From the NCBI GenBank assembly GCA_963739595.1, contig CAVUBA010000037.1, positions 19,627 through 83,626 on the forward strand: a DNA stretch of 64,000 nt, read 5' to 3'. The position numbers were made by a program, and so were the translations under genes. The notes below the pieces were generated by a model, which was not told the DNA's origin, did not search any database, and saw only the letters and a list, made by a program, of their open reading frames with translations. The first letter of the stretch is position 1. Every line of letters begins with the position of its first letter. Below, one piece after another: positions 1-64,000 of the stretch. The DNA is from an uncultured Thermoleophilia bacterium (lineage in GTDB: Bacteria > Actinomycetota > Thermoleophilia > UBA2241).

Positions 1-569
1 GTGACCTTCTGCGCCGTGCGGTCGGCGAGCGCGGTGAGCGCGGCGGCGCGGCGGTCCCGGTACCCCTCCGCGTCGACGATCACCTGGCGCCGCTCCCGGC
101 GGTCGCCGTTGACGACGATCGCGGCGATGTACTGCAGGGCGTCGATGGTGGCGCCGTGGCGCCCGATGAGGAGCCCGAGGTCGTCGCCGCTGATCTCGGC
201 GCGCACCAACTCGGGCGTCTCGCTGGCGCCCACGTGGGCCTCGATGCCCATGAGGTCGACGGTCGTCTGGATGAACTCGCGGAGCGTCTCGGCGCCTTCG
301 GGCAGGTCGGCTTCGACGCGCTCCTCAGACGGGCACAGCCGCGCCTCGACCTGCGCCAGCATCTTGCCGCGGCCGAACAGGCCGCCCTTGCTGCCCTCCT
401 CGACGACGATGTACTCGACGTCGTCGGGGTTGATGTAGGGCACGATCTTGCGCAGCTGTTCCAGCGCCGTGCGCTTGGCCTCCTCGATGGTGGCCCCGCC
501 GGCGATGGTGGCGAACTCGGTCTCTTCTTCGTCTTCGTCGATCGGCTGGAGGTCGTCCGGCTCTTCCAT
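1..569 (-). CDS. jag: KhpB/Jag-type RNA-binding protein (Jag-N + KH + R3H); C-terminal end runs off the window start
   Basis: Own translation from ATG at 569: MEEPDDLQPIDEDEEETEFATIAGGATIEEAKRTALEQLRKIVPYINPDDVEYIVVEEGSKGGLFGRGK...GDDLGLLIGRHGATIDALQYIAAIVVNGDRRER. It lies directly downstream of yidC, as in the conserved rpmH-rnpA-yidD-yidC-jag cluster. It is absent from the ORF track because no stop lies inside the window. Confidence 0.8.
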   Translation of the reverse strand, partial: MEEPDDLQPIDEDEEETEFATIAGGATIEEAKRTALEQLRKIVPYINPDDVEYIVVEEGSKGGLFGRGKMLAQVEARLCPSEERVEADLPEGAETLREFIQTTVDLMGIEAHVGASETPELVRAEISGDDLGLLIGRHGATIDALQYIAAIVVNGDRRERRQVIVDAEGYRDRRAAALTALADRTAQKV

Positions 570-619
570 CGATCCTGCTCCCTGGTCGGGGGGGAAAGGC
601 GTGGGCGGCCCAGGCGGCG

Positions 620-1732
620 TCACTCGTCCGCCGGACCGTCCGCGCTCGTGGTCGTTCCTCCGTCGCCGCCCTGGCCGGGCGCGCCGTCCGCCGGCTTGTC
701 GGCCGGCTGCGTCTTCTTGGGCTGCTGGCCGGCCGGCCGCGCCTTGCCTGGCTGGCCGGCGCCGCTCTTGGGCTTGGCGCCGGCAGGCTGGCCGGGCTTG
801 CCTCCGGCGACCTGCTTGCGCTTGACGGCCTTGCCGGGCGGCGGCTTCTTGGCGCCGGCCGCGGGCTTCTTGGCGCCGGCCGCGACCGAGCCCTGCTTGG
901 CCGCGCTCGTGCCGTCGCCCTTCTTGCCCATCTTCTCTTCGCGCTGCTTCATGGCCTCGCCCTGCGACGCCATCATGACCTCCATGAAGCGGCTGCGCTT
1001 CTTGGGCTTGGCCTTGGCCTGCGCGCGCGAGCTCCTCTGGCTTGGGCATCGTCCGCTTGATGATCAGCTGCTGGCCGATCGTCCAGACGTTCGTCGTGAC
1101 CCAGTACACGAACAGGCCGGCGGGGAAGCGGAAGAGGAAGAGCACGAACATGATCGGCATCGCGCGCATGATCCACTTCTGCGTGCTGTCGCTCTGCGTC
1201 GCCACCATGAGCTCGGTCGAGATCATCTGCGTGACGACGTAGAGGATGAGCAGGATGTAGTACGGGTCCGGAAGGCCGAGGTGCGGGATCCAGAGGAAGG
1301 GGGCGTGGCTAGAGCGCCTGCACGGAGACCTGGTACTCGGGCGCGCTCAGAGGGCCGAGCGCCCTTGATCGCCGCGTAGAGGCTGATGAACACCGGCAGC
1401 TGCAGGATCAGCGGGAGGCACGACGCGAACGGATTGACGCGGTGCTCCGAGTAGAGCTTCATCGTCTCTTCCTGGAGCTTGCCGCGGTCGCTCTTGTACT
1501 TCTTCTGCAGCTCTTTGATCTGCGGCTGGATCATCTGCATCTGCTGCGCCGACTTGTACTGCTTCCAGGTGAGCGGGAAGAGGATGAGGCGCACGATGAT
1601 CGTGAGGCCGATGATGGCCAGACCCCACGACCAGCTGTAGCCGAGCCCGATCGACGACAGGAAGTGGTTGATGGTGACGAGGATCCAGTGCAGCAGCAGG
1701 ATCAGCTGGGAGAAGACCGGGAGGTTGTACAC
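620..1732 (-). CDS. yidC: Membrane protein insertase YidC (short form with Lys-rich tail); frame-disrupted in this sequence
   Basis: Piece 1223..1732 reads ...IIVRLILFPLTWKQYKSAQQMQMIQPQIKELQKKYKSDRGKLQEETMKLYSEHRVNPFASCLPLILQLPVFISLYAAIKG. My translation continues in another frame as HAPFLWIPHLGLPDPYYILLILYVVTQMISTELMV...FPAGLFVYWVTTNVWTIGQQLIIKRTMPKPEE. It then returns to the 620..985 frame (basic AGAKKP tail). Frame changes at about 1310-1365 and about 1025. Confidence 0.85.
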
Positions 1733-1733
1733 G

Positions 1734-2018
1734 TCAGCTCACATCCGCGTGGGCGTGCCCACAGTCGTGGTGCCGCGGCGGGACGGGATCGTAGCCGCCG
1801 TTACTGAATGGGTTGCAGCGCAGAAGCCGCCAGCTCGCGAGGCCGATGCCCTTGATGGGGCCGTGCTCTCGCAGCGCGCCGATGGCGTAGTTGGAGCAGG
1901 ACGGGTAGTACTTGCAGCGCTGCCCGAACATGGGCGACAGCGTGTACTGGTAGACCCTGATGAGGCCGATGAAGACGGCGTTCAGGCCGGTGTTGACGGC
2001 CGAGACGATGCGGTTCAT
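1734..2018 (-). CDS. yidD: Membrane protein insertion efficiency factor YidD
   Basis: LIRVYQYTLSPMFGQRCKYYPSCSNYAIGALREHGPIKGIGLASWRLLRCNPF is the YidD signature. Its start overlaps the rnpA stop and its stop abuts the yidC start. Confidence 0.85.
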   Translation of the reverse strand: MNRIVSAVNTGLNAVFIGLIRVYQYTLSPMFGQRCKYYPSCSNYAIGALREHGPIKGIGLASWRLLRCNPFSNGGYDPVPPRHHDCGHAHADVS

Positions 2019-2398
2019 GCCTGTCCTGAGGTGATGAGGCCGGAGCGGTCCAGCAGTTCCTGCACGGCGCCGGCCACGAGACCCTTCTCGCCCTCGCCCT
2101 CGCGGGTGACGAGCTCGCTGAGTTGCGGGCGCGCGATCACGACCAGATCGTACTCCTCGGCAAGCCGCCCCGCGTTGGCCTGGAAGGCCTCGCGCAGCAG
2201 CCGTTTGATGCGGTTACGGACGACGGCTCCGCCCAGCTTCTTCGACACCGAGAGGCCGAGACGCGGCCCCTCGTCACCCGGCTCGGCCGGGCGCTTGAAC
2301 CAATACAGCACCAGGAAGCGAGAGGCCGTCGAGCTCCCCTGCCGATAGATGCGCTGAAAGTCGGAGGAGCGAGAAAGGCGGGAACGTTTGGCGGCCAT
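2015..2398 (-). CDS. rnpA: Ribonuclease P protein component
   Basis: 127 aa basic protein (...RLSRSSDFQRIYRQG...GGAVVRNRIKRLLREAF...) located between rpmH and yidD. Confidence 0.85.
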   Translation of the reverse strand: MAAKRSRLSRSSDFQRIYRQGSSTASRFLVLYWFKRPAEPGDEGPRLGLSVSKKLGGAVVRNRIKRLLREAFQANAGRLAEEYDLVVIARPQLSELVTREGEGEKGLVAGAVQELLDRSGLITSGQA

Positions 2399-2410
2399 AG
2401 GGGCCCGCGG

Positions 2411-2545
2411 CTATGCGGAGAGGCGCTTGCGCCCCTTCTGCCTGCGGCTCTTGATCACCGACTGACCAGCGCGCGTGCTCATGCGCTTGCGAAAGCCATG
2501 GGTCTTGCTGCGCTTGCGGGTGTTGGGCTGGTAGGTCCTCTTCAC
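2411..2545 (-). CDS. rpmH: 50S ribosomal protein L34
   Basis: [47 protein letters not shown] start at 2545 is preceded by GAGGAAG. The longer track ORF (to 2611) is an upstream extension. Confidence 0.9.
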
Positions 2546-2712
2546 TGCTTCCTCGCACGATCGCCGATAGTCAGAACGCAGAGTATAGCGGCGCGGCGGA
2601 GGCCCGGTCAATTTGGCCCATGGGGCCGGGCCCGGGCCGCCACCACGCTCACGATTCCCCGGACGTTGCCGATATGGGCTACTGTGACCGACTACCGGCG
2701 CGGGGATCGACC

Positions 2713-3445
2713 ATGCTGCTCGAAGGATCCATCCACAGGTTCAACCTCGCCGGCGTTCTGCAGTTCCTCGCGCAGGGCGCCGCCACCGGCGTGCTCGAGG
2801 TCCGCGATTTCGAGGAGTACGGCTTCATCTACCTCGTGAAAGGGCAGGTCGAGGCCATCTCCCTGCCGATCACCGACGAGAAGCTCGGCACGCGGCTGGT
2901 CAAGGCCGGCTGCCTCAGCGAGCAGCAGCTGGCCGAGGCCCTCATGGAAGACTCCGGCCTCTCTCACGACCAGAAGAAGCTCAAGCCACTCGGCCAGCGC
3001 CTCATGGAGAAGGGCTACACGACGCGCGAGCAGATCCGGCGCATCATGGAGCGGCAGACGCTGGACCAGGTCTTCGAGCTCGCCCACTGGGACAGCGGCG
3101 TCTTCCTCTACGAAGAGCCGGAGCAGATGCCGCGCTTCCAGGTGGCGATCGAGGGCGACGTGCAGGGCCTCCTGCTCGACGCGTACCGGCGCATCGACGA
3201 GGGCGAGCGGGCGCGCAAGACGCGCAACGTGGTCGAGAACGAGGTCTGCTTCGCCTGTCCGGTCACGCGACGAGTGCAACGCCGAGATCCGCAGCAAGTA
3301 CCTCAAGAACGATGTGTGTCTCTGGCGCGAGATGGGCGCGGTCCTCGACGAGGGCTACGACCGCCTGCGCGACTCCCGCTCGCTCTACCGCTCGCGCGAC
3401 GAGGACGCCAAGAAGAGCCTCGACGCCTCCCTGGACTCTGAATGA
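2713..3445 (+). CDS. DUF4388 (PATAN-like) domain protein with C-terminal Cys-rich zinc-ribbon-like tail; one frame change
   Basis: [30 protein letters not shown] is the DUF4388 N-terminal signature. After ...[11 protein letters not shown] (about 3268) the GC3-rich reading continues one frame over as [58 protein letters not shown], ending at stop 3443-3445. Confidence 0.7.
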
Positions 3446-3607
3446 TCGCCGCAGGCGCCGAAGGCGCCGAAGGCGAATCATCGTCGGGTGCTCCGCAGGT
3501 GCACCCGACAGTAGTCGCCGCAGGCGCCGAAGGCGCCGAGGGTGAATCATCGTCGGGAGCTCCGCAAGTGCACCCGACAGTGGTCGCCGCAGGCGCCGAA
3601 GGCGCCG
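3446..3607. repeat. 69-bp tandem repeat, 2.35 copies, each unit carrying a 9-bp-stem hairpin
   Basis: Units start at 3446, 3515 and 3584 (the last is partial, 24 nt). Unit 1 is tcgccgcaggcgccgaaggcgccgaaggcgaatcatcgtcgggtgctccgcaggtgcacccgacagtag. Hairpin: gtcgggtgc-N9-gcacccgac. Intergenic between the DUF4388 gene and the GalT-family gene. Confidence 0.85.
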
Positions 3608-3750
3608 CGCCTCTCTCCGAGCTTGAGCGACTCCCCCACCGGGTACTGACAGCGCGTGGCCGGTGACCAGGGCATAGACGGCGCGTTCACCCAGGACGAC
3701 CTGACCGTGTACGGGAGGCGACTCGAGACGAGCGGCCGCGGGGAGAGCCG

Positions 3751-4674
3751 GTGACGCCCGGCGGCGGCGAGCTGCGCCGCAACCCGGCCAGCGGCAAGCT
3801 CTCGATCGTCGCGCCGGCCCGGGCGTCGCGACCGGCCGACGCGGCAGGGCGAGACGCGGCGGCTCCGCCCTGCCCCTTCTGCGCCGGCAACGAAGCGCTG
3901 ACGCCGCCCGAGGTCGACGCGCTGCGTCCTCCGGGGAGCCGGCCGGACGGCCCCGGCTGGCGCGTGCGCGTCGTGCCCAACAAGTACCCGGCCCTCGACG
4001 GGCGCCACGAAGTGATCGTGCACTCGCCCGTCCACGAGGCCGAGCTCGAGGACCTCGGAGACGCTGCGCTCGCCGAGGTCCTCGGCATGTGGCAACGCCG
4101 CGTCGCGGCCCAACTCGACGGGGGCGCCGCCGCCGCGACGCTCATCGGCAACATCGGCGCCGGCTCCGGCGCCTCGCTCGAGCACCCGCACGAGCAGCTG
4201 TTCGCCACACCGGTCGTGCCGCCCCTGCTGTTCGACGAGCTCCTCGAGGCGGAGCGCTACCGCAACCGCTACGGCACCTGCGTCGTGTGCGACGCCCTGG
4301 AGCGCGCCGGCGAGCGGCTGGTGCTGGACGGCACGGTCGCAGCCTGGGTGCCCGAGGCCAGCCGCTTCAACGGGGAGCTGTGGCTGGCCCCCGCGGCGCA
4401 CGAGGCCGACTTCCGCGCCGCCGACCCCGCGGCCGTGGCGCCGTCGCTGCGCCGCGCGCTGACGGCGGTCAAGTCGGCGATCCGCGGAGCGCCGCTCAAC
4501 TTCTGGCTGCACACGGCGCCGGCGGACCTGCGCGGCTCGTTCCACTGGCACCTGGAGTTCGCGCCGCGCACGGCGACCCTGGCGGGGTTCGAGCTCGGCA
4601 CCGACATCGCGCTCGTGACCAAGGATCCGGAGGCCGCGGCGGCTGAGTACCGCGCGGCCCTTCCGCCCGGCTGA
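3751..4674 (+). CDS. Galactose-1-phosphate uridylyltransferase family protein (HIT superfamily)
   Basis: CPFCAGNE zinc motif, VVPNKYPAL, and SLEHPHEQL (HxHxQ active-site motif). GTG start is preceded by GGGGAGAG. The ORF is intact. Confidence 0.75.
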   Translation: MTPGGGELRRNPASGKLSIVAPARASRPADAAGRDAAAPPCPFCAGNEALTPPEVDALRPPGSRPDGPGWRVRVVPNKYPALDGRHEVIVHSPVHEAELEDLGDAALAEVLGMWQRRVAAQLDGGAAAATLIGNIGAGSGASLEHPHEQLFATPVVPPLLFDELLEAERYRNRYGTCVVCDALERAGERLVLDGTVAAWVPEASRFNGELWLAPAAHEADFRAADPAAVAPSLRRALTAVKSAIRGAPLNFWLHTAPADLRGSFHWHLEFAPRTATLAGFELGTDIALVTKDPEAAAAEYRAALPPG

Positions 4675-4697
4675 CCCGCGCGAGCGGCGGCCGCGGG
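4675..4697. terminator. GC hairpin between the convergent GalT-family and rlmN genes
   Basis: cccgcg-N11-cgcggg lies between the two stop codons (4674 and 4708). No T tract. Confidence 0.35.
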
Positions 4698-4707
4698 CAG
4701 GTCGCCG

Positions 4708-5730
4708 TCAGGCGTCCTCGTGGCGCAACGCGAGCTGCCCGCAGGCGGCCTCGATGTCCCCGCCCGGGGAGTTGCGCACCGTGACGCTCACGCCGGTCTT
4801 CTCCAGGCGGTCGCGCATCGCCTCGATCTCGCCGGCCGCCGGCCGCGTGAACTCACCGCCGGTCTCGTTGTACGCGATCAGGTTGAGGTGGTAGAGCTGG
4901 TGGCGAAGACGCTGCCCCAGCGCGCCGATCTGCGCCGGCGTGTCGTTGACCCCGCGCAGGACCACGTACTCGAAGAGCAGCTTGCGCCGCGTCGCCTTCA
5001 CGTACCGGTCGCACGCGGCGAACACCTTGTCCAGCGGATAGGTGCGGTTCAGCGGGACCAGCCGGTCGCGCAGGTCGTCGGTGGCCGCGTGCAGGCTCAC
5101 CGCCAGGTTGAGCTGCAGCGGCTCGGCGGCGAACCGGTCGATGCCCGGGACGACGCCGACGGTGGACACCGAGATATGGCGCGCGGCCAGCCCGAAGCCG
5201 TCGGGGTCGTTGAGCAGGCGGCAGGCGCGGAGCGTCTCGTCGTAGGTGTGGAACGGCTCGCCCATGCCCATGAAGACGACGTTGGTGACCTTTCGTCCAC
5301 CGTCGTCGCGAAGCAGGCGGGCGAAGTGCAGGACCTGGTCGACGATCTCCTCGGCGGTCAGGTCCCGGCGCAGCCCCAGCCTCCCCGACGCGCAGAACGC
5401 GCAGCCCACGGCGCAGCCGATCTGGGTGGAGACGCAGACCGTGGCCCGGCCTGAGACCAGCATGAGCACGGCCTCAACAGGGTGGCCGTCGGCGGTCGTG
5501 AACAGCGTCTTGCGCGCCGAGCCCCTCGGCGCGACGCGCGTCTCCACCTCGGTGAGAGACACCGGCGAGAGCCGCCCGGCCAGCGCCTGTCGCAGGGCCA
5601 GCGGCAAGGTAGTCACCTCCGCGAAGTCGGTGACGAGCCCGCGCGTCAGCGCCTGGTACACCTGGCGGGCGCGATAGGCGGGCTCGCCCAGCTCTGCCAG
5701 GGTGGCCGCGATGACGTCGGGAGCAAGCAC
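4708..5730 (-). CDS. rlmN: 23S rRNA/tRNA (adenine-C2)-methyltransferase RlmN (radical SAM)
   Basis: CVSTQIGCAVGCAFCASG (CxxxCxxC), GMGEP, SVSTVG, and C-terminal ...GGDIEAACGQL. The start is uncertain: GTG at 5730 is chosen by family N-terminus (VLAPDVIAATLAELGEPAYRARQVYQ), while the track ATG is at 5793. Confidence 0.85.
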   Translation of the reverse strand: MLAPDVIAATLAELGEPAYRARQVYQALTRGLVTDFAEVTTLPLALRQALAGRLSPVSLTEVETRVAPRGSARKTLFTTADGHPVEAVLMLVSGRATVCVSTQIGCAVGCAFCASGRLGLRRDLTAEEIVDQVLHFARLLRDDGGRKVTNVVFMGMGEPFHTYDETLRACRLLNDPDGFGLAARHISVSTVGVVPGIDRFAAEPLQLNLAVSLHAATDDLRDRLVPLNRTYPLDKVFAACDRYVKATRRKLLFEYVVLRGVNDTPAQIGALGQRLRHQLYHLNLIAYNETGGEFTRPAAGEIEAMRDRLEKTGVSVTVRNSPGGDIEAACGQLALRHEDA

Positions 5731-5814
5731 CCGGCCATTGTACGCCGGGGAGGGAATGATGGAGGCAAACGCGAAGAGGTAGAAGCCAGGCACGAACGAC
5801 CGGGGACCCCCTCC

Positions 5815-6655
5815 ATGACGACCGTCCAGATCATCGGGATAGCTGTCGCATCCCTTGCGGTGCTTCTGCTCATCGTCGCCCTCATCGTCACGCGCCGTCG
5901 CGGCGACGCGCCGGCAGACGACGCACGGCCGGCCGGCGGTTCCTTCCTCGACGACGCCCCTCAGGACACGTTCTCCGTGCTCGGGAAGGCGGAGCAGCCC
6001 GTCGAGGACATCACCATCGATCCCGCGGTGGAGCGCGCCATCGCCGCGGAGCGCGCGGCGGCCGCGGCCGCCTCGGCCGAAGACGTGCCGGAGCGCGCGC
6101 CCCAGCCCGGAGGCCTCGGCCTCGACTGGGGCCCGGACCTCAGCATACGGACGACGGACCTGAGCGACGAGTGGGGACCTGCGCCGCGCTTCGACGACGA
6201 GGCGGAGATCACCGGCGAGTTGCGGCTGGATGAGACGGCGTCCTCCCCTGCATCAGACACTCCCCCGCCCGCCGCAGGTGAGGAACGACGACCAGGCAGC
6301 CGCCACCCGGCCGGCGGCGCCCTCCGAGGGCGAGCCCGCCGTCGATGACGTGGCGGCAGAGGGAGCCGGCTCGGGCAGTCGCATGGTGCCGCTCTCGGAC
6401 ATCATCGTCACGACGAGCAGCAAGATGGTCGACCTCGCCGACCCCGACGTGCGGCGCATGCTCACCGAGCTCGTGACGTTCGAGATCGACCAGGCGTCCG
6501 AGTTCCGCCGCAAGGGTCAGTCCATCGACGCCGTGCTCCAGCTCACGGAGGCTGAGAAGGTCTCGCGGGCGCTCGGCATGACCGAGTCGGCGCAGCGGAT
6601 CCGCACGATGATGGAAGAGATCCGCACCGGCGAGACGAGGCAGTCTGGTTCGTAG
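5815..6655 (+). CDS. Hypothetical N-terminally membrane-anchored protein; one frame change
   Basis: MTTVQIIGIAVASLAVLLLIVALIVTRRRG is a TM anchor, followed by an acidic/Ala-Pro-rich linker. The reading continues in the 6230..6655 frame (...MVPLSDIIVTTSSKMVDLADPDVRRMLTELVTFEIDQASEFRRKGQSID...). The change is at about 6280. No family recognised. Confidence 0.5.
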
Positions 6656-6707
6656 GACTCTGGAGACGGCGCGGGACTAATCGACGCAGCCCTATTGAGC
6701 CGCGCCT

Positions 6708-8073
6708 CTAGTTCGTAAGGCTCTGGAGAGGCGCGGGAATCCGGCCGCCCCTCCGCACGAACGCGCTGTTGCCGGCGGTGCTGACCTTCATGACCGGGCC
6801 CTCGCCGAACAGTCCGCCGAGCGTGGCCCACTCCCCGACCTTCTTGCCGGCCGCCGGGATGAGGCGGGCGCCGGTGGTCTTGGAGTTGATCATGCCGATG
6901 GCCATGACGTCGGCGATGGTGCCGGCGAGCGCGTCGCGTGAGATGTCGCCGGGCACGACGATCATGTCGAGCCCCAGCGAGCAGACCGCCGTCATCGCCT
7001 CGAGCTTCTCGATCGGCAGGTTGCCGTCGGCGGCGGCCCTGGCCATGGCCTTGTCCTCACTCACCGGGATGAAGGCCCCCGAGAGGCCGCCGGTCGAGGA
7101 GGTCGCCATCGTGCCGCCCTTCTTGACGGCGTCGTTGAGCATGGCGAGCGCGGCGGTCGTGCCGGGAGCGCCGACCGCCTCGAGTCCCATGCACTCGAGG
7201 ATCTCGGCGATGGAGTCGCCCACGGCGGGCGTGGGCGCCAGCGAGAGGTCGATGATGCCGAGCTCGGCGCCGAGCATCTGCGAGGCCTCCTGGGCGATCA
7301 GCTCGCCGACGCGGGTGATCTTGAAGGTCGTGCGCTTGATGAGGTCGGCGAGCTCGATGAACGAGGCGTCCGGGTTGGCGGCGACGACGTTGCGCACGAC
7401 GCCCGGGCCCGGAGATGGCGACGTTGATGCTGCACTCGGCCTCGCCGCTGCCGTGCATCGCGCCGGCCATGAAGGGGTTGTCCTCCGGCGCGTTGCAGAA
7501 GATGACGATCTTGGCGCAGCCGATGGAGTCGTGCTTCGCGGTGCGCTTGCTCACGGCGAGAAGCACGTCGGCCATGCGCAGCACCGCGTCCATGTTGATG
7601 CCGGCGCGCGTGGAGGCGACGTTGACGGAGGAGCACACGCGCTCGGTGCTGCTGATGGCGTCGGGGATGGACTCGATGAGGGCGGTGTCGGCGCGCGTGA
7701 AGCCCTTCTGGACGAGCGCGCTGAAGCCGCCGAGGAAGTCGATCCCGACCTCGGCGGCGGCCGCGTCGAGCGCGTGCGCCACCTCGAGGTAGGCCTCGGG
7801 GTCGTCGCTGCCGACGACGCCGGCGATCGGCGTCACCGAGACGCGCCGGTTCACGATCGGCACGCCGTACTTCTCCTGGAGCTCGGCGGCGACCTCGACC
7901 AGGCGGCCGGCGCGGCGCACGATCTTGGCGTGGATGCGCTCCGCGGTGCGCCGCGTCTCGCCGGCGGCGCAGTCGGAGAGGGAGATACCCATGGTGACGG
8001 CCCGGACGTCGAGGTTCTCGGACCGGATCATGCTCACGGTCTCGAGGATCTCCTGGGCGGTGATGAAGACCAC
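6708..8073 (-). CDS. UPF0210 (DUF711, PFL-like fold) family protein; one frame change
   Basis: [35 protein letters not shown]... continues to ...INVAISGPG. It then continues in the 6708..7397 frame (...[36 protein letters not shown]...[14 protein letters not shown]...). The change is at about 7400. It is paired with the ACT gene, as is usual for this family. Confidence 0.8.
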
Positions 8074-8086
8074 AGCCGCCGCCCTG

Positions 8087-8362
8087 CTAGACGCGGTGCA
8101 TGAACTTGAAGATGTTCTCGTGCTGCACGCTGATCTGCAGCCCGATCCGTTCGCCCGTCGCCTCCAGGGCGTCCTTGAGCTCGGCGATCGTCGTCTCGCC
8201 CTGGTCGAACGAGACGAACATGATCATCGTGAACATGCCGTTGGCGACCGTCTGGCTCACGTCGTCGACGTTGGCGTTCTGCTCGGCGATGGTAGTGGCC
8301 ACCTGGGCGAGGAGGCCGTGACTGTCGGGGCCGAGGGCGGTGACGATGACCGTTGTGCGCAT
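8087..8362 (-). CDS. ACT domain protein (UPF0237 family)
   Basis: MRTTVIVTALGPDSHGLLAQVATTIAEQNANVDDVSQTV..., 91 aa, immediately upstream of the UPF0210 gene. Confidence 0.8.
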   Translation of the reverse strand: MRTTVIVTALGPDSHGLLAQVATTIAEQNANVDDVSQTVANGMFTMIMFVSFDQGETTIAELKDALEATGERIGLQISVQHENIFKFMHRV

Positions 8363-8426
8363 GGGAGACGTTCCTGGAGAGAGGGTGGGCGGGAACAGGC
8401 GGCTAGTATACTAGACCCCGATTCTG

Positions 8427-9002
8427 ATGCCCTCCGATCACGGCTCCACAGACGCCGCGCCGCCGCCCCCTTCCGGCCGCCTCGACAGCCTCGACCGCGC
8501 TCTGTCGCGCCGGGCCGCGATCGGCTGGCCGCACCCGCGCTGGTTCGTCGTGCCGCTGAGCGGCCTCTCGCTGTCGGCCAACTACGGCATCCTCTGGTAC
8601 GCGCTCTGCCTGCTGCCGTGGCTGTTCGGCGCGCCGGAACCGCTGTGGAAGGCCCTGTACGTCGCCGTGCCGGTCACGCTGGTGGAGATGACCGGCTTCG
8701 TCATCAAGCACTTCGTCGGCCGCGCCCGGCCGCCGGTCGCCGACCCCACCCAGCCGGAGCAGATCCCGCTGCCGCTCAGCAAGTCGTTCCCGTCGTCTCA
8801 CGCGAGCATGGCCGTGGTCGGGACGTTCACGCTCGGCACGCTCTACCCGCAGTGGATCCCCGTGCTCGCCGCCCTGATCCTGGTGCTGTGCTTCAGCCGC
8901 GTGTACCTCGGCGTGCACTACCTCGGCGACGTGCTCGGCGGCCTCGCCTACGGCCTGGTGTTCGCCGCCGCGTGGGTGCTCCTCGTCCCGGCGCCGGTGT
9001 GA
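8427..9002 (+). CDS. PAP2-family phosphatase (membrane)
   Basis: KHFVGRARP, PSSH and SRVYLGVHYLGD match the three PAP2 motifs (KxxxxxxRP / PSGH / SRxxxxxHxxxD). Several TM segments. Confidence 0.8.
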   Translation: MPSDHGSTDAAPPPPSGRLDSLDRALSRRAAIGWPHPRWFVVPLSGLSLSANYGILWYALCLLPWLFGAPEPLWKALYVAVPVTLVEMTGFVIKHFVGRARPPVADPTQPEQIPLPLSKSFPSSHASMAVVGTFTLGTLYPQWIPVLAALILVLCFSRVYLGVHYLGDVLGGLAYGLVFAAAWVLLVPAPV

Positions 9003-9003
9003 C

Positions 9004-10017
9004 GTGCGCGCCCTGAGCACACGCGGCGGCCAGCTCGCCGTCGTCACCGCCGCCATCCTGGTGCTCATCATCGGCCTCGCCGCCGGCGGCGCCTTCAACG
9101 GCTGCTCCGGCAAGACCGCGAAGGTGGGGCGGCCGTCCGCCGCCGTGTCCTCCTCACCGCACGGCGGCGTCGCCTACGCCACGGCCAAGGTCCTGGCGCG
9201 CAGCGTCGGCAAGCGCCCGGCCGACAGCTGGGGCGAGATCCACGCGCGCGAGTTCATCACCGGCGCGTTCCAGCAGTACGGCTACTTCCCGCGCACCGAC
9301 GAGTTCCTCGCGACGGCCGGGGGCAGGCGCATCCACTCGGCGAACGTCGTCGCGGTCAAGGAAGGCGACTCCGCCAAGCAGCTCGTCGTCGGCGCCCACT
9401 ACGACTCGGTGGCCGTCGGAGAGGGCTACGTCGACAACGCGACCGGCGTCGGCCTGCTGCTCGAGGTCGCGGCGCGCATCAAGAACGTGCCGACGCCGTA
9501 CACCGTCGTCTTCGTCGCGTTCGGCGCCGAGGAGAACGGCTCTCTCGGCGCCAAGTACTTCCTGAACGGCATGAATGACGTCGAGCGGCGCGCCACCATC
9601 GGCATGATCGACCTGGACGCGCCGGCCGGCGGCGACCAGCTCTCCGTCGCCAGCCGCTTCGGCGGCCCCACGTGGCTGCGCGACGACTCGCTCAGCGCCG
9701 CCGACTCGCTCGGCATCTCGCTGGTGACGAGCCCGGAGGCGCCGGGCCGGCCGGCCGGCACGGTCGCGGCGCCGGCCGACGATGTCCCCTTCGCCGACGC
9801 CGACATCGCCACGGCGATCTTCAGCGCCGTGTCGTGGCAGGCGAGCAAGGGGCGGCACGTGGCCGAGACCGCCTCAGGGCCGCCCATCTGGCATACTCCC
9901 CGCGACACCGTCGCGTACGTCGACAAGAAGTATCCGGGAAGGGTCCGGGACCAGCTGCGCGACATGTCCCGCCTCCTCGAGACCCTGCTCACCAGCAAAC
10001 TGGGAAGACGCCCATGA
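9004..10017 (+). CDS. M28-family aminopeptidase, membrane/lipid anchored
   Basis: N-terminal hydrophobic segment ending ...GGAFNGC, then VVGAHYDSV, DNATGVGLLLE and FVAFGAEENGSLGAKYF. Confidence 0.75.
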   Translation: MRALSTRGGQLAVVTAAILVLIIGLAAGGAFNGCSGKTAKVGRPSAAVSSSPHGGVAYATAKVLARSVGKRPADSWGEIHAREFITGAFQQYGYFPRTDEFLATAGGRRIHSANVVAVKEGDSAKQLVVGAHYDSVAVGEGYVDNATGVGLLLEVAARIKNVPTPYTVVFVAFGAEENGSLGAKYFLNGMNDVERRATIGMIDLDAPAGGDQLSVASRFGGPTWLRDDSLSAADSLGISLVTSPEAPGRPAGTVAAPADDVPFADADIATAIFSAVSWQASKGRHVAETASGPPIWHTPRDTVAYVDKKYPGRVRDQLRDMSRLLETLLTSKLGRRP

Positions 10018-11114
10018 AGCTCGGCATCGTCGGTCTGCCCAACGTCGGCAAGACCACCCTGTTCAACGCGCTCACCCATGCGCAGGCCGCCGCGACCGCG
10101 TACGCGTTCACCTCGGCGGAATCCAACCTCGGCGTCGTGGCCGTGCCGGACCCGCGTCTCGACCGCCTCGACGAGGTGCTCGAGACGCCGAAGAAGGTCA
10201 ACGCGACCATCGACGTCGTCGACATCGCCGGGCTCGCCGAAGGCGCCAGCCGCGGCGAGGGGCTCGGCAACCGGTTCCTCGCCGACATCCGCGGCGTCGA
10301 CGCGGTGGCGCACGTGGTCCGCGTCTTCTCCAACCCCGAGGTCGCGCACGTGCGCCCCAGGCTGGACCCGAGCGCCGACGTCGACCTGGTGGAGTCGGAG
10401 CTCGTGCTCAGCGACGTCGAACTGGTGGAGCGCCGCCTCGACAAGACCCGCAAGACGGCGCGCAGCGGCGACAAGGCGGCCAAGCACGAGCTCGAGGTCC
10501 TCGAGGCGCTGAACGCCGCGCTGCTCGACGGCAAGCTGGCGAAGCGCATCGAGCGTTCCGCCGACGACGCGCCGCTCTTCCGCGAGCTCGCGCTCGTGAG
10601 CGACCGGCCCGTGCTGTTCGTGCTGAACACCGACGACGACCAGAGCGCGGCCGGCGCGCTCGAGCAGTACGCGGACTTCGTGGAGTGGGCGCGCGACCGG
10701 GGCGACCAGGTGGTCGCCGTCGCCGCGCGCCTCGAGGCCGAGCTCGCCGACCTCGAGCCGGAGGAGGCGGCCGAGTTCCGCGCCGAGCTCGGCGCCGACG
10801 AGGCCGGCACGCTCGACGTCGTCCTGCGCGCCGCCTACGAGGTGCTCGGCTACATCACCTTCTTCACCGGCGACTTCCGCAGCAGCGAGTCGCGCGCCTG
10901 GCAGCTGCCCCGCGGCTGGACCGCCAAGCAGGCCGCGGGCCGCATCCACAGCGACATCGAGCACGGGTTCGTGCGCGCCCAGGTGGTCAACATCGACGAC
11001 CTCATCGCGCTCAAGTCGTTCCACGCCGCGCGCGAGAAGGCGCTGCTGCGCACCGAGGGCAAGGAGTACGTCGTCCAGGACGGCGACGTCATCAACTTCA
11101 TGCACACGGGCTGA
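10014..11114 (+). CDS. ychF: Ribosome-binding ATPase YchF
   Basis: MKLGIVGLPNVGKTTLFNALT..., DIAGLAEGASRGEGLGNRFL, and C-terminal ...RTEGKEYVVQDGDVINF. Intact. Confidence 0.9.
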   Translation: MKLGIVGLPNVGKTTLFNALTHAQAAATAYAFTSAESNLGVVAVPDPRLDRLDEVLETPKKVNATIDVVDIAGLAEGASRGEGLGNRFLADIRGVDAVAHVVRVFSNPEVAHVRPRLDPSADVDLVESELVLSDVELVERRLDKTRKTARSGDKAAKHELEVLEALNAALLDGKLAKRIERSADDAPLFRELALVSDRPVLFVLNTDDDQSAAGALEQYADFVEWARDRGDQVVAVAARLEAELADLEPEEAAEFRAELGADEAGTLDVVLRAAYEVLGYITFFTGDFRSSESRAWQLPRGWTAKQAAGRIHSDIEHGFVRAQVVNIDDLIALKSFHAAREKALLRTEGKEYVVQDGDVINFMHTG

Positions 11115-11158
11115 GCCCGGCACGGTAGCGGCCTCGCGGCCGGGAGCCTCCCCGGCCT

Positions 11159-11607
11159 TCAGTCGTACAGCAGGATCATGCACCGCGCCGGCGGTCGCCT
11201 GCACCGGGTACGACTCGGCGACCGGCCCGCTGAACCAGACGCCGACCTGCTGGCCTGTGGCGAGGTCCGCGGCGTCCGCGCGAGTCCCCTGGGCCGTCCA
11301 CACGACGGTGTCCTTCGTCACCCGCACCGACGCGCGGTCGACCGAGCTGGTCGATCCAGGGTCGGCGACCACGAGGAGCACCGGGCAGTGAGTCGCCGCC
11401 CGTGCTGACGGAGAGGTCGTTGACGATCCCCGTGATGTCGGCCGGCGTGGACGGCGGAGAAGCGGACGGTCGCACGGAGGACGGCTGAGCGGAGGGCGAC
11501 GGCGAAGCCGGCTGAGCTGCCGTCGCGCCCCCGCAGCCGGTGACGACGGCTGCCCCCAGCACCGCGAGTACGGCCAGGGCCGCGAGCGCTCTGCTCGTGT
11601 GTCTCAT
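11159..11607 (-). CDS. Putative lipoprotein; frame-disrupted; family assignment tentative (DUF3221-like C-terminus)
   Basis: MRHTSRALAALAVLAVLGAAVVTGC is a signal peptide plus lipobox, with GAGGAGG upstream. It continues in the next frame as ...LLVVADPGSTSSVDRASVRVTKDTVVWTAQGTRADAADLATGQQVGVWFSGPVAESYPVQATAGAV. Frame changes at about 11390 and about 11180. The 3' end is uncertain. Confidence 0.45.
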
Positions 11608-11717
11608 GAGCGCACCTCCTCGGCGCCGAGAGGCGGCGCCGTCGTCTGCTCGCGGAGACGCGCGGACGGCGTCCGGCGTTCGCGGCGAACGATACAATCA
11701 CGGCGTCCCTTCTGCTC

Positions 11718-12690
11718 ATGGATCCCTCGCCCCGACATCCCTCTCCCCCGGCGGGCTACGTGCTCCGCAGGCCGTCCCTCGTCGACGCGGAGGCGGTCGC
11801 GGCGCTCAAGCGGTCGATCGACGTCGCCCGCTACGGTGAGTCGGAGACGACCGCCGACCAGGTCCGCGACGAGTGGTCCCTCCCGGGCCTGTCACTCCAG
11901 GACGACGTCTGGATCGTCGACGGCGCCGGCGGGTCGGTGGTCGCCTACGGGCTCTGCTGGACCGAGGCGCCGGGCGAGGTGGCGGCCGAGCAGCTCGTCG
12001 ACCCCGCGCACCGCGGGCGCGGGCTGAACGAGCTGCTGCTCGGCCTGTGCGAGGAACGGGCGGCCGAGCTGGTCCGCGCCGCCGGAGCCGCGGAAGAGCG
12101 CCACGCTCGGCGTCTGGGCGCACGAGAGCGACGCGCGCCGGCTCGCCTTGCTCGAACGGCGCGGCTACCGGCGCGAGCGCGCGTTCCTGCGACTCGAGCG
12201 CGACCTCGACGACAGCCTGGAGACCCCCGTGTGGCCCGCAGGGATCCGGGTCGCCGCATTCCGTCCCGGAGTCGACGACGCCGCGGTCCACGCCGCCCAC
12301 GAGGAGGCGTTCGCCGACCACTACGGGCCGGCCGAGACGGACCTCGAGGAGTGGCTGCAGTCTCGCTTCGCCCACGAGGGGCCGGACCTCGGCCTGTGGC
12401 TCGTCGCCTGGGACGGCAGCGAGGTGGTGGGCGGCATCGAGGCGATGGAGACGCCGTCCGGCGCCTACATGGGAGAACTCTTCGTGCGCCGGCCGTGGCG
12501 CGGACGCGGCATCGGCAGGGCGCTGATGCTCGAGGAGTGCGCGGAGCTGAGACGGCGGGGCATGCGGAACGCCTTCTTCGGCGTCGACGCCGCCAACGAC
12601 ACCGGAGCGCTGCACCTGCACGAGTCCATCGGCTTCCGCTCGTCGCGCGGCGCGACGCTGCTCTACGAGAAGCGGATCGCCGCGGACTGA
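11718..12690 (+). CDS. Two-domain GNAT N-acetyltransferase (MshD-like architecture); one frame change
   Basis: N-terminal half ends ...QLVDPAHRGRGLNELLLGLCEERA. The C-terminal half (12148 frame) carries ...LFVRRPWRGRGIGRALMLEECAELRRRG. The change is at about 12100. Confidence 0.65.
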
Positions 12691-12765
12691 CGCAGGCGCG
12701 GAAGGGCGAGGACAGCCGCGATCGGGGCTCTCGCCGCGGTCAGCGGCGGGAGGTGTGCGCTCCCG

Positions 12766-13326
12766 TCAGCGGCGCGAGGTGCGCTCGGCCGCCGCGAGGC
12801 GGCGCAGGCGGAAGGCGACGATGCCCAGCGCCCCGCCGTAGGCGAGGACGAACCAGCCGATCGCCGCCGTGAGCCGCGCCACGTCGGCCTCCGAGAGCGC
12901 CACGAGCGCGACGCCGAGAACCAGCGAGAGGCCGCCGGCGACGAGCAGGGACGGCTCGCCGGCGGCCAGCCGCCGCAGGCGCACGCCGGCCTCCACCTCG
13001 AGCACGCCGGTCACGACCGCCCACGCGGCGAGGAGCACCAGCAGGCTGAAGGTGTCGTCGGTCCTCCACGCCAGGGCCACGGCCGCCACGGCGAAGCTGG
13101 CGCAGCTCTCGACGAGCACGAGCCACCACTGGTCGAGCGTGTGGCGGGCGACCACGGCCAGGGCCGCGAGCATGAGCCCGTCGACGAAGGCGAAGAGCCC
13201 GAGCGCCAGGGCGAGCGAGCGGTGGTCGAGACCCGGCAGGAACAACACCGCGAGACCGAAGAGCGCCGCGAAGGCGCCGCGTCCGGCCGTCATCCACCAC
13301 TTGTCGCAGAACCTGAGCATCGTCAC
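12766..13326 (-). CDS. HdeD/DUF308-family membrane protein
   Basis: Repeated hydrophobic DUF308-type segments (W...GAFAALFGLAVLFLP...LALGLFAFVDGLMLA...). Intact, 186 aa. Confidence 0.65.
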   Translation of the reverse strand: MTMLRFCDKWWMTAGRGAFAALFGLAVLFLPGLDHRSLALALGLFAFVDGLMLAALAVVARHTLDQWWLVLVESCASFAVAAVALAWRTDDTFSLLVLLAAWAVVTGVLEVEAGVRLRRLAAGEPSLLVAGGLSLVLGVALVALSEADVARLTAAIGWFVLAYGGALGIVAFRLRRLAAAERTSRR

Positions 13327-13466
13327 CTATGGTCCGCCCTGCGAGGTCGCGGCGCAAATCGTGAGCCGGGACGCCGGGCGCACGAGCACAGCGACGGCCG
13401 CCGTGGCACGGCACGGCCGGCGGGGCCGCGTTACAATCGGCCCGACCCCGCCTCGGCAAGGACGAC

Positions 13467-14999
13467 ATGATCGAGCGGATCGCGCAGGCATTCTCGCGTC
13501 ACGGGTACCTCCTCGCCCTCGGGGCGATCGCCCTGAGCACCGCGCTGTTCCTCCCGGGTCGCGGCGAGTTCGCCAAGGGCCAGTGGGCGCTGCTCTACCT
13601 GCTCGTCATCCTGCTGGTGGCGAGCGCCGCCGGCCCCGGGCCGGCCGTCCTCGCCGCCGTGCTCGCGTTCTTCGCCTGGAACTTCTTCTTCCTCCCGCCC
13701 TACCACACGCTCGAGATCCGCGACCCCAAGGACTGGCTGTCGCTGGTCGCGTTCCTCGTCGTCGGCGTGCTCGTCGGCGCGCTCGCCGGCCGCATGCGCG
13801 ACCGCGAGGCGCGAGCACGAAGGCGCGAGCAGGAGACCGCCGCGCTCAACCGGCTGAGCACGGCGGTCGTCTCGCAGACCTCGACCGGGCAGATGGCCGA
13901 GAGCTGCCTGAGCGAGATCGTCGAGGTCTTGGGAGCGACGTCGGCGGCGCTCTTTCTGGAAGAGGCAGGGGAGCTGGTCAACTACCGGGTCGCCCCTGCC
14001 GGGGCAGAGGTCGAGCCGTCGATGAGCGAGCATGCCACCGGCACCTACCTCGCCTGCTCGACCGAATCGGAGGTCGGCCTCGAGCCGGGCGACGGCGGCC
14101 TGTACGTGCCGGTGCGCAGCCCTTCCGGCGTGTCGGGCGTCCTGACCGTGCAGGCGCGGAGGGACGGCCGCCCCTACTCCTCCGGTGACGCGCGGCTGGT
14201 GACCTCGCTGAGCAACATGGTCGGCGCCTACCTGGAGCGCGAGCGGCTCCAGGGCGCCGCAACGGCTGCCGCAGCCGCGAGGGAGGCCGACCATCTCAAG
14301 TCGAGTCTTCTCTCGTCGGTGTCGCACGAGCTCAAGACTCCGCTCGCCGCTCTTACCGCGACGGTGAGCAACCTGCTCGAGAGCGATGTGGACTGGGACG
14401 AAGAGAGCGTGCGGGACGAACTCCGGGCCATCGTCGGCGACATCGCGCGCCTCAACAGCAGCATCGGCGCGCTGCTCGAGCTGTCGCGCCTCGAGGCCCA
14501 CGCGTGGGAGCCGCAGGCGGGAGCTCTACGGGCTCGGCGAGATCGTCGACCGCCGGCATCGACACCCTGCCGGCGCACCTGCGCGAACGCGTGCGCGTGG
14601 AGCTTCCCGACGAGGACCTCGTGGTCGACGTCGACATCGTGCAGTTCGCCCGGGTCATCCAGAACCTGCTGGAGAACGCGCTACTCTACACGGACGGTCC
14701 CGGTCACGGTGGGCGCCCGCGGCTGGAACGAGGGCGTGCGCCTGTGGGTGGAGGACCAAGGACAGGGCATCCCGGCCGACGAACACGAAGCGGTCTTCGA
14801 GAAGTTCTTCCGAGGCCGCCGGTCCGGCCAGCACGCGCCCTCCGGCACGGGGCTCGGCCTGGCGATCGCCCGGGAGATCGTGCGCAGCCACGGCGGGACG
14901 ATCGCCGTGGACGACGTGGCGCCGCACGGAGCGCGGTTCGTGATCACGATGACCACGGCCGGCGAGCCGGAGCGGCCTGAGAAGGAGGAGAGCGCATGA
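13467..14999 (+). CDS. kdpD: KdpD-type sensor histidine kinase lacking the N-terminal KdpD/Usp domains (TM + GAF + HisKA + HATPase); frame-disrupted
   Basis: TM bundle (...FFAWNFFFLPPYHTLEIRDPKDWLSLVAF...), H-box SHELKTPLAAL, N-box NLLENALLYT and G-box GTGLGLAIAREIV. The frames run 13467 -> 14386 -> 14504 -> back, with changes at about 14515, 14555 and 14700. The stop overlaps the kdpE start. Confidence 0.8.
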   Translation: MIERIAQAFSRHGYLLALGAIALSTALFLPGRGEFAKGQWALLYLLVILLVASAAGPGPAVLAAVLAFFAWNFFFLPPYHTLEIRDPKDWLSLVAFLVVGVLVGALAGRMRDREARARRREQETAALNRLSTAVVSQTSTGQMAESCLSEIVEVLGATSAALFLEEAGELVNYRVAPAGAEVEPSMSEHATGTYLACSTESEVGLEPGDGGLYVPVRSPSGVSGVLTVQARRDGRPYSSGDARLVTSLSNMVGAYLERERLQGAATAAAAAREADHLKSSLLSSVSHELKTPLAALTATVSNLLESDVDWDEESVRDELRAIVGDIARLNSSIGALLELSRLEAHAWEPQAGALRARRDRRPPASTPCRRTCANACAWSFPTRTSWSTSTSCSSPGSSRTCWRTRYSTRTVPVTVGARGWNEGVRLWVEDQGQGIPADEHEAVFEKFFRGRRSGQHAPSGTGLGLAIAREIVRSHGGTIAVDDVAPHGARFVITMTTAGEPERPEKEESA

Positions 15000-15711
15000 C
15001 GGTCCCTGAACGGCCGACGCACATCCTCGTCGTCGACGACGAGGAGCAGATCCGCCGCGCGCTCAGGTCCATCCTCTCCACGCGCGGCTACACGCTCGAC
15101 ATGGCCTCGACCGGCGGCGAGGCGCTGATCAAGGCCATCGACTCGCCGCCCGACCTCGTGGTGCTCGACCTCATGCTCCCCGACCGCACCGGCATCGAGG
15201 TCTGCCGCGAGCTGCGCACGTGGATGACGGCGCCGATCCTCATCCTGTCCGTGCGCTCCAACGAGGCGGACAAGATCACGGCGCTGGACGAGGGCGCCGA
15301 CGACTACCTCACCAAGCCGTTCTCCGCCGGCGAGCTGCTCGCCCGCATCCGCGCGCTTCTCCGGCGCGCGGCGGCGCTCACGTCGCCGCCGCCGGTCGTG
15401 CACATCCGGCGACCTCGAGATCGACATCGCCCGCCGCCGCGTGCGCCGGGCGGGCGATGGAGATCGCGCTGACACCCACGGAGTTCGACATCCTCGCCTT
15501 CCTCGCGCGCAACGCCGGTCTCGTGGTGACGCAGCGCATGATCCTCGAGCAGGTGTGGGGCCCGGAGTGGGTCGAGGACGCGCAGACGCTGCGCGTGCAC
15601 GTCAGCAACCTGCGCAAGAAGATCGAGCCCCGGCCCGGCGGCCCGCGCTTCATCATCACCGAGCCGGGCGTGGGCTTCCGCTTCGCCGCCGCCGAGCCGG
15701 ACGGCGACTGA
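14996..15711 (+). CDS. kdpE: OmpR-family response regulator KdpE; two frame changes
   Basis: Receiver domain ILVVDDEEQIRR...DLVVLDLMLPD...TKPF. Winged-helix domain ...EIALTPTEFDILAFLARNAGLVVTQRMILEQVWG...LRVHVSNLRKKIE in the 15220 frame. Changes at about 15405 and about 15455. Confidence 0.85.
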
Positions 15712-16110
15712 CCCTCGAGCCTGAGGCCGGAAGGCCACGCGACTCCTTTGCGAACTCTTTAGACCGGACCCGGTGCCTTTCACCCGTCCTTAAGACCCCT
15801 CCGGGTAGCCTCCTGAGCAGAAAGTGCAGGCATTCGCCTGCCGACCGGTACTCACTGGAGGCGCGTGATGGTGTTCCTGTTCGAAGAGATCGCGGTCGAA
15901 GCCGCCATGATCATCGCGACGCTCGTCGCCACCGCCTGCCTCCTCGTCGTCCTCGCTGGGCTTCGTGCTGCAACGTCGCGCCCAGCGCAACGGCGCGCGC
16001 GCCGCAGACCGCGGTCGCCCACGGTACGACTCGTCGCCGACCGCTGGCGCACGTCGACTGTCGACGTTCACGCCCTCTCACAACTGACCTCACCGACATC
16101 CAGGCATCCC

Positions 16111-16194
16111 ATGGGCGATATCGCTTACATCGTGCTCGTCCTCATCGGCTTCATCGCGGTGTACTCCTACGCGCGATTCGCCACGAGGCTCTAG
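16111..16194 (+). CDS. Possible small hydrophobic peptide upstream of kdpF (speculative)
   Basis: MGDIAYIVLVLIGFIAVYSYARFATRL, a single TM segment. No clear SD. A second hydrophobic ORF starts at GTG 15865 (MVFLFEEIAVEAAMIIATLVATACLLVVL...) behind TGGAGG. Confidence 0.2.
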   Translation: MGDIAYIVLVLIGFIAVYSYARFATRL

Positions 16195-16203
16195 AGGCTG
16201 CCG

Positions 16204-16293
16204 ATGGACGCACCCTCGATCATCCTCCTCGTAGTCGCGGCGGCGCTGCTCGTCTACCTGCTGTACGCGCTCCTGCGGCCGGAGAGGTTCTGA
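16204..16293 (+). CDS. kdpF: K+-transporting ATPase subunit F
   Basis: Own translation: MDAPSIILLVVAAALLVYLLYALLRPERF, 29 aa, a single TM with the typical YLxYALxxPExF ending. It lies 16 nt upstream of kdpA and is too short for the ORF track. Confidence 0.7.
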   Translation: MDAPSIILLVVAAALLVYLLYALLRPERF

Positions 16294-16309
16294 CCCTTCG
16301 GGGCTCGCC

Positions 16310-18037
16310 ATGACTTGGGGCATCCTGCAGATCATCGTCTTCCTCGTCGTGCTGGGGCTGATCGCCAAGCCGCTCGGGACGTACATGGCGCACGTCTACC
16401 GCGGCGAGCGCACCTTCCTGCACCCGGTGCTGCGACCGGTCGAGCGCTTCATCTACCGCGTGTGCGGCGTCGACGAGACGCGCGAGATGGGCGTCTCCGG
16501 CTACGTCGTGTCGCTCATCGTCTTCAACTTCATCGTCCTCCTCTTCATCTACGCGGTCCTGCGCCTGCAGGGCCACCTGCCGCTCAACCCGGCCCACGTG
16601 CCGGGGATGGACCCCTGGGTGGCCTTCAACACGGCCGTCAGCTTCGCGACCAACACGAACTGGCAGGTCTACGTTCCCGAGAGCTCGGTGAGCTACCTCA
16701 CCCAGATGCTCGCGCTGGCGCGCGAGAACTTCGTCTCGGCCGCGGTGGGCATGGCCGCGGCGGCGGCCTTCATCCGCGGCCTCACGCGCCGGTCCTCGAG
16801 AGAGCTGGGCAACTTCTGGGTCGACTTCACGCGCAGCTTCCTCTACATCCTGCTGCCGATCGCGATCGTCGGCGCGCTCTTCCTCGTCTCGCAGGGCGTC
16901 GTCCAGAACCTGAACGGTCCCACGCACGCGGTGACCGTCGAGGGCGTCGCGCAGACGATCGCCCAGGGGCCGTTCGCCTCGCAGGAGATCATCAAGGAGC
17001 TGGGCACCAACGGCGGCGGGTCGTACAACGCCAACTCGGCGCACCCGTTCGAGAACCCGACGCCGCTGACTGACTTCATCGAGATGCTCGCGCTCCTGGC
17101 CATCCCCGTGTCGTTCACCTACATGTTCGGGAAGTTCGCGAAGAACCAGCGCCAGGGCTGGGCGCTCTTCGCCGCGGCGATGGCGCTGGTGGTGATGAGC
17201 GTCAGCGTCATGTTCGTCAGCGAGCAGCTGGGCAACCCCAATCTCACCAAGGCCGGCGCGACGCAAGCCGCCACCTCGACGCAGGCCGGTGGCAACCAGG
17301 AGGGCAAGGAAGTGCGGAACGGCATCGGCGCCTCCGTCCTCTGGGCGACCACCACGACGGTCACGTCGACGGGCGCGGTGAACAACGCGCACGACAGCCT
17401 GACGCCGCTGGCCGGCGGCATGGCGATGCTCAACATCGCCCTCGGCGAGGTGGTCTTCGGCGGGGTCGGCGTGGGCATCATGGGCCTGCTCATCTTCGCC
17501 ATGCTCGCGGTGTTCATCGCCGGCCTGATGGTGGGCCGCACGCCGGAGTACCTGGGCAAGAAGATCGAAGGTCGCGAGATGAAGCTCGCGGTGCTCGCGA
17601 CCCTGTACTTCTGCGTCACCGCGCTGGGACTGGCGGCGATCGCCGCGGTGGTCCCGGCGGGCAAGGACGCCGTGCTCAACCACGGGCCGCACGGCCTCTC
17701 CGAGATCCTGTACGCCACCATCTCCCAGACCGGCAACAACGGCAGCGCCTTCGCCGGCATCACCGTGAGCGGCAAGTTCTGGTCGACCGCCGGCGGCCTG
17801 ATCATGCTGTGGGGCCGCTTCTTCTTCATCATCCCGTGTCTGGCGCTGGCCGCCTCACTCGGCGCCAAGAAGGTCGTGCCCGAGTCCAGCGGCACCTTCC
17901 CGACCACCGGCCCCATCTTCGTCGTGCTCGTCGTGGGCACCATCCTGATCGTCGGCGCGCTCACGTACTTCCCGGCGTTCGCGCTCGGGCCGATCGTCGA
18001 GCAGTTCCTGATGAACGCCGGCCACCTCTTCTCATGA
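16310..18037 (+). CDS. kdpA: K+-transporting ATPase subunit A
   Basis: Intact, 575 aa. MTWGILQIIVFLVVLGLIAKPLGTYMA..., NTNWQ, and GTNGGG selectivity-filter-like motifs. Confidence 0.95.
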   Translation: MTWGILQIIVFLVVLGLIAKPLGTYMAHVYRGERTFLHPVLRPVERFIYRVCGVDETREMGVSGYVVSLIVFNFIVLLFIYAVLRLQGHLPLNPAHVPGMDPWVAFNTAVSFATNTNWQVYVPESSVSYLTQMLALARENFVSAAVGMAAAAAFIRGLTRRSSRELGNFWVDFTRSFLYILLPIAIVGALFLVSQGVVQNLNGPTHAVTVEGVAQTIAQGPFASQEIIKELGTNGGGSYNANSAHPFENPTPLTDFIEMLALLAIPVSFTYMFGKFAKNQRQGWALFAAAMALVVMSVSVMFVSEQLGNPNLTKAGATQAATSTQAGGNQEGKEVRNGIGASVLWATTTTVTSTGAVNNAHDSLTPLAGGMAMLNIALGEVVFGGVGVGIMGLLIFAMLAVFIAGLMVGRTPEYLGKKIEGREMKLAVLATLYFCVTALGLAAIAAVVPAGKDAVLNHGPHGLSEILYATISQTGNNGSAFAGITVSGKFWSTAGGLIMLWGRFFFIIPCLALAASLGAKKVVPESSGTFPTTGPIFVVLVVGTILIVGALTYFPAFALGPIVEQFLMNAGHLFS

Positions 18038-18050
18038 GCAGCGTGACGCC

Positions 18051-20107
18051 ATGACCGACGACACCACACCGATGGGCACCACCCGCCCCAAGGCCTCCAT
18101 GCGGCAGCTGATCTGGCCCGCGATCGGCAGTTCGTTCGCCAAGCTCGATCCTCGCGACGTCGCGCACAACCCCGTGATGTTCGTGGTCGAGGTCGGCAGC
18201 GTGATCACGACCATCGCCTTCATCGCCGCCGTCGCGTCCGGACACGGCGAGACGGCCTTCGTCGGCTGGGTGAGCTTCTGGCTCTGGTTCACCGTGCTGT
18301 TCGCCAACTTCGCCACGGCGATGGCCGAGGGCCGCGGCAAGGCCCAGGCCGACACGCTGCGCAGGACCAAGACCGAGACGCTCGCCAACGTCGAGGTCGA
18401 CGGCGCGATCAAGCAGGTCGCCGGCGAACGAGCTGCGCAAGGGCGACATCGTGGTGGTCGTCGCCGGCGAGATCATCCCCGGCGACGGCGACGTCATCGA
18501 GGGCATCGCCTCGGTCGACGAGTCGGCGATCACCGGCGAGTCGGCGCCGGTCATCCGCGAGAGCGGCGGCGACCGCAGCGCCGTCACCGGCGGCACGCGC
18601 GTGCTCTCCGACCGGATCAAGGTGCGGATCACGTCCGACCCGGGCCAGACCTTCCTCGACCGCATGATCGCGCTCGTCGAGGGCGCCGAGCGGCAGAAGA
18701 CGCCCAACGAGATCGCGCTCAACATCCTCCTCGCCGGGCTCACGCTCATCTTCCTCATCGTGATCGTCACCCTGCAGCCCTTCGCCATCTACAGCGACGC
18801 GAAGGTCTCGGTGACGATCCTGATCGCCTTGCTCGTCTGCCTGATCCCCACGACCATCGGCGGTCTGCTCTCGGCGATCGGCATCGCCGGCATGGACCGC
18901 CTCGTGCGCCACAACGTCCTCGCCATGTCGGGGCGCGCTGTGGAGGCCGCCGGCGACGTCGACGTGCTGCTCCTCGACAAGACCGGCACGATCACGCTCG
19001 GCAACCGCCAGGCGTCGGAGTTCATCCCCATGCCGGGGGTCACCGTCGAGGAGCTCGCCGACGCCGCCCAGCTGGCGCTCGCTCGCCGACGAGACGCCGG
19101 AGGGCCGCTCCGTCGTGGTGCTGGCCAAGCAGTTCGGCATCCGCGGCCGTCACATCGACCCGGAGCACGCCGAGTTCGTCGAGTTCACGGCGCAGACGCG
19201 CATGAGCGGCATCGACCTCGACGGCCACTCGATCCGCAAGGGCGCCGGCGACGCGGTCCTCGCCTGGGTCCGGCAGCACGGCGGCGAGGTGCCGTCCGAA
19301 CTCGAGTCTACGCTGGCGCAGGTCTCCGGCCAGGGCGGCACCCCGCTCGCCGTGGCGATGGACGACCGCGCCCTCGGCGTCATCCACCTCAAGGACATCG
19401 TCAAGGGCGGCATCCGCGAGCGCTTCGACCAGATGCGCGCCATGGGCATCCGCACCGTGATGATCACCGGCGACAACCCGCTCACCGCGGCGGTGATCGC
19501 CGAGGAGGCCGGCGTGGACGACTTCCTCGCCGAGGCCACGCCGGAGACCAAGATGGAGCTCATCAAGCGCGAGCAGCAGCAGGGCAAGCTCGTCGCGATG
19601 ACCGGCGACGGCACCAACGACGCGCCGGCGCTCGCGCAGGCCGACGTCGGCGTCGCCATGAACACCGGGACCATGGCCGCCAAAGAGGCCGGCAACATGG
19701 TCGATCTCGACTCCAACCCCACCAAGCTCATCGAGATCGTGGAGATCGGCAAGCAGCTGCTCATCACGCGCGGCGCGCTCACGACCTTCAGCATCGCCAA
19801 CGACGTGGCCAAGTACTTCGCCATCATCCCGGCGATGTTCATGGTCGCGTTCCCGGAGCTCGCGGGACTCAACGTCATGCGCCTGCACTCCGCCAACAGC
19901 GCGATCCTCGCGGCGGTCATCTTCAACGCCATCATCATCGTGCTGCTGATCCCGCTGGCGCTGCGCGGCGTGAAGTTCCGCGCGATCCCGGCGGCGGCGC
20001 TCCTGCGCTACAACCTGCTCGTCTACGGGCTCGGTGGAGTCATCGCGCCGTTCATCGGGATAAAACTCATCGACATGCTCCTTGTGGCGTTCCACCTGAC
20101 GAGCTGA
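18051..20107 (+). CDS. kdpB: K+-transporting ATPase subunit B (P-type); two frame changes
   Basis: Three pieces: 18051.., 18451.. ([11 protein letters not shown]) and 19115.. ([29 protein letters not shown]). Changes at about 18420 and about 19085. Confidence 0.9.
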
Positions 20108-20119
20108 GGGCAGACGACG

Positions 20120-20699
20120 ATGAGGAACCATCTGAACATCGCGATCCGCATGACCATCCTGACCGCGATCCTGCTCGGCCTCCTGTATCCACTGGTCATC
20201 ACCGGCATCGCCCAGGTCGTCTTTCCGGGCGCGGCAAACGGCAGCCTCGTGAAGGTGAACGGCCAGGTCGTCGGCTCGAGCCTGATCGCCCAGGGATTCA
20301 CCCAGGCCAAGTACTTCCAGCCGCGACCCTCGGCGGCCGGCAAGGGCTACGACGCCATGGCGTCGTCCGCCTCCAACCTCGGACCGACGAACCGCGCGCT
20401 CATCGACCGCGTCAGCGCCGCGGTCGACCAGGCGGTGCGGCAGGACCCGGGGCTGCGGAGACGGGAACGTTCCTGTCGACATGGTCACGACGTCCGGCAG
20501 CGGGCTCGACCCGGACATCACCGTCGCCAACGCGCGCGCGCAGGCTCCGCGCGTGGCCGCGGCGCGCGGCATGAGCCTCGCCGCGGTCCTGCGGCTGGTG
20601 GCCGCGCACACCACCGGCCGCACGTTCGGCTTCCTCGGCGAGCCGCGCGTCAACGTGCTCGAGCTGAACCTCGCACTCGACGCGGCTCACGGAGGCTGA
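20120..20699 (+). CDS. kdpC: K+-transporting ATPase subunit C; one frame change
   Basis: [43 protein letters not shown]...SNLGPTN. It then continues in the 20481 frame ([29 protein letters not shown]). The change is at about 20460. Confidence 0.85.
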
Positions 20700-20701
20700 C
20701 G

Positions 20702-21844
20702 ATGTCCGCCGAGGAGTCGGCCGACGAGGTCTACTCGCTGCGGACACTGCGCAAGCGCGGCCGCCTCAAGGTCTTCCTCGGGTACGCACCCGGAGTCGGC
20801 AAGACCTTCACGATGCTCGGCGAGGCGCACCGGCGCTGCTCGCGCGGCGAGGACGTCGTCATCGGCTTCGTCGAGACGCACGGCCGCGAGGAGACGGCCG
20901 AGATGGTCGAGGGTCTCGAGCAGGTGCCGCTCAAGCGCCTCACCTACCGCGGCAAGGAGTTCGAGGAACTCGACACCGACGCCGTGATCGCGCGCCGGCC
21001 GGAGTGGGTGCTGGTCGACGAGCTGGCGCACACCAACATCCCCGGCGCGCGGCACGAGAAGCGGTGGCAGAGCGTGGCCGAGATCCAGGCCGCCGGGATC
21101 AACGTCATCACCACGGTCAACATCCAGCACGTCGAGAGCCTGAACGACACCGTGTACGACATCACCAGCGTCCGCGTGCAGGAGACCGTCCCGGACGCCG
21201 TGATCGACACGGCCGACGAGGTCGTGCTCGTGGACCTCACGACCGCCGCGCTGCTCAACCGCCTGCGGCGCGGCGTCGTCTACGACCTCGACAAGATCCC
21301 CGGCGCGCTGGCCAACTTCTTCAAGCGCGAGAACCTGGTCGCTCTGCGCGAGCTGGCCCTGCGCAAGACCGCCGAGGAGGTCGACGAGTTCCTCGAGCGC
21401 ATCACGCAGGGAGAGGAGGCGCTGCACCCCTGGGCCGCCGAGGAGCGCATCCTGATCTGCATCCGGCCCAACGGCGTCGCCGCCAAGCTCATCCGCAGAG
21501 GCCACCGGCTCGCGAAGCGCTTCCAGGGGCGCTTCTGGGTGCTGCACGTGCGCACGCACGCCCAGGTCGGCGGCAGGCGGGAGATCGAGCAGCTGTTCGA
21601 GCTCGCCGAGGAGCTGGGCGGGAAGAGCGTCGAGGTGGAGGGCGACGCGGTGGCGGAGGAGATCCTGCGGTTCGCCCAGGAGCATCGCATCACCTACATC
21701 GTCCTCGGCCAGTCCCGCCGCTCCCGGATGAGCGAGATCGTCCGCGGGTCGCGCATCGCGCACATCATCCGCGAGGTCGACCACATCGACGTCCTGGTCG
21801 TGGCCGATCCGAGCAAGTCGCCGCCCGTCCCGTCGGAGGCCTGA
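20702..21844 (+). CDS. Stand-alone KdpD N-terminal sensor domain + Usp domain protein
   Basis: [23 protein letters not shown]..., DELAHTN, and [17 protein letters not shown] form the KdpD-N (P-loop-like) domain. It is followed by a Usp-like C-terminal half (ILICIRPNG...ITYIVLGQS). The start is 3 nt after the kdpC stop. Intact. Confidence 0.85.
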
Positions 21845-22021
21845 GACCGGCTCCCGGGGGCGCGCGACGCGAGTGATGAGCCCGCTGCGCCATGCCCTCT
21901 TTATGCATTCTTAATACCCGCATGTCCCGCCTTAACGGTCTCTTGATGCCGGTCCTCGACTAGGCTGCACTGACCGGACTACACTGTCGTGAGCGCGCCC
22001 GCGAGGGCGCGTTCGACTGCC

Positions 22022-24871
<2,850 letters not shown>

Positions 24872-24872
<1 letters not shown>

Positions 24873-25525
24873 TGAAGGTGATCATCGTCGGCTGCGGCCG
24901 CGTCGGAGCGTACACCGCGGCCGCCCTGGCCCGGCAGGGTCACGAGGTGGTCGTGATCGACAAGGACCCGCAGGCGTTCCGGCTGCTGCCCCACGGCTTC
25001 AGCGGCAGCACCATCAAGGGGTATGCGTTCGACCGTGACGTCCTCGAAGAGGCCGGCATCGCCGAGGCCGACGCGCTCGTCGCCGCGACGTCCGGCGACA
25101 ACACCAACGCCGTGAGCGCGCGCATCGCCAAGGAGGTCTACCGCGTCCCGGACGTGGTGAGCCGCATCTACGACCCGCAGCGCGCCGAGATCTACCGGCA
25201 CTACGGCATCCAGACGTTCGCGCCCACGGCGTGGAGCGCCGGCCGCATCATCGAGTTCCTCGTGAGCGGCAACGTCGAACGTGAGGAGAGCTACGGCAAC
25301 GGCGAGGTGGAGATGATCGCCGCCTTCGTCCCGAGGCACCTCATCGGCAAGCCGGTCAACGACCTGCGCATCCTCGGCGAGATCAGGGTCGGGCTCATCG
25401 TGAGGATGGGCAAGGCCATGCTGCCGGTCTCCGGGACGGAGTTCCAGGAGGACGATCAGGTCTACGCGCTCGTGCACCAGGGCGCCGTCGAGAAGTTCCA
25501 GAAGATGATGGGGTGGAAGGCATGA
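24872..25525 (+). CDS. TrkA/RCK-family K+ transport regulatory protein (TrkA-N + TrkA-C)
   Basis: MKVIIVGCGRVGAYTAAALARQGHEVVVIDKD (Rossmann fold), with a C-terminal RCK-C part. Its ATG overlaps the ATPase stop (TGATG). Confidence 0.85.
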
Positions 25526-26184
25526 AGGTCTTCGTCGGAGGAGGCGGGACGCTGGGCAGGCGCGTCACCAAGTACGTCAGCGAGAGGCACGACGTCACGA
25601 TGATCGAGAAGGATCCCGCGCGCTTCCAGGCTATGACCGAGGCGTTCGCCGGCTGGAAGGAAGTCACCGTGCTGCTGGGCGACATCGACGAACCGGGCGT
25701 GCTGCTCGAGGCCGGCGTCGACCGCGCCGACGTCTTCGTCGCGGCGACCGGGGACGACGAGGACAACCTCGTCGGCTGCCTCCTCGCCAAGAACGAGTTC
25801 AAGGTGAAGCGGGTCATCGGCACGGTGCGCAACCCGCGCAACCGCTGGCTGTACAACCGCAGCTGGGGTGTGGACGTGGCCATCGACGCGGCGCAGATCG
25901 TGACGCGCATCATCGAGGAGGAGGCGACCCTCACCGACCTCGTCCGCCTGCTCGACCTGCGCGAGGGCGAAGTGACGCTGAGCGCGATGACGGCGACGGA
26001 GGACGGCAAGCTCGCCGGCAAGACCTTCGACGACCTCGGCGTGCCGGAGGGCTGCTTCCCGGTCGCGCTCCTGCGCGGCACCGACCTGGTGATGCCGGGC
26101 AAGGACGTGCGCATCCAGGTGGGCGACGCCCTGCTGATCCTGGCGGGACCGGGCGGCACCTGCAAGATCGACACGTTCGGCTGA
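25522..26184 (+). CDS. TrkA/RCK-family protein, second paralogue
   Basis: MKVFVGGGGTLGRRVTKYVSERHDVTMIEKD... Its ATG overlaps the previous stop (ATGA). Confidence 0.85.
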   Translation: MKVFVGGGGTLGRRVTKYVSERHDVTMIEKDPARFQAMTEAFAGWKEVTVLLGDIDEPGVLLEAGVDRADVFVAATGDDEDNLVGCLLAKNEFKVKRVIGTVRNPRNRWLYNRSWGVDVAIDAAQIVTRIIEEEATLTDLVRLLDLREGEVTLSAMTATEDGKLAGKTFDDLGVPEGCFPVALLRGTDLVMPGKDVRIQVGDALLILAGPGGTCKIDTFG

Positions 26185-26203
26185 GCGGAAGGACCGTGCC
26201 GCA

Positions 26204-26749
26204 ATGGACATCACCCTGAGGGAGTTCACCCGGGACGACATCGCTCGTCTCATCGGCTGGGTCAACTCGGGCGGACCCGACTTCTTCGTGCGCTGGGCGG
26301 GCACGGCGTTCGACTATCCGCTGACCGAGGCGCAGCTGGAGGCGCATCTGGCCGAAGCCGAGGGCACGGACGCGACGCGACGCCTCTTCGCCGCCGTCGA
26401 CGACGCCTCCGGTGAGGTCGTGGGGCACGCCGAGCTCAGCCGCGTCGATCGCAAGAACCGGTCGGCTTCGATCTCGAGACTCCTCGTCGGCGACCCGGCC
26501 GCGCGCGGCAAGGGCATCGGCGCGCAGATCGTCAGCCGCGTGCTGGACGTCGCCTTCGGCGAGATGTCCCTGCATCGCGTGGACCTCTACGTGCTCGAGT
26601 TCCACGTCGCCGCCCTCAGCATGTACAAGGGCCTCGGCTTCAAGACCGAGGGTCACCTCGTCGAGGCGCGCCGCGCCGGCGGCAAGTACTGGAACGCCTA
26701 CTACATGGCGATGCTCGAGGAGGAGTGGCTCGGCCGCGACTCCGCGTGA
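26204..26749 (+). CDS. GNAT-family N-acetyltransferase
   Basis: ...LLVGDPAARGKGIGAQIVSRVLDVAF...LGFKTEG. Intact, 181 aa. Confidence 0.8.
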   Translation: MDITLREFTRDDIARLIGWVNSGGPDFFVRWAGTAFDYPLTEAQLEAHLAEAEGTDATRRLFAAVDDASGEVVGHAELSRVDRKNRSASISRLLVGDPAARGKGIGAQIVSRVLDVAFGEMSLHRVDLYVLEFHVAALSMYKGLGFKTEGHLVEARRAGGKYWNAYYMAMLEEEWLGRDSA

Positions 26750-26859
26750 CCCCGGGCCCGGCACTGTCCACTTCGGCAGGGCCCGCCTTGACTCGCTCCC
26801 GGCAGGTGTCGTCTACTGGCGGCTGCGCACCGCCGTGCGCGTTCCCGAAGGAGCCGCCC

Positions 26860-27021
26860 GTGGGGCACAGGTTCAGCATCGAGACCGGAGGCCGTCACGC
26901 CGCGCGCCCCTTGCGCAGCGAGCAGCTCACGGCCGCCCACAGCCTGTTCCGCCACGCACGCCCCGGCCGCTACTTCGGCGGTCTCTGGTTCAAGGTCTTC
27001 AGCGAACGCGGACCCTGCTGA
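26860..27021 (+). CDS. Small ORF (53 aa) of unknown function with a good SD, upstream of the MttB-family gene
   Basis: GAAGGAG lies 7 nt upstream of GTG 26860. Sequence: VGHRFSIETGGRHAARPLRSEQLTAAHSLFRHARPGRYFGGLWFKVFSERGPC. Third positions are mostly G/C by eye. No family recognised. Confidence 0.35.
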   Translation: MGHRFSIETGGRHAARPLRSEQLTAAHSLFRHARPGRYFGGLWFKVFSERGPC

Positions 27022-27125
27022 CGCCACAGCAGGACCGGCCGCCGAAGGGCCGCGCGAAGCGCGCGAGCCCGGCGGCCACTCACCGCTCGACCACCGCCGA
27101 AGGACCACCTACGAAGGGGATCACC

Positions 27126-28529
27126 GTGAACCGAGCCACACTCAGGGTCTGGGACGACGACGCCTGCAGCCGCGTACACCAGGCGTCGCTGGCGGTGCTG
27201 GAGCAGACCGGCGTCGACGTGAAGGACGAGCACGCACGCGGCCTGTTCGCCGCCGCCGGCGCCGCAGTCGACGGGCGGCGGGTCCGGCTGCCCGCCGCGC
27301 TCGTCGAAGACGCCGTCGCAAGCGCCCCGCGCGCCTGGACGCTGCGGCCGCGCGGCGGCGACACCACGCCGCTCGAGCTGCGTGACGGCGCCGGGTACTT
27401 CGGCAGCGGACCCGACTGCCTCTACGTCTCCGATCCGGAGACGGGCAAGCGCCGGCGCGCGCTGCTCGCCGACGTCGAGGCCGCCGCGCGCGTCGCCGAG
27501 GCGCTGCCCAACGTCGACTTCGTGATGAGCATGGCGCTGCCGGACGACGTCGCCAACGAGGTGGTGGACGTCGTCCAGTTCGGCGCCATGCTGCGCGGCA
27601 CACGCAAGCCGATCGTCGTCTCGAGCCCCTTCGGCGGCGAGACGCTGTACACCATGCACGAGATGGCGGCGGCGGCCGGCGAGGCCGGCAGCTTCGCCTG
27701 CCTCGCCATGAGCTCGCCGCCGCTGCAGCTCGACGACGTCTGCTGCACCAAGGCGCTCGCCTGCGCCGACCTCGACGTCCCGCTGGTGCTCGCGCCGTCC
27801 GTGTCGGCCGGCGCGCAGGGGCCGGCGTCGCTCTCGGCGTGCGTGGCCGTGGCCAACGCCGAGGTGCTCGCCGGCCTCGTCGTGCACCAGCTGGGCAAGG
27901 CCGGCGCCCCCTTCGTCATGGGCGTCGGCACGGGCGTGATGAACATGCAGTACGCCGTGGAGGTCTACAACTCGCCCGGCGTGTTCCTCGGCAACCAGGC
28001 GCAGCTGGACCTGATCCGCTGGTACGGCCTCCCGAGCTGGCACTACGCCGGCCACTCCGACAGCAAGGCGCTGGACGAGCAGTGGGCGCTCGAGGTGGGC
28101 ATCGCCACGATCATGGGCGCGCTCTCGCGAGCGACGCTGCTCCACGACGTCGGCTACCTCGAGAGCGGCCTGCAGAGCGCGCTCGAGGGGCTCGTGCTCG
28201 GCGACGAGGTCGCCGGCTACGCCCGCGCCCTGCTCACCGAGCTGCCGGTGACCGACGAGGCACTCGCGCTCGCCGAGGTCGCGGCCGTCGGCCCCGGCGG
28301 CAACCACCTCGGCACGAAGATGACGCGGCGGCACTTCCGCGAGTTCTGGCGCGCGTCGCTGATCGACCAGAGCACCTTCGACCGCTGGTCCGCCGCCGGC
28401 AGCCCGACGCTGCTGGAGCGGGTACGCGCCCGCCTCGCCGAGATCCGGGCGGCGGGCCCGGCGTTCACCCTGGACGAGGAGACGCTGCGGACGCTCGACC
28501 GCCTGGCGTCCGGCGCCGGCGTGGCCTGA
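27126..28529 (+). CDS. MttB-superfamily (trimethylamine methyltransferase-like) protein, non-pyrrolysine type
   Basis: Family-typical N-terminus (...ACSRVHQASLAVLEQTGVDVKDEHARGLFAAAGAAVDGRRVRLPAALVEDAVASAPR...), 467 aa, no in-frame TAG. GTG start is preceded by GAAGGGGA. Confidence 0.7.
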   Translation: MNRATLRVWDDDACSRVHQASLAVLEQTGVDVKDEHARGLFAAAGAAVDGRRVRLPAALVEDAVASAPRAWTLRPRGGDTTPLELRDGAGYFGSGPDCLYVSDPETGKRRRALLADVEAAARVAEALPNVDFVMSMALPDDVANEVVDVVQFGAMLRGTRKPIVVSSPFGGETLYTMHEMAAAAGEAGSFACLAMSSPPLQLDDVCCTKALACADLDVPLVLAPSVSAGAQGPASLSACVAVANAEVLAGLVVHQLGKAGAPFVMGVGTGVMNMQYAVEVYNSPGVFLGNQAQLDLIRWYGLPSWHYAGHSDSKALDEQWALEVGIATIMGALSRATLLHDVGYLESGLQSALEGLVLGDEVAGYARALLTELPVTDEALALAEVAAVGPGGNHLGTKMTRRHFREFWRASLIDQSTFDRWSAAGSPTLLERVRARLAEIRAAGPAFTLDEETLRTLDRLASGAGVA

Positions 28530-28747
28530 CCCGGCGAGGCCGGCCGCTCGACCCCGGCGGTCGGCGCGCGGCGCGCGTTCATCCACCGGCGCCTCCCTGC
28601 CGATACCCATCATCGCCAGGGCCGGCGCTGAACGGCGCCGCACGTTTTGGACGGTCTGCACGGGGAAGACAAGCGGCGCGTGCCACGCCTGGAGCGGCGC
28701 GCAGGGGCAGTCGGGGGCGGCTGCAGAGCCGCCGGGAGGTGTGAGCC

Positions 28748-29787
28748 GTGAGACTGAGACTCGTGGTCGTGGCCGCGTTCCTCGCCCTCGCGGCCGTGCC
28801 CGCCGTACTTCGCCTACACCACCGGCGTGCTCCCCGGCCCCACCCAGGCCTCGGCCGAGTCCTCCACAGCCGCCCGGGGCGTCGCGCACCCCATCGGACG
28901 TCTGGCCTGGCCGGTCGAGCCCATGGGGCTCACCGCGACTGACACCAGCCGTGCTGTGGGAGCAGCGCGATCCGAGCCCCTCGGTCGCCGGACTGTGGTC
29001 CTACGACGTGCGCACGCAGCGCACCGGCCGGGTCCTCGGGCGGTCGGCGACCGGCAAGTCGGCCGGCTTCCCCAGCGCCTCCGGCGACGTGATCGCCTGG
29101 GCGGCCTGGGCCGGCCGCCGCGGCGCCGGGCAGCCGCAGATCCAGGCCTACGACGCCGCCAGCACGCGCCGCTGGACCGTCGCCCAGGCAGGGAGCGACC
29201 CCACCGTCGCCGGCGAGAGCGTGCTCTGGGTCGAGCCCGGCGGCGCCGGCGACAGCGACCTCATCCGCGGCAGCAACTCGCTGACCGACGAGGAGTACTC
29301 CATCACGGCCGACGGCCACGTCCGCGCCATCGCCGCCTGGGGCAACTGGGCCGTCTGGATCGCCGGCCACGGCAAGTCCGGAGCCGTGTGGGCGGGGTCG
29401 TACACCGGCGCCGCCCGCCACAAGCTGGCCGCGACGGGCACGGCGGTCGCGATCGACCGTGACCGCATCCTCTGGGCGGCCCACGTGGGCCGCCACTCCA
29501 CCGCCGTGGTCTCGTGGGACCGCCACTCGAGGCGCTCGAAGGTGCTGTGCCGAGTCGCGGGGACCGTCTCGTCGCTCGTCGTGAGCCGCCGGTACGCCGC
29601 GTGGGTCACCACGCGCGAGGCGACCGGCTCCCAGGTGTGGGTCTACGACTTCGGCGCCGGCAAGGCGAGCACCATCAGCGCCGGGGACGGCCGCCAGGCC
29701 AGCCCCGTCATCGTGGCCGGCAGCGTGTACTGGGCCGACGACCGCAGCGGACACTGGGAGCTCTACGCCCGGTCGCTGCAGCCGTGA
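28748..29787 (+). CDS. Hypothetical secreted Trp-rich repeat protein (beta-propeller-like); two frame changes near the 5' end
   Basis: VRLRLVVVAAFLALAAVPA is a signal-like N-terminus behind GGGAGG. The body has recurring motifs VIAWAAW, VLWVEPG, WGNWAVWIAG, ILWAAH, YAAWVTT and VYWADD. Changes at about 28810 and about 28935. Confidence 0.5.
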
Positions 29788-29881
29788 GCTTGGTCCCGGC
29801 GCGGCCGCCCGCAGGGAGAGCCGCGCTCCTCGTATAGACTCCGCGAGGGCGATCCACGCCCGCCACCGATCTGGAGGCCTC

Positions 29882-30778
29882 ATGCCCGTCATCAAGGCCG
29901 AGCACCTGTCCAAGCGCTTCGGCAAGAAGGTCCTCGCCGTCGACGACGTGAGCTTCGCGATCGAGGCGGGCACCATCACCGGCGTGCTCGGCCCCAACGG
30001 CGCCGGCAAGACGACCACCCTGCGCATGATCCTCGACCTCGTACGCCCGACGGCGGGGACGGTGACGATCCTCGGCAGCCGCTACCGCGAGCTGCGCGCG
30101 CCCGCCGCACGGGTCGGCGCGCTCCTCGACTCCTCCGGCTTCCATCCCGGCCGCTCCGGGCGCAACGCGCTGCGCGTGATCGCCACCGGCGCCGGCGTCT
30201 CCGACGCGCGCGTGGACGAGACGCTCGCGCTGGTCGAGCTGGAAGGCGCGGCGAAGCGCGCGGTCAAGGGCTACTCGACCGGCATGAAGCAGCGCCTCGC
30301 GCTGGCGGCGGCGCTCCTCGGCGACCCCGAGGTCCTCATCCTCGACGAGCCGGCCAACGGCCTCGACCCGGAGGGGATGCTGTGGCTGCGCACGTTCCTG
30401 CGCAAGCTCGCCACCGAGGGTCGGACGGTGGTGGTCTCGAGCCACGTCCTGGCGGAAGTCGAGCAGACCGTCGACGACATCCTCATCATGAGCAAGGGAA
30501 AGCTCCTCGCCCAGGGCCCGATCCACGAGCTGACCGCGTCGACGCAGCCAGTGGTCCGTGCGCGCTCGCCGCAGGCGGAAAGGCTTGAGGCCGCGCTCAT
30601 CTCCGCCGGCGCGGCCGTCAACCGCCTGAACGACGCGCTCGCGGTGCGCGGGCCTTCGGCCGCCGAGGTCGGCGACATCGCGCACGGCCACGGCATCGCG
30701 CTCCACGAGCTGCTCACCGAGCAGCCGAGCCTGGAAGAGCTCTTCCTGCAGATCGCCGGCACGCGGAGGGAGCAGTGA
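29882..30778 (+). CDS. ABC transporter ATP-binding protein (ABC-2 exporter type)
   Basis: Walker A GPNGAGKTT, signature YSTGMKQRL, Walker B LILDEPANGLD. Intact. Confidence 0.9.
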   Translation: MPVIKAEHLSKRFGKKVLAVDDVSFAIEAGTITGVLGPNGAGKTTTLRMILDLVRPTAGTVTILGSRYRELRAPAARVGALLDSSGFHPGRSGRNALRVIATGAGVSDARVDETLALVELEGAAKRAVKGYSTGMKQRLALAAALLGDPEVLILDEPANGLDPEGMLWLRTFLRKLATEGRTVVVSSHVLAEVEQTVDDILIMSKGKLLAQGPIHELTASTQPVVRARSPQAERLEAALISAGAAVNRLNDALAVRGPSAAEVGDIAHGHGIALHELLTEQPSLEELFLQIAGTRREQ

Positions 30779-31528
30779 TCGCCCTCGCCCGCGCCGAGCT
30801 GCTCAAGCTGCGCAGCACGCGCACGGCCCTCGGCCTCTTCATCGTCATCCTGCGTGGTCACGCTCGTCCCGCTGACGGTGCTGATCTTCGCGGTGCCCAA
30901 GGACTGGCTGGAGACGGACGGGGTCGCCGGGTTTCTCAACACCGCGAGCGCCCTGGTGCCGCTCGTGCTGCTCGTGTTCGGCATCCTCGGCATGACCAAC
31001 GAGTACCGGCACGGCACCATCACCTACTCGTACCTGGTCACGCCGCGCCGCTGGCAGGTGATGGCCATGAAGCTGGTCGTCTACGCCGTCGTCGGCATCG
31101 TGACGATGGTGGTGGCGGTCGTTCTCGTCTACGTGGTGATCCGCCTCGGCGGAGCCATTCGCGGCGTCTCGATCGACGCGACGGGCGGAAGCACCCTCGG
31201 GGACTACGCCCGGCAGATCGTCGTGGCCGGGCTGATCACCACCTTCGGCGTCGCCCTGGGCGCACTGTTCCGCGCCCAGATCATCACCGTGGCCGGCGTC
31301 CTGATCTGGGCGCTCGCCGTGGAGAACATCATCGTCGTCCTCAAGCCGGCGATCGGCCGCTGGCTGCCCTTCACCGTGTTCGACACGGTGAGCGCCGGAC
31401 AGGTCAGCGGCGGCGCCGTCACCACGGACATGCTCACCCGCCCGCAGGCGTTCATGGTGAGCATTCTCTACATCGCCATCGTGAGCGTCGCGGCGGTCTT
31501 CATCTCCCTGCGCCGCGACGTGACCTGA
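30775..31528 (+). CDS. ABC-2 family transporter permease; one frame change
   Basis: The GTG overlaps the ATPase stop (GTGA). MIALARAELLKLRSTRTALGLFIVIL... continues in the 30854 frame with 5-6 TM segments. The change is at about 30850. Confidence 0.75.
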
Positions 31529-31535
31529 GGCCGCC

Positions 31536-32088
31536 GTGGACGGCGGCGCGACGGCAGGCGAGGCGCGGGGAGAGTCCCCGCTCCGCATCCGCGGTCCGCT
31601 GCTCGGCCAGGGCGCGGCGGCGGAGCGCATCCTCCGCGCCCTCCCCGGCTGGTTCGGGATCGAGTCGGCGCTGGTGGAGTACGCCCAGGCGGCCGACGAG
31701 CTGCCGACCCTCGTCGCCGTCCTCCCCGGTCCGAGCTGCGACCGGGAGGAGCGTCCGGGCAGTCAGCAGGTCCGGCCGGACCGGGTGGTCGGCTTCGTCA
31801 CGCTGAAGGAGACCAGCGAGGACGCCCTGGAGCTCCACGTCATGGGCGTCCTGCCCGCCTGGCACCGGCGCGGGACCGGCCGCGCGCTCGTCGAGCGCGC
31901 GGCATCGTACGCCCGCGCCGAGGGCTCTCGCTGCTGCACGTGAAGACGCTCGCCCCGAGCCACCCCGACCCCGGCTACGCGGCGACGCGCGCGTTCTACG
32001 CCGCTGCGGGCTTCCGCCCGCTCGAGGTGATCACCGAGGTCTGGGGGCCGGACGACCCCTGCCTGCTGATGGTCCGGCCCCTGTAGCC
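31536..32088 (+). CDS. GNAT-family acetyltransferase; one frame change
   Basis: ...HVMGVLPAWHRRGTGRALVERAASYARAEG continues one frame over as LLHVKTLAPSHPDPGYAATRAFYAAAGFRPLEVITEVWGPDDPCLLMVRPL. The change is at about 31925. Confidence 0.6.
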
Positions 32089-32105
32089 GCGCCCTGGCGC
32101 GCCGC

Positions 32106-32645
32106 TCAGGCGGTCGCGGCGTCCAGCGCGACGAGCGGCGACGGAGCGTTGTACACGCGCGTCGCCAGTTCCTTGTCGAGCTGGTAGAGGCCGGCGGGGT
32201 GCTCGCCCGCCATCTTGAACTTCTGCACCATGTCCATCGCGGTCTCTTCTTCCTCGACCTGCTCGGCGATGAACCACTGGAGGAAGTTGTACGTGGCGTG
32301 GTCCTTGAGCTCGAGCGCCAGCGACGCCAGGTCGTGGATGCGCGCCGTGACCTTCTCCTCGTGGGCGAGCGCCTCCTGGAACATCGCCAGCCCGTTCGGC
32401 CACTCCGTCTGCGGCTGCTCGATGGCCTCGAGGATCGCGCGTCCGCCGCGCGTGAGCACGTAGGTGAACATGATGCGCGCGTGCGCCAGCTCCTCCTGGT
32501 ACTGCACCGTCATCCAGTTCTGGCCACCCGACATGCCGGTCTCGGAGAACTGGCTCGCCATGGAGAGGTAGAGGTAGCCGGAGTAGAACTCCCAGTTGAT
32601 CTGGCTGTTGATGGCGTCCTGCATCCGCTTGTCCAACATCGTCAC
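32106..32645 (-). CDS. Ferritin (non-haem, Ftn type)
   Basis: MLDKRMQDAINSQINWEFYSGYLYLSMASQF...QYQEELAHARIMF...ALAHEEKVT...FLQWFIAEQVEEE. Intact. Confidence 0.9.
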   Translation of the reverse strand: MTMLDKRMQDAINSQINWEFYSGYLYLSMASQFSETGMSGGQNWMTVQYQEELAHARIMFTYVLTRGGRAILEAIEQPQTEWPNGLAMFQEALAHEEKVTARIHDLASLALELKDHATYNFLQWFIAEQVEEEETAMDMVQKFKMAGEHPAGLYQLDKELATRVYNAPSPLVALDAATA

Positions 32646-32768
32646 CCTCCATCGCCGTTGCGGGGCCGGGCCCCGGACCCGTCTCGTCCCCTATCTACCC
32701 AATCGCGAGGGAGTGCGGACGAGGGCGTCGAAGGGAACACTGGATGTAACCCCGATCGGAGCCCCGCA

Positions 32769-33266
32769 ATGAACAGAGCGTTCGTCAAGGAACCGGACGA
32801 GGGCGCGCCCGCCGAGAGTCTTCCGGAGCGACAGGTCAGCGAGCACGACAACTACGTGACGCCTGCCGGCCTGCGACAGCTCGAGGCCAAGGTGGGCGAG
32901 CTCGAGACGCGCCGGCTGGAACTGCTCGAAGGGGATGACCCTGGAGACGAACTCACGTACGTGGACCGCGACCTGCGCTACTTCACGGCACGGCTGGAGA
33001 GCGCGATCCCCGTGGACATGGCCCGGCAGCCGCGCCGCAAGGTGGCGTTCGGCGCCGCCGTCACCGTGAGCCAGCCCGGCGGCGACCGGCGGACGTTCAC
33101 CATCGTGGGTGAGGACGAGGCCGACCTCAGAGAGGGCAAGATCAGCTACGTCTCGCCGCTCGCCGAGGCGCTGGTCGATGCGCGCGTGGGCAAGACGGTG
33201 CTCTGGCGGCGGCCGGCCGGCGACCTCCGGCTGACCGTCGAGGCGATCGACTACCCGGAGAGCTGA
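32769..33266 (+). CDS. GreA/GreB-family transcription factor (Rnk/GreA-like)
   Basis: Coiled-coil N-terminal half (TPAGLRQLEAKVGELETRRLEL) and C-terminal ISYVSPLAEALVDARVGKTV (the GreA C-domain SPxxxALxGxxxGD pattern). Confidence 0.75.
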   Translation: MNRAFVKEPDEGAPAESLPERQVSEHDNYVTPAGLRQLEAKVGELETRRLELLEGDDPGDELTYVDRDLRYFTARLESAIPVDMARQPRRKVAFGAAVTVSQPGGDRRTFTIVGEDEADLREGKISYVSPLAEALVDARVGKTVLWRRPAGDLRLTVEAIDYPES

Positions 33267-33281
33267 CGCGTACTTGACGGA

Positions 33282-33318
33282 TCATTGACGGGTGCCCCTT
33301 CGGCGCACCCGTCGATGA
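33282..33318. repeat. Hairpin between convergent genes, sharing its core with the 69-bp repeat hairpin
   Basis: tcattgacgggtgc-cccttcggc-gcacccgtcgatga (14-bp stem, one mismatch). The core cgggtgc-N9-gcacccg and the tcatYg lead-in also occur at 3476-3508. Probably also a bidirectional terminator. Confidence 0.5.
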
Positions 33319-33333
33319 CCCAGCCTGCGGCGG

Positions 33334-34618
33334 TCATTCCAGCACGACCGCCAGATACGCCGGCGTGGGCTCCTGCCCGAGCAGCAGCCCCGTGACGCCC
33401 TTCTGCGTGTCCCAGCCGTAGGAGCGCGTGGCGTTCTCGTCACTCATCACCGCGAGCGCCCAGCGCTTCTTGCCCTTCTCCAGCCAGGCGGCCTGGACCA
33501 TGAGCTTGTTGTCCATGCCCAGCCAGCCGCCCTTGAAGTAGCTGGTCCAGCCCTCGGGCCCGGCCGCCGCGGGGATGCCCCAGCGCTGGATGGGGATGAC
33601 GCTCGAGAGCAGCCGCCGCGCGAGGCTGCGTCCCGCGGCGGGCACCAGCTTCTCGAACTGTGAGAAGAGGCGCGCCTCGTCCCAGGCGGAAGCGCGCGTG
33701 TCGACCCAGCCCGAGCCCTGCTCGTAGTCCTGCATGCCGGCATCCCTGGCCACGGCGCGCATGCCCTTGGCGCCGACCTGCGCGAAGATGGTGTAGGCGG
33801 CGCCGTTGTCGGACTCGGTGATCATCCTGGTCAGCGTGGCCTCGGTGGTCGAGTCGGGCGTGGGGTCTTCACGCAGGGAGGCGACCAGCATGATCGCCTT
33901 GGACAGGCTCGCCAGCTGGAAGGGCTCGTGCTGGCGATAGCCGCCGGCGTCCTCGCCGTTGGTGTCGACGACGGCGAACGCCACGTCGCCGTCGCGGCCG
34001 GAGATCCACTCCTCGGCGGCCGCGACCGCCTTCTTCCCGGGGAACCCGGGCGGGAGCGGCGGGAGCACCTTCAGCGTCGCCGACGCAGTGACGGCCGCCG
34101 AGCCGGGGGACGCCGTGCCGGGGGACGGGCCGGCGCCGACCGGCACGTCGGCGGCGCCGAGCCGCAGCTCGTAGGTGTAGCGGCCCGGCTCGAGGTCGAT
34201 GGGGACCGCCGCCTCGAGCCACTCGCCGGCCGCGGCGGCGTCCGTCAGCCGCCGGGCCTTGACCCTGCTGACCGGCGGCGCCCGTCACGACCAGGGTCAC
34301 CGACGCCGCCGCGCCCGACGGCCCGGTGAGGCGGTAGCGGATCGTCGCCTTCTCGCCGCGGTGCACTGCGACGGCGCCGAGCCGGGACAGCCGGAGAACC
34401 GGCGCCGGCGCTGCTGCTGAAGCCTCCGGTGACGCCGCGTGGCTCGCCGTGCCGGCCGCGGCGCCGCCGCCGTCGCGCAGCCAGACCACGGCCCCGGCGG
34501 CCAGAGCCGCGACCAGGACGACGGCGACCAGCGCGCCGATCGCCACGCCGCGCAGTCGGCGCTTTCGCCGGCGCGCCGCCGACTCGTAGATGGTCGGTCG
34601 TTCATTCATCCGGACCAT
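33334..34618 (-). CDS. Membrane-anchored serine hydrolase of the class A beta-lactamase/transpeptidase fold; one frame change
   Basis: N-terminal anchor ...GVAIGALVAVVLVAALAAGAVVWL. The catalytic half has SLSK (SxxK), SDN and KGG motifs. The change is at about 34275. Confidence 0.7.
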
Positions 34619-34632
34619 CCTAACGTGCCTGA

Positions 34633-34668
34633 CTTGGACATGCCTTTGCCCGTCTTGGAGATGCCTTT
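34633..34668. promoter_or_regulatory. Two 15-nt direct repeats at 21-bp spacing in a divergent, AT-richer intergenic region
   Basis: cttggaCatgccttt (34633-34647) and cttggaGatgccttt (34654-34668). They lie between the beta-lactamase-fold gene (-) and the CxxCH gene (+). Confidence 0.35.
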
Positions 34669-34810
34669 ACCTTTGCTACATAGCTCTTAATGGCCTGAAG
34701 GCCTGATTCGGTTGACGCCCCAAGACGACCTCTTCTACCGTATTTCGTGCATTAGGCCACTCCATTGCGAACCGAGTCAGGCCGTCCCGAACCCGAAGTC
34801 AGGAGAGCCC

Positions 34811-35583
34811 GTGACCAGACGCACTTCGTTCCATTTCGTCGCCGCCTTCGGCGTCGCAGCCGCCGCCATCGCCCTCACAGTGGCCGTGGTCGGTGCGAAG
34901 CCCGCCCAGGCGCTGCCGAGCTACCAGAAGACCTGCTCCGCCTGTCACTCAGCCACGCCGTCCGGCACGGTGACCGCGACCCCGAGCAAGCCGACCCTCA
35001 ACCCGGGCGAGGCGTACAGCGTCCAGGTCACCGTCGGGCTCAGCTCCTCCGGCAAGGCCGGCTACTGGATCAGCGCCAACGATGCGTCGACTCCTGCCGT
35101 GAGCATCGCCGGCGGCCCCGGCACCTCGCCGCTCACCGCCAGCATGAAGGCGCCGGGCGCGGCCGGCACGTACACGTACAAGGTGTGGGGCGCCAAGGGC
35201 ACGCCCGGCTCCGGCCAGGCGACCTCCACGACCTACCAGATCACCGTCAGCAGCAGCGGTGGGACCGTCGACACCGTGGCGCCGACCACTCTCGCGCCGA
35301 AGCGCAGCCAAGGTCGTCAAGGGCAAGAAGGCGACCCTGAAGTACCAGGTCAACGACGCCGCCCCCAACCTCGGCACCGCGACCGCCGTCATCAAGATCA
35401 AGAACAAGGCCGGCAAGGTCGTCAAGACCCTCAGGCCGGGCTCCAAGGCCGTCAACGCGCTCCAGAAGCGCGAGCTTCACCTGCAAGCTGGCGAAGGGCA
35501 CGTACAAGTTCTACGTGACCGCGACCGACGCCGCGGGCAACAAGGCCAGCAACACCGCGGTCAACAAGCTGACCGTCAGGTAA
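34811..35583 (+). CDS. Secreted protein with one CxxCH motif and Ig-like (FlgD-Ig/PKD-style) C-terminal domain; two frame changes
   Basis: The GTG follows AGGAGA. Signal peptide ...AIALTVAVVGAKPAQA, then LPSYQKTCSACHS (CSACH). The C-terminus is ...KGKKATLKYQVNDAAPNLGTATAVIKIKNKAGKVVKTL... and ...FTCKLAKGTYKFYVTATDAAGNKASNTAVNKLTVR. Changes at about 35300 and about 35475. Confidence 0.6.
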
Positions 35584-35632
35584 GACCCGGGTGATCGGCG
35601 GCCCGACCAGGCCGCCACACTCGCCCGGAGTG

Positions 35633-35670
35633 ACGACGACGGGGCCGGCGAACGCCGGCCCCGTCGTCGT
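35633..35670 (+). terminator. Strong GC hairpin after the CxxCH gene
   Basis: acgacgacggggccggcg-aac-gccggccccgtcgtcgt (17-18 bp stem) followed by tt. It begins 50 nt after the stop. Confidence 0.6.
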
Positions 35671-35715
35671 TTCCGCGTGTGCGCCGGCGCGTTCGCGCCG
35701 GCGTCTGTGGCGTGA

Positions 35716-35744
35716 TGGCGGAGCGACATGGGAGTCGAACCCAC
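35716..35744 (-). repeat. 29-nt exact copy of the 3' end of tRNA-Sec (att-site scar)
   Basis: tggcggagcgacatgggagtcgaacccac is identical to 40300-40328 in the same orientation. Flanks diverge on both sides. There is no complementary 5' acceptor strand nearby, so this is not a second tRNA. Confidence 0.85.
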
Positions 35745-35797
35745 TTTCGGTCTTCAGCCGCAGGAGCCGCCCCAATCCATACCCGTCCGCAGGGAGC

Positions 35798-35817
35798 CGG
35801 GCACCAAACGGGCACAA
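35798..35817. repeat. 20-nt direct repeat, copy 1 (candidate arm-type site)
   Basis: cgggcaccaaacgggcacaa is identical to 40205-40224. It lies 53 nt inside the island from the left 29-mer. Confidence 0.7.
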
Positions 35818-36197
35818 GAAACGGCGCGCCACGGGACAGCCTTCCCTACCCCAAGGCCCACCCCCCGCAGGCGAGACGGCCGGTGCCGGCGTCGAAGCTT
35901 CCGCGAACCCGCGCGAGAACCACCGGGGGTCTTTACAATCGGCACCCCACCCTTATGCGGTGGTGTTCTCTTGCCTTTGCCCTGGCCCTGATTCTTGTGA
36001 TGCTCGGGTTCGGATGGTCTCTACGCGCTTCTTGTCGTTGATCTGTTTGTCGCATTGCTCTATGGAGCCTTCCTGAGCTTCAAGTGCGGCGCCTTCGACA
36101 GGTCGAGAGAACGCAAAGCGGACGCGGCCGCTGAGAGAAGGATGAGGCTCGCGGCGAGTAGGACTCGTCGCCCGCTACGCGACGGGTCCTCCGCCGC

Positions 36198-36297
36198 ATG
36201 CGCTGCCCAACTGCGGGACGGCGCGAAGTTCTGCCGTGAGTGCGGTGCGCCGATTGCGTCTGCGCCGGCAGTGCTGCAGGTCTCCCAAGCGCAGTAG
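36198..36297 (+). pseudogene. Degenerate double zinc-ribbon ORF start (MRCPNCGT...DGAKFCRECGAPIA), readable only across three frames
   Basis: ATG at 36198 gives MRC. The next frame gives PNCGT and the 36055..36297 frame gives DGAKFCRECGAPIASAPA. Together these form the common CPxCG...FCxxCGAP zinc-ribbon N-terminus. No convincing downstream body. Hairpin H1 follows at 36637. Confidence 0.35.
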
Positions 36298-36636
36298 CGT
36301 CCCGGCCCAGCTTGCGCCCCGTGGCGATTGTCTACCCGGAGACCGCTTCGGAGCCTTGCTGGGGCCTCCCGCTGGCCTCTACGGCGCCGTTGCGGCCCGT
36401 CGTAGCCGACCTCAAAGTGCGGAGGACTGCCGGCGGGTCGCCATGCAACGGCGCACCGTCGCGGCTCCGGTGCTATGGTCGATTTTAGGAACCGTCAGAA
36501 TCAGACCACCGCGCCGGCAGCTCAATCGCCTGGCGCCCCCCGGCCGCCTTCCAGGGCGGCCGCCGCGGTTCTCGTCCCACCTCTAGTCTCGCTTCTGTTC
36601 GTGTGGGCGAAGTCCCCGAACGGTGGCGTCACAGAA

Positions 36637-36668
36637 GAGGCCCGCTGCCTTCACGGGTGGCGGGCCTC
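36637..36668. repeat. Island GC hairpin H1
   Basis: gaggcccgctgccttcacgggtggcgggcctc. A 13-14 bp stem (two G-U-compatible positions) with a 4-nt loop. Confidence 0.8.
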
Positions 36669-36884
36669 TCCTGCCCGAGCGTGGAGATGCCCGCCACATC
36701 TCGGGAGAATGCTGACAAGTCAGCCGTCCAAGACGTGCCTACCTTGTCGCTTCCCCGGCGCGGCACGCCGGAAGCTCATCCCTGACGTGCCGTGCCGCGC
36801 CATGCCGAGCATCTGCGACGGGCACCTCTATAGTGTGCGCCTTCGGCGGCCACCACAACCGTTGGCCTTTGCGGTTCAGGCAAG

Positions 36885-36960
36885 GAGGCCCGCTACCCTC
36901 ACGGGTGGCGGGCCTCTGTGCGCGGCAAGCGGCCCGGACCGGGCCACCGGGCGTCCGGGC
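36885..36960. repeat. Island GC hairpin H2 plus about 45-nt conserved flank
   Basis: gaggcccgctaccctcacgggtggcgggcctc followed by tgtgcgcggcaagcggcccggaccgggccaccgggcgtccgggc. The flank is about 80 percent identical by eye to the flank of H4. It lies about 155 nt downstream of the GGDEF stop on the minus strand. Confidence 0.8.
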
Positions 36961-37073
36961 CGAATGGCGTGCAGGCTGCTGCACCACACCCCAGAAGTCC
37001 CGAGCGAGTCGGCCGGGAACAGGATAACGCTGCCTTCGTCCGGGCCACCGAACAGGATGACCCAGCACGCTGC

Positions 37074-38062
37074 CTACGCCGCCGTGTTGGACTCGTCGGT
37101 GTCCTGGACGCCCGCTTGCCCACCGGGCTGCGCGGCCCGCCAGACGACACGTGCGCCCGTGGCCCGTGCTGGACCGGGCTTGCGCTCGTACATGGACTCA
37201 TCGGCCTGGCGCAGCAACTCGTCCAGCGAGATCGCCTGCGGAGCTCGGGAGTAGCTCACGCCGAGAGTCAAGGCGAGGTCGAAGCCGAGACCCGAGTCCG
37301 CCAGCAGCCCCACGATCTGCCGCTCCAGTCGCGCTGACAGTGCATCGATGTCATGGTCCTCATTGCTTCCCAGGTCGGCGACGATGGCGAACTCGTCACC
37401 GCCGATGCGGGCCACGATGTCAGCCTCGCGAAAGGTAGCCGTGAGCGCCCGAGCGGCAAGCACGAGGGCGCGATCGCCGGCGTCGTGCCCGTAGGTATCG
37501 TTGACCGCTTTGAAGTCGTCGACGTCGGCGAAGACCAGCGCCTGCGCCGCCCCCGAGCGGCGACTCTCCACGAGGCGCCGTTCGGCCAGGAGCGCGAAGC
37601 CGCGCCGGTTGTGCAGCCCCGTGAGGTCGTCATGCAGCGCAGCGGCGCGCAGTTCGCCCTCGGTCGCGCGCTGCCGGGTCACGTCGCTGGCGGCGACGAT
37701 GACGGACTGGAGTGCACCCGCGGAGTCGCGCGCGGCGTTCAGCGACCCGCTGACCAGGAGGCGCTCGCCGCCGCTCCTTCGCCAGTGGTTCTCGAAAGCG
37801 AACGTCGCGCCGCCCGCTCGCAGGCTCCGGAGGCCGTCGGTGAACGTTCTCGCGCCTCGGGGATCGGCAGGGCGTCGAGGAAGTCCCTGCCTCGCAGGTC
37901 TCCACCACGGTAGCCTGTGGCCACTTCGAAGGCGTGGTTCACGCGCAAGATGCGGCCCTGATCGTCGAGGATTACGATGAGCATGTCCGCAGCCTCGAGC
38001 ACCGCCGCAAGGAGGTCGCGCTCTCCCTCGATCGTCTTCCTCGTCTGGGCGGGACTTGTCAT
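37074..38062 (-). CDS. PAS-GGDEF diguanylate cyclase; frame-disrupted once
   Basis: The ATG at 38062 follows GAGGAG. PAS domain: LLAAVLEAADMLIVILDDQGRILRVNHAFEVATGYRGGDLRGRDFLDALP. It continues as FTDGLRSLRAGGATFAFENHWRR...VTRQRATEGELRAAALHDDLTGLHNRRGF...IGGDEFAIV. The change is at about 37855. Confidence 0.8.
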
Positions 38063-38184
38063 GGTCTCCTCAGGCCTCGAACGGTCGCGGCAGGCGGGTG
38101 CTGCTGTGCTGCGTCTTCGCCTCTGTGGTCCAGGGCGGCGCTGACTCGCGCTCCAGCCGGGTTTCGGTGCGGCGGTCGCTCTCG

Positions 38185-38460
38185 TCAGGCGGCCTCTGGG
38201 TGCGTCTCCGGCCCAGCGGCCGCCGCACCGTGCAGCCCGGACAGGACGCAGAGGCGACACAAGCATTGGGGTTCATGCTCCCACCCGTAGGACGGAGACT
38301 GCCAGGACGCCACGATCTGCCTCCGGCCCCTCCTCTTGGGTTGCCAGAAGCGCAGGCTGTCGAAGTAGAACACCGCTCCCCGGTCGTCTTGCGCCCACGC
38401 TGGTCGACCTTCCGTCAAGACCTGGAACCGGCTGTAGCGCGGTCGCTCGTGGTTCCCCAT
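38185..38460 (-). CDS. Possible small hypothetical protein (91 aa)
   Basis: GGGGGAGG lies 7 nt upstream of ATG 38460. Sequence: MGNHERPRYSRFQVLTEGRPAWAQDDRGAVFYFDSLRFWQPKRRGRRQIVASW... Mixed third-position composition. No family recognised. Confidence 0.25.
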   Translation of the reverse strand: MGNHERPRYSRFQVLTEGRPAWAQDDRGAVFYFDSLRFWQPKRRGRRQIVASWQSPSYGWEHEPQCLCRLCVLSGLHGAAAAGPETHPEAA

Positions 38461-38730
38461 GGCCCACCTCCCCCTCGCTCGAAGTCTTTCCCCGGGACTG
38501 CGCACCACACCGCCGTTGCCTGCTCTGAATACACTGAAATGGAACGCGCCGGCGCGGCGTGTAGGAGAGCGATGCGCCCCGTATGCACACGTGCTCACGA
38601 CCGCGTGACCAGAACACGCGGTCGGTCATGCCCGTCTCGTTGACGCAGGGCGACACGGGGCTGGTTTGATGGAAGCCTGCACACCTGCGTCTTGATGTTG
38701 AACGTGAGCCGCCAGCAGCCGGCTGCTGAA

Positions 38731-38762
38731 GAGGCCCGCTGCCCTCACGGGCAGCGGGCCTC
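38731..38762. repeat. Island GC hairpin H3 (likely terminator of the 38793 gene)
   Basis: gaggcccgctgccctcacgggcagcgggcctc. A perfect 14-bp stem, 30 nt downstream of the stop at 38793 on the minus strand. Confidence 0.8.
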
Positions 38763-38792
38763 TTCCCTTTGGCCGTATCGACGCCGTTCAGC

Positions 38793-39548
38793 TCACGGCG
38801 CGATAGTGAAGCTACCGGTCGGGAGGGAGTCGACGTAGGGCTTGTACATGATGGGATGCCGCGCGGTCCCCTCGATGGGCGCGATCATGTCGGTCGTGGT
38901 GTGCGAGAGCCGCTCGGTGACGTCCAGCGCATGCGTGCCCGGTGCTGGCGTCTTCAGGGGGATGAACAGGTAGTTGACCCAGAGTCCGGCCCGGATCTTG
39001 GCATTGAAGGGCTGGGTCGTCGGGTCGAGTTCGCCCCGGAAGGCGCCCGTCCAGAAGCCCTTTGACTGATTGAAGGTCGTCTTCACTACGCCGTCAACCT
39101 TCACCCGGTACTGGAGGTAGTTCCCCACGCTGTTGGCGCGGCCGAGCGTCATCGTGACCCACCCAGAGCCGACGACAACGTCGTAGTCGTTGGGGATGAA
39201 ATCGCCGACGGCATGGTCGATCTCGGTCGCGAACGTCCCGTCGGGGAACTCGAACCAGAAGCCGTAGCGTCAGGACGAGCCCGGCGACGACTCACCGATG
39301 TGCTTCGCTGCGCGGGACCCCTGGTGCGCTTCGAGCGTCACAGCACGCCAACGCACGATCCCGCCCTCACGCCTGGTGAGGTCGGCATCGAGCGATTCAC
39401 GTGGCCTCGGCTCCTCCAGTCGCGCGCGCAGCTCATCGACGGGGAGACCGCAGGCCGGACATCCCAGAAGGGCGGGGAAATCGCCGAGGACCGCAGACGC
39501 ATCGATGAGGGAGCGGCATTGCGGACAGGCGGTTTCGGGCGGCACCAT
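38793..39548 (-). CDS. Hypothetical protein: N-terminal zinc ribbon + C-terminal unknown (beta-rich) domain, interrupted by one in-frame TGA at 39270-39272
   Basis: AGGGGGA lies 7 nt upstream of ATG 39548. Sequence: MVPPETACPQCRSLIDASAVLGDFPALLGCPACGLPV...GESSPGSS-TGA-RYGFWFEFPDGTFATEIDHAVGDFIPNDYDVVVGSGWVTMTLGRANSVGNYLQYRVKVDG... The two track ORFs (39270..39749 and 38793..39152) are in the same frame. Region 39153-39269 is GC3-rich and has no in-frame start. Confidence 0.5.
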
Positions 39549-39753
39549 CGGTTCATCCCCCTGCGCTTGCGGTCGCACTCGCCAGACATCAGAAGACCGC
39601 ACCCTATCACGAGGTTCAGGCGGCGAAAGACCAGCGCCGTTCACGGGGCCGCATCGTCCCCCTTGCCGACGCTCCGGATGTCGCCTACGGTCGCCCTCAC
39701 CGAACGTTCTGTGCGTGTGGGCGTAGTCCCTGAAAGAGTAGCCGGGCACCGAA

Positions 39754-39830
39754 GAGGCCCGCTGCCCTCGCGGGCAGCGGGCCTCTGTGCGGGTCGAGCG
39801 GCACGGACCCCGCCACCAGGCGTCCGGGCG
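39754..39830. repeat. Island GC hairpin H4 plus about 45-nt conserved flank
   Basis: gaggcccgctgccctcgcgggcagcgggcctc followed by tgtgcgggtcgagcggcacggaccccgccaccaggcgtccgggc. Homologous to H2 and its flank. Confidence 0.8.
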
Positions 39831-40222
39831 GCTGCCAGTAGAGCGCCTCGCGGAGCAGGGGCCCCCTCGCCATGACGAAGATTCGGAGGTTCTTGAAGTC
39901 CGTGCGGAAAGCGACTTGGAAGGGTCGGCCCGGCGTGAGGCTCAGGTTGCCCAGTCGAGTACCGCATTAGTGGGGTCGCGCCCCCTGTCGGGTTGCTCCC
40001 GTGTGCTTCCGCACGAGGCCCCGACGCACACCGGGCGCACGCGGCAACGCCGATGATGAGAAGCCGAAGAAGTCGACGCGCTTGAGCGTCTGCGGCCACC
40101 TTCTGCCGGGAGTGCAAGAGGAAGCCGTGGCCAATCTCGAAGCGATGCTGAAGCGCGTCGAGAATGGGCCCGACAAGGCCCGACAAGCAGGTCGGCTGAC
40201 AATACGGGCACCAAACGGGCAC
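39790..40222. other. Ambiguous coding remnant next to selC: tyrosine-integrase C-terminus-like on the plus strand, or a CxxC small ORF on the minus strand
   Basis: Plus strand: ...RVLPHEAPTHTG (compare the PHxLRHT box), then about 28 codons later ...STRLSVCGHLLPGVQEEAVANLEAMLKRV (compare Y-G-H-L-[FL]-P...A..L[DE], with Cys in place of the catalytic Tyr). Minus strand: GTG 40222 gives VPVWCPYCQPTCLSGLVGPILDALQHRFEIGHGF... One extra base would join it to a very GC3-rich stretch, LGNLSLTPGRPFQVAFRTDFKNLRIFVMARGPLLREALYWQPPGRLVAGSVPLDPH, which ends at hairpin H4. Confidence 0.3.
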
Positions 40223-40224
40223 AA
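40205..40224. repeat. 20-nt direct repeat, copy 2 (candidate arm-type site)
   Basis: cgggcaccaaacgggcacaa lies 75 nt inside the island from the tRNA 3' end. Confidence 0.7.
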
Positions 40225-40299
40225 ACCCGGGCGCCCGGGGTGACTGCGATCAAGAACCTCTGCCTCACTGTCCTCGAGCAAAAGCCCTGCAAAATGCAG

Positions 40300-40397
40300 T
40301 GGCGGAGCGACATGGGAGTCGAACCCACCCAGGACGAGAGCATCGCCCCGCAGACGGTTTTGAAGACCGCGGCAGTCACCGGACCACGAGCCGCTCC
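40300..40397 (-). tRNA. selC: tRNA-Sec (anticodon UCA)
   Basis: Minus-strand read: GGAGCGGC-TC-GTGGTC-CGGT-GACTGC-CGCGGT-CTTCAAA-ACCGTC-(long variable arm)-GTGGG-TTCGACT-CCCAT-GTCGCTCC-G-CCA. It has an 8-bp acceptor stem, a 6-bp D stem with a 4-nt loop, a TCA anticodon and an encoded CCA, about 98 nt in total. The D loop, anticodon loop and T loop match E. coli selC as I recall it. Confidence 0.9.
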
Positions 40398-40475
40398 ACT
40401 GCGCATCTTGCCACGCCGGAGGGCGCCGGGTCACGCCGCGGAGCGCGGCAGACGGCGCCGGCGCCGCCTGACGCG

Positions 40476-42333
40476 TCACTCCTCCTCGGCGGCTCCTCGG
40501 CGACGGCGCAGCGCGAGCCAGACCACGACGACGACCACGAGCGCGACGACCGCCCCGATGACGGCGATCGTCGTCGCGCTCGTGCCGCCGCCCGAGCCTC
40601 CGGCCACGGCGGCCTTCGGCTTCAGGTTCAGGTAGCTGTCGCGCACGTAGCTCGTGTAGAACGCGGCGCCCGTGCCGCCGTACATCCGCGTCCAGCCGTC
40701 CCACCTGGCCGTGTTGACCGCCTCGAGCTTGTCCGGGTAGTCGGTGGCGATCTCCGGCGACTGCTCGTAGAAGATCTGCTGCGCCCGCCAGACCAGCTCC
40801 TTGCGCTTCTGCGGGTCGAGCGTCGTGTTCGCCTGCGTTCACGACCGCGTCGTACTCGGCGTTGGACCAGCACGGCTCGTTCCAGTTCTCGATCTGCGCC
40901 GTGGTGAAGCTCGCCAGCGTGTCGCCGGGGTCGGCGTACCCGTCGTAGTTCCACAGGTACATGTCGAAGTCGGGGCTGTACGTGTTGCCCTGGTACGCCC
41001 AGATGCTGTCGTAGTAGATGCCGTCGTCCATGACCTGGTACTCGATCTTGAGGCCCAGGTCGCGGAACCAGCCGGTGAGCAGGCTGCCGGTCTTCTGGCT
41101 CTCCGGCGACTCGGCGCGGGCCCACAGGCGCAGCTTGATGGGCTTGCCGTCTCTTGTCCTCGCGGATGCCGTCGCCGTCGCGTGTCCTTGTAGCCGGCGG
41201 CGTCGAGCATCGCCTTGGCCTTCGCCGGGTCGTAGGTGTACGCTGGCGTCGGCCGGCGGCTGCCAGTGGTAGTCCGGGTCCACCCACGAGTCCGGCGTCA
41301 TGATGGTCGTGCCCGGGCTGGCGCGGCCGGCCCAGGCGAGGTCGACGATCTTCTGCCGGTCGATGCCCCAGTTGAGCGCCTGGCGGAAGGCCACGTCCTT
41401 GAGCACCGGGTTGCCGCGGCTGGTGCCCTCGTAGCAGTTCAGCGAGAGGTAGTCCCAGGTGAGCAGGTTGTACGAGATGGGCGTGAAGCCCGGCGTGCTC
41501 TCGATCTTGGGGAACTGCGCGGACGGGATGCCCCAGGCGGCGTCGAGGGTCCCCGAGAGCAGGTCCTGGGTCATCGTGTCCGGGTTCTGGTAGGTGACGA
41601 AGAGGATCTCGTCGATGGTCGGCTTCTGGCCCCAGAACGTGGGGTTCGCGACCATGCGCACGTAGTCGCCCTTCTTGACCTCGACCGTCTGGAAGGGCCC
41701 GGTGCCGATGATGGGCGGCTTGTTCTGGTACGAGGCGCCCGCCGCCTTGGGGCTCACCTTGCTCCAGACGTGCTCGGGCAGGATCGGGATCCAGGTGGTG
41801 ATCATGTTCGCCTTGGGCTTGCTGCAGCGGATCTCGACGGTGAGGTCGTCGACCGCCACGGCCTTCTCGATGTACGTCGTGAGGCTCGACAGGGCGCCCA
41901 TCTGGTTGTCGACGATGTAGTTGTAGGTGAAGGCCACGTCCTTGGCCGTGAACGGCACGCCGTCCTGCCACTTCACGCCGTCGCGCAGGTGGAAGGTCCA
42001 CGTCTTGCCGTCGGGCGAGGTCTCCCAGGAGGTGGCGAGGTCGGGCGTCGGCTTGAGGTCGAGCGAGTAGCCGGTGAGGAAGTCGTAGTTGAGCAGCCAG
42101 ATCTCGTAGGCCGACGTCTCGGCCCCGATGAACGGGTTGAGGTTGTCCGGGTCGTTGGTCCAGCCCACGTGCAGGACGACCTTGTCGCCGCCGGGCGAGG
42201 CGCTCGGGTCGGCCGCCAGCGCGGACCCGAGTCCCGACGCCAGCCCGGCGGCCAGCAGGCCGGCGACCAGGGCGAGCAGGAGCAGACGCGGACGCCGGTG
42301 GCGCACGCCGGACTGCGACATGGGGTGGGTCAT
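40476..42333 (-). CDS. ABC transporter substrate-binding protein, family 5 (peptide/nickel type) with C-terminal TM anchor; four frame changes
   Basis: The ATG at 42333 follows GAGGGGGGA. A signal/TM segment is followed by ...VLHVGWTNDPDNLNPFIGAETSAYEIWLLNYDFLTGY...WTFHLRDGVKWQDGVPFTAKDVAFTYN... The C-terminus is ...GGSGGGTSATTIAVIGAVVALVVVVVVWLALRRRRG. Changes at about 41215, 41180, 41155 and 40850. No permease or ATPase genes are adjacent. Confidence 0.8.
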
Positions 42334-42547
42334 TCGAGGTCCCCCCTCGTTCGTCCCCCGCGGCGGCCGCTGAGCCGCCGTCCCGATGGCCGGCCGCCAC
42401 GAGCCGCAGAGCACTCTGCGGGCTCGCCCCCTGCGGCCGGCGCCGATGTCCTGCGAGTATGGGCCGCACCGGGAGGGCAGGCAAGGGCACGCCGGGACTG
42501 GCCTCGGTGAGCTGCGAGGTTTGTCCAAGAATCGGCCCCGAACACGA

Positions 42548-42581
42548 GCGGCCGGCCGCCTCTCGCGAGGCGGCCGGCCGC
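42548..42581 (-). terminator. GC hairpin after the saccharopine dehydrogenase-family gene
   Basis: gcggccggccgcct-ctcgcg-aggcggccggccgc (14-bp stem), 25 nt downstream of the stop on the minus strand. Confidence 0.55.
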
Positions 42582-42605
42582 CGACCAGGGGCTCTGTGAA
42601 GAGTC

Positions 42606-43904
42606 TTACTTCGCCAGGTCGATGAGCGTCTTGCGGTCCTGGGCGAGCTTGTACTCGGACTCCATCTCGAGGAAGCCGCCGGGGAACTCGTAGGCCGGCA
42701 TGAGGGCCACGTAGTCGTCGGCGTTGAAGGCCTCGGGGTTGTGGACGCCGCTCTTGGGGTCGCCCGGCTTGCTGCCGAGGCTGCCCTTGGCGAGAAGCTC
42801 GATGGTGATGACCGGCGTGAACGCGGTCTGCGCGACGACGACCTGGGTGCCGTACTTCTCGACGCACTCCTTGTTGTCGGCGACCTGGTACAGGTACACC
42901 TTGCGCTCCTTGCCGTCCTTCTTGCCGCTGACGTAGGTGCCGGCCGCGGTCTGGCCGACGTACTTCTTGCCGACCTCGTTCGGGTCCGGAGCGGCGGCGG
43001 CGATGACGTCGCGCGGCGCGACCATGACGTCGCCGACCTTGATCTTCTCGGCCTTGTCGATGTTGATCGAGCGGAAGACGTCCATGGCCTGCATGAACTC
43101 GTCGCCGAGGGCGTACTTGAAGGTGGCCTTCTTGACGCCCTTGAGGCGGTCGGCGTTGTGGGCGATCTGGATGACCTCTTCGTGCTCGACGTGGCCGACC
43201 TCGACCTCGCCGATGCCCTCGGGGAGCCAGAACATCTCGAGCTCGGCGAAGGGCTCGATGGTGTGGACTTCGCCGTTCTCGAACACGATGGCGGGGTTGT
43301 TGCACTCCTCGATCGTCGTCCAGACGCTGAAGCCGAAGCTGATGCCCTTGGCGCCGGGGATCTCGAGGTTGCTGCCGTCGCGGATGCCGATCTCGTCGAT
43401 CTCGTCGAAGAGGTGGTCGGCGGCGTAGCGGGCGAAGAAGTCGGCCATGCCGGGCTCGACGCCGAAGCCGGCGAGCGCGTACTTGCCGATCTTCTCGAAC
43501 TCGGGGCTGAGCGCGTACTCGTCGTCGCCGAGCTTCTTGCCGCACTTGTGCATCGGGTCGGTCGGGTGCGGCTCGCTGAGCGTCATGGCGGTGTCGAGGT
43601 AGTGCACCTTCGCCTTGAGGGCGGCCTGCAGCAGCGGCGGGTTGAAGTTCGGCGCGCACAGGTTCATGAGGATGTCGACGCCGTGCTTCTCGGCCAGGGC
43701 CGCGACGGCGTCGACGTCGCCCGCGTCGATCTGCTCGGCGACGAAGCGCGGGTCGTCCAGCGTGGCGACGAAGTCGGCGGCGCGCTTGCCGTCGTAGTCC
43801 GCCATGACCATCTTCTCGAGCCACTCACCCTTGGGGTCGCGACGCTTGGCGATCGCGGCGATCGACTGACCGACACCACCGGTGCCGACAACGAGAGCCT
43901 TCAT
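42606..43904 (-). CDS. Saccharopine dehydrogenase-family NAD(P)-binding oxidoreductase
   Basis: MKALVVGTGGVGQSIAAIA (Rossmann fold), 432 aa, intact. Strong SD AAGGAGAAGGAA. More Lys and Glu than neighbouring genes. Confidence 0.8.
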   Translation of the reverse strand: MKALVVGTGGVGQSIAAIAKRRDPKGEWLEKMVMADYDGKRAADFVATLDDPRFVAEQIDAGDVDAVAALAEKHGVDILMNLCAPNFNPPLLQAALKAKVHYLDTAMTLSEPHPTDPMHKCGKKLGDDEYALSPEFEKIGKYALAGFGVEPGMADFFARYAADHLFDEIDEIGIRDGSNLEIPGAKGISFGFSVWTTIEECNNPAIVFENGEVHTIEPFAELEMFWLPEGIGEVEVGHVEHEEVIQIAHNADRLKGVKKATFKYALGDEFMQAMDVFRSINIDKAEKIKVGDVMVAPRDVIAAAAPDPNEVGKKYVGQTAAGTYVSGKKDGKERKVYLYQVADNKECVEKYGTQVVVAQTAFTPVITIELLAKGSLGSKPGDPKSGVHNPEAFNADDYVALMPAYEFPGGFLEMESEYKLAQDRKTLIDLAK

Positions 43905-44029
43905 GACGTTCCTTCTCCTTGACGAGGATTGTGCGCGCCGCGAGAGGCGCGCCGCCCGGGAGAAGCGCGAGTCAGACCTCGGAGACCCCTCCAGGACATT
44001 CCGTGAGGCAGATTGTATAAGCTTTTTCG

Positions 44030-44058
44030 GCGATTGCCAACGTCAAGTTAGCAATCGC
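44030..44058. promoter_or_regulatory. Perfect 8-bp inverted repeat in the AT-richer region upstream of the saccharopine dehydrogenase-family gene
   Basis: gcgattgc-N13-gcaatcgc. On the minus strand it overlaps a TTGACG hexamer and lies upstream of TATACAAT. Confidence 0.3.
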
Positions 44059-44167
44059 GGAGGTTTTGGCGAACGGGCGCGGCAGGATGCGACGCCGGCC
44101 GCGGCGGAAGATGCGGGAGCGCGGAGCGTCAGGCGGTCTGGAGGGCGTCAGTGCGTCGGGGAGGACG

Positions 44168-45219
44168 TCAGGGGGGCGGAAGGCGCCAGCCGAGCGCCTT
44201 CTCCACCGCGTCGCCGCGCGCACCGAGTAGGAGACGCACTCGGCCCCGGCCGCCTCGGCGACGGCGCGCGCCAGCGCCTCGAGCCCGGCCTGGTCGCCCG
44301 GCTCGAGCGTCTCGAGGGCGCGCGCGATCGGCGCGAGCCGCGGGTCGAGCGGCGCGGCAGCGGCCGGCGTCGCGCCGGGCGCGGGCGCCTGCGGCGCCTC
44401 CCGCCCGGCTCTGTCGGGCCGCCCCACGATGTCGAGGCCGACGACGCCGTCGCCGATGACGGCGTCGAGCTGCCAGCTCACCGTCGCTGCCGGGCGTCGC
44501 CGCGAGACGCGCCTGCATCTCGGCGGCGAACGGCGGCCGCAGGGCCTCGCCGATGGCCGCCGCCACTCCGGCCTGGTCGGCCGCGAGCACGCGGCCGGCG
44601 AACGGCTTGCCGATGAGCTCCTCTTCCGACGCGCCCAGGGCGCGGCAGAACGAGGGGCTCACGAAGGTCATCATCGCCTCGCGGTCGACCTCGACCACGT
44701 AGTCGGTCTGCGTGTCGGCCAGCAGCTGCAGGCTCTTGCGCAGCCGGCGGACCTCGTCGTGGTCCACGGTCTCGACGTCGGGCCGCGAGATGAACAGCAC
44801 GTAGGCCATCGCCCGCTGCTCGCCGCGCTCGGCCAGGGGGCCGAGGGAGACGCGCACCCACACCGAGTCGCCGTCGGAACCGGCGAGGTGCTCTTCGAAG
44901 ACCTGCTCGCCCGTCGCGGCGGAAGCTCCGCGCCCGCTCGGGCCACGCCGGCATGACGCGCGACCACATCTGGCCGACGATCGCCGGGGCCGCGTGGCCG
45001 AGCAGCCGCAGGAGCGGCGCGTTCGCGGCGACGGTCTTGCCGGCGTCGGCGACGACGGCCAGCGGCTGCTCGAGCGGCAGGTGCCCGAGCACCTCGAACA
45101 CCGTCTCGATGCGCCCGCGCAAGCGCGAAGGGGAGATTGGGGGCGAGCCAGAACTCGCTGCCGAGGCCGTCGGGCTCCTCGGCGTCACTCTCCATGAGCA
45201 TGCTCGCGTAGTCCATCAT
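44168..45219 (-). CDS. Tandem PAS-domain protein without a recognisable output domain; at least four frame changes
   Basis: ATGATG at 45219 follows GAAGGAGGG. The pieces are MMDYASMLMESDAEEPDGLGSEFWLAPN.., ..RGRIETVFEVLGHLPLEQPLAVVADAGKTVAANAPLLRLLGH.., ..DGDSVWVRVSLGPLAERGEQRAMAYVLFISRPDVETVDHDEVRRLRKSLQLLADTQTDYVVEVDREAMMTFVSPSFCRALGASEEELIGKPF.., and ..SWQLDAVIGDGVVGLDIVGRPD.. Boundaries are approximate. Confidence 0.5.
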
Positions 45220-45350
45220 CCCTCCTTCACGTCCGCTGCGCCGTCGTGGACGGCCTACCAACAGAGTCGGTCCTGCGGCCGGCGATGTGGATGGGACGAG
45301 CGTCTAGAGCGGGGTGGGTCGTCTGTCTAGAGGGCGTGACGCGCCGCTGC

Positions 45351-46551
45351 TCAGGCGCCGACCTTGTACATCGTGCGCTCGCCGAGGGCGGAGACGACCT
45401 TGGCGTAGCCGGAGAGCTGCCTCGTCCAGGGCCGGGTCCCCCGTGTCCACGAGCAGCGGCCGGCCCTCGAGGCTCAGCAGCTTGGTCTGCGTGGCGATGA
45501 CGATCACGTGGTCGGGCCCGACGCGGCGCAGGACCGCAGGGCTGATCTGCTGGTTGCCGCGGCCGAAGATGTGGCCCTGCCCGCCGATCACCGTGACCAC
45601 GATGAACGCCTCGGGCGCGCCGCCGGCGAGCTCGAGCAGGTCGCCCTCGCGTGAGGTCCGACCCGGCGAGCGCGCCGTCGCGGACGGCGTCGACGCCGAG
45701 CAGGGTCTTGGGCAGGCCGAGCCGCTCCATGATGGTCCGCGTCGTGGTGCCCGGGCCGAGGATGTACAGGGCGCCCGGGCGCATGCCGGCGATCACCTCG
45801 GTGGCGATGTCGTTGAGCGCGCGCTCCTCGCCGGCCACGCCGCCGGCCTTGGCGCTCTGGGTGAGGCCGCGCGCGTAGGGGACGCTCATGTAGCCGTAGA
45901 GCTGGGCGGACACGCGGTTCTCGCGGAACGCCTCCTCGTCGATGTCCATGACCTCGCCCTCGCGCAGGCGCACGCCGGCGGGACGCTCGTGCAGGAACAG
46001 CGCGGCCACGTCGCCGGCGGCGGCCGGCGTGGTCGCGTACACGGCGGAGTGGATCTTGACGCCGGCGGGCACGCCGATGACCGGCACGCGGTCGCCGACG
46101 GCGTCTGCAGATGTTGCGCGCGGTGCCGTCGCCGCCGGCGAAGAGGATGAGGTCCACGCCGGCGGCGACCAGGTCGCGCGCCGCCTGCTCGGTGTCGTCC
46201 GGCGTGGTCAGCACGAAGTCGTCGCAGGCGATGGAGACAGGCTCGCCGCCGGTCCGCTCGAGCTCGCAGAGCACGTAGGAGCGGCGCTCCTCGAACGATC
46301 CCAGCACGCGCGGCTCGAACCCCGCCGCCCGGGCCTCGTCCTCGCCCATCTCGCCGGGCCAGGTGAGGACCTCGCACGTGGTCGCGCACGCGGGCGAGGC
46401 GCTCGAGCGCCAGGCGTGCGCGCCGTGGCGCGTCGCGCACGGCGCCCCGCTCGAGCGCCGCGCGCAGGACCTCGGCGCCGTCGCTGCCCTTGAGGCCCAC
46501 GCGGCCGCCGACGCCGGCGACGGGATTGACGATGAGGCCGAGCTTCTTCAC
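45351..46551 (-). CDS. COG3199-type ATP-NAD kinase-family protein; four frame changes
   Basis: [25 protein letters not shown] is the family N-terminus. It continues ...[12 protein letters not shown]..., ...[24 protein letters not shown]..., ...[38 protein letters not shown]... The pieces start at 46551, 46349, 46087, 45600 and the final frame. Confidence 0.7.
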
Positions 46552-46558
46552 GCCGGGG

Positions 46559-47084
46559 TCACCGCGAGGTCAGACGCCTCAGCGGTGCTTCTTGCCGCCC
46601 TTGCGCTGCCGCGACTTGCTGCTCGAGCTCCCGCGTGCGGCTGCTGCGCGAGGCGGCGCCGGCGGAGCGGGCACCGCCACGGGCCGTCGCCGCGGCGTAG
46701 GACCCGCCGGGGCGCCGCGCGATGAACAGGTAGACCAGCATCGACGGGGCCAGGATGACGACCATGAGCGAGTTGCCGCCGACCAGACTGGTCAGCAGCG
46801 CGACGAGCACGGCGACGAAGATCAGCGAGCGGACCATCTTGACGCTGCGACGGCGTCATCTTGCGGCCGCGGACCCAGAGGTCGACCCCGTCGATGAGCA
46901 TGGCGAACGCGGCCACCGCGGCGGACAGCGTGGACAGTGAGGCGGCCGTCAGCTGCAGGCTGTCGAACGCGGAACCCAGACGGGTGATGAAGAGCGCGGT
47001 CAGGAGGATCGCCGAGACGAGGAAGACCGCGAGCCCGAGGGCCTGTCCCGCGCGGATCCCCCGCTTCGCGGGTTGCTGAGGCAC
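46559..47084 (-). CDS. Hypothetical membrane protein; one frame change
   Basis: ...GQALGLAVFLVSAILLTALFITRLG... and ...MVRSLIFVAVLVALLTSLVGGNSLMVVILAPSMLVYLFI... are TM segments. The change is at about 46845. The start is uncertain. Confidence 0.4.
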
Positions 47085-47101
47085 GCTGCCGCCTTTCGTG
47101 T

Positions 47102-47137
47102 CGCCGAGGCCGGCCACAGGGCGCGGCCGGCCTCGGC
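47102..47137. terminator. 13-bp-stem GC hairpin
   Basis: gccgaggccggcc-N10-ggccggcctcggc, between gcvPB and the membrane-protein gene. Confidence 0.4.
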
Positions 47138-47191
47138 CCATGATACCGGAGCGGGCGCGGAGCCGCCTGCGGCGCCGCGCCCGAGAACGGC

Positions 47192-47227
47192 GAGCGGGGC
47201 GGAGTCGCCACGACCCCCGCCCCGCTC
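47192..47227 (-). terminator. 11-bp-stem GC hairpin just downstream of gcvPB
   Basis: gagcggggcgg-N14-ccgccccgctc, 27 nt after the gcvPB stop (47254) on the minus strand. Confidence 0.45.
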
Positions 47228-47253
47228 TCCCGGTTCACGCCCAGGTCAGGCGC

Positions 47254-48865
47254 TCAGACCTTGTCCTTGAACTTCCTCTTGTACTTCCGCCACGTGAAGG
47301 CCCACTGGTCCGGGTCCTCCATGGCCTCCGTGCGCCGCATCTGGTCGATCGGCTGGGCGTGCGGCGAGTCGAGCACGAACTGCGCGTCCTCGTAGGCCTC
47401 GTCGACGCCCTTCTTGATGACCGCGGCCCACTCGTCGAGGTCGGCCTTGCTGTAGGTCTCGCAGGGCTCGGGAGTGAACGGCTCCGGCACCACCCACGGG
47501 TGGTGGCTCATCCAGTAGCTCTGGATGCCGAAGTCGACCATGCGGTCGCGCAGCGCCTCGGTGCCGACGCCGGTGTCCTCCTTGAGCCCCTCGAGGCTGT
47601 AGCGCACCTGGTCGAGCCGGCGGTGGCCTTCGGCGTACGGCCGGCTCACGCCCTTGACGCCCATCAGCAGGTTGTCGAGGTAGTTGTTGTTGAGCACGGA
47701 GATCTCGGCGACCTCCTTGAGGCCCTCCGGACCCAGGTTGCGGATCCAGGCGTAGGCGCGGATGACGCCCATCCAGTTGCCGAGGAACCCGCGCACGCGG
47801 CCGATGCTCTCCGGCCGGTCGTAGTCGAGGTGGAAGCGGTCGCCGACCTTGGTCACCATCGGGACCGGCAGGTACGGGGCCAGCTTCGTCGGTGCACAGG
47901 TAGGCGCCGGTGGCCGGACCCTCGCAGCCGTGCGGGCTCGAGAAGGTCTTGTGCAGGTTGAAGTGGCAGGCGTCGAACCCGGCGTCGCGCGCCCGCGCGA
48001 AGCCGAGGATGCCGTTGGCGTTGGCCTGGTCGGTGAACGCCAGCGCGCCGGCCTCGTGCAGGATCTCGACGTACTTGTCGATCTGCGGGTTGTAGATGCC
48101 GGTGTCCTCGGGGTTGGTGATCATGCAGCCGACGGTCTTCTCGCTGACCGCCGCGCGGAACGCCTCGAGGTCCGGGTAGCCGTTCTCGTCCGGCATGACG
48201 GTGATGACCTTGAAGCCGGCCACCATCGGCGTCGCGGCGTCGCAGGGGTGCGAGAAGATCGTCGTGATCATCTCGTTGCGCTGGCCGAGCTCGCCCCTGG
48301 CCTCGAAGTAGCGGCGCATGACGCACGCGTTGGTGAAGACGGCGTGCGAGCCGCCGCCGGGCTGCAGCGTGAAGGCGTCCATGCCGCTGATCGACTTCAG
48401 GTACTGGCCGGTCTCGTAGACGATCTCGAGCAGGCCCTGCATGGTGTCCTCGTCCTGCCACGGGTGCACGTCGGCGGCCCGGTGGCCACGGATGAGCTCC
48501 TCGTGCAGCTTGGGCGAGTACTTCATCGTGCAGGTGCCCTCGCTGATGTCGCTGCCGAGGTCCATGCCCAGCGTCATCTGCGCGTACCGCAGGTAGTGGC
48601 GCATGACCTGGTACTGGGCCATCTCCGGCAGCTCGGGCGCGGCGGCGCGGGCCATCCCCTCGGGGATGTAGTCCGCCGCCGCGCCGACCTCGGCGGTGAC
48701 GCCGTCCTCGGCGAGCGGCACGAGGATGCCGCGCTCGCCGGGCATCCCCTGCTCCATGATGAACGGCTCGTCCCAGCGCGGGGCGCGGTAGTCGCGCAGC
48801 ACGCCGCCGTCGCGGCGCAGGCGGGCGAGGTCGTCGAGCTTGGCTTTGACGTCCTGACTCGTCAT
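47254..48865 (-). CDS. gcvPB: Glycine dehydrogenase (aminomethyl-transferring) subunit 2; one frame change
   Basis: MTSQDVKAK...MRHYLRYAQMTLGMDLGSDISEGTCTMKYSPK...NLHKTFSSPHG (PLP Lys). It continues in the 47254..47859 frame. The change is at about 47870. The start overlaps the gcvPA stop (ATGA). Confidence 0.85.
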
Positions 48866-50272
48866 GCCGTCACCTCCTTGACGGCCGAGACCAACGCGTC
48901 GATGTCGGCCTGGTCGTAGTACTCGGTGACGCAGTAGAGGGCGCTCTGCCCGAGCTCGGGGAACTCGGCCGAGACGTCCTTGCCGCCGAAGATCTGGTGG
49001 CCGAGCAGCGCCTTGTTGACCTCGGCCACGCTCTTGCCGGTGCCGTCGAAGTTGACGACGAACTCCTTGAAGAAGCTCGGCGAGAGCTTGACCTCCACGC
49101 CCGGCAGCTCGCCGAGCTTCTTGGCCGCGTAGTGCGAGCGGGTGATGCAGGTCTCGCCGACCTCTCTGAAGCCCTGCGGGCCCATGAGCGCCATGTAGAC
49201 GGCGGCGGCGATGGTCCACAGGCCGGACGCCGTGCCGACCCAGTCCTTGCCCTGGTCGCGCATGCCGTAGCTCGTGCGATCGGCCATCGCCTCGCCCACC
49301 GAGTACTGGCCGGGGGTGGCCGTCTCCATGACGGTGTAGAGCTCGAGCGGGCACTCCTGGGCGAAGACCGGGTCGTCGTCCTTGAAGGCGATGAAGCCGG
49401 AGCAGCCGCCGCCGGCGTGCATGTGCATGCCGAGCGGCTGGATGTCGCCGCAGGCGATGTCGGCGCCGATGGTGCCGGGCGGCGCGAGCACGCCGAGCGT
49501 GATCGGGTCGACGCCGTTGATGGCGAGCGCGCCCACCGAGTGGGCGAGCTTCACGATCTCGGCGCCGTTGGCCTCGATGGTGCCGAGGTAGCCGGGGCTC
49601 TCCCAGTACACGGCGGCGTAGGAGTCGTCCAGCTTCGCCTTGAGGTCCTCGAGGTCCACCATGCCGGTCTCGCGGTCCCACTCGTAGAAGCGGATCTTGG
49701 TGCTGTTGGCCATCGACTCCGGCTGGCAGAGCGTGCGCGCCTCCATCAGGCGCATCGGGCTCATGTGCGCCGGGACGAGGACCGTGTCACGGCCGGTGAT
49801 GCGCCGGGCCATGCGGAACGAGCGCCCGGCCACGTCGCCCCAGTCGTAGATGGGGTTGGCGACGGCGTCGTAGTCGAGCAGCTCGCCGAGCATGCTGTTG
49901 AACTCGTAGCGCGTGAGGTACTTGCCGAGGTCGCTGTAGTCGCCGCCGCAGTAGGCGCTCAGGAACTCGGCGCGGTTGATGATCTCGTCGACGACGGACG
50001 GCACGTGGTGCTGCCAGCAGCCGGCGCCGCAGAAGTTCATGAAGTCGACGGACGAGGAGTTCTTGTCGAGCAGGCCCTGCACGTGCTTGCGCAGCTGCCG
50101 CTCGGAGAGGATCGCCGGCGGGATGTCCAGCGCGCCCTTGAAGCGCAGGCGGTCGGGGATCTCGGCGTAGATCTCCTCCACGCTGCTCGAGCCCGAGCTC
50201 GTCGAGCATCGCCTGCTTGGTCTCAGGCACCGAGTTCGGGATGTAGGGGTGGACGAACGGTTTCTCAGCCAT
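48862..50272 (-). CDS. gcvPA: Glycine dehydrogenase (aminomethyl-transferring) subunit 1; one frame change
   Basis: MAEKPFVHPYIPNSVPETKQAMLDELGL is the family N-terminus. It continues in the 48862..50181 frame (...FMNFCGAGCWQHHVPSVVDEII...). The change is at about 50190. Confidence 0.85.
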
Positions 50273-50307
50273 GGTCTGCGAAGCGCTCCTTCCCTTGATG
50301 GACGGGA

Positions 50308-51096
50308 TCAGTCGTAGCCGTAGCCCGCCGAAGTGCCGAAGTCGATGGAGATGTTCGCGCCGGTGATCGGCGCCGCCGGCGCGGAGGCGAGGAAGAAGAT
50401 GAGCTCCGCCACCTCCTCCGGCGTGATGAAGCGCGCCTTCTCGCCCTGCGGGTAGCTCGTGAGCAGGCGCTTGAAGTAGCCCTCCTGGTCGTCGCCGCCG
50501 TAGGTGTCCGCCTGGTACTGGAGCATCGGCGTCATGATGTCCGCCGGGCACACGGCATTGACGCGCACGAGGTGAGGCGCGAGCTCGATGGCGAGCGCCT
50601 TGGTCAGCAGGCTCACGCCGCCCTTGGACGCCGTGTAGACCGCCGTCTCCGGCGTCCCGACCAGGCCGCAGTCCGAGCTGAGGACGATGATGCAGCCCTC
50701 GGTCTTCTTGAGCTCCGGGATGGCGCGGCTGCAGGCGAAGAACGTGCCCTTGAGGTTCACGTCCATCACGCGGTCCCAGTCCGCCTCGGTCATGGTCTCC
50801 GTGGGTCCCTCGACCCACAGGCCGGCGGTGGTGACGAGCACGTCGATGCGCCCCGTCGCCTGCACGGCCTCGGCCATGAGGTTCTCGATGTCGGCGACGC
50901 TGGTGACGTCGCAGGCGACCCCGTGGACCTCGCTGATCGCCGCCACCTGGCCGCACAGGTCTTCGAGGGCGACGGCGTTCAGGTCGCCCAGCACCAGGGT
51001 CGCGCCGGCCTCGGCGAAGCGTCGCGCGACCGCCGCGCCCACGCCGCCGGCAGCTCCCGTCACGACCACCGTCTTGCCGCTCATGTCGGACGTCAT
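50308..51096 (-). CDS. SDR-family oxidoreductase
   Basis: TGAAGGVG cofactor motif and YTASK (YxxxK). GGGGGAGG lies upstream of ATG 51096. Intact. Confidence 0.85.
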   Translation of the reverse strand: MTSDMSGKTVVVTGAAGGVGAAVARRFAEAGATLVLGDLNAVALEDLCGQVAAISEVHGVACDVTSVADIENLMAEAVQATGRIDVLVTTAGLWVEGPTETMTEADWDRVMDVNLKGTFFACSRAIPELKKTEGCIIVLSSDCGLVGTPETAVYTASKGGVSLLTKALAIELAPHLVRVNAVCPADIMTPMLQYQADTYGGDDQEGYFKRLLTSYPQGEKARFITPEEVAELIFFLASAPAAPITGANISIDFGTSAGYGYD

Positions 51097-51193
51097 ACGC
51101 CTCCCCCTGTGGCGAATGCTGAATGACCGTTCACTGTCCGGCAAGCATACCGTGAGAGGCCGGGGGCTGACTACGTTCTGAGCCGGCGGCGCG

Positions 51194-52324
51194 TCAGCCG
51201 CAGAAGAGGCGCGCCGCACCCTCGAGCACGGCCGCGGTCTGCGCGACCGAGGCGAGGTCGACCCACTCCCCGGCCGTGTGCTCGCCGTGGCCGGAGGGGC
51301 CGAAGGTCACGCAGGGGATGCCGGCCTCCACGAGCAGGCCGGAGTCGCCCCAGCCGATGTCGCCGCACAGCTCGGCCGGCCGGCCGAGGACGGCGCCGGC
51401 CGCCGCCGCCACGGCCTTGATCACCGGCTCGTCGTGCGCCATCTCCATCGCCTCGCGGGCGACGACGGTGCGCAGCTCGGCGCGGAAGCGCGGGTCGGCG
51501 ATGCGGGCCGCCTCGAGCAGCGCCTCCATCTCGGCGAGCGACTGCGCCACGGTCTCGCCGGCGATGGTGCAGCGCTCCACGCCCAGCGTGCAGCGCGCCG
51601 GGTACGCCGGCAGCTGCGTGCCGCCTTCGATCGTGCTCGCGTGGATGCTGCCGCGCCCGTAGGCGGCGTGCGGCCGGCGCGCGAGCTCGGCGTCCAGCGC
51701 CGAGATGCCGGCGAGCACCGGCGCCAGCAGGGCGATGGCGTCGACGCCGTGCTCGGGGTCGGCGCCGGCCGCCTCGACGCCGTGGCTCTCGACCTCGTAC
51801 CAGGCGAAGCCGCCGTGCTCGGTCACCACGTCGAGGCCGGTGCACTCGACGAGGATGCAGGCGTCCGGGCGGTGCCGCGCCGGGAGCGCCTCGGCGCCGG
51901 CGCTCTCCCACTCCTCATCGATCACGCCGGCCAGCAGAAGATCGCCGCGCAGACGGACGCCGCCGGCGAGCAGCGCCTCGGCGGCGAGGAGCATCGCCGC
52001 GAAGCCCGACTTCATGTCCGCGGCGCCCCGGCCGTACATGCGTCCGTCGCGCACGACCGGCTCGAACGCATCCGGGCCCCACGGCCCGACCACATCCAGG
52101 TGGCCGAGGAGCATCAGGGTGGGGCCGTCCCCGGAGCCGGGGAGCCGGCCGACGACGTTGGGCCGGCCGGGGAGCACGTCCCACAGGTCGACCTCCATGC
52201 CGAGGTCCTCCAGGCGCCGGGCGAGCCAGGCGGCGAACGCCCCCTCGCCCGGCCCGCCCGCCAGGCCCGGGTTCGTGCTGTCGATGCGCACCATCTCGGC
52301 CAGCAGGGCTTCGAGCTCCGACAT
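51194..52324 (-). CDS. M20-family metallopeptidase/deacylase (ArgE/DapE-like)
   Basis: LLGHLDVV, GRGAADMKSG and IDEEWES. GGAGGAA lies upstream of ATG 52324 (an alternative ATG is at 52348). Intact. Confidence 0.85.
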   Translation of the reverse strand: MSELEALLAEMVRIDSTNPGLAGGPGEGAFAAWLARRLEDLGMEVDLWDVLPGRPNVVGRLPGSGDGPTLMLLGHLDVVGPWGPDAFEPVVRDGRMYGRGAADMKSGFAAMLLAAEALLAGGVRLRGDLLLAGVIDEEWESAGAEALPARHRPDACILVECTGLDVVTEHGGFAWYEVESHGVEAAGADPEHGVDAIALLAPVLAGISALDAELARRPHAAYGRGSIHASTIEGGTQLPAYPARCTLGVERCTIAGETVAQSLAEMEALLEAARIADPRFRAELRTVVAREAMEMAHDEPVIKAVAAAAGAVLGRPAELCGDIGWGDSGLLVEAGIPCVTFGPSGHGEHTAGEWVDLASVAQTAAVLEGAARLFCG

Positions 52325-52457
52325 GTGTTCCTCCGCGGGTCTGCTCATGGCTCGGACGCCGTCACGATTTTGGCCATGATAGCAGGCACTTCGTGTGGTA
52401 TGTTGCGGGCCTGAAGCAGCCCTCGCCCGGCGACCCCGCCGGCGGAAAGGAGCGTCC

Positions 52458-54143
52458 ATGCACCGGAGGACTCCGCACCTCGTCCTCGCCCTCTCGGCCG
52501 CGGCGGTCGCGGTCGCGCTCCTCGTCGCCGGCTGTGGCGGCTCCACCTCGGGCTCCACGTCGCCCTCGCAGGCCGCCGCCGCCCCCGTGAAGGGCGGCAC
52601 CCTCGTCGCGACCTACCAGGGCGAGCCCCAGGGTCTCGACCCCGCCATCGACTGGGAGGGCCAGGGCTGGGCCATCGAGCACACCATGTTCAACACCTTC
52701 GTCAAGTACGCCTCCAAGCCCGGCGCGGCCGGCACGGAGATGCTCCCCGACCTCGCCACCGAGGTCCCGACCCAGGCCAACGGCGGCATCGCCGACGGCG
52801 GCAAGACGTACACCTTCCACCTCAAGAAGGGCATCAAGTTCGCGCCGCCGGTGGACCGGGAGGTCACGTCCGCCGACTTCAAGTACAGCTTCGAGCGCAT
52901 GATGGCCGACCCCAAGGCGCCGGCCACCGGCTTCTACACGGGCGTCGTCGGCGCCGAGGCCTTCATGGCGGGCAAGGCCAAGGAGATCGCCGGCTACACG
53001 ACGCCCGACAAGTACACCGTCGTCATCCACCTCTCCAAGCCGGACATGGCCTTCATGGGCGCCATGGCCATGTCGTTCACCGATGTGGTCGCCAAGGAGT
53101 GGGTCGACAAGTGGGGCCGGCAGATCAACCGCCACCCGCTCGGCACCGGCCCGTTCATGTTCGACCACTGGTCGGGGGGCCGCGAGATCCTCGTGACCCG
53201 CAACCCGAACTACTACGACCCGGCGTCGGTGTACCTGGACGCCGTGCGCTTCGAGTTCTCGCTCAACCCGTCCACCGCGGTCCTCAAGCTGCAGCGCGGA
53301 GATGTCAACGTGCTCGGCGACTACATCCCGCCGGCGGAGTACGTGCGCGTCAAGGCCGACCCGAACACCAGCAAGCTCGTCGTCGAAGAGCCGGTGATCG
53401 CCATCGACTACCTGTTCCTCAACCGCACCGTGAAGCCGTTCGACAACCTCAAGGTGCGCCAGGCGATCAGCATGGCCATCGACAGGACGCGCATCGTCAA
53501 GCTGCTCAGCGGCGCCGCCGACCCGCTCACGCAGCTGTACCCGGCCGGCCTCCCGGGCCATCAGGACGGAGCCGCCGGCGAGTTCTACGCCTACGACCCG
53601 GCGAAGGCCAAGCAGCTGCTCGCCGAGGCCGGCTTCCCCAACGGGTTCTCGACCACGCTGTACTCGCACAACGTCGACCCGTGGCCCAAGGTGCTGCAGT
53701 CGGTGCAGCAGGACCTCAAGGAGATCGGCATCACGGCCGACCTCAAGATCCTCGACAGGGCCACCTACTGGACGCTGATCGGCAAGCCGGGCAAGTGCGG
53801 CGTGGGCCTCAACGACTGGTGGATGGACTTCCCCGACCCGAGCGACTTCATCATCCCGCTGTACAGCAAGAGCACGGCGATCGACGAGGGCACCAACCCG
53901 AGCTTCTGGTGGAGCCCGCAGACCGAGGCGATGATCGCCGAGGCGCAGGCCAACACGGACGCGGCGGCGCGCACGCAGCAGTGGGTGGAGATCCAGAAGA
54001 CGATCATGGCCGACGCCCCGAGCGTGCCGCTGTACCAGCCCAAGGTGAACTCCATGCACACCGAGGACGTGGGCAACTTCTTCCTGCACCCGGTGTGGAT
54101 CTTCGACTACCCGGCGTACTACTTCACGACGCCGCAGCAGTAG
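52458..54143 (+). CDS. ABC transporter substrate-binding lipoprotein, family 5
   Basis: MHRRTPHLVLALSAAAVAVALLVAGCGG (lipobox). GGTLVATYQGEPQGLDPA... AAAGGAG upstream. Intact, 561 aa. No cognate permease genes are adjacent. Confidence 0.9.
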   Translation: MHRRTPHLVLALSAAAVAVALLVAGCGGSTSGSTSPSQAAAAPVKGGTLVATYQGEPQGLDPAIDWEGQGWAIEHTMFNTFVKYASKPGAAGTEMLPDLATEVPTQANGGIADGGKTYTFHLKKGIKFAPPVDREVTSADFKYSFERMMADPKAPATGFYTGVVGAEAFMAGKAKEIAGYTTPDKYTVVIHLSKPDMAFMGAMAMSFTDVVAKEWVDKWGRQINRHPLGTGPFMFDHWSGGREILVTRNPNYYDPASVYLDAVRFEFSLNPSTAVLKLQRGDVNVLGDYIPPAEYVRVKADPNTSKLVVEEPVIAIDYLFLNRTVKPFDNLKVRQAISMAIDRTRIVKLLSGAADPLTQLYPAGLPGHQDGAAGEFYAYDPAKAKQLLAEAGFPNGFSTTLYSHNVDPWPKVLQSVQQDLKEIGITADLKILDRATYWTLIGKPGKCGVGLNDWWMDFPDPSDFIIPLYSKSTAIDEGTNPSFWWSPQTEAMIAEAQANTDAAARTQQWVEIQKTIMADAPSVPLYQPKVNSMHTEDVGNFFLHPVWIFDYPAYYFTTPQQ

Positions 54144-54513
54144 GCCACGAAGCCGATCCGGCGAGCCGGAGCGGCGACGCCCGGCGCGCGCGGCGGCGAG
54201 ATAGTCGGCCACGTCGGGTGTCTCGCCGCTCTGGCTGATGCCGATCACGAGGCAGTCGCGGAAGTCGGGCCGCGCGCCGTAGAGCGTCGCGGCGCTCGGC
54301 GTGGCGAGGCCCGCCGGCACGCCGGCCAGGATGGTGGCCAGGTACTTGCCGTAGACGGCGGCGTTGTCGCTGGTCCCGCGTGCCGCATACAACGCGAAGC
54401 GCACACCTGCGGCACGCGCCTCGCGCGCCGCCTCCTCGAACGGCCGCAGATCGGCGGTCAGCCTGGCGACCACCGCCGGCTGCTCGATGATCTCGTCTCG
54501 CATCGCCGTCATG
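54124..54513 (-). pseudogene. Truncated SIS-domain (GlmS/FrlB/AgaS-like sugar-phosphate isomerase/deglycase) gene: N-terminal third only
   Basis: MTAMRDEIIEQPAVVARL...VRFALYAARGTSDNAAVYGKYLATIL...CLVIGISQSGETPDVADYLAAARA is the first SIS domain. The reading then runs into, and antisense to, the end of the SBP gene. The expected roughly 200 further residues are absent. Confidence 0.6.
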
Positions 54514-54563
54514 CTGCCCGCCTTGCGCGCCCACACTCGGACGGCTTAGGGTTGCGTCATACA

Positions 54564-54589
54564 AAGCATACCAAGTAGTAGAAGCATAC
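54564..54589. promoter_or_regulatory. Direct repeat AAGCATAC x2 (18-bp spacing) in the divergent AT-richer promoter region
   Basis: aagcatac at 54564-54571 and 54582-54589, with a third catac at 54558-54562. They lie between the SIS fragment (-) and the aminotransferase-GntR-permease genes (+). Confidence 0.3.
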
Positions 54590-54608
54590 GAACCACCGCC
54601 GTCATGAG

Positions 54609-55973
54609 GTGTCCATGGACTTCGAGACCGCGTACCCGCGCTACGCCGCCCGCTCCGGCCGAGCTGTTCCGCGAAGCCAGCGAGATCATCCCCGGCGGCG
54701 CCGGCAGCAGCGCGCGCACCGTCAAGTTCGGCTGGAAGCCCTATCCCCCGTTCATCGCCGACGGCACCGGCGTCCCACATCACCGACGTCGACGGCCACG
54801 AGTACATCGACTACCTGCTCGGCCTCGGGCCGGACATCCTCGGCCACCGCCACCCGGTGGTCACCCGGGCGGTGGCCGACGCCATCGAGAGCTACGGCAC
54901 GTCGTTCGGCCTCCCCTACGAGCTCGAGATCGAGGCGGCGCGCAAGGTCGTCGAGGCCGTCCCCAGCATCGAGATGGTGCGCTTCACCAACTCGGGCAGC
55001 GAGGCGGTCGGCACCGCCGTGCGCCTCGCCCGCGCCTACACCGGCCGGCGCATCCTCGTGCGCTTCGAGGGCCACTACCACGGCTGGCAGGACGTCGTGT
55101 ACTGGAGCAACCACGTCGACCCGGCCGCGGCCGGGCCGGCGGAGCGGCCGCGCCCGGTCGCCGCCGGCCCCGGCGTCCCGCTCGAACTGGCGGACACGCT
55201 CGAGGTGCTCACCTGGAACGACCCCGAGAGCTTCCAGCGCCTCATGGACGAGCGCGGCGACGAGATCGCCGCCGTCATCACCGAGCCGGCCGTGTTCAAC
55301 ACCGGCGCCATCCTGCCGGAGCCGGGCTACCTCGAGCTGCTGCGCGCCGAGACCAGGAAGCACGGCGCGCTGCTCATCTTCGACGAGGTCATCACCGGCT
55401 TCCGCTTCTGCCGCGGCGGCGGCCAGGAGTGGTTCGGCGTCATGCCCGACCTCACGACGCTCGCCAAGGGCCTCGGCGGCGGCTTCCCCGTGGCCGCCAT
55501 CGGCGGCACGCGCGAGGTCATGAGCATGATCGCCGAGGGCCGCTACTCCCACTCCGGCACCTACAACGCCAACGTCGTCCAGTGCGCCGCCGTCTCGGCC
55601 ACGATGGACCTGCTCGACGACCCGGACTGGTACGCGCGCCAGCGGGCGCTCGGCGACCGGCTGGCCGCCGGCCTGCGCGATCTCTGCGCGCGAGCAGGGC
55701 ATCCCGGCGCGCGTCGAGGGGCTCGGCACCGTCTTCCAGCTCTGGTTCACGGACCACGCGATCCGCGACTGGCGTGACGCCGAACGCTATGCCGACGAAG
55801 CGCTGTTCACGCGCTGGTACCAGGAGATGCTTCTGCGCGGCGTCCTCTTCCACCCGAGCCAGTACGAGAACCTCTTCGTCTCGATGGTCCACACGGACGA
55901 GGACATCGACCGCACGCTCGAGGCGGCGAGCGGGGCGATCGCCACCATCGTTGCCGAGCGGCGCGGCGGATGA
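54609..55973 (+). CDS. Class III (GSA-aminomutase-like) PLP-dependent aminotransferase; three frame changes
   Basis: ...AELFREASEIIPGGAGSSAR..., ...ITDVDGHEYIDYLLGLGPDILGHRHP..., ...FTNSGSEAV..., ...LIFDEVITGFR..., ...TLAKGLGGGFP (PLP Lys)... The frames run 54609 -> 54604 -> 54857 -> the final frame, which ends at stop 55971-55973. Confidence 0.8.
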
Positions 55974-55983
55974 GGCCGGTGCG

Positions 55984-56820
55984 ATGAGCCTGCTCGACGC
56001 CGATCCGCGCCCGCGACCCTCGCCGGGACGCCGACCGTTGCGCTACCACCGCGTGATCGACCTCGTGGAGGAGATCATCCGGACCGAGGACCTGCGGCCC
56101 GGCAGCCTGCTGCCGACGCAGAGGGAGCTGGCGGACCGTGCCGGCGTCAGCCTGATCACGGTCCGCAGAGCGCTGGACGAACTCGAGCGTGAGGGCCGTG
56201 TCGCCGGCCATCAGGGCGTCGGCACCTTCGTCGCCCGGCCGCGGATCGTCACCGACCCGGTCCACAGCGGCGGCCTGCTCGGCACGTTCGACGAGCAGGC
56301 GGCGCCGCGCAGCGTCGAAACACGGCTGCTCAAGCTCGGCGCGGCGACGCCGCGGGCGACCGTGGCGCAGACACTGCACCTGCCCGACGAGGCGCTCGTC
56401 TGGCAGGTCGAGCGACTGCGGCACATCGACGGGCGACCCTGCGTGATCGAGGAGGCGCTGATCCCGCAGGCGCTCGCCCCAGGGCTCGACGCCCGTCGAC
56501 GCGAGCTCACGGGGTCGCTCTACTCGCTCCTGAACAGGGCCTACGGTCTCGTCGACCACCACGAAGAGCAGTACCTGGAGATCGCGACGCCGGGACGCCG
56601 GGAGCGTCGTCTCCTGGACCTGGCGCCGCGCACCAAGGTCGTCCGCCTGCGCGGCGTCAGCTTCACCCCCGACGACGTCGCCTTCGACTGCTTCGAGCAG
56701 ATCTATCCGGCGGACGACTTCGTCTTCTACATCTCCGGTCAGACGGCCCGCCGGCTCTTCCGGCCGGCGGCCCTGAGCGACTGGGGAGCCACGCCCGCCG
56801 CGGACACGCGGGACGCGTGA
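55984..56820 (+). CDS. GntR-family regulator, HutC subfamily (wHTH + UTRA)
   Basis: LPTQRELADRAGVSLITVRRALDELEREGRV, with a UTRA-like C-terminal half. Intact. Confidence 0.85.
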   Translation: MSLLDADPRPRPSPGRRPLRYHRVIDLVEEIIRTEDLRPGSLLPTQRELADRAGVSLITVRRALDELEREGRVAGHQGVGTFVARPRIVTDPVHSGGLLGTFDEQAAPRSVETRLLKLGAATPRATVAQTLHLPDEALVWQVERLRHIDGRPCVIEEALIPQALAPGLDARRRELTGSLYSLLNRAYGLVDHHEEQYLEIATPGRRERRLLDLAPRTKVVRLRGVSFTPDDVAFDCFEQIYPADDFVFYISGQTARRLFRPAALSDWGATPAADTRDA

Positions 56821-56850
56821 CGGCGGGAGCGTCGAGAAGGAGGAGGCATC

Positions 56851-58318
56851 GTGTCCACAGTAGTCACCCCCAAACCCGAAGGCACGGATACTCCCAAGGG
56901 TCTCAAGAAGGGCGCCCTGAACATCGGCGACGTCGTGATCATGGCGCTCGCCAGTTCGGGTCCCGACGCAGAGCATCGCCGTCGGCATCGTCGGGCTCAT
57001 GGTCGCGGTGATGTACCACACCTTCCTGCCGATCCTGATCTGCTTCATCCCCATGATCGGCATCGCCTGGGGCTACCAGCGCCTCAACGCCTGGCAGCCG
57101 AGTGCCGGTGCGACCTACTCGTGGGTCGGGCGGGCGCTGAACCCACACGCCGGCTTCTTCGTCGGCTGGATCATGCTGATGTACTACACGATCGGCACGA
57201 CCAGCCTCACCGTGCCGCTCGGCACCTACTTCCTCAGCTTCTTCAGCAACTCCGCGGCCAACAACAAGTACGACGTCGCCATCGTCGGCTCCATCCTCAA
57301 CATCCTCGTCCTGGTCGTCGCCGCCCTCGGCATCAAGCTCTCGGCGCGCTTCAACTGGGTCTGGGCGATGTTCGAGTACGCACTGATGATCGGCTTCGCC
57401 GTCGCCGCCCTGTGGATGATCTACGTCACGGGCCTCTCCGGCGCCGTGCACACGTTCAGCTCGCTGTTCACGCTGCCCAAGGGCGGCCTGATCACCGGCA
57501 TCCTGATCGCGATCTTCCTCTACTCGGGCTGGGACACCGCCGCATACGTCGGCGAGGAGGCGAAGGGCAAGCAGGCCGGCAGCGCCGCCATCCTGAGCGT
57601 CGTCATCTTGTTCTTCATCTACTCGTTCGTGATCTTCGCCTTCCAGGGGATCGCCCCGTTCCACACGATGCAGGCCAACGAAGCCAACATCCTCGCGTTC
57701 GTGGGCGACAAGATCGGCGGCAGCTTCTGGAAGAACGTGATGATCGTCGCCGTGCTCGGCGGAACGCTCGCCTCACTGCAGGCAGCCATCGTGAGCTCCG
57801 GCCGCATCTCCTTCGCGATGGGCCGTGACCGCGTGTTCCCGAAGTTCTTCGACAGCGTCCACCCGCGGTGGCGGACGCCCTGGAACGCGACCATCCTGCT
57901 CGGCCTGCTCAACGTCGTCTTCCTGTGGGGGACCACGCTGTTCTCGAGCATCGGGACCGCCCTGGACAACATCGTGAGCACGCTGGGCATCATGGCGGCG
58001 ATCTTCTACATGCTCACCGCCTTCACTGCCGTCTGGTACTACCGGCGCGTGATCACCAAGAACGCCGGCAACCTCATCCTGGGAGGGATCCTGCCGGGGT
58101 TCGGCGCCGCCTTCATGGCCTTCGTCATCGTCTACTCGCTGGCGACCGGCCAGCTCACGGCCACGAACATGATCTTCGGCTTCGGCCTGGCGCTCGTCGG
58201 GCTGATCCTGTCGTTCATCTCCAGCGGGGTCGGCCACGCGAAGTTCTACACCGATCCCAGCACGAGCTTCGGCGACAAGGTGGACGAGACGCTGGACCGG
58301 CCCGGACCGCCGCGTTAG
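56851..58318 (+). CDS. APC-superfamily amino acid/polyamine permease; one frame change
   Basis: The GTG follows GAAGGAGGAGG. ...GALNIGDVVIMALASSGP continues in the 56999 frame with about 12 TM segments. The change is at about 56965. Confidence 0.85.
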
Positions 58319-58360
58319 GGGTCCGGGCTCTGACCTGACACACGACGAGAAGGCGATGCG

Positions 58361-59869
58361 ATGACGAGCGACGACGTGTACATCGGCCTCGACCTCGGCA
58401 CGTCGAGCCTCAAGATCGTGGCGCTCGACGCCGAAGGACGGGCGTTCGCCTCCGACCGCGAGCCCTACGAGACGGCCCGGCCGGGCCCCGGCCGCGCCGA
58501 GCAGGACCCGTGGAGCTGGACGGAGGCGGCGAGGGCGGTGCTCTCGCGGTTCGCCGCCGAGGTCGCCCCGGAGCGCTGGCGGGCCATCGGCCTGTCCGGG
58601 ATGATCCCCACCGTCGTCACCCTGGGTGAGGACGGACTGCCCACCGGTCCCGCCTTCACCTGGGAGGACTGCCGCGCCCACGACGAAGCTGCGGAGATCG
58701 TCTGGCAGGCCGGCGCCCGAGAGACCTACCAGCAGACCGGACAGCCGCTCGACGGCCGCTACCTGCTGCCGATGTTCGCCTGGATGCAGCGGCACGATGC
58801 GGCGAGGGCAGAACGCACGGCGACCCTCATGAGCGCCAAGGACTACCTGTTCCTGTGGCTCACCGGCCACGTGCTCACCGATCCGAGCACGGCGACCGGC
58901 TACGGCTGCTACGGGCTGGAGACGGGCGCGTGGCTGCCGCACCTCGCGGCGGTGGCCGGCGTCACGCCGGCCGGCGGCCGTGCGGGCAGGCCCGGCCTGC
59001 CGCCGATCGTGCCCTCCGCCGAGACGAGGCCGCTCCTGCCGGAGCTCGCGGCGGCGCTGGGCCTCCCGGCCGGCTTGCCGGTCTGCGCCGGCGCCGCCGA
59101 CTCGGTGCTCGCCGCCGAGGCGGTCGGCGCCGTCACCCCCGGCACGGTGGCCTACGTCTGGGGCACCAGCACGGTCATCCTCGGCGCCAGCGCGGAGCCG
59201 ACGCTGGACCCCGACCGGCGCTGCCTCGTCACGCCGCTGGCGATGGACGGCTGGGGCATCGAGATGGACCTCGTCAGCACCGGCGCCGCCGTCGCCTGGC
59301 TGGCCCGCCTGCTGGGCTTCGGCCCCGGCGGCCAGGCCGACGTGGTGGCCGCCGCGGCGACGGCCAGGGACGGCGGCGTGCCCATCGCGCTGCCGTTCGT
59401 CGGCGTCGGCGAGCAGGGCGCGCTCTGGGACAACGACGTGCGCGGCACCCTCATCGGTCTCGACCTCTCGCACGGCCCGGCGGACGTCGCCCGCGCGGTG
59501 CTCGACGGCATCATCCTCGAGAGTCACCGCTGCCTGGCGCGCCTGCAGGGCCTCGGCCTGCCGGCCGGCGAAGTGCGCGTGGCGTGGCGCGGGGCCGACC
59601 CGTGGTTGTGCCGGCGCCTCGCCGACGCGACCGGCCGGCCGGTGCTCGTCGGCGACCCGGTCGAGACCTCGTCGGCGGCCGGCGCGGCGCGCCTGGCGGC
59701 GGTCGCCGCCGGCGCCGATCTGCCGCCTGCGGGTTCGACCGACGCCCGCTACGAGCCCGACCCGGCGCAGACGGCCGTGTGGGACCGGCGCCGGCAGGAG
59801 TACGAGGACGCGCTCCGGCCGCTCAGGCGCCTCTACAGCGTGTGGCCGCCCAAGAGCAAGGAGTGGTGA
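58361..59869 (+). CDS. FGGY-family carbohydrate kinase
   Basis: VYIGLDLGTSSLKIVALD (N-terminal phosphate-1 motif), ...GAADSVLAA..., 502 aa, intact. Confidence 0.85.
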   Translation: MTSDDVYIGLDLGTSSLKIVALDAEGRAFASDREPYETARPGPGRAEQDPWSWTEAARAVLSRFAAEVAPERWRAIGLSGMIPTVVTLGEDGLPTGPAFTWEDCRAHDEAAEIVWQAGARETYQQTGQPLDGRYLLPMFAWMQRHDAARAERTATLMSAKDYLFLWLTGHVLTDPSTATGYGCYGLETGAWLPHLAAVAGVTPAGGRAGRPGLPPIVPSAETRPLLPELAAALGLPAGLPVCAGAADSVLAAEAVGAVTPGTVAYVWGTSTVILGASAEPTLDPDRRCLVTPLAMDGWGIEMDLVSTGAAVAWLARLLGFGPGGQADVVAAAATARDGGVPIALPFVGVGEQGALWDNDVRGTLIGLDLSHGPADVARAVLDGIILESHRCLARLQGLGLPAGEVRVAWRGADPWLCRRLADATGRPVLVGDPVETSSAAGAARLAAVAAGADLPPAGSTDARYEPDPAQTAVWDRRRQEYEDALRPLRRLYSVWPPKSKEW

Positions 59870-59875
59870 GGGGCC

Positions 59876-60673
59876 TCAGTAGTAGAGGTCGCTCGGCCCC
59901 TTGTACTCCTGGATCGTGTTGCCGCCGTCGACCACGACGAGCTGGCCGGTGATGTAGCTGGCGTCGTCGCTGCCGAGGAAGCACACCAGCTTGGCGACCT
60001 CCTCGGGGAACGCGGAGCGGCCCATCGGCGTGTTGAGGCCGCCGACGTCCTCGCCGTCCGCCTGCGAGCCGGTGGCGATCCAGCCCGGGCCGACGGCGTT
60101 GACGGTGATGCCGTGCTTGGCGACGTCGAGCGCGAGGCCGCGCGTCATGCCGAGCACGCCGGCCTTGGCGGCGCAGTAGGCGGCCTCATCCGGGTTCGCG
60201 ACGACCGGTCCGGTCACGGAGCTCATGTTGACGATGCGGCCGTAGCCCCGCTCGATCATGCCCGGCACGACGCTGCGGGTGACGTTGAACTGGGTCTTGA
60301 GGTTGATGGCGATGCCGAAGTCCCACGCGTCCTCGCTCAGGTCCTGGAAGGCGGTGAAGTCCTCCTCCTGCCCGAAGACGACCATGCCGGCGTTGTTGAC
60401 CAGCACGTCGATGCGGCCGTGGCACTCGATCGCCTCGGCGACCATGGCCTTGACCTGGTCCATCCTGGTGAGGTCGGCGGTGTGCGAGCTCACGGTGGCG
60501 CCGAGCTCCCGCAGCTTCTCGGCGCAACCGTGCACGGCGTCCGCGATGTCGCAGATGGCGAGCAGCGCGCCCTCCTCCGCGAGGACTCTTGCCGTCGCGA
60601 ACCCGATGCTGTCCTGCTTCGCGACGCCCGTGACGAGAGCGACCTTGCCCTCCACCCTGCCTTTGCGTGCCAT
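59876..60673 (-). CDS. SDR-family oxidoreductase
   Basis: KVALVTGVAKQDSIG, NNAG, and YCAAK (YxxxK). Intact. Confidence 0.85.
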   Translation of the reverse strand: MARKGRVEGKVALVTGVAKQDSIGFATARVLAEEGALLAICDIADAVHGCAEKLRELGATVSSHTADLTRMDQVKAMVAEAIECHGRIDVLVNNAGMVVFGQEEDFTAFQDLSEDAWDFGIAINLKTQFNVTRSVVPGMIERGYGRIVNMSSVTGPVVANPDEAAYCAAKAGVLGMTRGLALDVAKHGITVNAVGPGWIATGSQADGEDVGGLNTPMGRSAFPEEVAKLVCFLGSDDASYITGQLVVVDGGNTIQEYKGPSDLYY

Positions 60674-60824
60674 GCTGTCTCGCTCCCTTGGCGTGGTCTG
60701 CACGCGGCGGCCGCCCGCCGGTGATGGTCGAGGAGCATGCTATGCCCGGCGCCTGAGAGAGCCAAGGCCGGCGTGCCCGGCCGCGTTTGGAGCACGCGCG
60801 GCCCACACAGGTGATATCCTCCCG

Positions 60825-60858
60825 AAACTCCCGGAAACTGCCAACGACGTGGGAGTTT
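60825..60858. promoter_or_regulatory. 8-bp inverted repeat upstream of the multi-GAF gene
   Basis: aaactccc-N18-gggagttt in the least GC-rich part of the 250-nt intergenic region. It overlaps a gaaact-N4-gaaact direct repeat. Confidence 0.2.
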
Positions 60859-60926
60859 TGGTCAAGCTTCTTGAGGATACTGCCGATGCACGGAGGATCA
60901 GCGGGCGCTGTGGAAGGGGATCGGTA

Positions 60927-63900
60927 GTGGCCACCGTGAGAGAGGGGTCAGAGGCCGTGTGGCTGCGCGTCGGAGACGTGGCGCACCTGCTCGGGGTGAG
61001 CCCGAACACGGTGCGCCGCTGGACCGACGTAGGCCGGATCGCCGCCCACCGGAGCCCCGGCGGCCACCGCCGCTACCTCGCCGACGACGTCCTCGCCCTC
61101 CTGCCGCGCGACGAGGGCGAAGGCACCGCGCAGCCCGGCGACTTCGCCAACCTGCGCCGGCAGACGCAGGACCTGCGCTTCACGCTGCAGGCCGGGCTGG
61201 ACCTCATGTCGCTGCTGGCCGATGACCCTCACGCGGTGCCGGCCGAAGCCGCACGCATCCTTTGCGGTCTCACGGGGGCGCCACGCTGCGACGTCTACTT
61301 CACCGACGACGACAAGCTGCGGCTGGCCGTCTCCCTCGACGGCGGCGAGCTCGACCCCGGCCGCCTCGGCGCGGCCTGGACCACCGCCGACTGGGCGCCG
61401 GCGGAGGGCGACCCGGCGTCCGCGCCCGTGACCTGCCTGCAGGCCACCGACAAGGGCCTGAGCCGGCGCGCCCGGCTGGCGATGCAGCGGCGCGGCTGCC
61501 GCTCTCTCGCCTGGGCCCCCCTGGTGCTGCGCGGCAAGCTCGTCGGAGCGATCGAACTCAGCGACGCCGGCGACCGCGACTTCTCCCGGCACGCCGACGT
61601 GCTCGAGGGCATCGCGCGGGTGTGCGCCGAGGCGGTCGCGATCAGACGCACGGTCGACGAGCTCGCGCACCGCGACAAGAGCGTGCGCGAGCTGGTCGAG
61701 CTCTCGCGGGAGGTCGCGCAGACCCACGACTTCGAGCGGTTCGTCCTGCGCTTCGCGCAGCGGCTGCTCACCGCCACCAACGCCGACTGCGTGGACGTGT
61801 GGCGGGCGAACGGCGGCGTGATCCGCTCGGTCGTCAGCTGCACCCGCGACGGCGCCGACCCCAGTCTCCGCGACACCGTCCTCGACACCGGCCGCTATCC
61901 CTCCCTGGAGCGGACCCTCCTCGACCACACGCCGCTGGCGATCGCCGATCTGCGCGACGAGCGCCTGGGCGGCGACCGAGGTGGACCTCATGCGCGGCTG
62001 GGGCTACGAGAGCTCGGTCACCATGCCGCTCGTGGCCGGTGGCGAGCTCGTCGGACTGGTGGACCTCTACGACGACGCGGAGCGCGACTGGGACGCCGAC
62101 CTCGAGTTCCTCACCAGTGTGTGCCAGCTGGTCGCCGGCGTCTTCGACAGTACGGCGCTCCTCGACGAGGCCAGAGAGATCGCCCGGCTGCGCGAGGAGC
62201 TGATCGAGCTCGGCGCCGACCTCGCCGGCGCAGAGGCGCCCGCGGACATCGCCGAGCGCGCCGCGACACGCCTCCGCAGCGCGGCGCAGTGCACGGACTG
62301 CGACATCTGGTGGCTCGAGGAGGGGTATCTGCGCTGCCTCGCCAGCGTCGACGACGACGGCGTCGACGAGAGCGTACGCGGCAACATCCTGCACCTCGAC
62401 TACTACCCGTCCACCCAGCAGGCGATCCAGGACCGCGAGATCCTGGTCGTCAGTTCGCTCGATCGACGATCGGTTGACCGACTACGAGCGTGAGGACTAC
62501 CGCGAGTACGACTTCCACAGCACGGTCGCCGTGCCGCTGGTGAGCAACGACCAGGTCGTCGGCCTCATCGATCTGTTCGACGTGCGCGAGCGCGACTACA
62601 ACGACGTGCGCTGGTTCCTCCCGGAGGCGGGGCGCACCGTCGGCGACGCGCTGCGCAACGCCGACCTGCTCGCCGGGCTGCGCCGCGGCAACACGGCGCT
62701 CCGCGAGCTCGTGGAGCTGGGGGACCGCCTCAACGAGGCCGGCACGCTCGAGGACCTCGCCAGGGCCGTGGCCGAGCGGCTGCGCTCCGTCCTCGCGGCC
62801 GAGGATTGCGACATCTGGCAGGTGGACGGCGGCGTGCTCCGCTGCCTCGCCAGCGTGGACAGCCGCGGCTGGGACTCCGACGAGGTCGGGTCGGAGCGAG
62901 AGCTGGCGGCGTACGAGGCCACCGTGGCGGCCCTGGCCGCCGACGAGCCCATGGTCGTCGGCGACCTCGCGAGCACCGACCTCAGCGAGACCGAGATGGA
63001 AGCGTACCGCCGCTGGGGCTTCCGCAGCATGGTCTCGCTGCCGCTCGTGGTGGACGGCCGCCCCATCGGGCTCATCGACATCTTCGACACCAGGGTGCGG
63101 GACTACACCGTGCACCTCGACCTCATCCGCAACGTCGGAAGGCTGCTGTCGGGCTCGTTCGAGAAGGCGATGCTCGTCGAGCGTCTCGAGAGCGGCAACC
63201 GCCGCATGGCGCTGATCAGCGAGTCGGTGCTGGAGTTGACCAGCAGCCTCGACCTGCAGGCGACGCTGCTCGCCACCGCACGTCGCCTCTGCGTCGGCGT
63301 CGGCGTCAACGAGTGCGAGATCACCGTCATCGAAGGCGATCAGCTGCACACCCTGATGCGCGTCAGCGAGGGTGAGGTGGACGAGGAGTGGATGGGGCAG
63401 CACCTGCCGCTGGCCGACGCCGCCGTGACGCGAGAGGTGATCGAGACGAAGCGGCCGACGGTGGTCGGGTCGCTGCGCGACCCGCGGCTCACGCCGGCCG
63501 TCCTCGACATCAACCGGGACTCCGAACTCAAGAGCTGGGTCACTCTGCCGCTGATCGTCAAGGACCGCGTCATCGGCACGGTGGAGCTGGTCGAGAGCGG
63601 CGCCGAACGGACGTTCACGAAAGCCGAGCTGGACACGGCCGCGGCGATCTGCCACGCCGCGGCGCTCGCCATCGACAACGCGGCGCTGTTCGCCCGCGAG
63701 CAGCAGACGACGCGCGAGACGCAGCTGCTCAACGACATCGCCGCGCGGACGGCCGCCAGCCTCGACCTCGAAGAGGTCGTCAAGGCGGCCGTCGACGAGC
63801 TCGGCCAGCTGATGGCGTTCGAGGAGTACGGCCTGCTCCTGCTCGAGGGCGCGAGGGTGGGACAGGTCATCGGCTCGCGCCCGGCGGCCGAGGCGCTCGT

Positions 63901-64000
63901 CGGCCTGGAGCTCGACGACTTCGAGCCCGGGCTCATCGAGCGCATCGCGACCGAGGGCGTGATCGTCGTGCGCCTGCCCGAGGACCTGCCGCCGCTCGCG
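60927..64000 (+). CDS. Large regulator: N-terminal MerR/excisionase-type HTH followed by at least six tandem GAF domains; two frame changes; 3' end beyond the window
   Basis: The GTG follows GGAAGGGGA. LRVGDVAHLLGVSPNTVRRWTDVGRIAAHRSPGGHRRY is an HTH_17-like motif. Blocks of about 155 aa then each end in a GAF-type strand pair (..LVLRGKLVGAIELSD, ..MPLVAGGELVGLVDLYD, ..VPLVSNDQVVGLIDLFD, ..LPLVVDGRPIGLIDIFD, ..LPLIVKDRVIGTVELVE). Changes at about 61975 and about 62465. Confidence 0.75.

Follow-up and report, generated by a model that had tools for sequence, protein, structure and literature searches.

An exact 29-nt copy of the 3' end of a selenocysteine tRNA gene (selC), lying at a distance from the gene itself in a 64-kb stretch of DNA (the window), raises the question of whether the intervening DNA is an island that integrated into selC, as the original prediction had it. 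ARAGORN, run on the 64-kb window, called a single tRNA, a tRNA-SeC (tca) of 98 nt on the minus strand (40300..40397), and Infernal matched the same gene to the Rfam tRNA-Sec family (RF01852) with a score of 64.9 bits, above the gathering threshold of 47 (E=7.6e-12), over model positions 1-91 of 91. The gene carries a UCA anticodon and a long variable arm, is 99% identical to the selC of four related loci (L015, L021, L035 and L053) and has counterparts called in 53 related loci. The predicted tRNA-Sec passed two independent scanners; it would be the target gene as restored by integration, at the attL end. Two exact occurrences of the 29-mer GTGGGTTCGACTCCCATGTCGCTCCGCCA are present in the window, both on the minus strand and in the predicted orientation. 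One copy (40300..40328) lies within the intact tRNA, comprises the T stem-loop, the 3' acceptor strand and the CCA, and would form the attL core. The other (35716..35744) would be a displaced 3' fragment of selC, that is attR, with the original host flank, orthologous to the DNA downstream of the intact tRNA in L015 and L053, directly next to it. No third copy was found in the window at up to three mismatches, with none expected by chance, and the identity breaks off abruptly at either edge. The block begins at the first (5') base of the T stem and holds an inverted repeat (GTGGG...CCCAT) flanking a 7-nt loop. Across 57 genome loci the 29-mer always lies within selC or a displaced selC fragment, which rules out a repeat dispersed over unrelated loci. 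In a search of the window's 20 largest well-coded ORFs, no SelA, SelB or SelD domain was found, in keeping with the predicted absence of selA, selB and selD.

The limits of the inserted DNA are given by related Thermoleophilia genomes that are without the 4.55-kb island, a comparison that the original prediction had proposed. In L015, the ortholog of window positions 35715->35300 (83.7% identity) begins at the base after the CCA of selC; L053 has a similar empty site with a flank identity of 88.6%, and in L040 and L048, likewise, the ortholog of the window from 35715 downward directly follows the CCA. The junction sequences of the L015 and L053 sites are almost identical to the flank of attR in the window and match it base for base at the junction. 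Just outside attR lie two G+C-rich hairpins (inverted repeats I9 and I23, 35633..35697) that are kept directly after the tRNA in L015, L053, L037 and L021 and represent the host's original terminator, either of selC or of a convergent gene. The island thus delimited spans 4555 bp (35745..40299). Genes in the flanks have a third-position GC of 0.95-1.0, against values mostly of 0.65-0.85 over 35.25-40.4 kb, a weak signal that bears out the predicted loss of GC saturation, while bulk GC in 500-nt windows is nearly flat, at about 0.65-0.70 across the island against 0.70 in the whole window. The predicted gap in coding is also there, with no minus-strand ORF of at least 60 aa between 35945 and 36739.

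Six-frame Pfam scans found no recombinase domain in the island. Since it holds no intact recombinase, we infer integration from scars and homology. At the end next to selC we found the 3' remnant of a tyrosine integrase gene on the plus strand (40082..40199), of which 32 codons are left; 25 of the 32 residues (78%) are identical to residues 403-434 of the integrase of L065 (E=6e-15), and the DNA aligns to L065 and L067. The codon of the catalytic tyrosine has become TGC (Cys; 40091-40093), a 10-nt tandem duplication at 40170-40189 breaks the frame and the original stop codon is kept at 40197-40199; judged by these lesions, the surviving remnant is inactivated. Neither a motif scan nor Pfam scans detected an integrase of the L065 family within the 64-kb window. 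Two further marks accompany the remnant. The first is a 20-nt motif, R (TTGTGCCCGTTTGGTGCCCG), made of two GTGCCCG half-sites 11 nt apart, of which the window holds two exact copies with none expected by chance, both on the minus strand: one 75 nt inside attL (40205..40224) and one 53 nt inside attR (35798..35817). In L065, L067, L069, L070 and L035, R occupies the equivalent place, in the interval that separates selC from the integrase stop codon, and in L069 and L037 the attR side has R-like homologous sites, which lie about 140-165 nt away from a tRNA remnant of 66 nt. Being repeated in both att arms and distinct from the core, R is a candidate arm-type site at which the integrase may bind, as in heterobivalent (lambda-type) tyrosine integrase systems, whose integrases bind such sites through an N-terminal arm-binding domain. 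Among the siblings, the integrases have matches to SAM_3 and to the catalytic domain, PF14657 being listed for more distant homologs only. The second mark is a junction motif immediately 3' of the CCA on the minus strand (40281..40299; CTGCATTTTGCAGGGCTTT), with the palindrome CTGCA-TTT-TGCAG, that is common to L017, L035, L065 and L069 and missing from the empty sites, and is borne by the element.

The same anatomy is found around intact integrases. The sibling family comprises L065, L067, L069, L070 and a 20.4-kb JGI contig (integrase proteins P0008-P0011). L065, a metagenome contig, carries the tRNA-Sec, the arm, the R motif and a full integrase (395/437 aa) that matches Phage_integrase and SAM_3. 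L069, also a metagenome contig, holds an element of ~9.5 kb with genes for an integrase and for HTH_17 excisionase-like, HTH_3 repressor-like and DnaD-like proteins; its limits are selC on one side and, on the other, a selC fragment that starts at the anticodon loop. With this family the window shares the junction motif that follows the CCA, the arm, the R motif at 74-76 nt from the CCA and the integrase C-terminus, 78% identical over the 32 retained codons; with L067 it also shares the box of a repeat described below, which in L067 lies directly upstream of a 5'-truncated integrase. Unlike the window, the siblings have a full integrase (395 aa), a displaced selC fragment of about 66 nt and a longer arm on the attR side, and L069 has the HTH_17, HTH_3, DnaD-like and other genes in addition. 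In the regions tested, the interior of the window's island (35830-40075) showed no similarity to the interior of L069, and the history of its replacement is therefore conjecture.

Among the 57 loci or locus pairs, 8 or more have a second selC fragment, of 58-73 nt, and in L017 an intact integrase adjoins selC. Integrases of two or more related lineages (39% identical) target selC, with displaced fragments spanning 29-73 nt. These loci also bear on the question of whether the second tRNA end could be false, produced by a chimeric join of strain variants in a long-read metagenome bin. The window contains many single-base indels typical of an unpolished long-read assembly, and the related loci come mostly from long-read MAG projects. 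Indel errors, however, cannot produce a 4.5-kb insertion with matching ends; both junctions have the exact anatomy of attL and attR, with arm and R inside and host flank outside, and the same architecture occurs independently in other assemblies (L010, L003, L007, L022, L035/L037 and L069). We regard an assembly artefact as scarcely credible.

Turning to the interior, the predicted PAS-GGDEF cargo gene (diguanylate cyclase-type, minus strand, 37074..38062) has both of its domains (GGDEF, E=1.3e-32), the N-terminal half of PAS lying in another frame and its C-terminal half in the frame of GGDEF; PAS is split by a single frameshift near 37850, which may be an assembly error. Conserved genes of the window contain many single-base indels, and because the assembly is so rich in them, lone frameshifts are weak evidence of gene decay; sequencing errors may account in part for those of the PAS-GGDEF gene and of the integrase remnant. 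The frameshift, the integrase remnant and the arm repeats all lie beyond what had been noticed originally. Upstream of the PAS-GGDEF gene on the minus strand lies a 5'-truncated gene copy (38793..39265) from a family of 202-aa hypothetical proteins; about 45 codons and the promoter are missing. Its homologs have 201-221 aa and are 72-87% identical; nucleotide identity is 87.6% over 38727-39265 and then stops sharply, and no full-length homolog was found near selC or an integrase. A weak zinc-ribbon match (Zn_Ribbon_1, E=1.9e-4, below the curated cut-off) on the plus strand at 36196..36258 is likely the remnant of another gene.

The island also carries a box-plus-hairpin repeat, in which a conserved box precedes a perfect hairpin of 15-17 bp. 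All copies read on the plus strand: two are full (39700..39792, 97.7 bits with model R1, 290 nt upstream of the integrase remnant; 36588..36675, 83.5 bits), one is a terminator-like hairpin 28 nt after the stop codon of the truncated 202-aa-family gene (38691..38769, 52.2 bits) and one is a hairpin with the repeat's right-hand flank (36858..36923, 42.5 bits). Within the window, this hairpin family and a second, 20-nt repeat are confined to the island, as expected of the private repeat family predicted there. Elsewhere, the repeat was found in L008, its box alone in L067 and a weaker match in L069. The layout of gene, repeat and gene beside a tyrosine recombinase led us to consider an integron. 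We rejected a cassette array given that the integrase, with its matches to Phage_integrase, SAM_3 and PHROG 1, belongs to the phage type and not to the IntI type that goes with attI, and attC sites given that the repeats are perfect 15-17-bp hairpins after a conserved box and are not attC-like.

The PAS-GGDEF gene suggests another origin of the duplication, a local rearrangement of native DNA in which, for example, a GGDEF gene from the neighbourhood was moved, and the tRNA end copied, by transposition or duplication. Several relatives do have a GGDEF gene between the SBP gene and selC, and the window has none there and one in the island. Over about 55 residues, however, the island's GGDEF is only 43-50% identical to the relatives' genes upstream of selC, indicating a paralog and not a relocated gene. 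Moreover, the integrase remnant, the R motif and the junction motif at the island ends are homologous to those of bona fide integrated elements, and the flank of attR continues as the empty-site sequence does. Local rearrangement is thus very improbable.

How the island came to have a repeat of only 29 nt is a separate matter. The selC remnants of L069 and L035/L037 have 66 nt and start at the anticodon loop; the remnant in the window is 37 nt shorter and the arm on its attR side shorter by about 135-150 nt. Given that the siblings leave 66 nt of the tRNA, the copy here has probably lost part of its length in a later deletion at attR, the 29 nt then being secondary. The deletion is not proven, because a boundary at the T stem is also expected of a T-loop-type attachment site. 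The latter possibility leads to a different view of the islet, as a functional non-autonomous mobile element whose true identity block is the 29-nt segment from the T stem-loop to the CCA, which keeps both att and R sites and is excised and moved in trans by an L065-family integrase whose gene lies at another place in the genome or on an incoming element. Such an element would resemble the cis-mobilizable elements (CIMEs) of Streptococcus thermophilus, integrase-less derivatives of integrative elements that have flanking attachment sites, no recombination genes of their own and no core modules of the parental element. The island likewise lacks recombination and transfer genes and has both repeat copies and both R motifs; the two R copies are exact and the same as those of L065 and L067 despite an identity of only about 75-85% in the surrounding arm, the 29-nt block with its inverted repeat around a 7-nt loop has the layout of a core site, and L035 is a second integrase-less island that retains R. 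Against mobilization, the stretch that in L069 and L035/L037 separates the 66-nt remnant from an R-like site about 140-165 nt upstream is missing from attR of the window, no integrase of the required family is encoded in its 64 kb, and the interior is scrap with truncated genes, unlike maintained cargo. Because attR looks shortened relative to the family norm, we favor a dead remnant and consider a still mobile element unlikely. Similarly doubtful, in our judgment, is a broader version in which the region downstream of selC is a hypervariable cassette locus, integrase-less islets with both R sites (the window and L035) being moved or reshuffled in trans by L065-family integrases, and in which the box-plus-hairpin repeat, found beside the integrase break in L067 and 290 nt away from the remnant in the window, acts as a mobile or recombinogenic module by which small gene cassettes are delivered or swapped.

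Together, the empty sites, the integrase remnant, the arm repeats and the intact siblings support the proposed selC-integrated island, and we consider it highly probable that 35745-40299 is the decayed remnant of a site-specific element that integrated into selC of a Thermoleophilia chromosome. The predicted integration therefore stands, with the refinement that the island is a decayed, integrase-less remnant and not an intact one. In the history that we propose, an element with a tyrosine integrase, whose intact relatives have about 9.5 kb, would have entered the 3' part of selC by means of an attachment site carrying a copy of the tRNA 3' segment. Recombination would have rebuilt the tRNA gene at attL (40300-40397) and left the displaced host 3' segment at attR (35716-35744), still attached to the host terminator and flank. 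During subsequent decay, the integrase gene would have been lost or replaced except for its last 32 codons, themselves inactivated, the excisionase, repressor and replication genes of the intact siblings would have disappeared, and unrelated pieces (the truncated gene, the PAS-GGDEF gene and the box-plus-hairpin copies) would have filled the interior. The attR side was probably cut by about 135-150 nt, which left 29 nt of a 66-nt tRNA remnant. What results is most likely an islet that is fixed, having lost the ability to excise.

Although the insertion of an element into a tRNA gene is an ordinary kind of event, it is recorded here in a little-studied lineage: empty sites, intact siblings and a decayed copy make this a clean, well-bounded tRNA-gene-targeted integration in Thermoleophilia, a deep, almost uncultured actinobacterial class, in which selC is a recurrent integration hotspot, as in Enterobacteria. 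Together with its mapped att site (selC core, R arm motif and junction palindrome), the integrase of the siblings constitutes a candidate recombination system for high-GC Actinomycetota. The locus also advises caution with indel-rich long-read MAGs, in which single frameshifts are no sign of decay and sharp truncations of homology can be. Among known systems, AICE-type elements of actinomycetes such as pSAM2 and SLP1 resemble the siblings in their actinobacterial host, their tRNA-gene target and an int-xis-rep module, seen in L069; Pfam and PHROGs detected no FtsK/Tra-type transfer, Nudix or RepSA-type gene in L069. Enterobacterial islands and phages integrated in selC include LEE, SHI-2 and the retronphage phiR73, and selC is an integration site in STEC (PMC6174562). 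Compared with the tDNA islands catalogued in Islander, among them enterobacterial selC islands (PMC4383910), the island described here differs in its host, an uncultured member of the Thermoleophilia (Actinomycetota), in its size of 4.55 kb with no recognisable adaptive module except the PAS-GGDEF gene, and in its integrase, a 32-codon remnant in place of the gene that such islands contain and that L065 and L069 have. A regenerated target gene and a displaced fragment mark the ends of islands in general (PMC4383910). At the level of layout, the window's island shares with the Islander type a target in the 3' part of a tRNA gene (selC in this case), an intact gene regenerated at one end with a 3' fragment displaced in direct orientation at the other, an empty site in relatives, a tyrosine integrase gene (here the remnant) beside the tRNA-proximal end and a codon composition unlike that of its flanks.

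Just one tRNA gene was detected by ARAGORN in the 64-kb window: at 40300..40397 (-) the program called a tRNA-SeC (anticodon tca). Infernal matched the same interval to the full Rfam tRNA-Sec model at 64.9 bits (gathering score 47), so that both programs call the selC gene named in the original prediction. A permissive Rfam scan gave tRNA-Sec as its sole credible match; an sX12 match (31.6 bits vs a gathering score of 106) was merely a hairpin. The 3'-terminal 29 nt of selC, GTGGGTTCGACTCCCATGTCGCTCCGCCA, occur as exact copies at 40300-40328 and 35716-35744, both on the minus strand, and direct reading showed that the agreement between the two stops at both edges, as had been claimed. No third copy was found in the window at up to 3 mismatches, and shuffled sequence predicts none either. 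The bracketed 4.55 kb was also said to have less GC-saturated third codon positions and a gap in minus-strand reading frames, and both features were recovered: in a window of 70% G+C, third-position GC is 0.95-1.0 in the flanking genes and mostly 0.65-0.85 inside the bracket, where the leading phase changes often, and the minus strand is devoid of ORFs of at least 60 aa between 35945 and 36739.

A search for the 29-mer, limited to one genome for each species, gave 57 loci, nearly all from uncultured Thermoleophilia MAGs, and in 53 of these the match is carried by a full tRNA-SeC gene; viral contigs gave no match. BLAST showed that synteny is kept on both sides of selC between the window and these loci. 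At one of them, L015, the ortholog of window 35715->35300 (83.7% identity) starts one base past the CCA of the tRNA, and the same direct join of flank to selC was seen in L053 (88.6%), L040 and L048. These four loci are the empty sites expected of an integrated island, with the flank of attR (the end carrying the 29-nt copy) joined straight to an intact selC. The window reads ...CGCTCCGCCA|TCACGCCACAGACGCCGGCGCGAACGCGCCGGCGCACACGCGG at the attR junction, after the 29-nt copy at 35716, and L015 reads ...CGCTCCGCCA|TCACGCCTACGACGCCTGGGGCGAACGCGCCGGCGCACACGTAG after the intact tRNA. Because the empty-site junctions match the attR flank, the hairpin pair at 35633-35697 represents the terminator region native to the host locus.

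Second selC fragments of 58-73 nt were present among the 57 loci in L003, L007, L010, L022, L002/L017, L035/L037 and L055/L056, and a decayed one in L021, indicating that selC is a recurrent integration hotspot in Thermoleophilia. L021, one of the closer relatives (flanks 88-92% identical to the window), carries another insertion of 3.55 kb at the same selC site (3831-7388 in tRNA orientation) with an HTH excisionase-like ORF and a 521-aa ORF; the displaced tRNA fragment of L021 has accumulated many mutations, among them a 7-nt deletion in the T loop. On the other side of the tRNA, a GGDEF-type gene of ~2 kb lies between selC and the conserved SBP gene in L034, L035, L053, L044, L027, L010, L048 and L054, and the SBP gene directly abuts selC in the window, L020, L021 and L041, so that variability extends to the upstream side of selC.

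Near both ends of the island we found an exact 20-mer, CGGGCACCAAACGGGCACAA (TTGTGCCCGTTTGGTGCCCG on the tRNA strand), hereafter the R motif, at 40205-40224 and 35798-35817, 75 and 53 nt inward of the respective island ends and nowhere else in the window. It is built of two GTGCCCG half-sites one helical turn apart. A scan of metagenome contigs returned four matches, L065, L066, L067 and L068, where by a rough estimate 1-2 could be due to chance in a collection assumed to comprise ~10^12 bases; L066 and L068, with no tRNA nearby and no extended homology seen, were set aside as chance matches. L065 has the order and spacing of the window, namely tRNA-SeC, a homologous arm, the R motif and then, entered at its stop codon, a complete tyrosine integrase gene (a 437-aa ORF with Pfam Phage_integrase and SAM_3), and L067 has the R motif and the 3' two-thirds of an integrase 88% identical to that of L065. 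Pairwise alignment of the window with L065 and L067 showed homology spanning the tRNA, the arm, the R motif and the integrase 3' end. Window 40082-40177 encodes LSVCGHLLPGVQEEAVANLEAMLKRVENGPDK, which agrees with residues 403-434 of the L065 integrase at 25 of 32 positions (E=6e-15). TGC at 40091-40093 takes the place of the catalytic tyrosine codon (TAC in L065), the frame is disrupted ahead of the conserved stop at 40197-40199 by a 10-nt tandem duplication at 40170-40189, and homology is gone upstream of about 40075. The alignment thus shows that the island keeps the final 8% of an integrase gene, at the position expected for one. This remnant was spotted only once the intact sibling integrase was in hand, and six-frame Pfam scans of 35700-40330 found no recombinase domain. 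A 'HEAPTH' stretch farther upstream, resembling HELRHT, was considered as additional integrase homology and dropped, its BLASTP match being not significant.

A protein search with the L065 integrase identified close relatives, P0008-P0011, at 85-100% identity. On the 9.5-kb contig L069 the integrase occupies 8216-9403 and a singly mismatched R motif 9409-9426; the selC 3' end at 9503-9528 runs into the junction also found in the window, CTGCATTTTGCAGGGCTTTTG, and the opposite end of the contig has a selC fragment that begins at the anticodon loop (ACTTCAAAACCGTCTGCGGGGCGATGATCTCGTCCTGGGTGGGTTC...). Its genes include HTH_17 excisionase-like, HTH_3 repressor-like and DnaD-like replication proteins, and no virion genes were recognised in it; in a 20.4-kb contig of the same gene order, chromosomal genes flank both sides. 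The ends of L069 (1-60 and 9490-9537) overlap by 14 nt within the selC segment, and once joined they would make up an attP-like site with all 66 nt; L069 may stem from an excised, circular element, or the repeat may have been collapsed in assembly. L017 has a different integrase, 39% identical to that of L065, immediately beside selC. The junction motif CCA|NNGNATTTTGCAGG is common to the window, L017, L035, L065 and L069 and absent at empty sites. Directly 3' of the CCA, all element-borne arms (window 40281-40299; L017 2602-2620; L065, L069 and L035) carry a palindrome, CTGCA-TTT-TGCAG, which could be a terminator of the rebuilt tRNA or a protein-binding site. L035 2950-3340 (-) is a second integrase-less selC island that has kept the junction motif and the R motif, and in place of an integrase an unrelated ORF starting MARLEDLTPGARVRGVL... 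adjoins its R motif.

The length of the displaced fragment sets the window apart from these siblings. In L069 and in L035/L037, whose flank is the window flank at 87-88% identity, the fragment is ~66 nt long and an R-like site lies ~140-165 nt upstream on the attR side; in the window the fragment has 29 nt and the R motif precedes it by just 53 nt. These spacings are most simply explained by a later deletion of ~135-150 nt at attR, which would have removed the distal part of the arm together with the first 37 nt of the fragment, and would have left a site unable to be excised. Alternatively, this island may be a variant that crosses over at the T loop and needs just the 29-nt block, which starts exactly on the first base of the T stem. 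We consider it improbable that the islet is still a functional element. No remnant of the first gene of L069 was found near the window attR.

Apart from a GGDEF domain, a PAS domain divided between two frames and a weak zinc-ribbon fragment, six-frame Pfam analysis of the island yielded nothing. The PAS-GGDEF cargo gene of the original prediction (37074-38062) accordingly has both of its domains, with one frameshift within PAS. A native GGDEF gene relocated from upstream of selC was rejected as its source, since the island GGDEF is only 43-50% identical to those of the relatives over the domain core. Phage and plasmid collections showed generic similarity only, in the GGDEF gene region. The best-coded ORF of the island (38793-39269, GC3 0.89) belongs to a hypothetical family of 202 aa and has lost the 5' part of the gene; homologs have 201-221 aa and are 72-87% identical. 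Nucleotide identity of 87.6% to a gene of this family starts at the terminator hairpin and breaks off at 39265, so that ~45 codons and the promoter are missing. The full-length homologs lie in unrelated contexts with neither selC nor an integrase nearby, and therefore do not reveal the parent element.

Frameshifts also affect conserved genes outside the island. When compared with two orthologs, the SBP gene (40476-42490) shows at least three one-base insertions, and the frames of kdpB and kdpC/kdpD (18845-21844) are split or fused, with KdpC and KdpD domains in one ORF. The breakage of such conserved genes is indicative of a long-read assembly left unpolished rather than of real pseudogenes. 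In so indel-rich an assembly a lone frameshift is poor evidence of decay; a truncation at a sharp homology boundary is robust. A secreted Ig-like protein gene (34712-35594) is also among the conserved genes broken by single-base indels. Exact-protein searches with the saccharopine-dehydrogenase-like gene of the window and with P0006 retrieved no record. The kdp potassium-uptake operon with its KdpD sensor (16235-21844) and an MttB-family methyltransferase homolog (26325-28529) are ordinary chromosomal genes unconnected to the island.

The island further contains a repeat with a perfect hairpin core of 15-17 bp, AGAGGCCCGCTGCCC-TCAC-GGGCAGCGGGCCTCT, which in full copies of ~90 nt is preceded by a conserved box, ACGTTCTGTGCGTGTGGGCGAAGTCCCCGAAACGGTGGC. 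A covariance model, R1, derived from four full copies, located such copies at 36588-36675 and 39700-39792 of the window and at 293-385 and 3130-3222 of L008, downstream of its selC. Hairpin-dominated copies lie at 38691-38769 and 36858-36923 of the window, box-dominated copies at 701-783 and 1659-1745 of L067, one of them abutting the 5' break of the L067 integrase, and a weaker copy inside L069 (2914-3031). In other genomes, R1 also matches the terminator behind the 202-aa-family gene. Copies thus occur in different Thermoleophilia genomes; within the window they are confined to the selC island, and to that extent the family is private to it, as first described. Variation in the stem gives G-U wobbles when read on the plus strand and mismatches when read on the minus strand, a hint that the structure forms from the plus strand. 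No Rfam family matches the repeat, for which the candidate roles are those of a terminator with leader, a small RNA, and a recombinogenic or mobile module. An integron reading was rejected, as a perfect hairpin with a box is not attC-like and the integrase is phage-type.

Together, the data confirm the original observation and support its interpretation as a selC-integrated island through the tRNA, the repeat, the empty sites and the integrase remnant, with the refinement that the island is a decayed remnant and its 29-nt length probably secondary. Mobilisation of the island appears unlikely. The analysis documents in Thermoleophilia a family of selC-targeting elements with a mapped attachment site, alongside the box-plus-hairpin repeat. 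selC is a known hotspot in Enterobacteria (PMC6174562, PMC2704930), and islands targeting tRNA genes have as their model anatomy a regenerated gene and a displaced fragment (PMC4383910). The island described here matches this anatomy with its regenerated selC and displaced fragment. Being a remnant, it lacks the intact integrase that the Islander criteria ask for, and it bears a resemblance to CIMEs and other derivatives devoid of an integrase.
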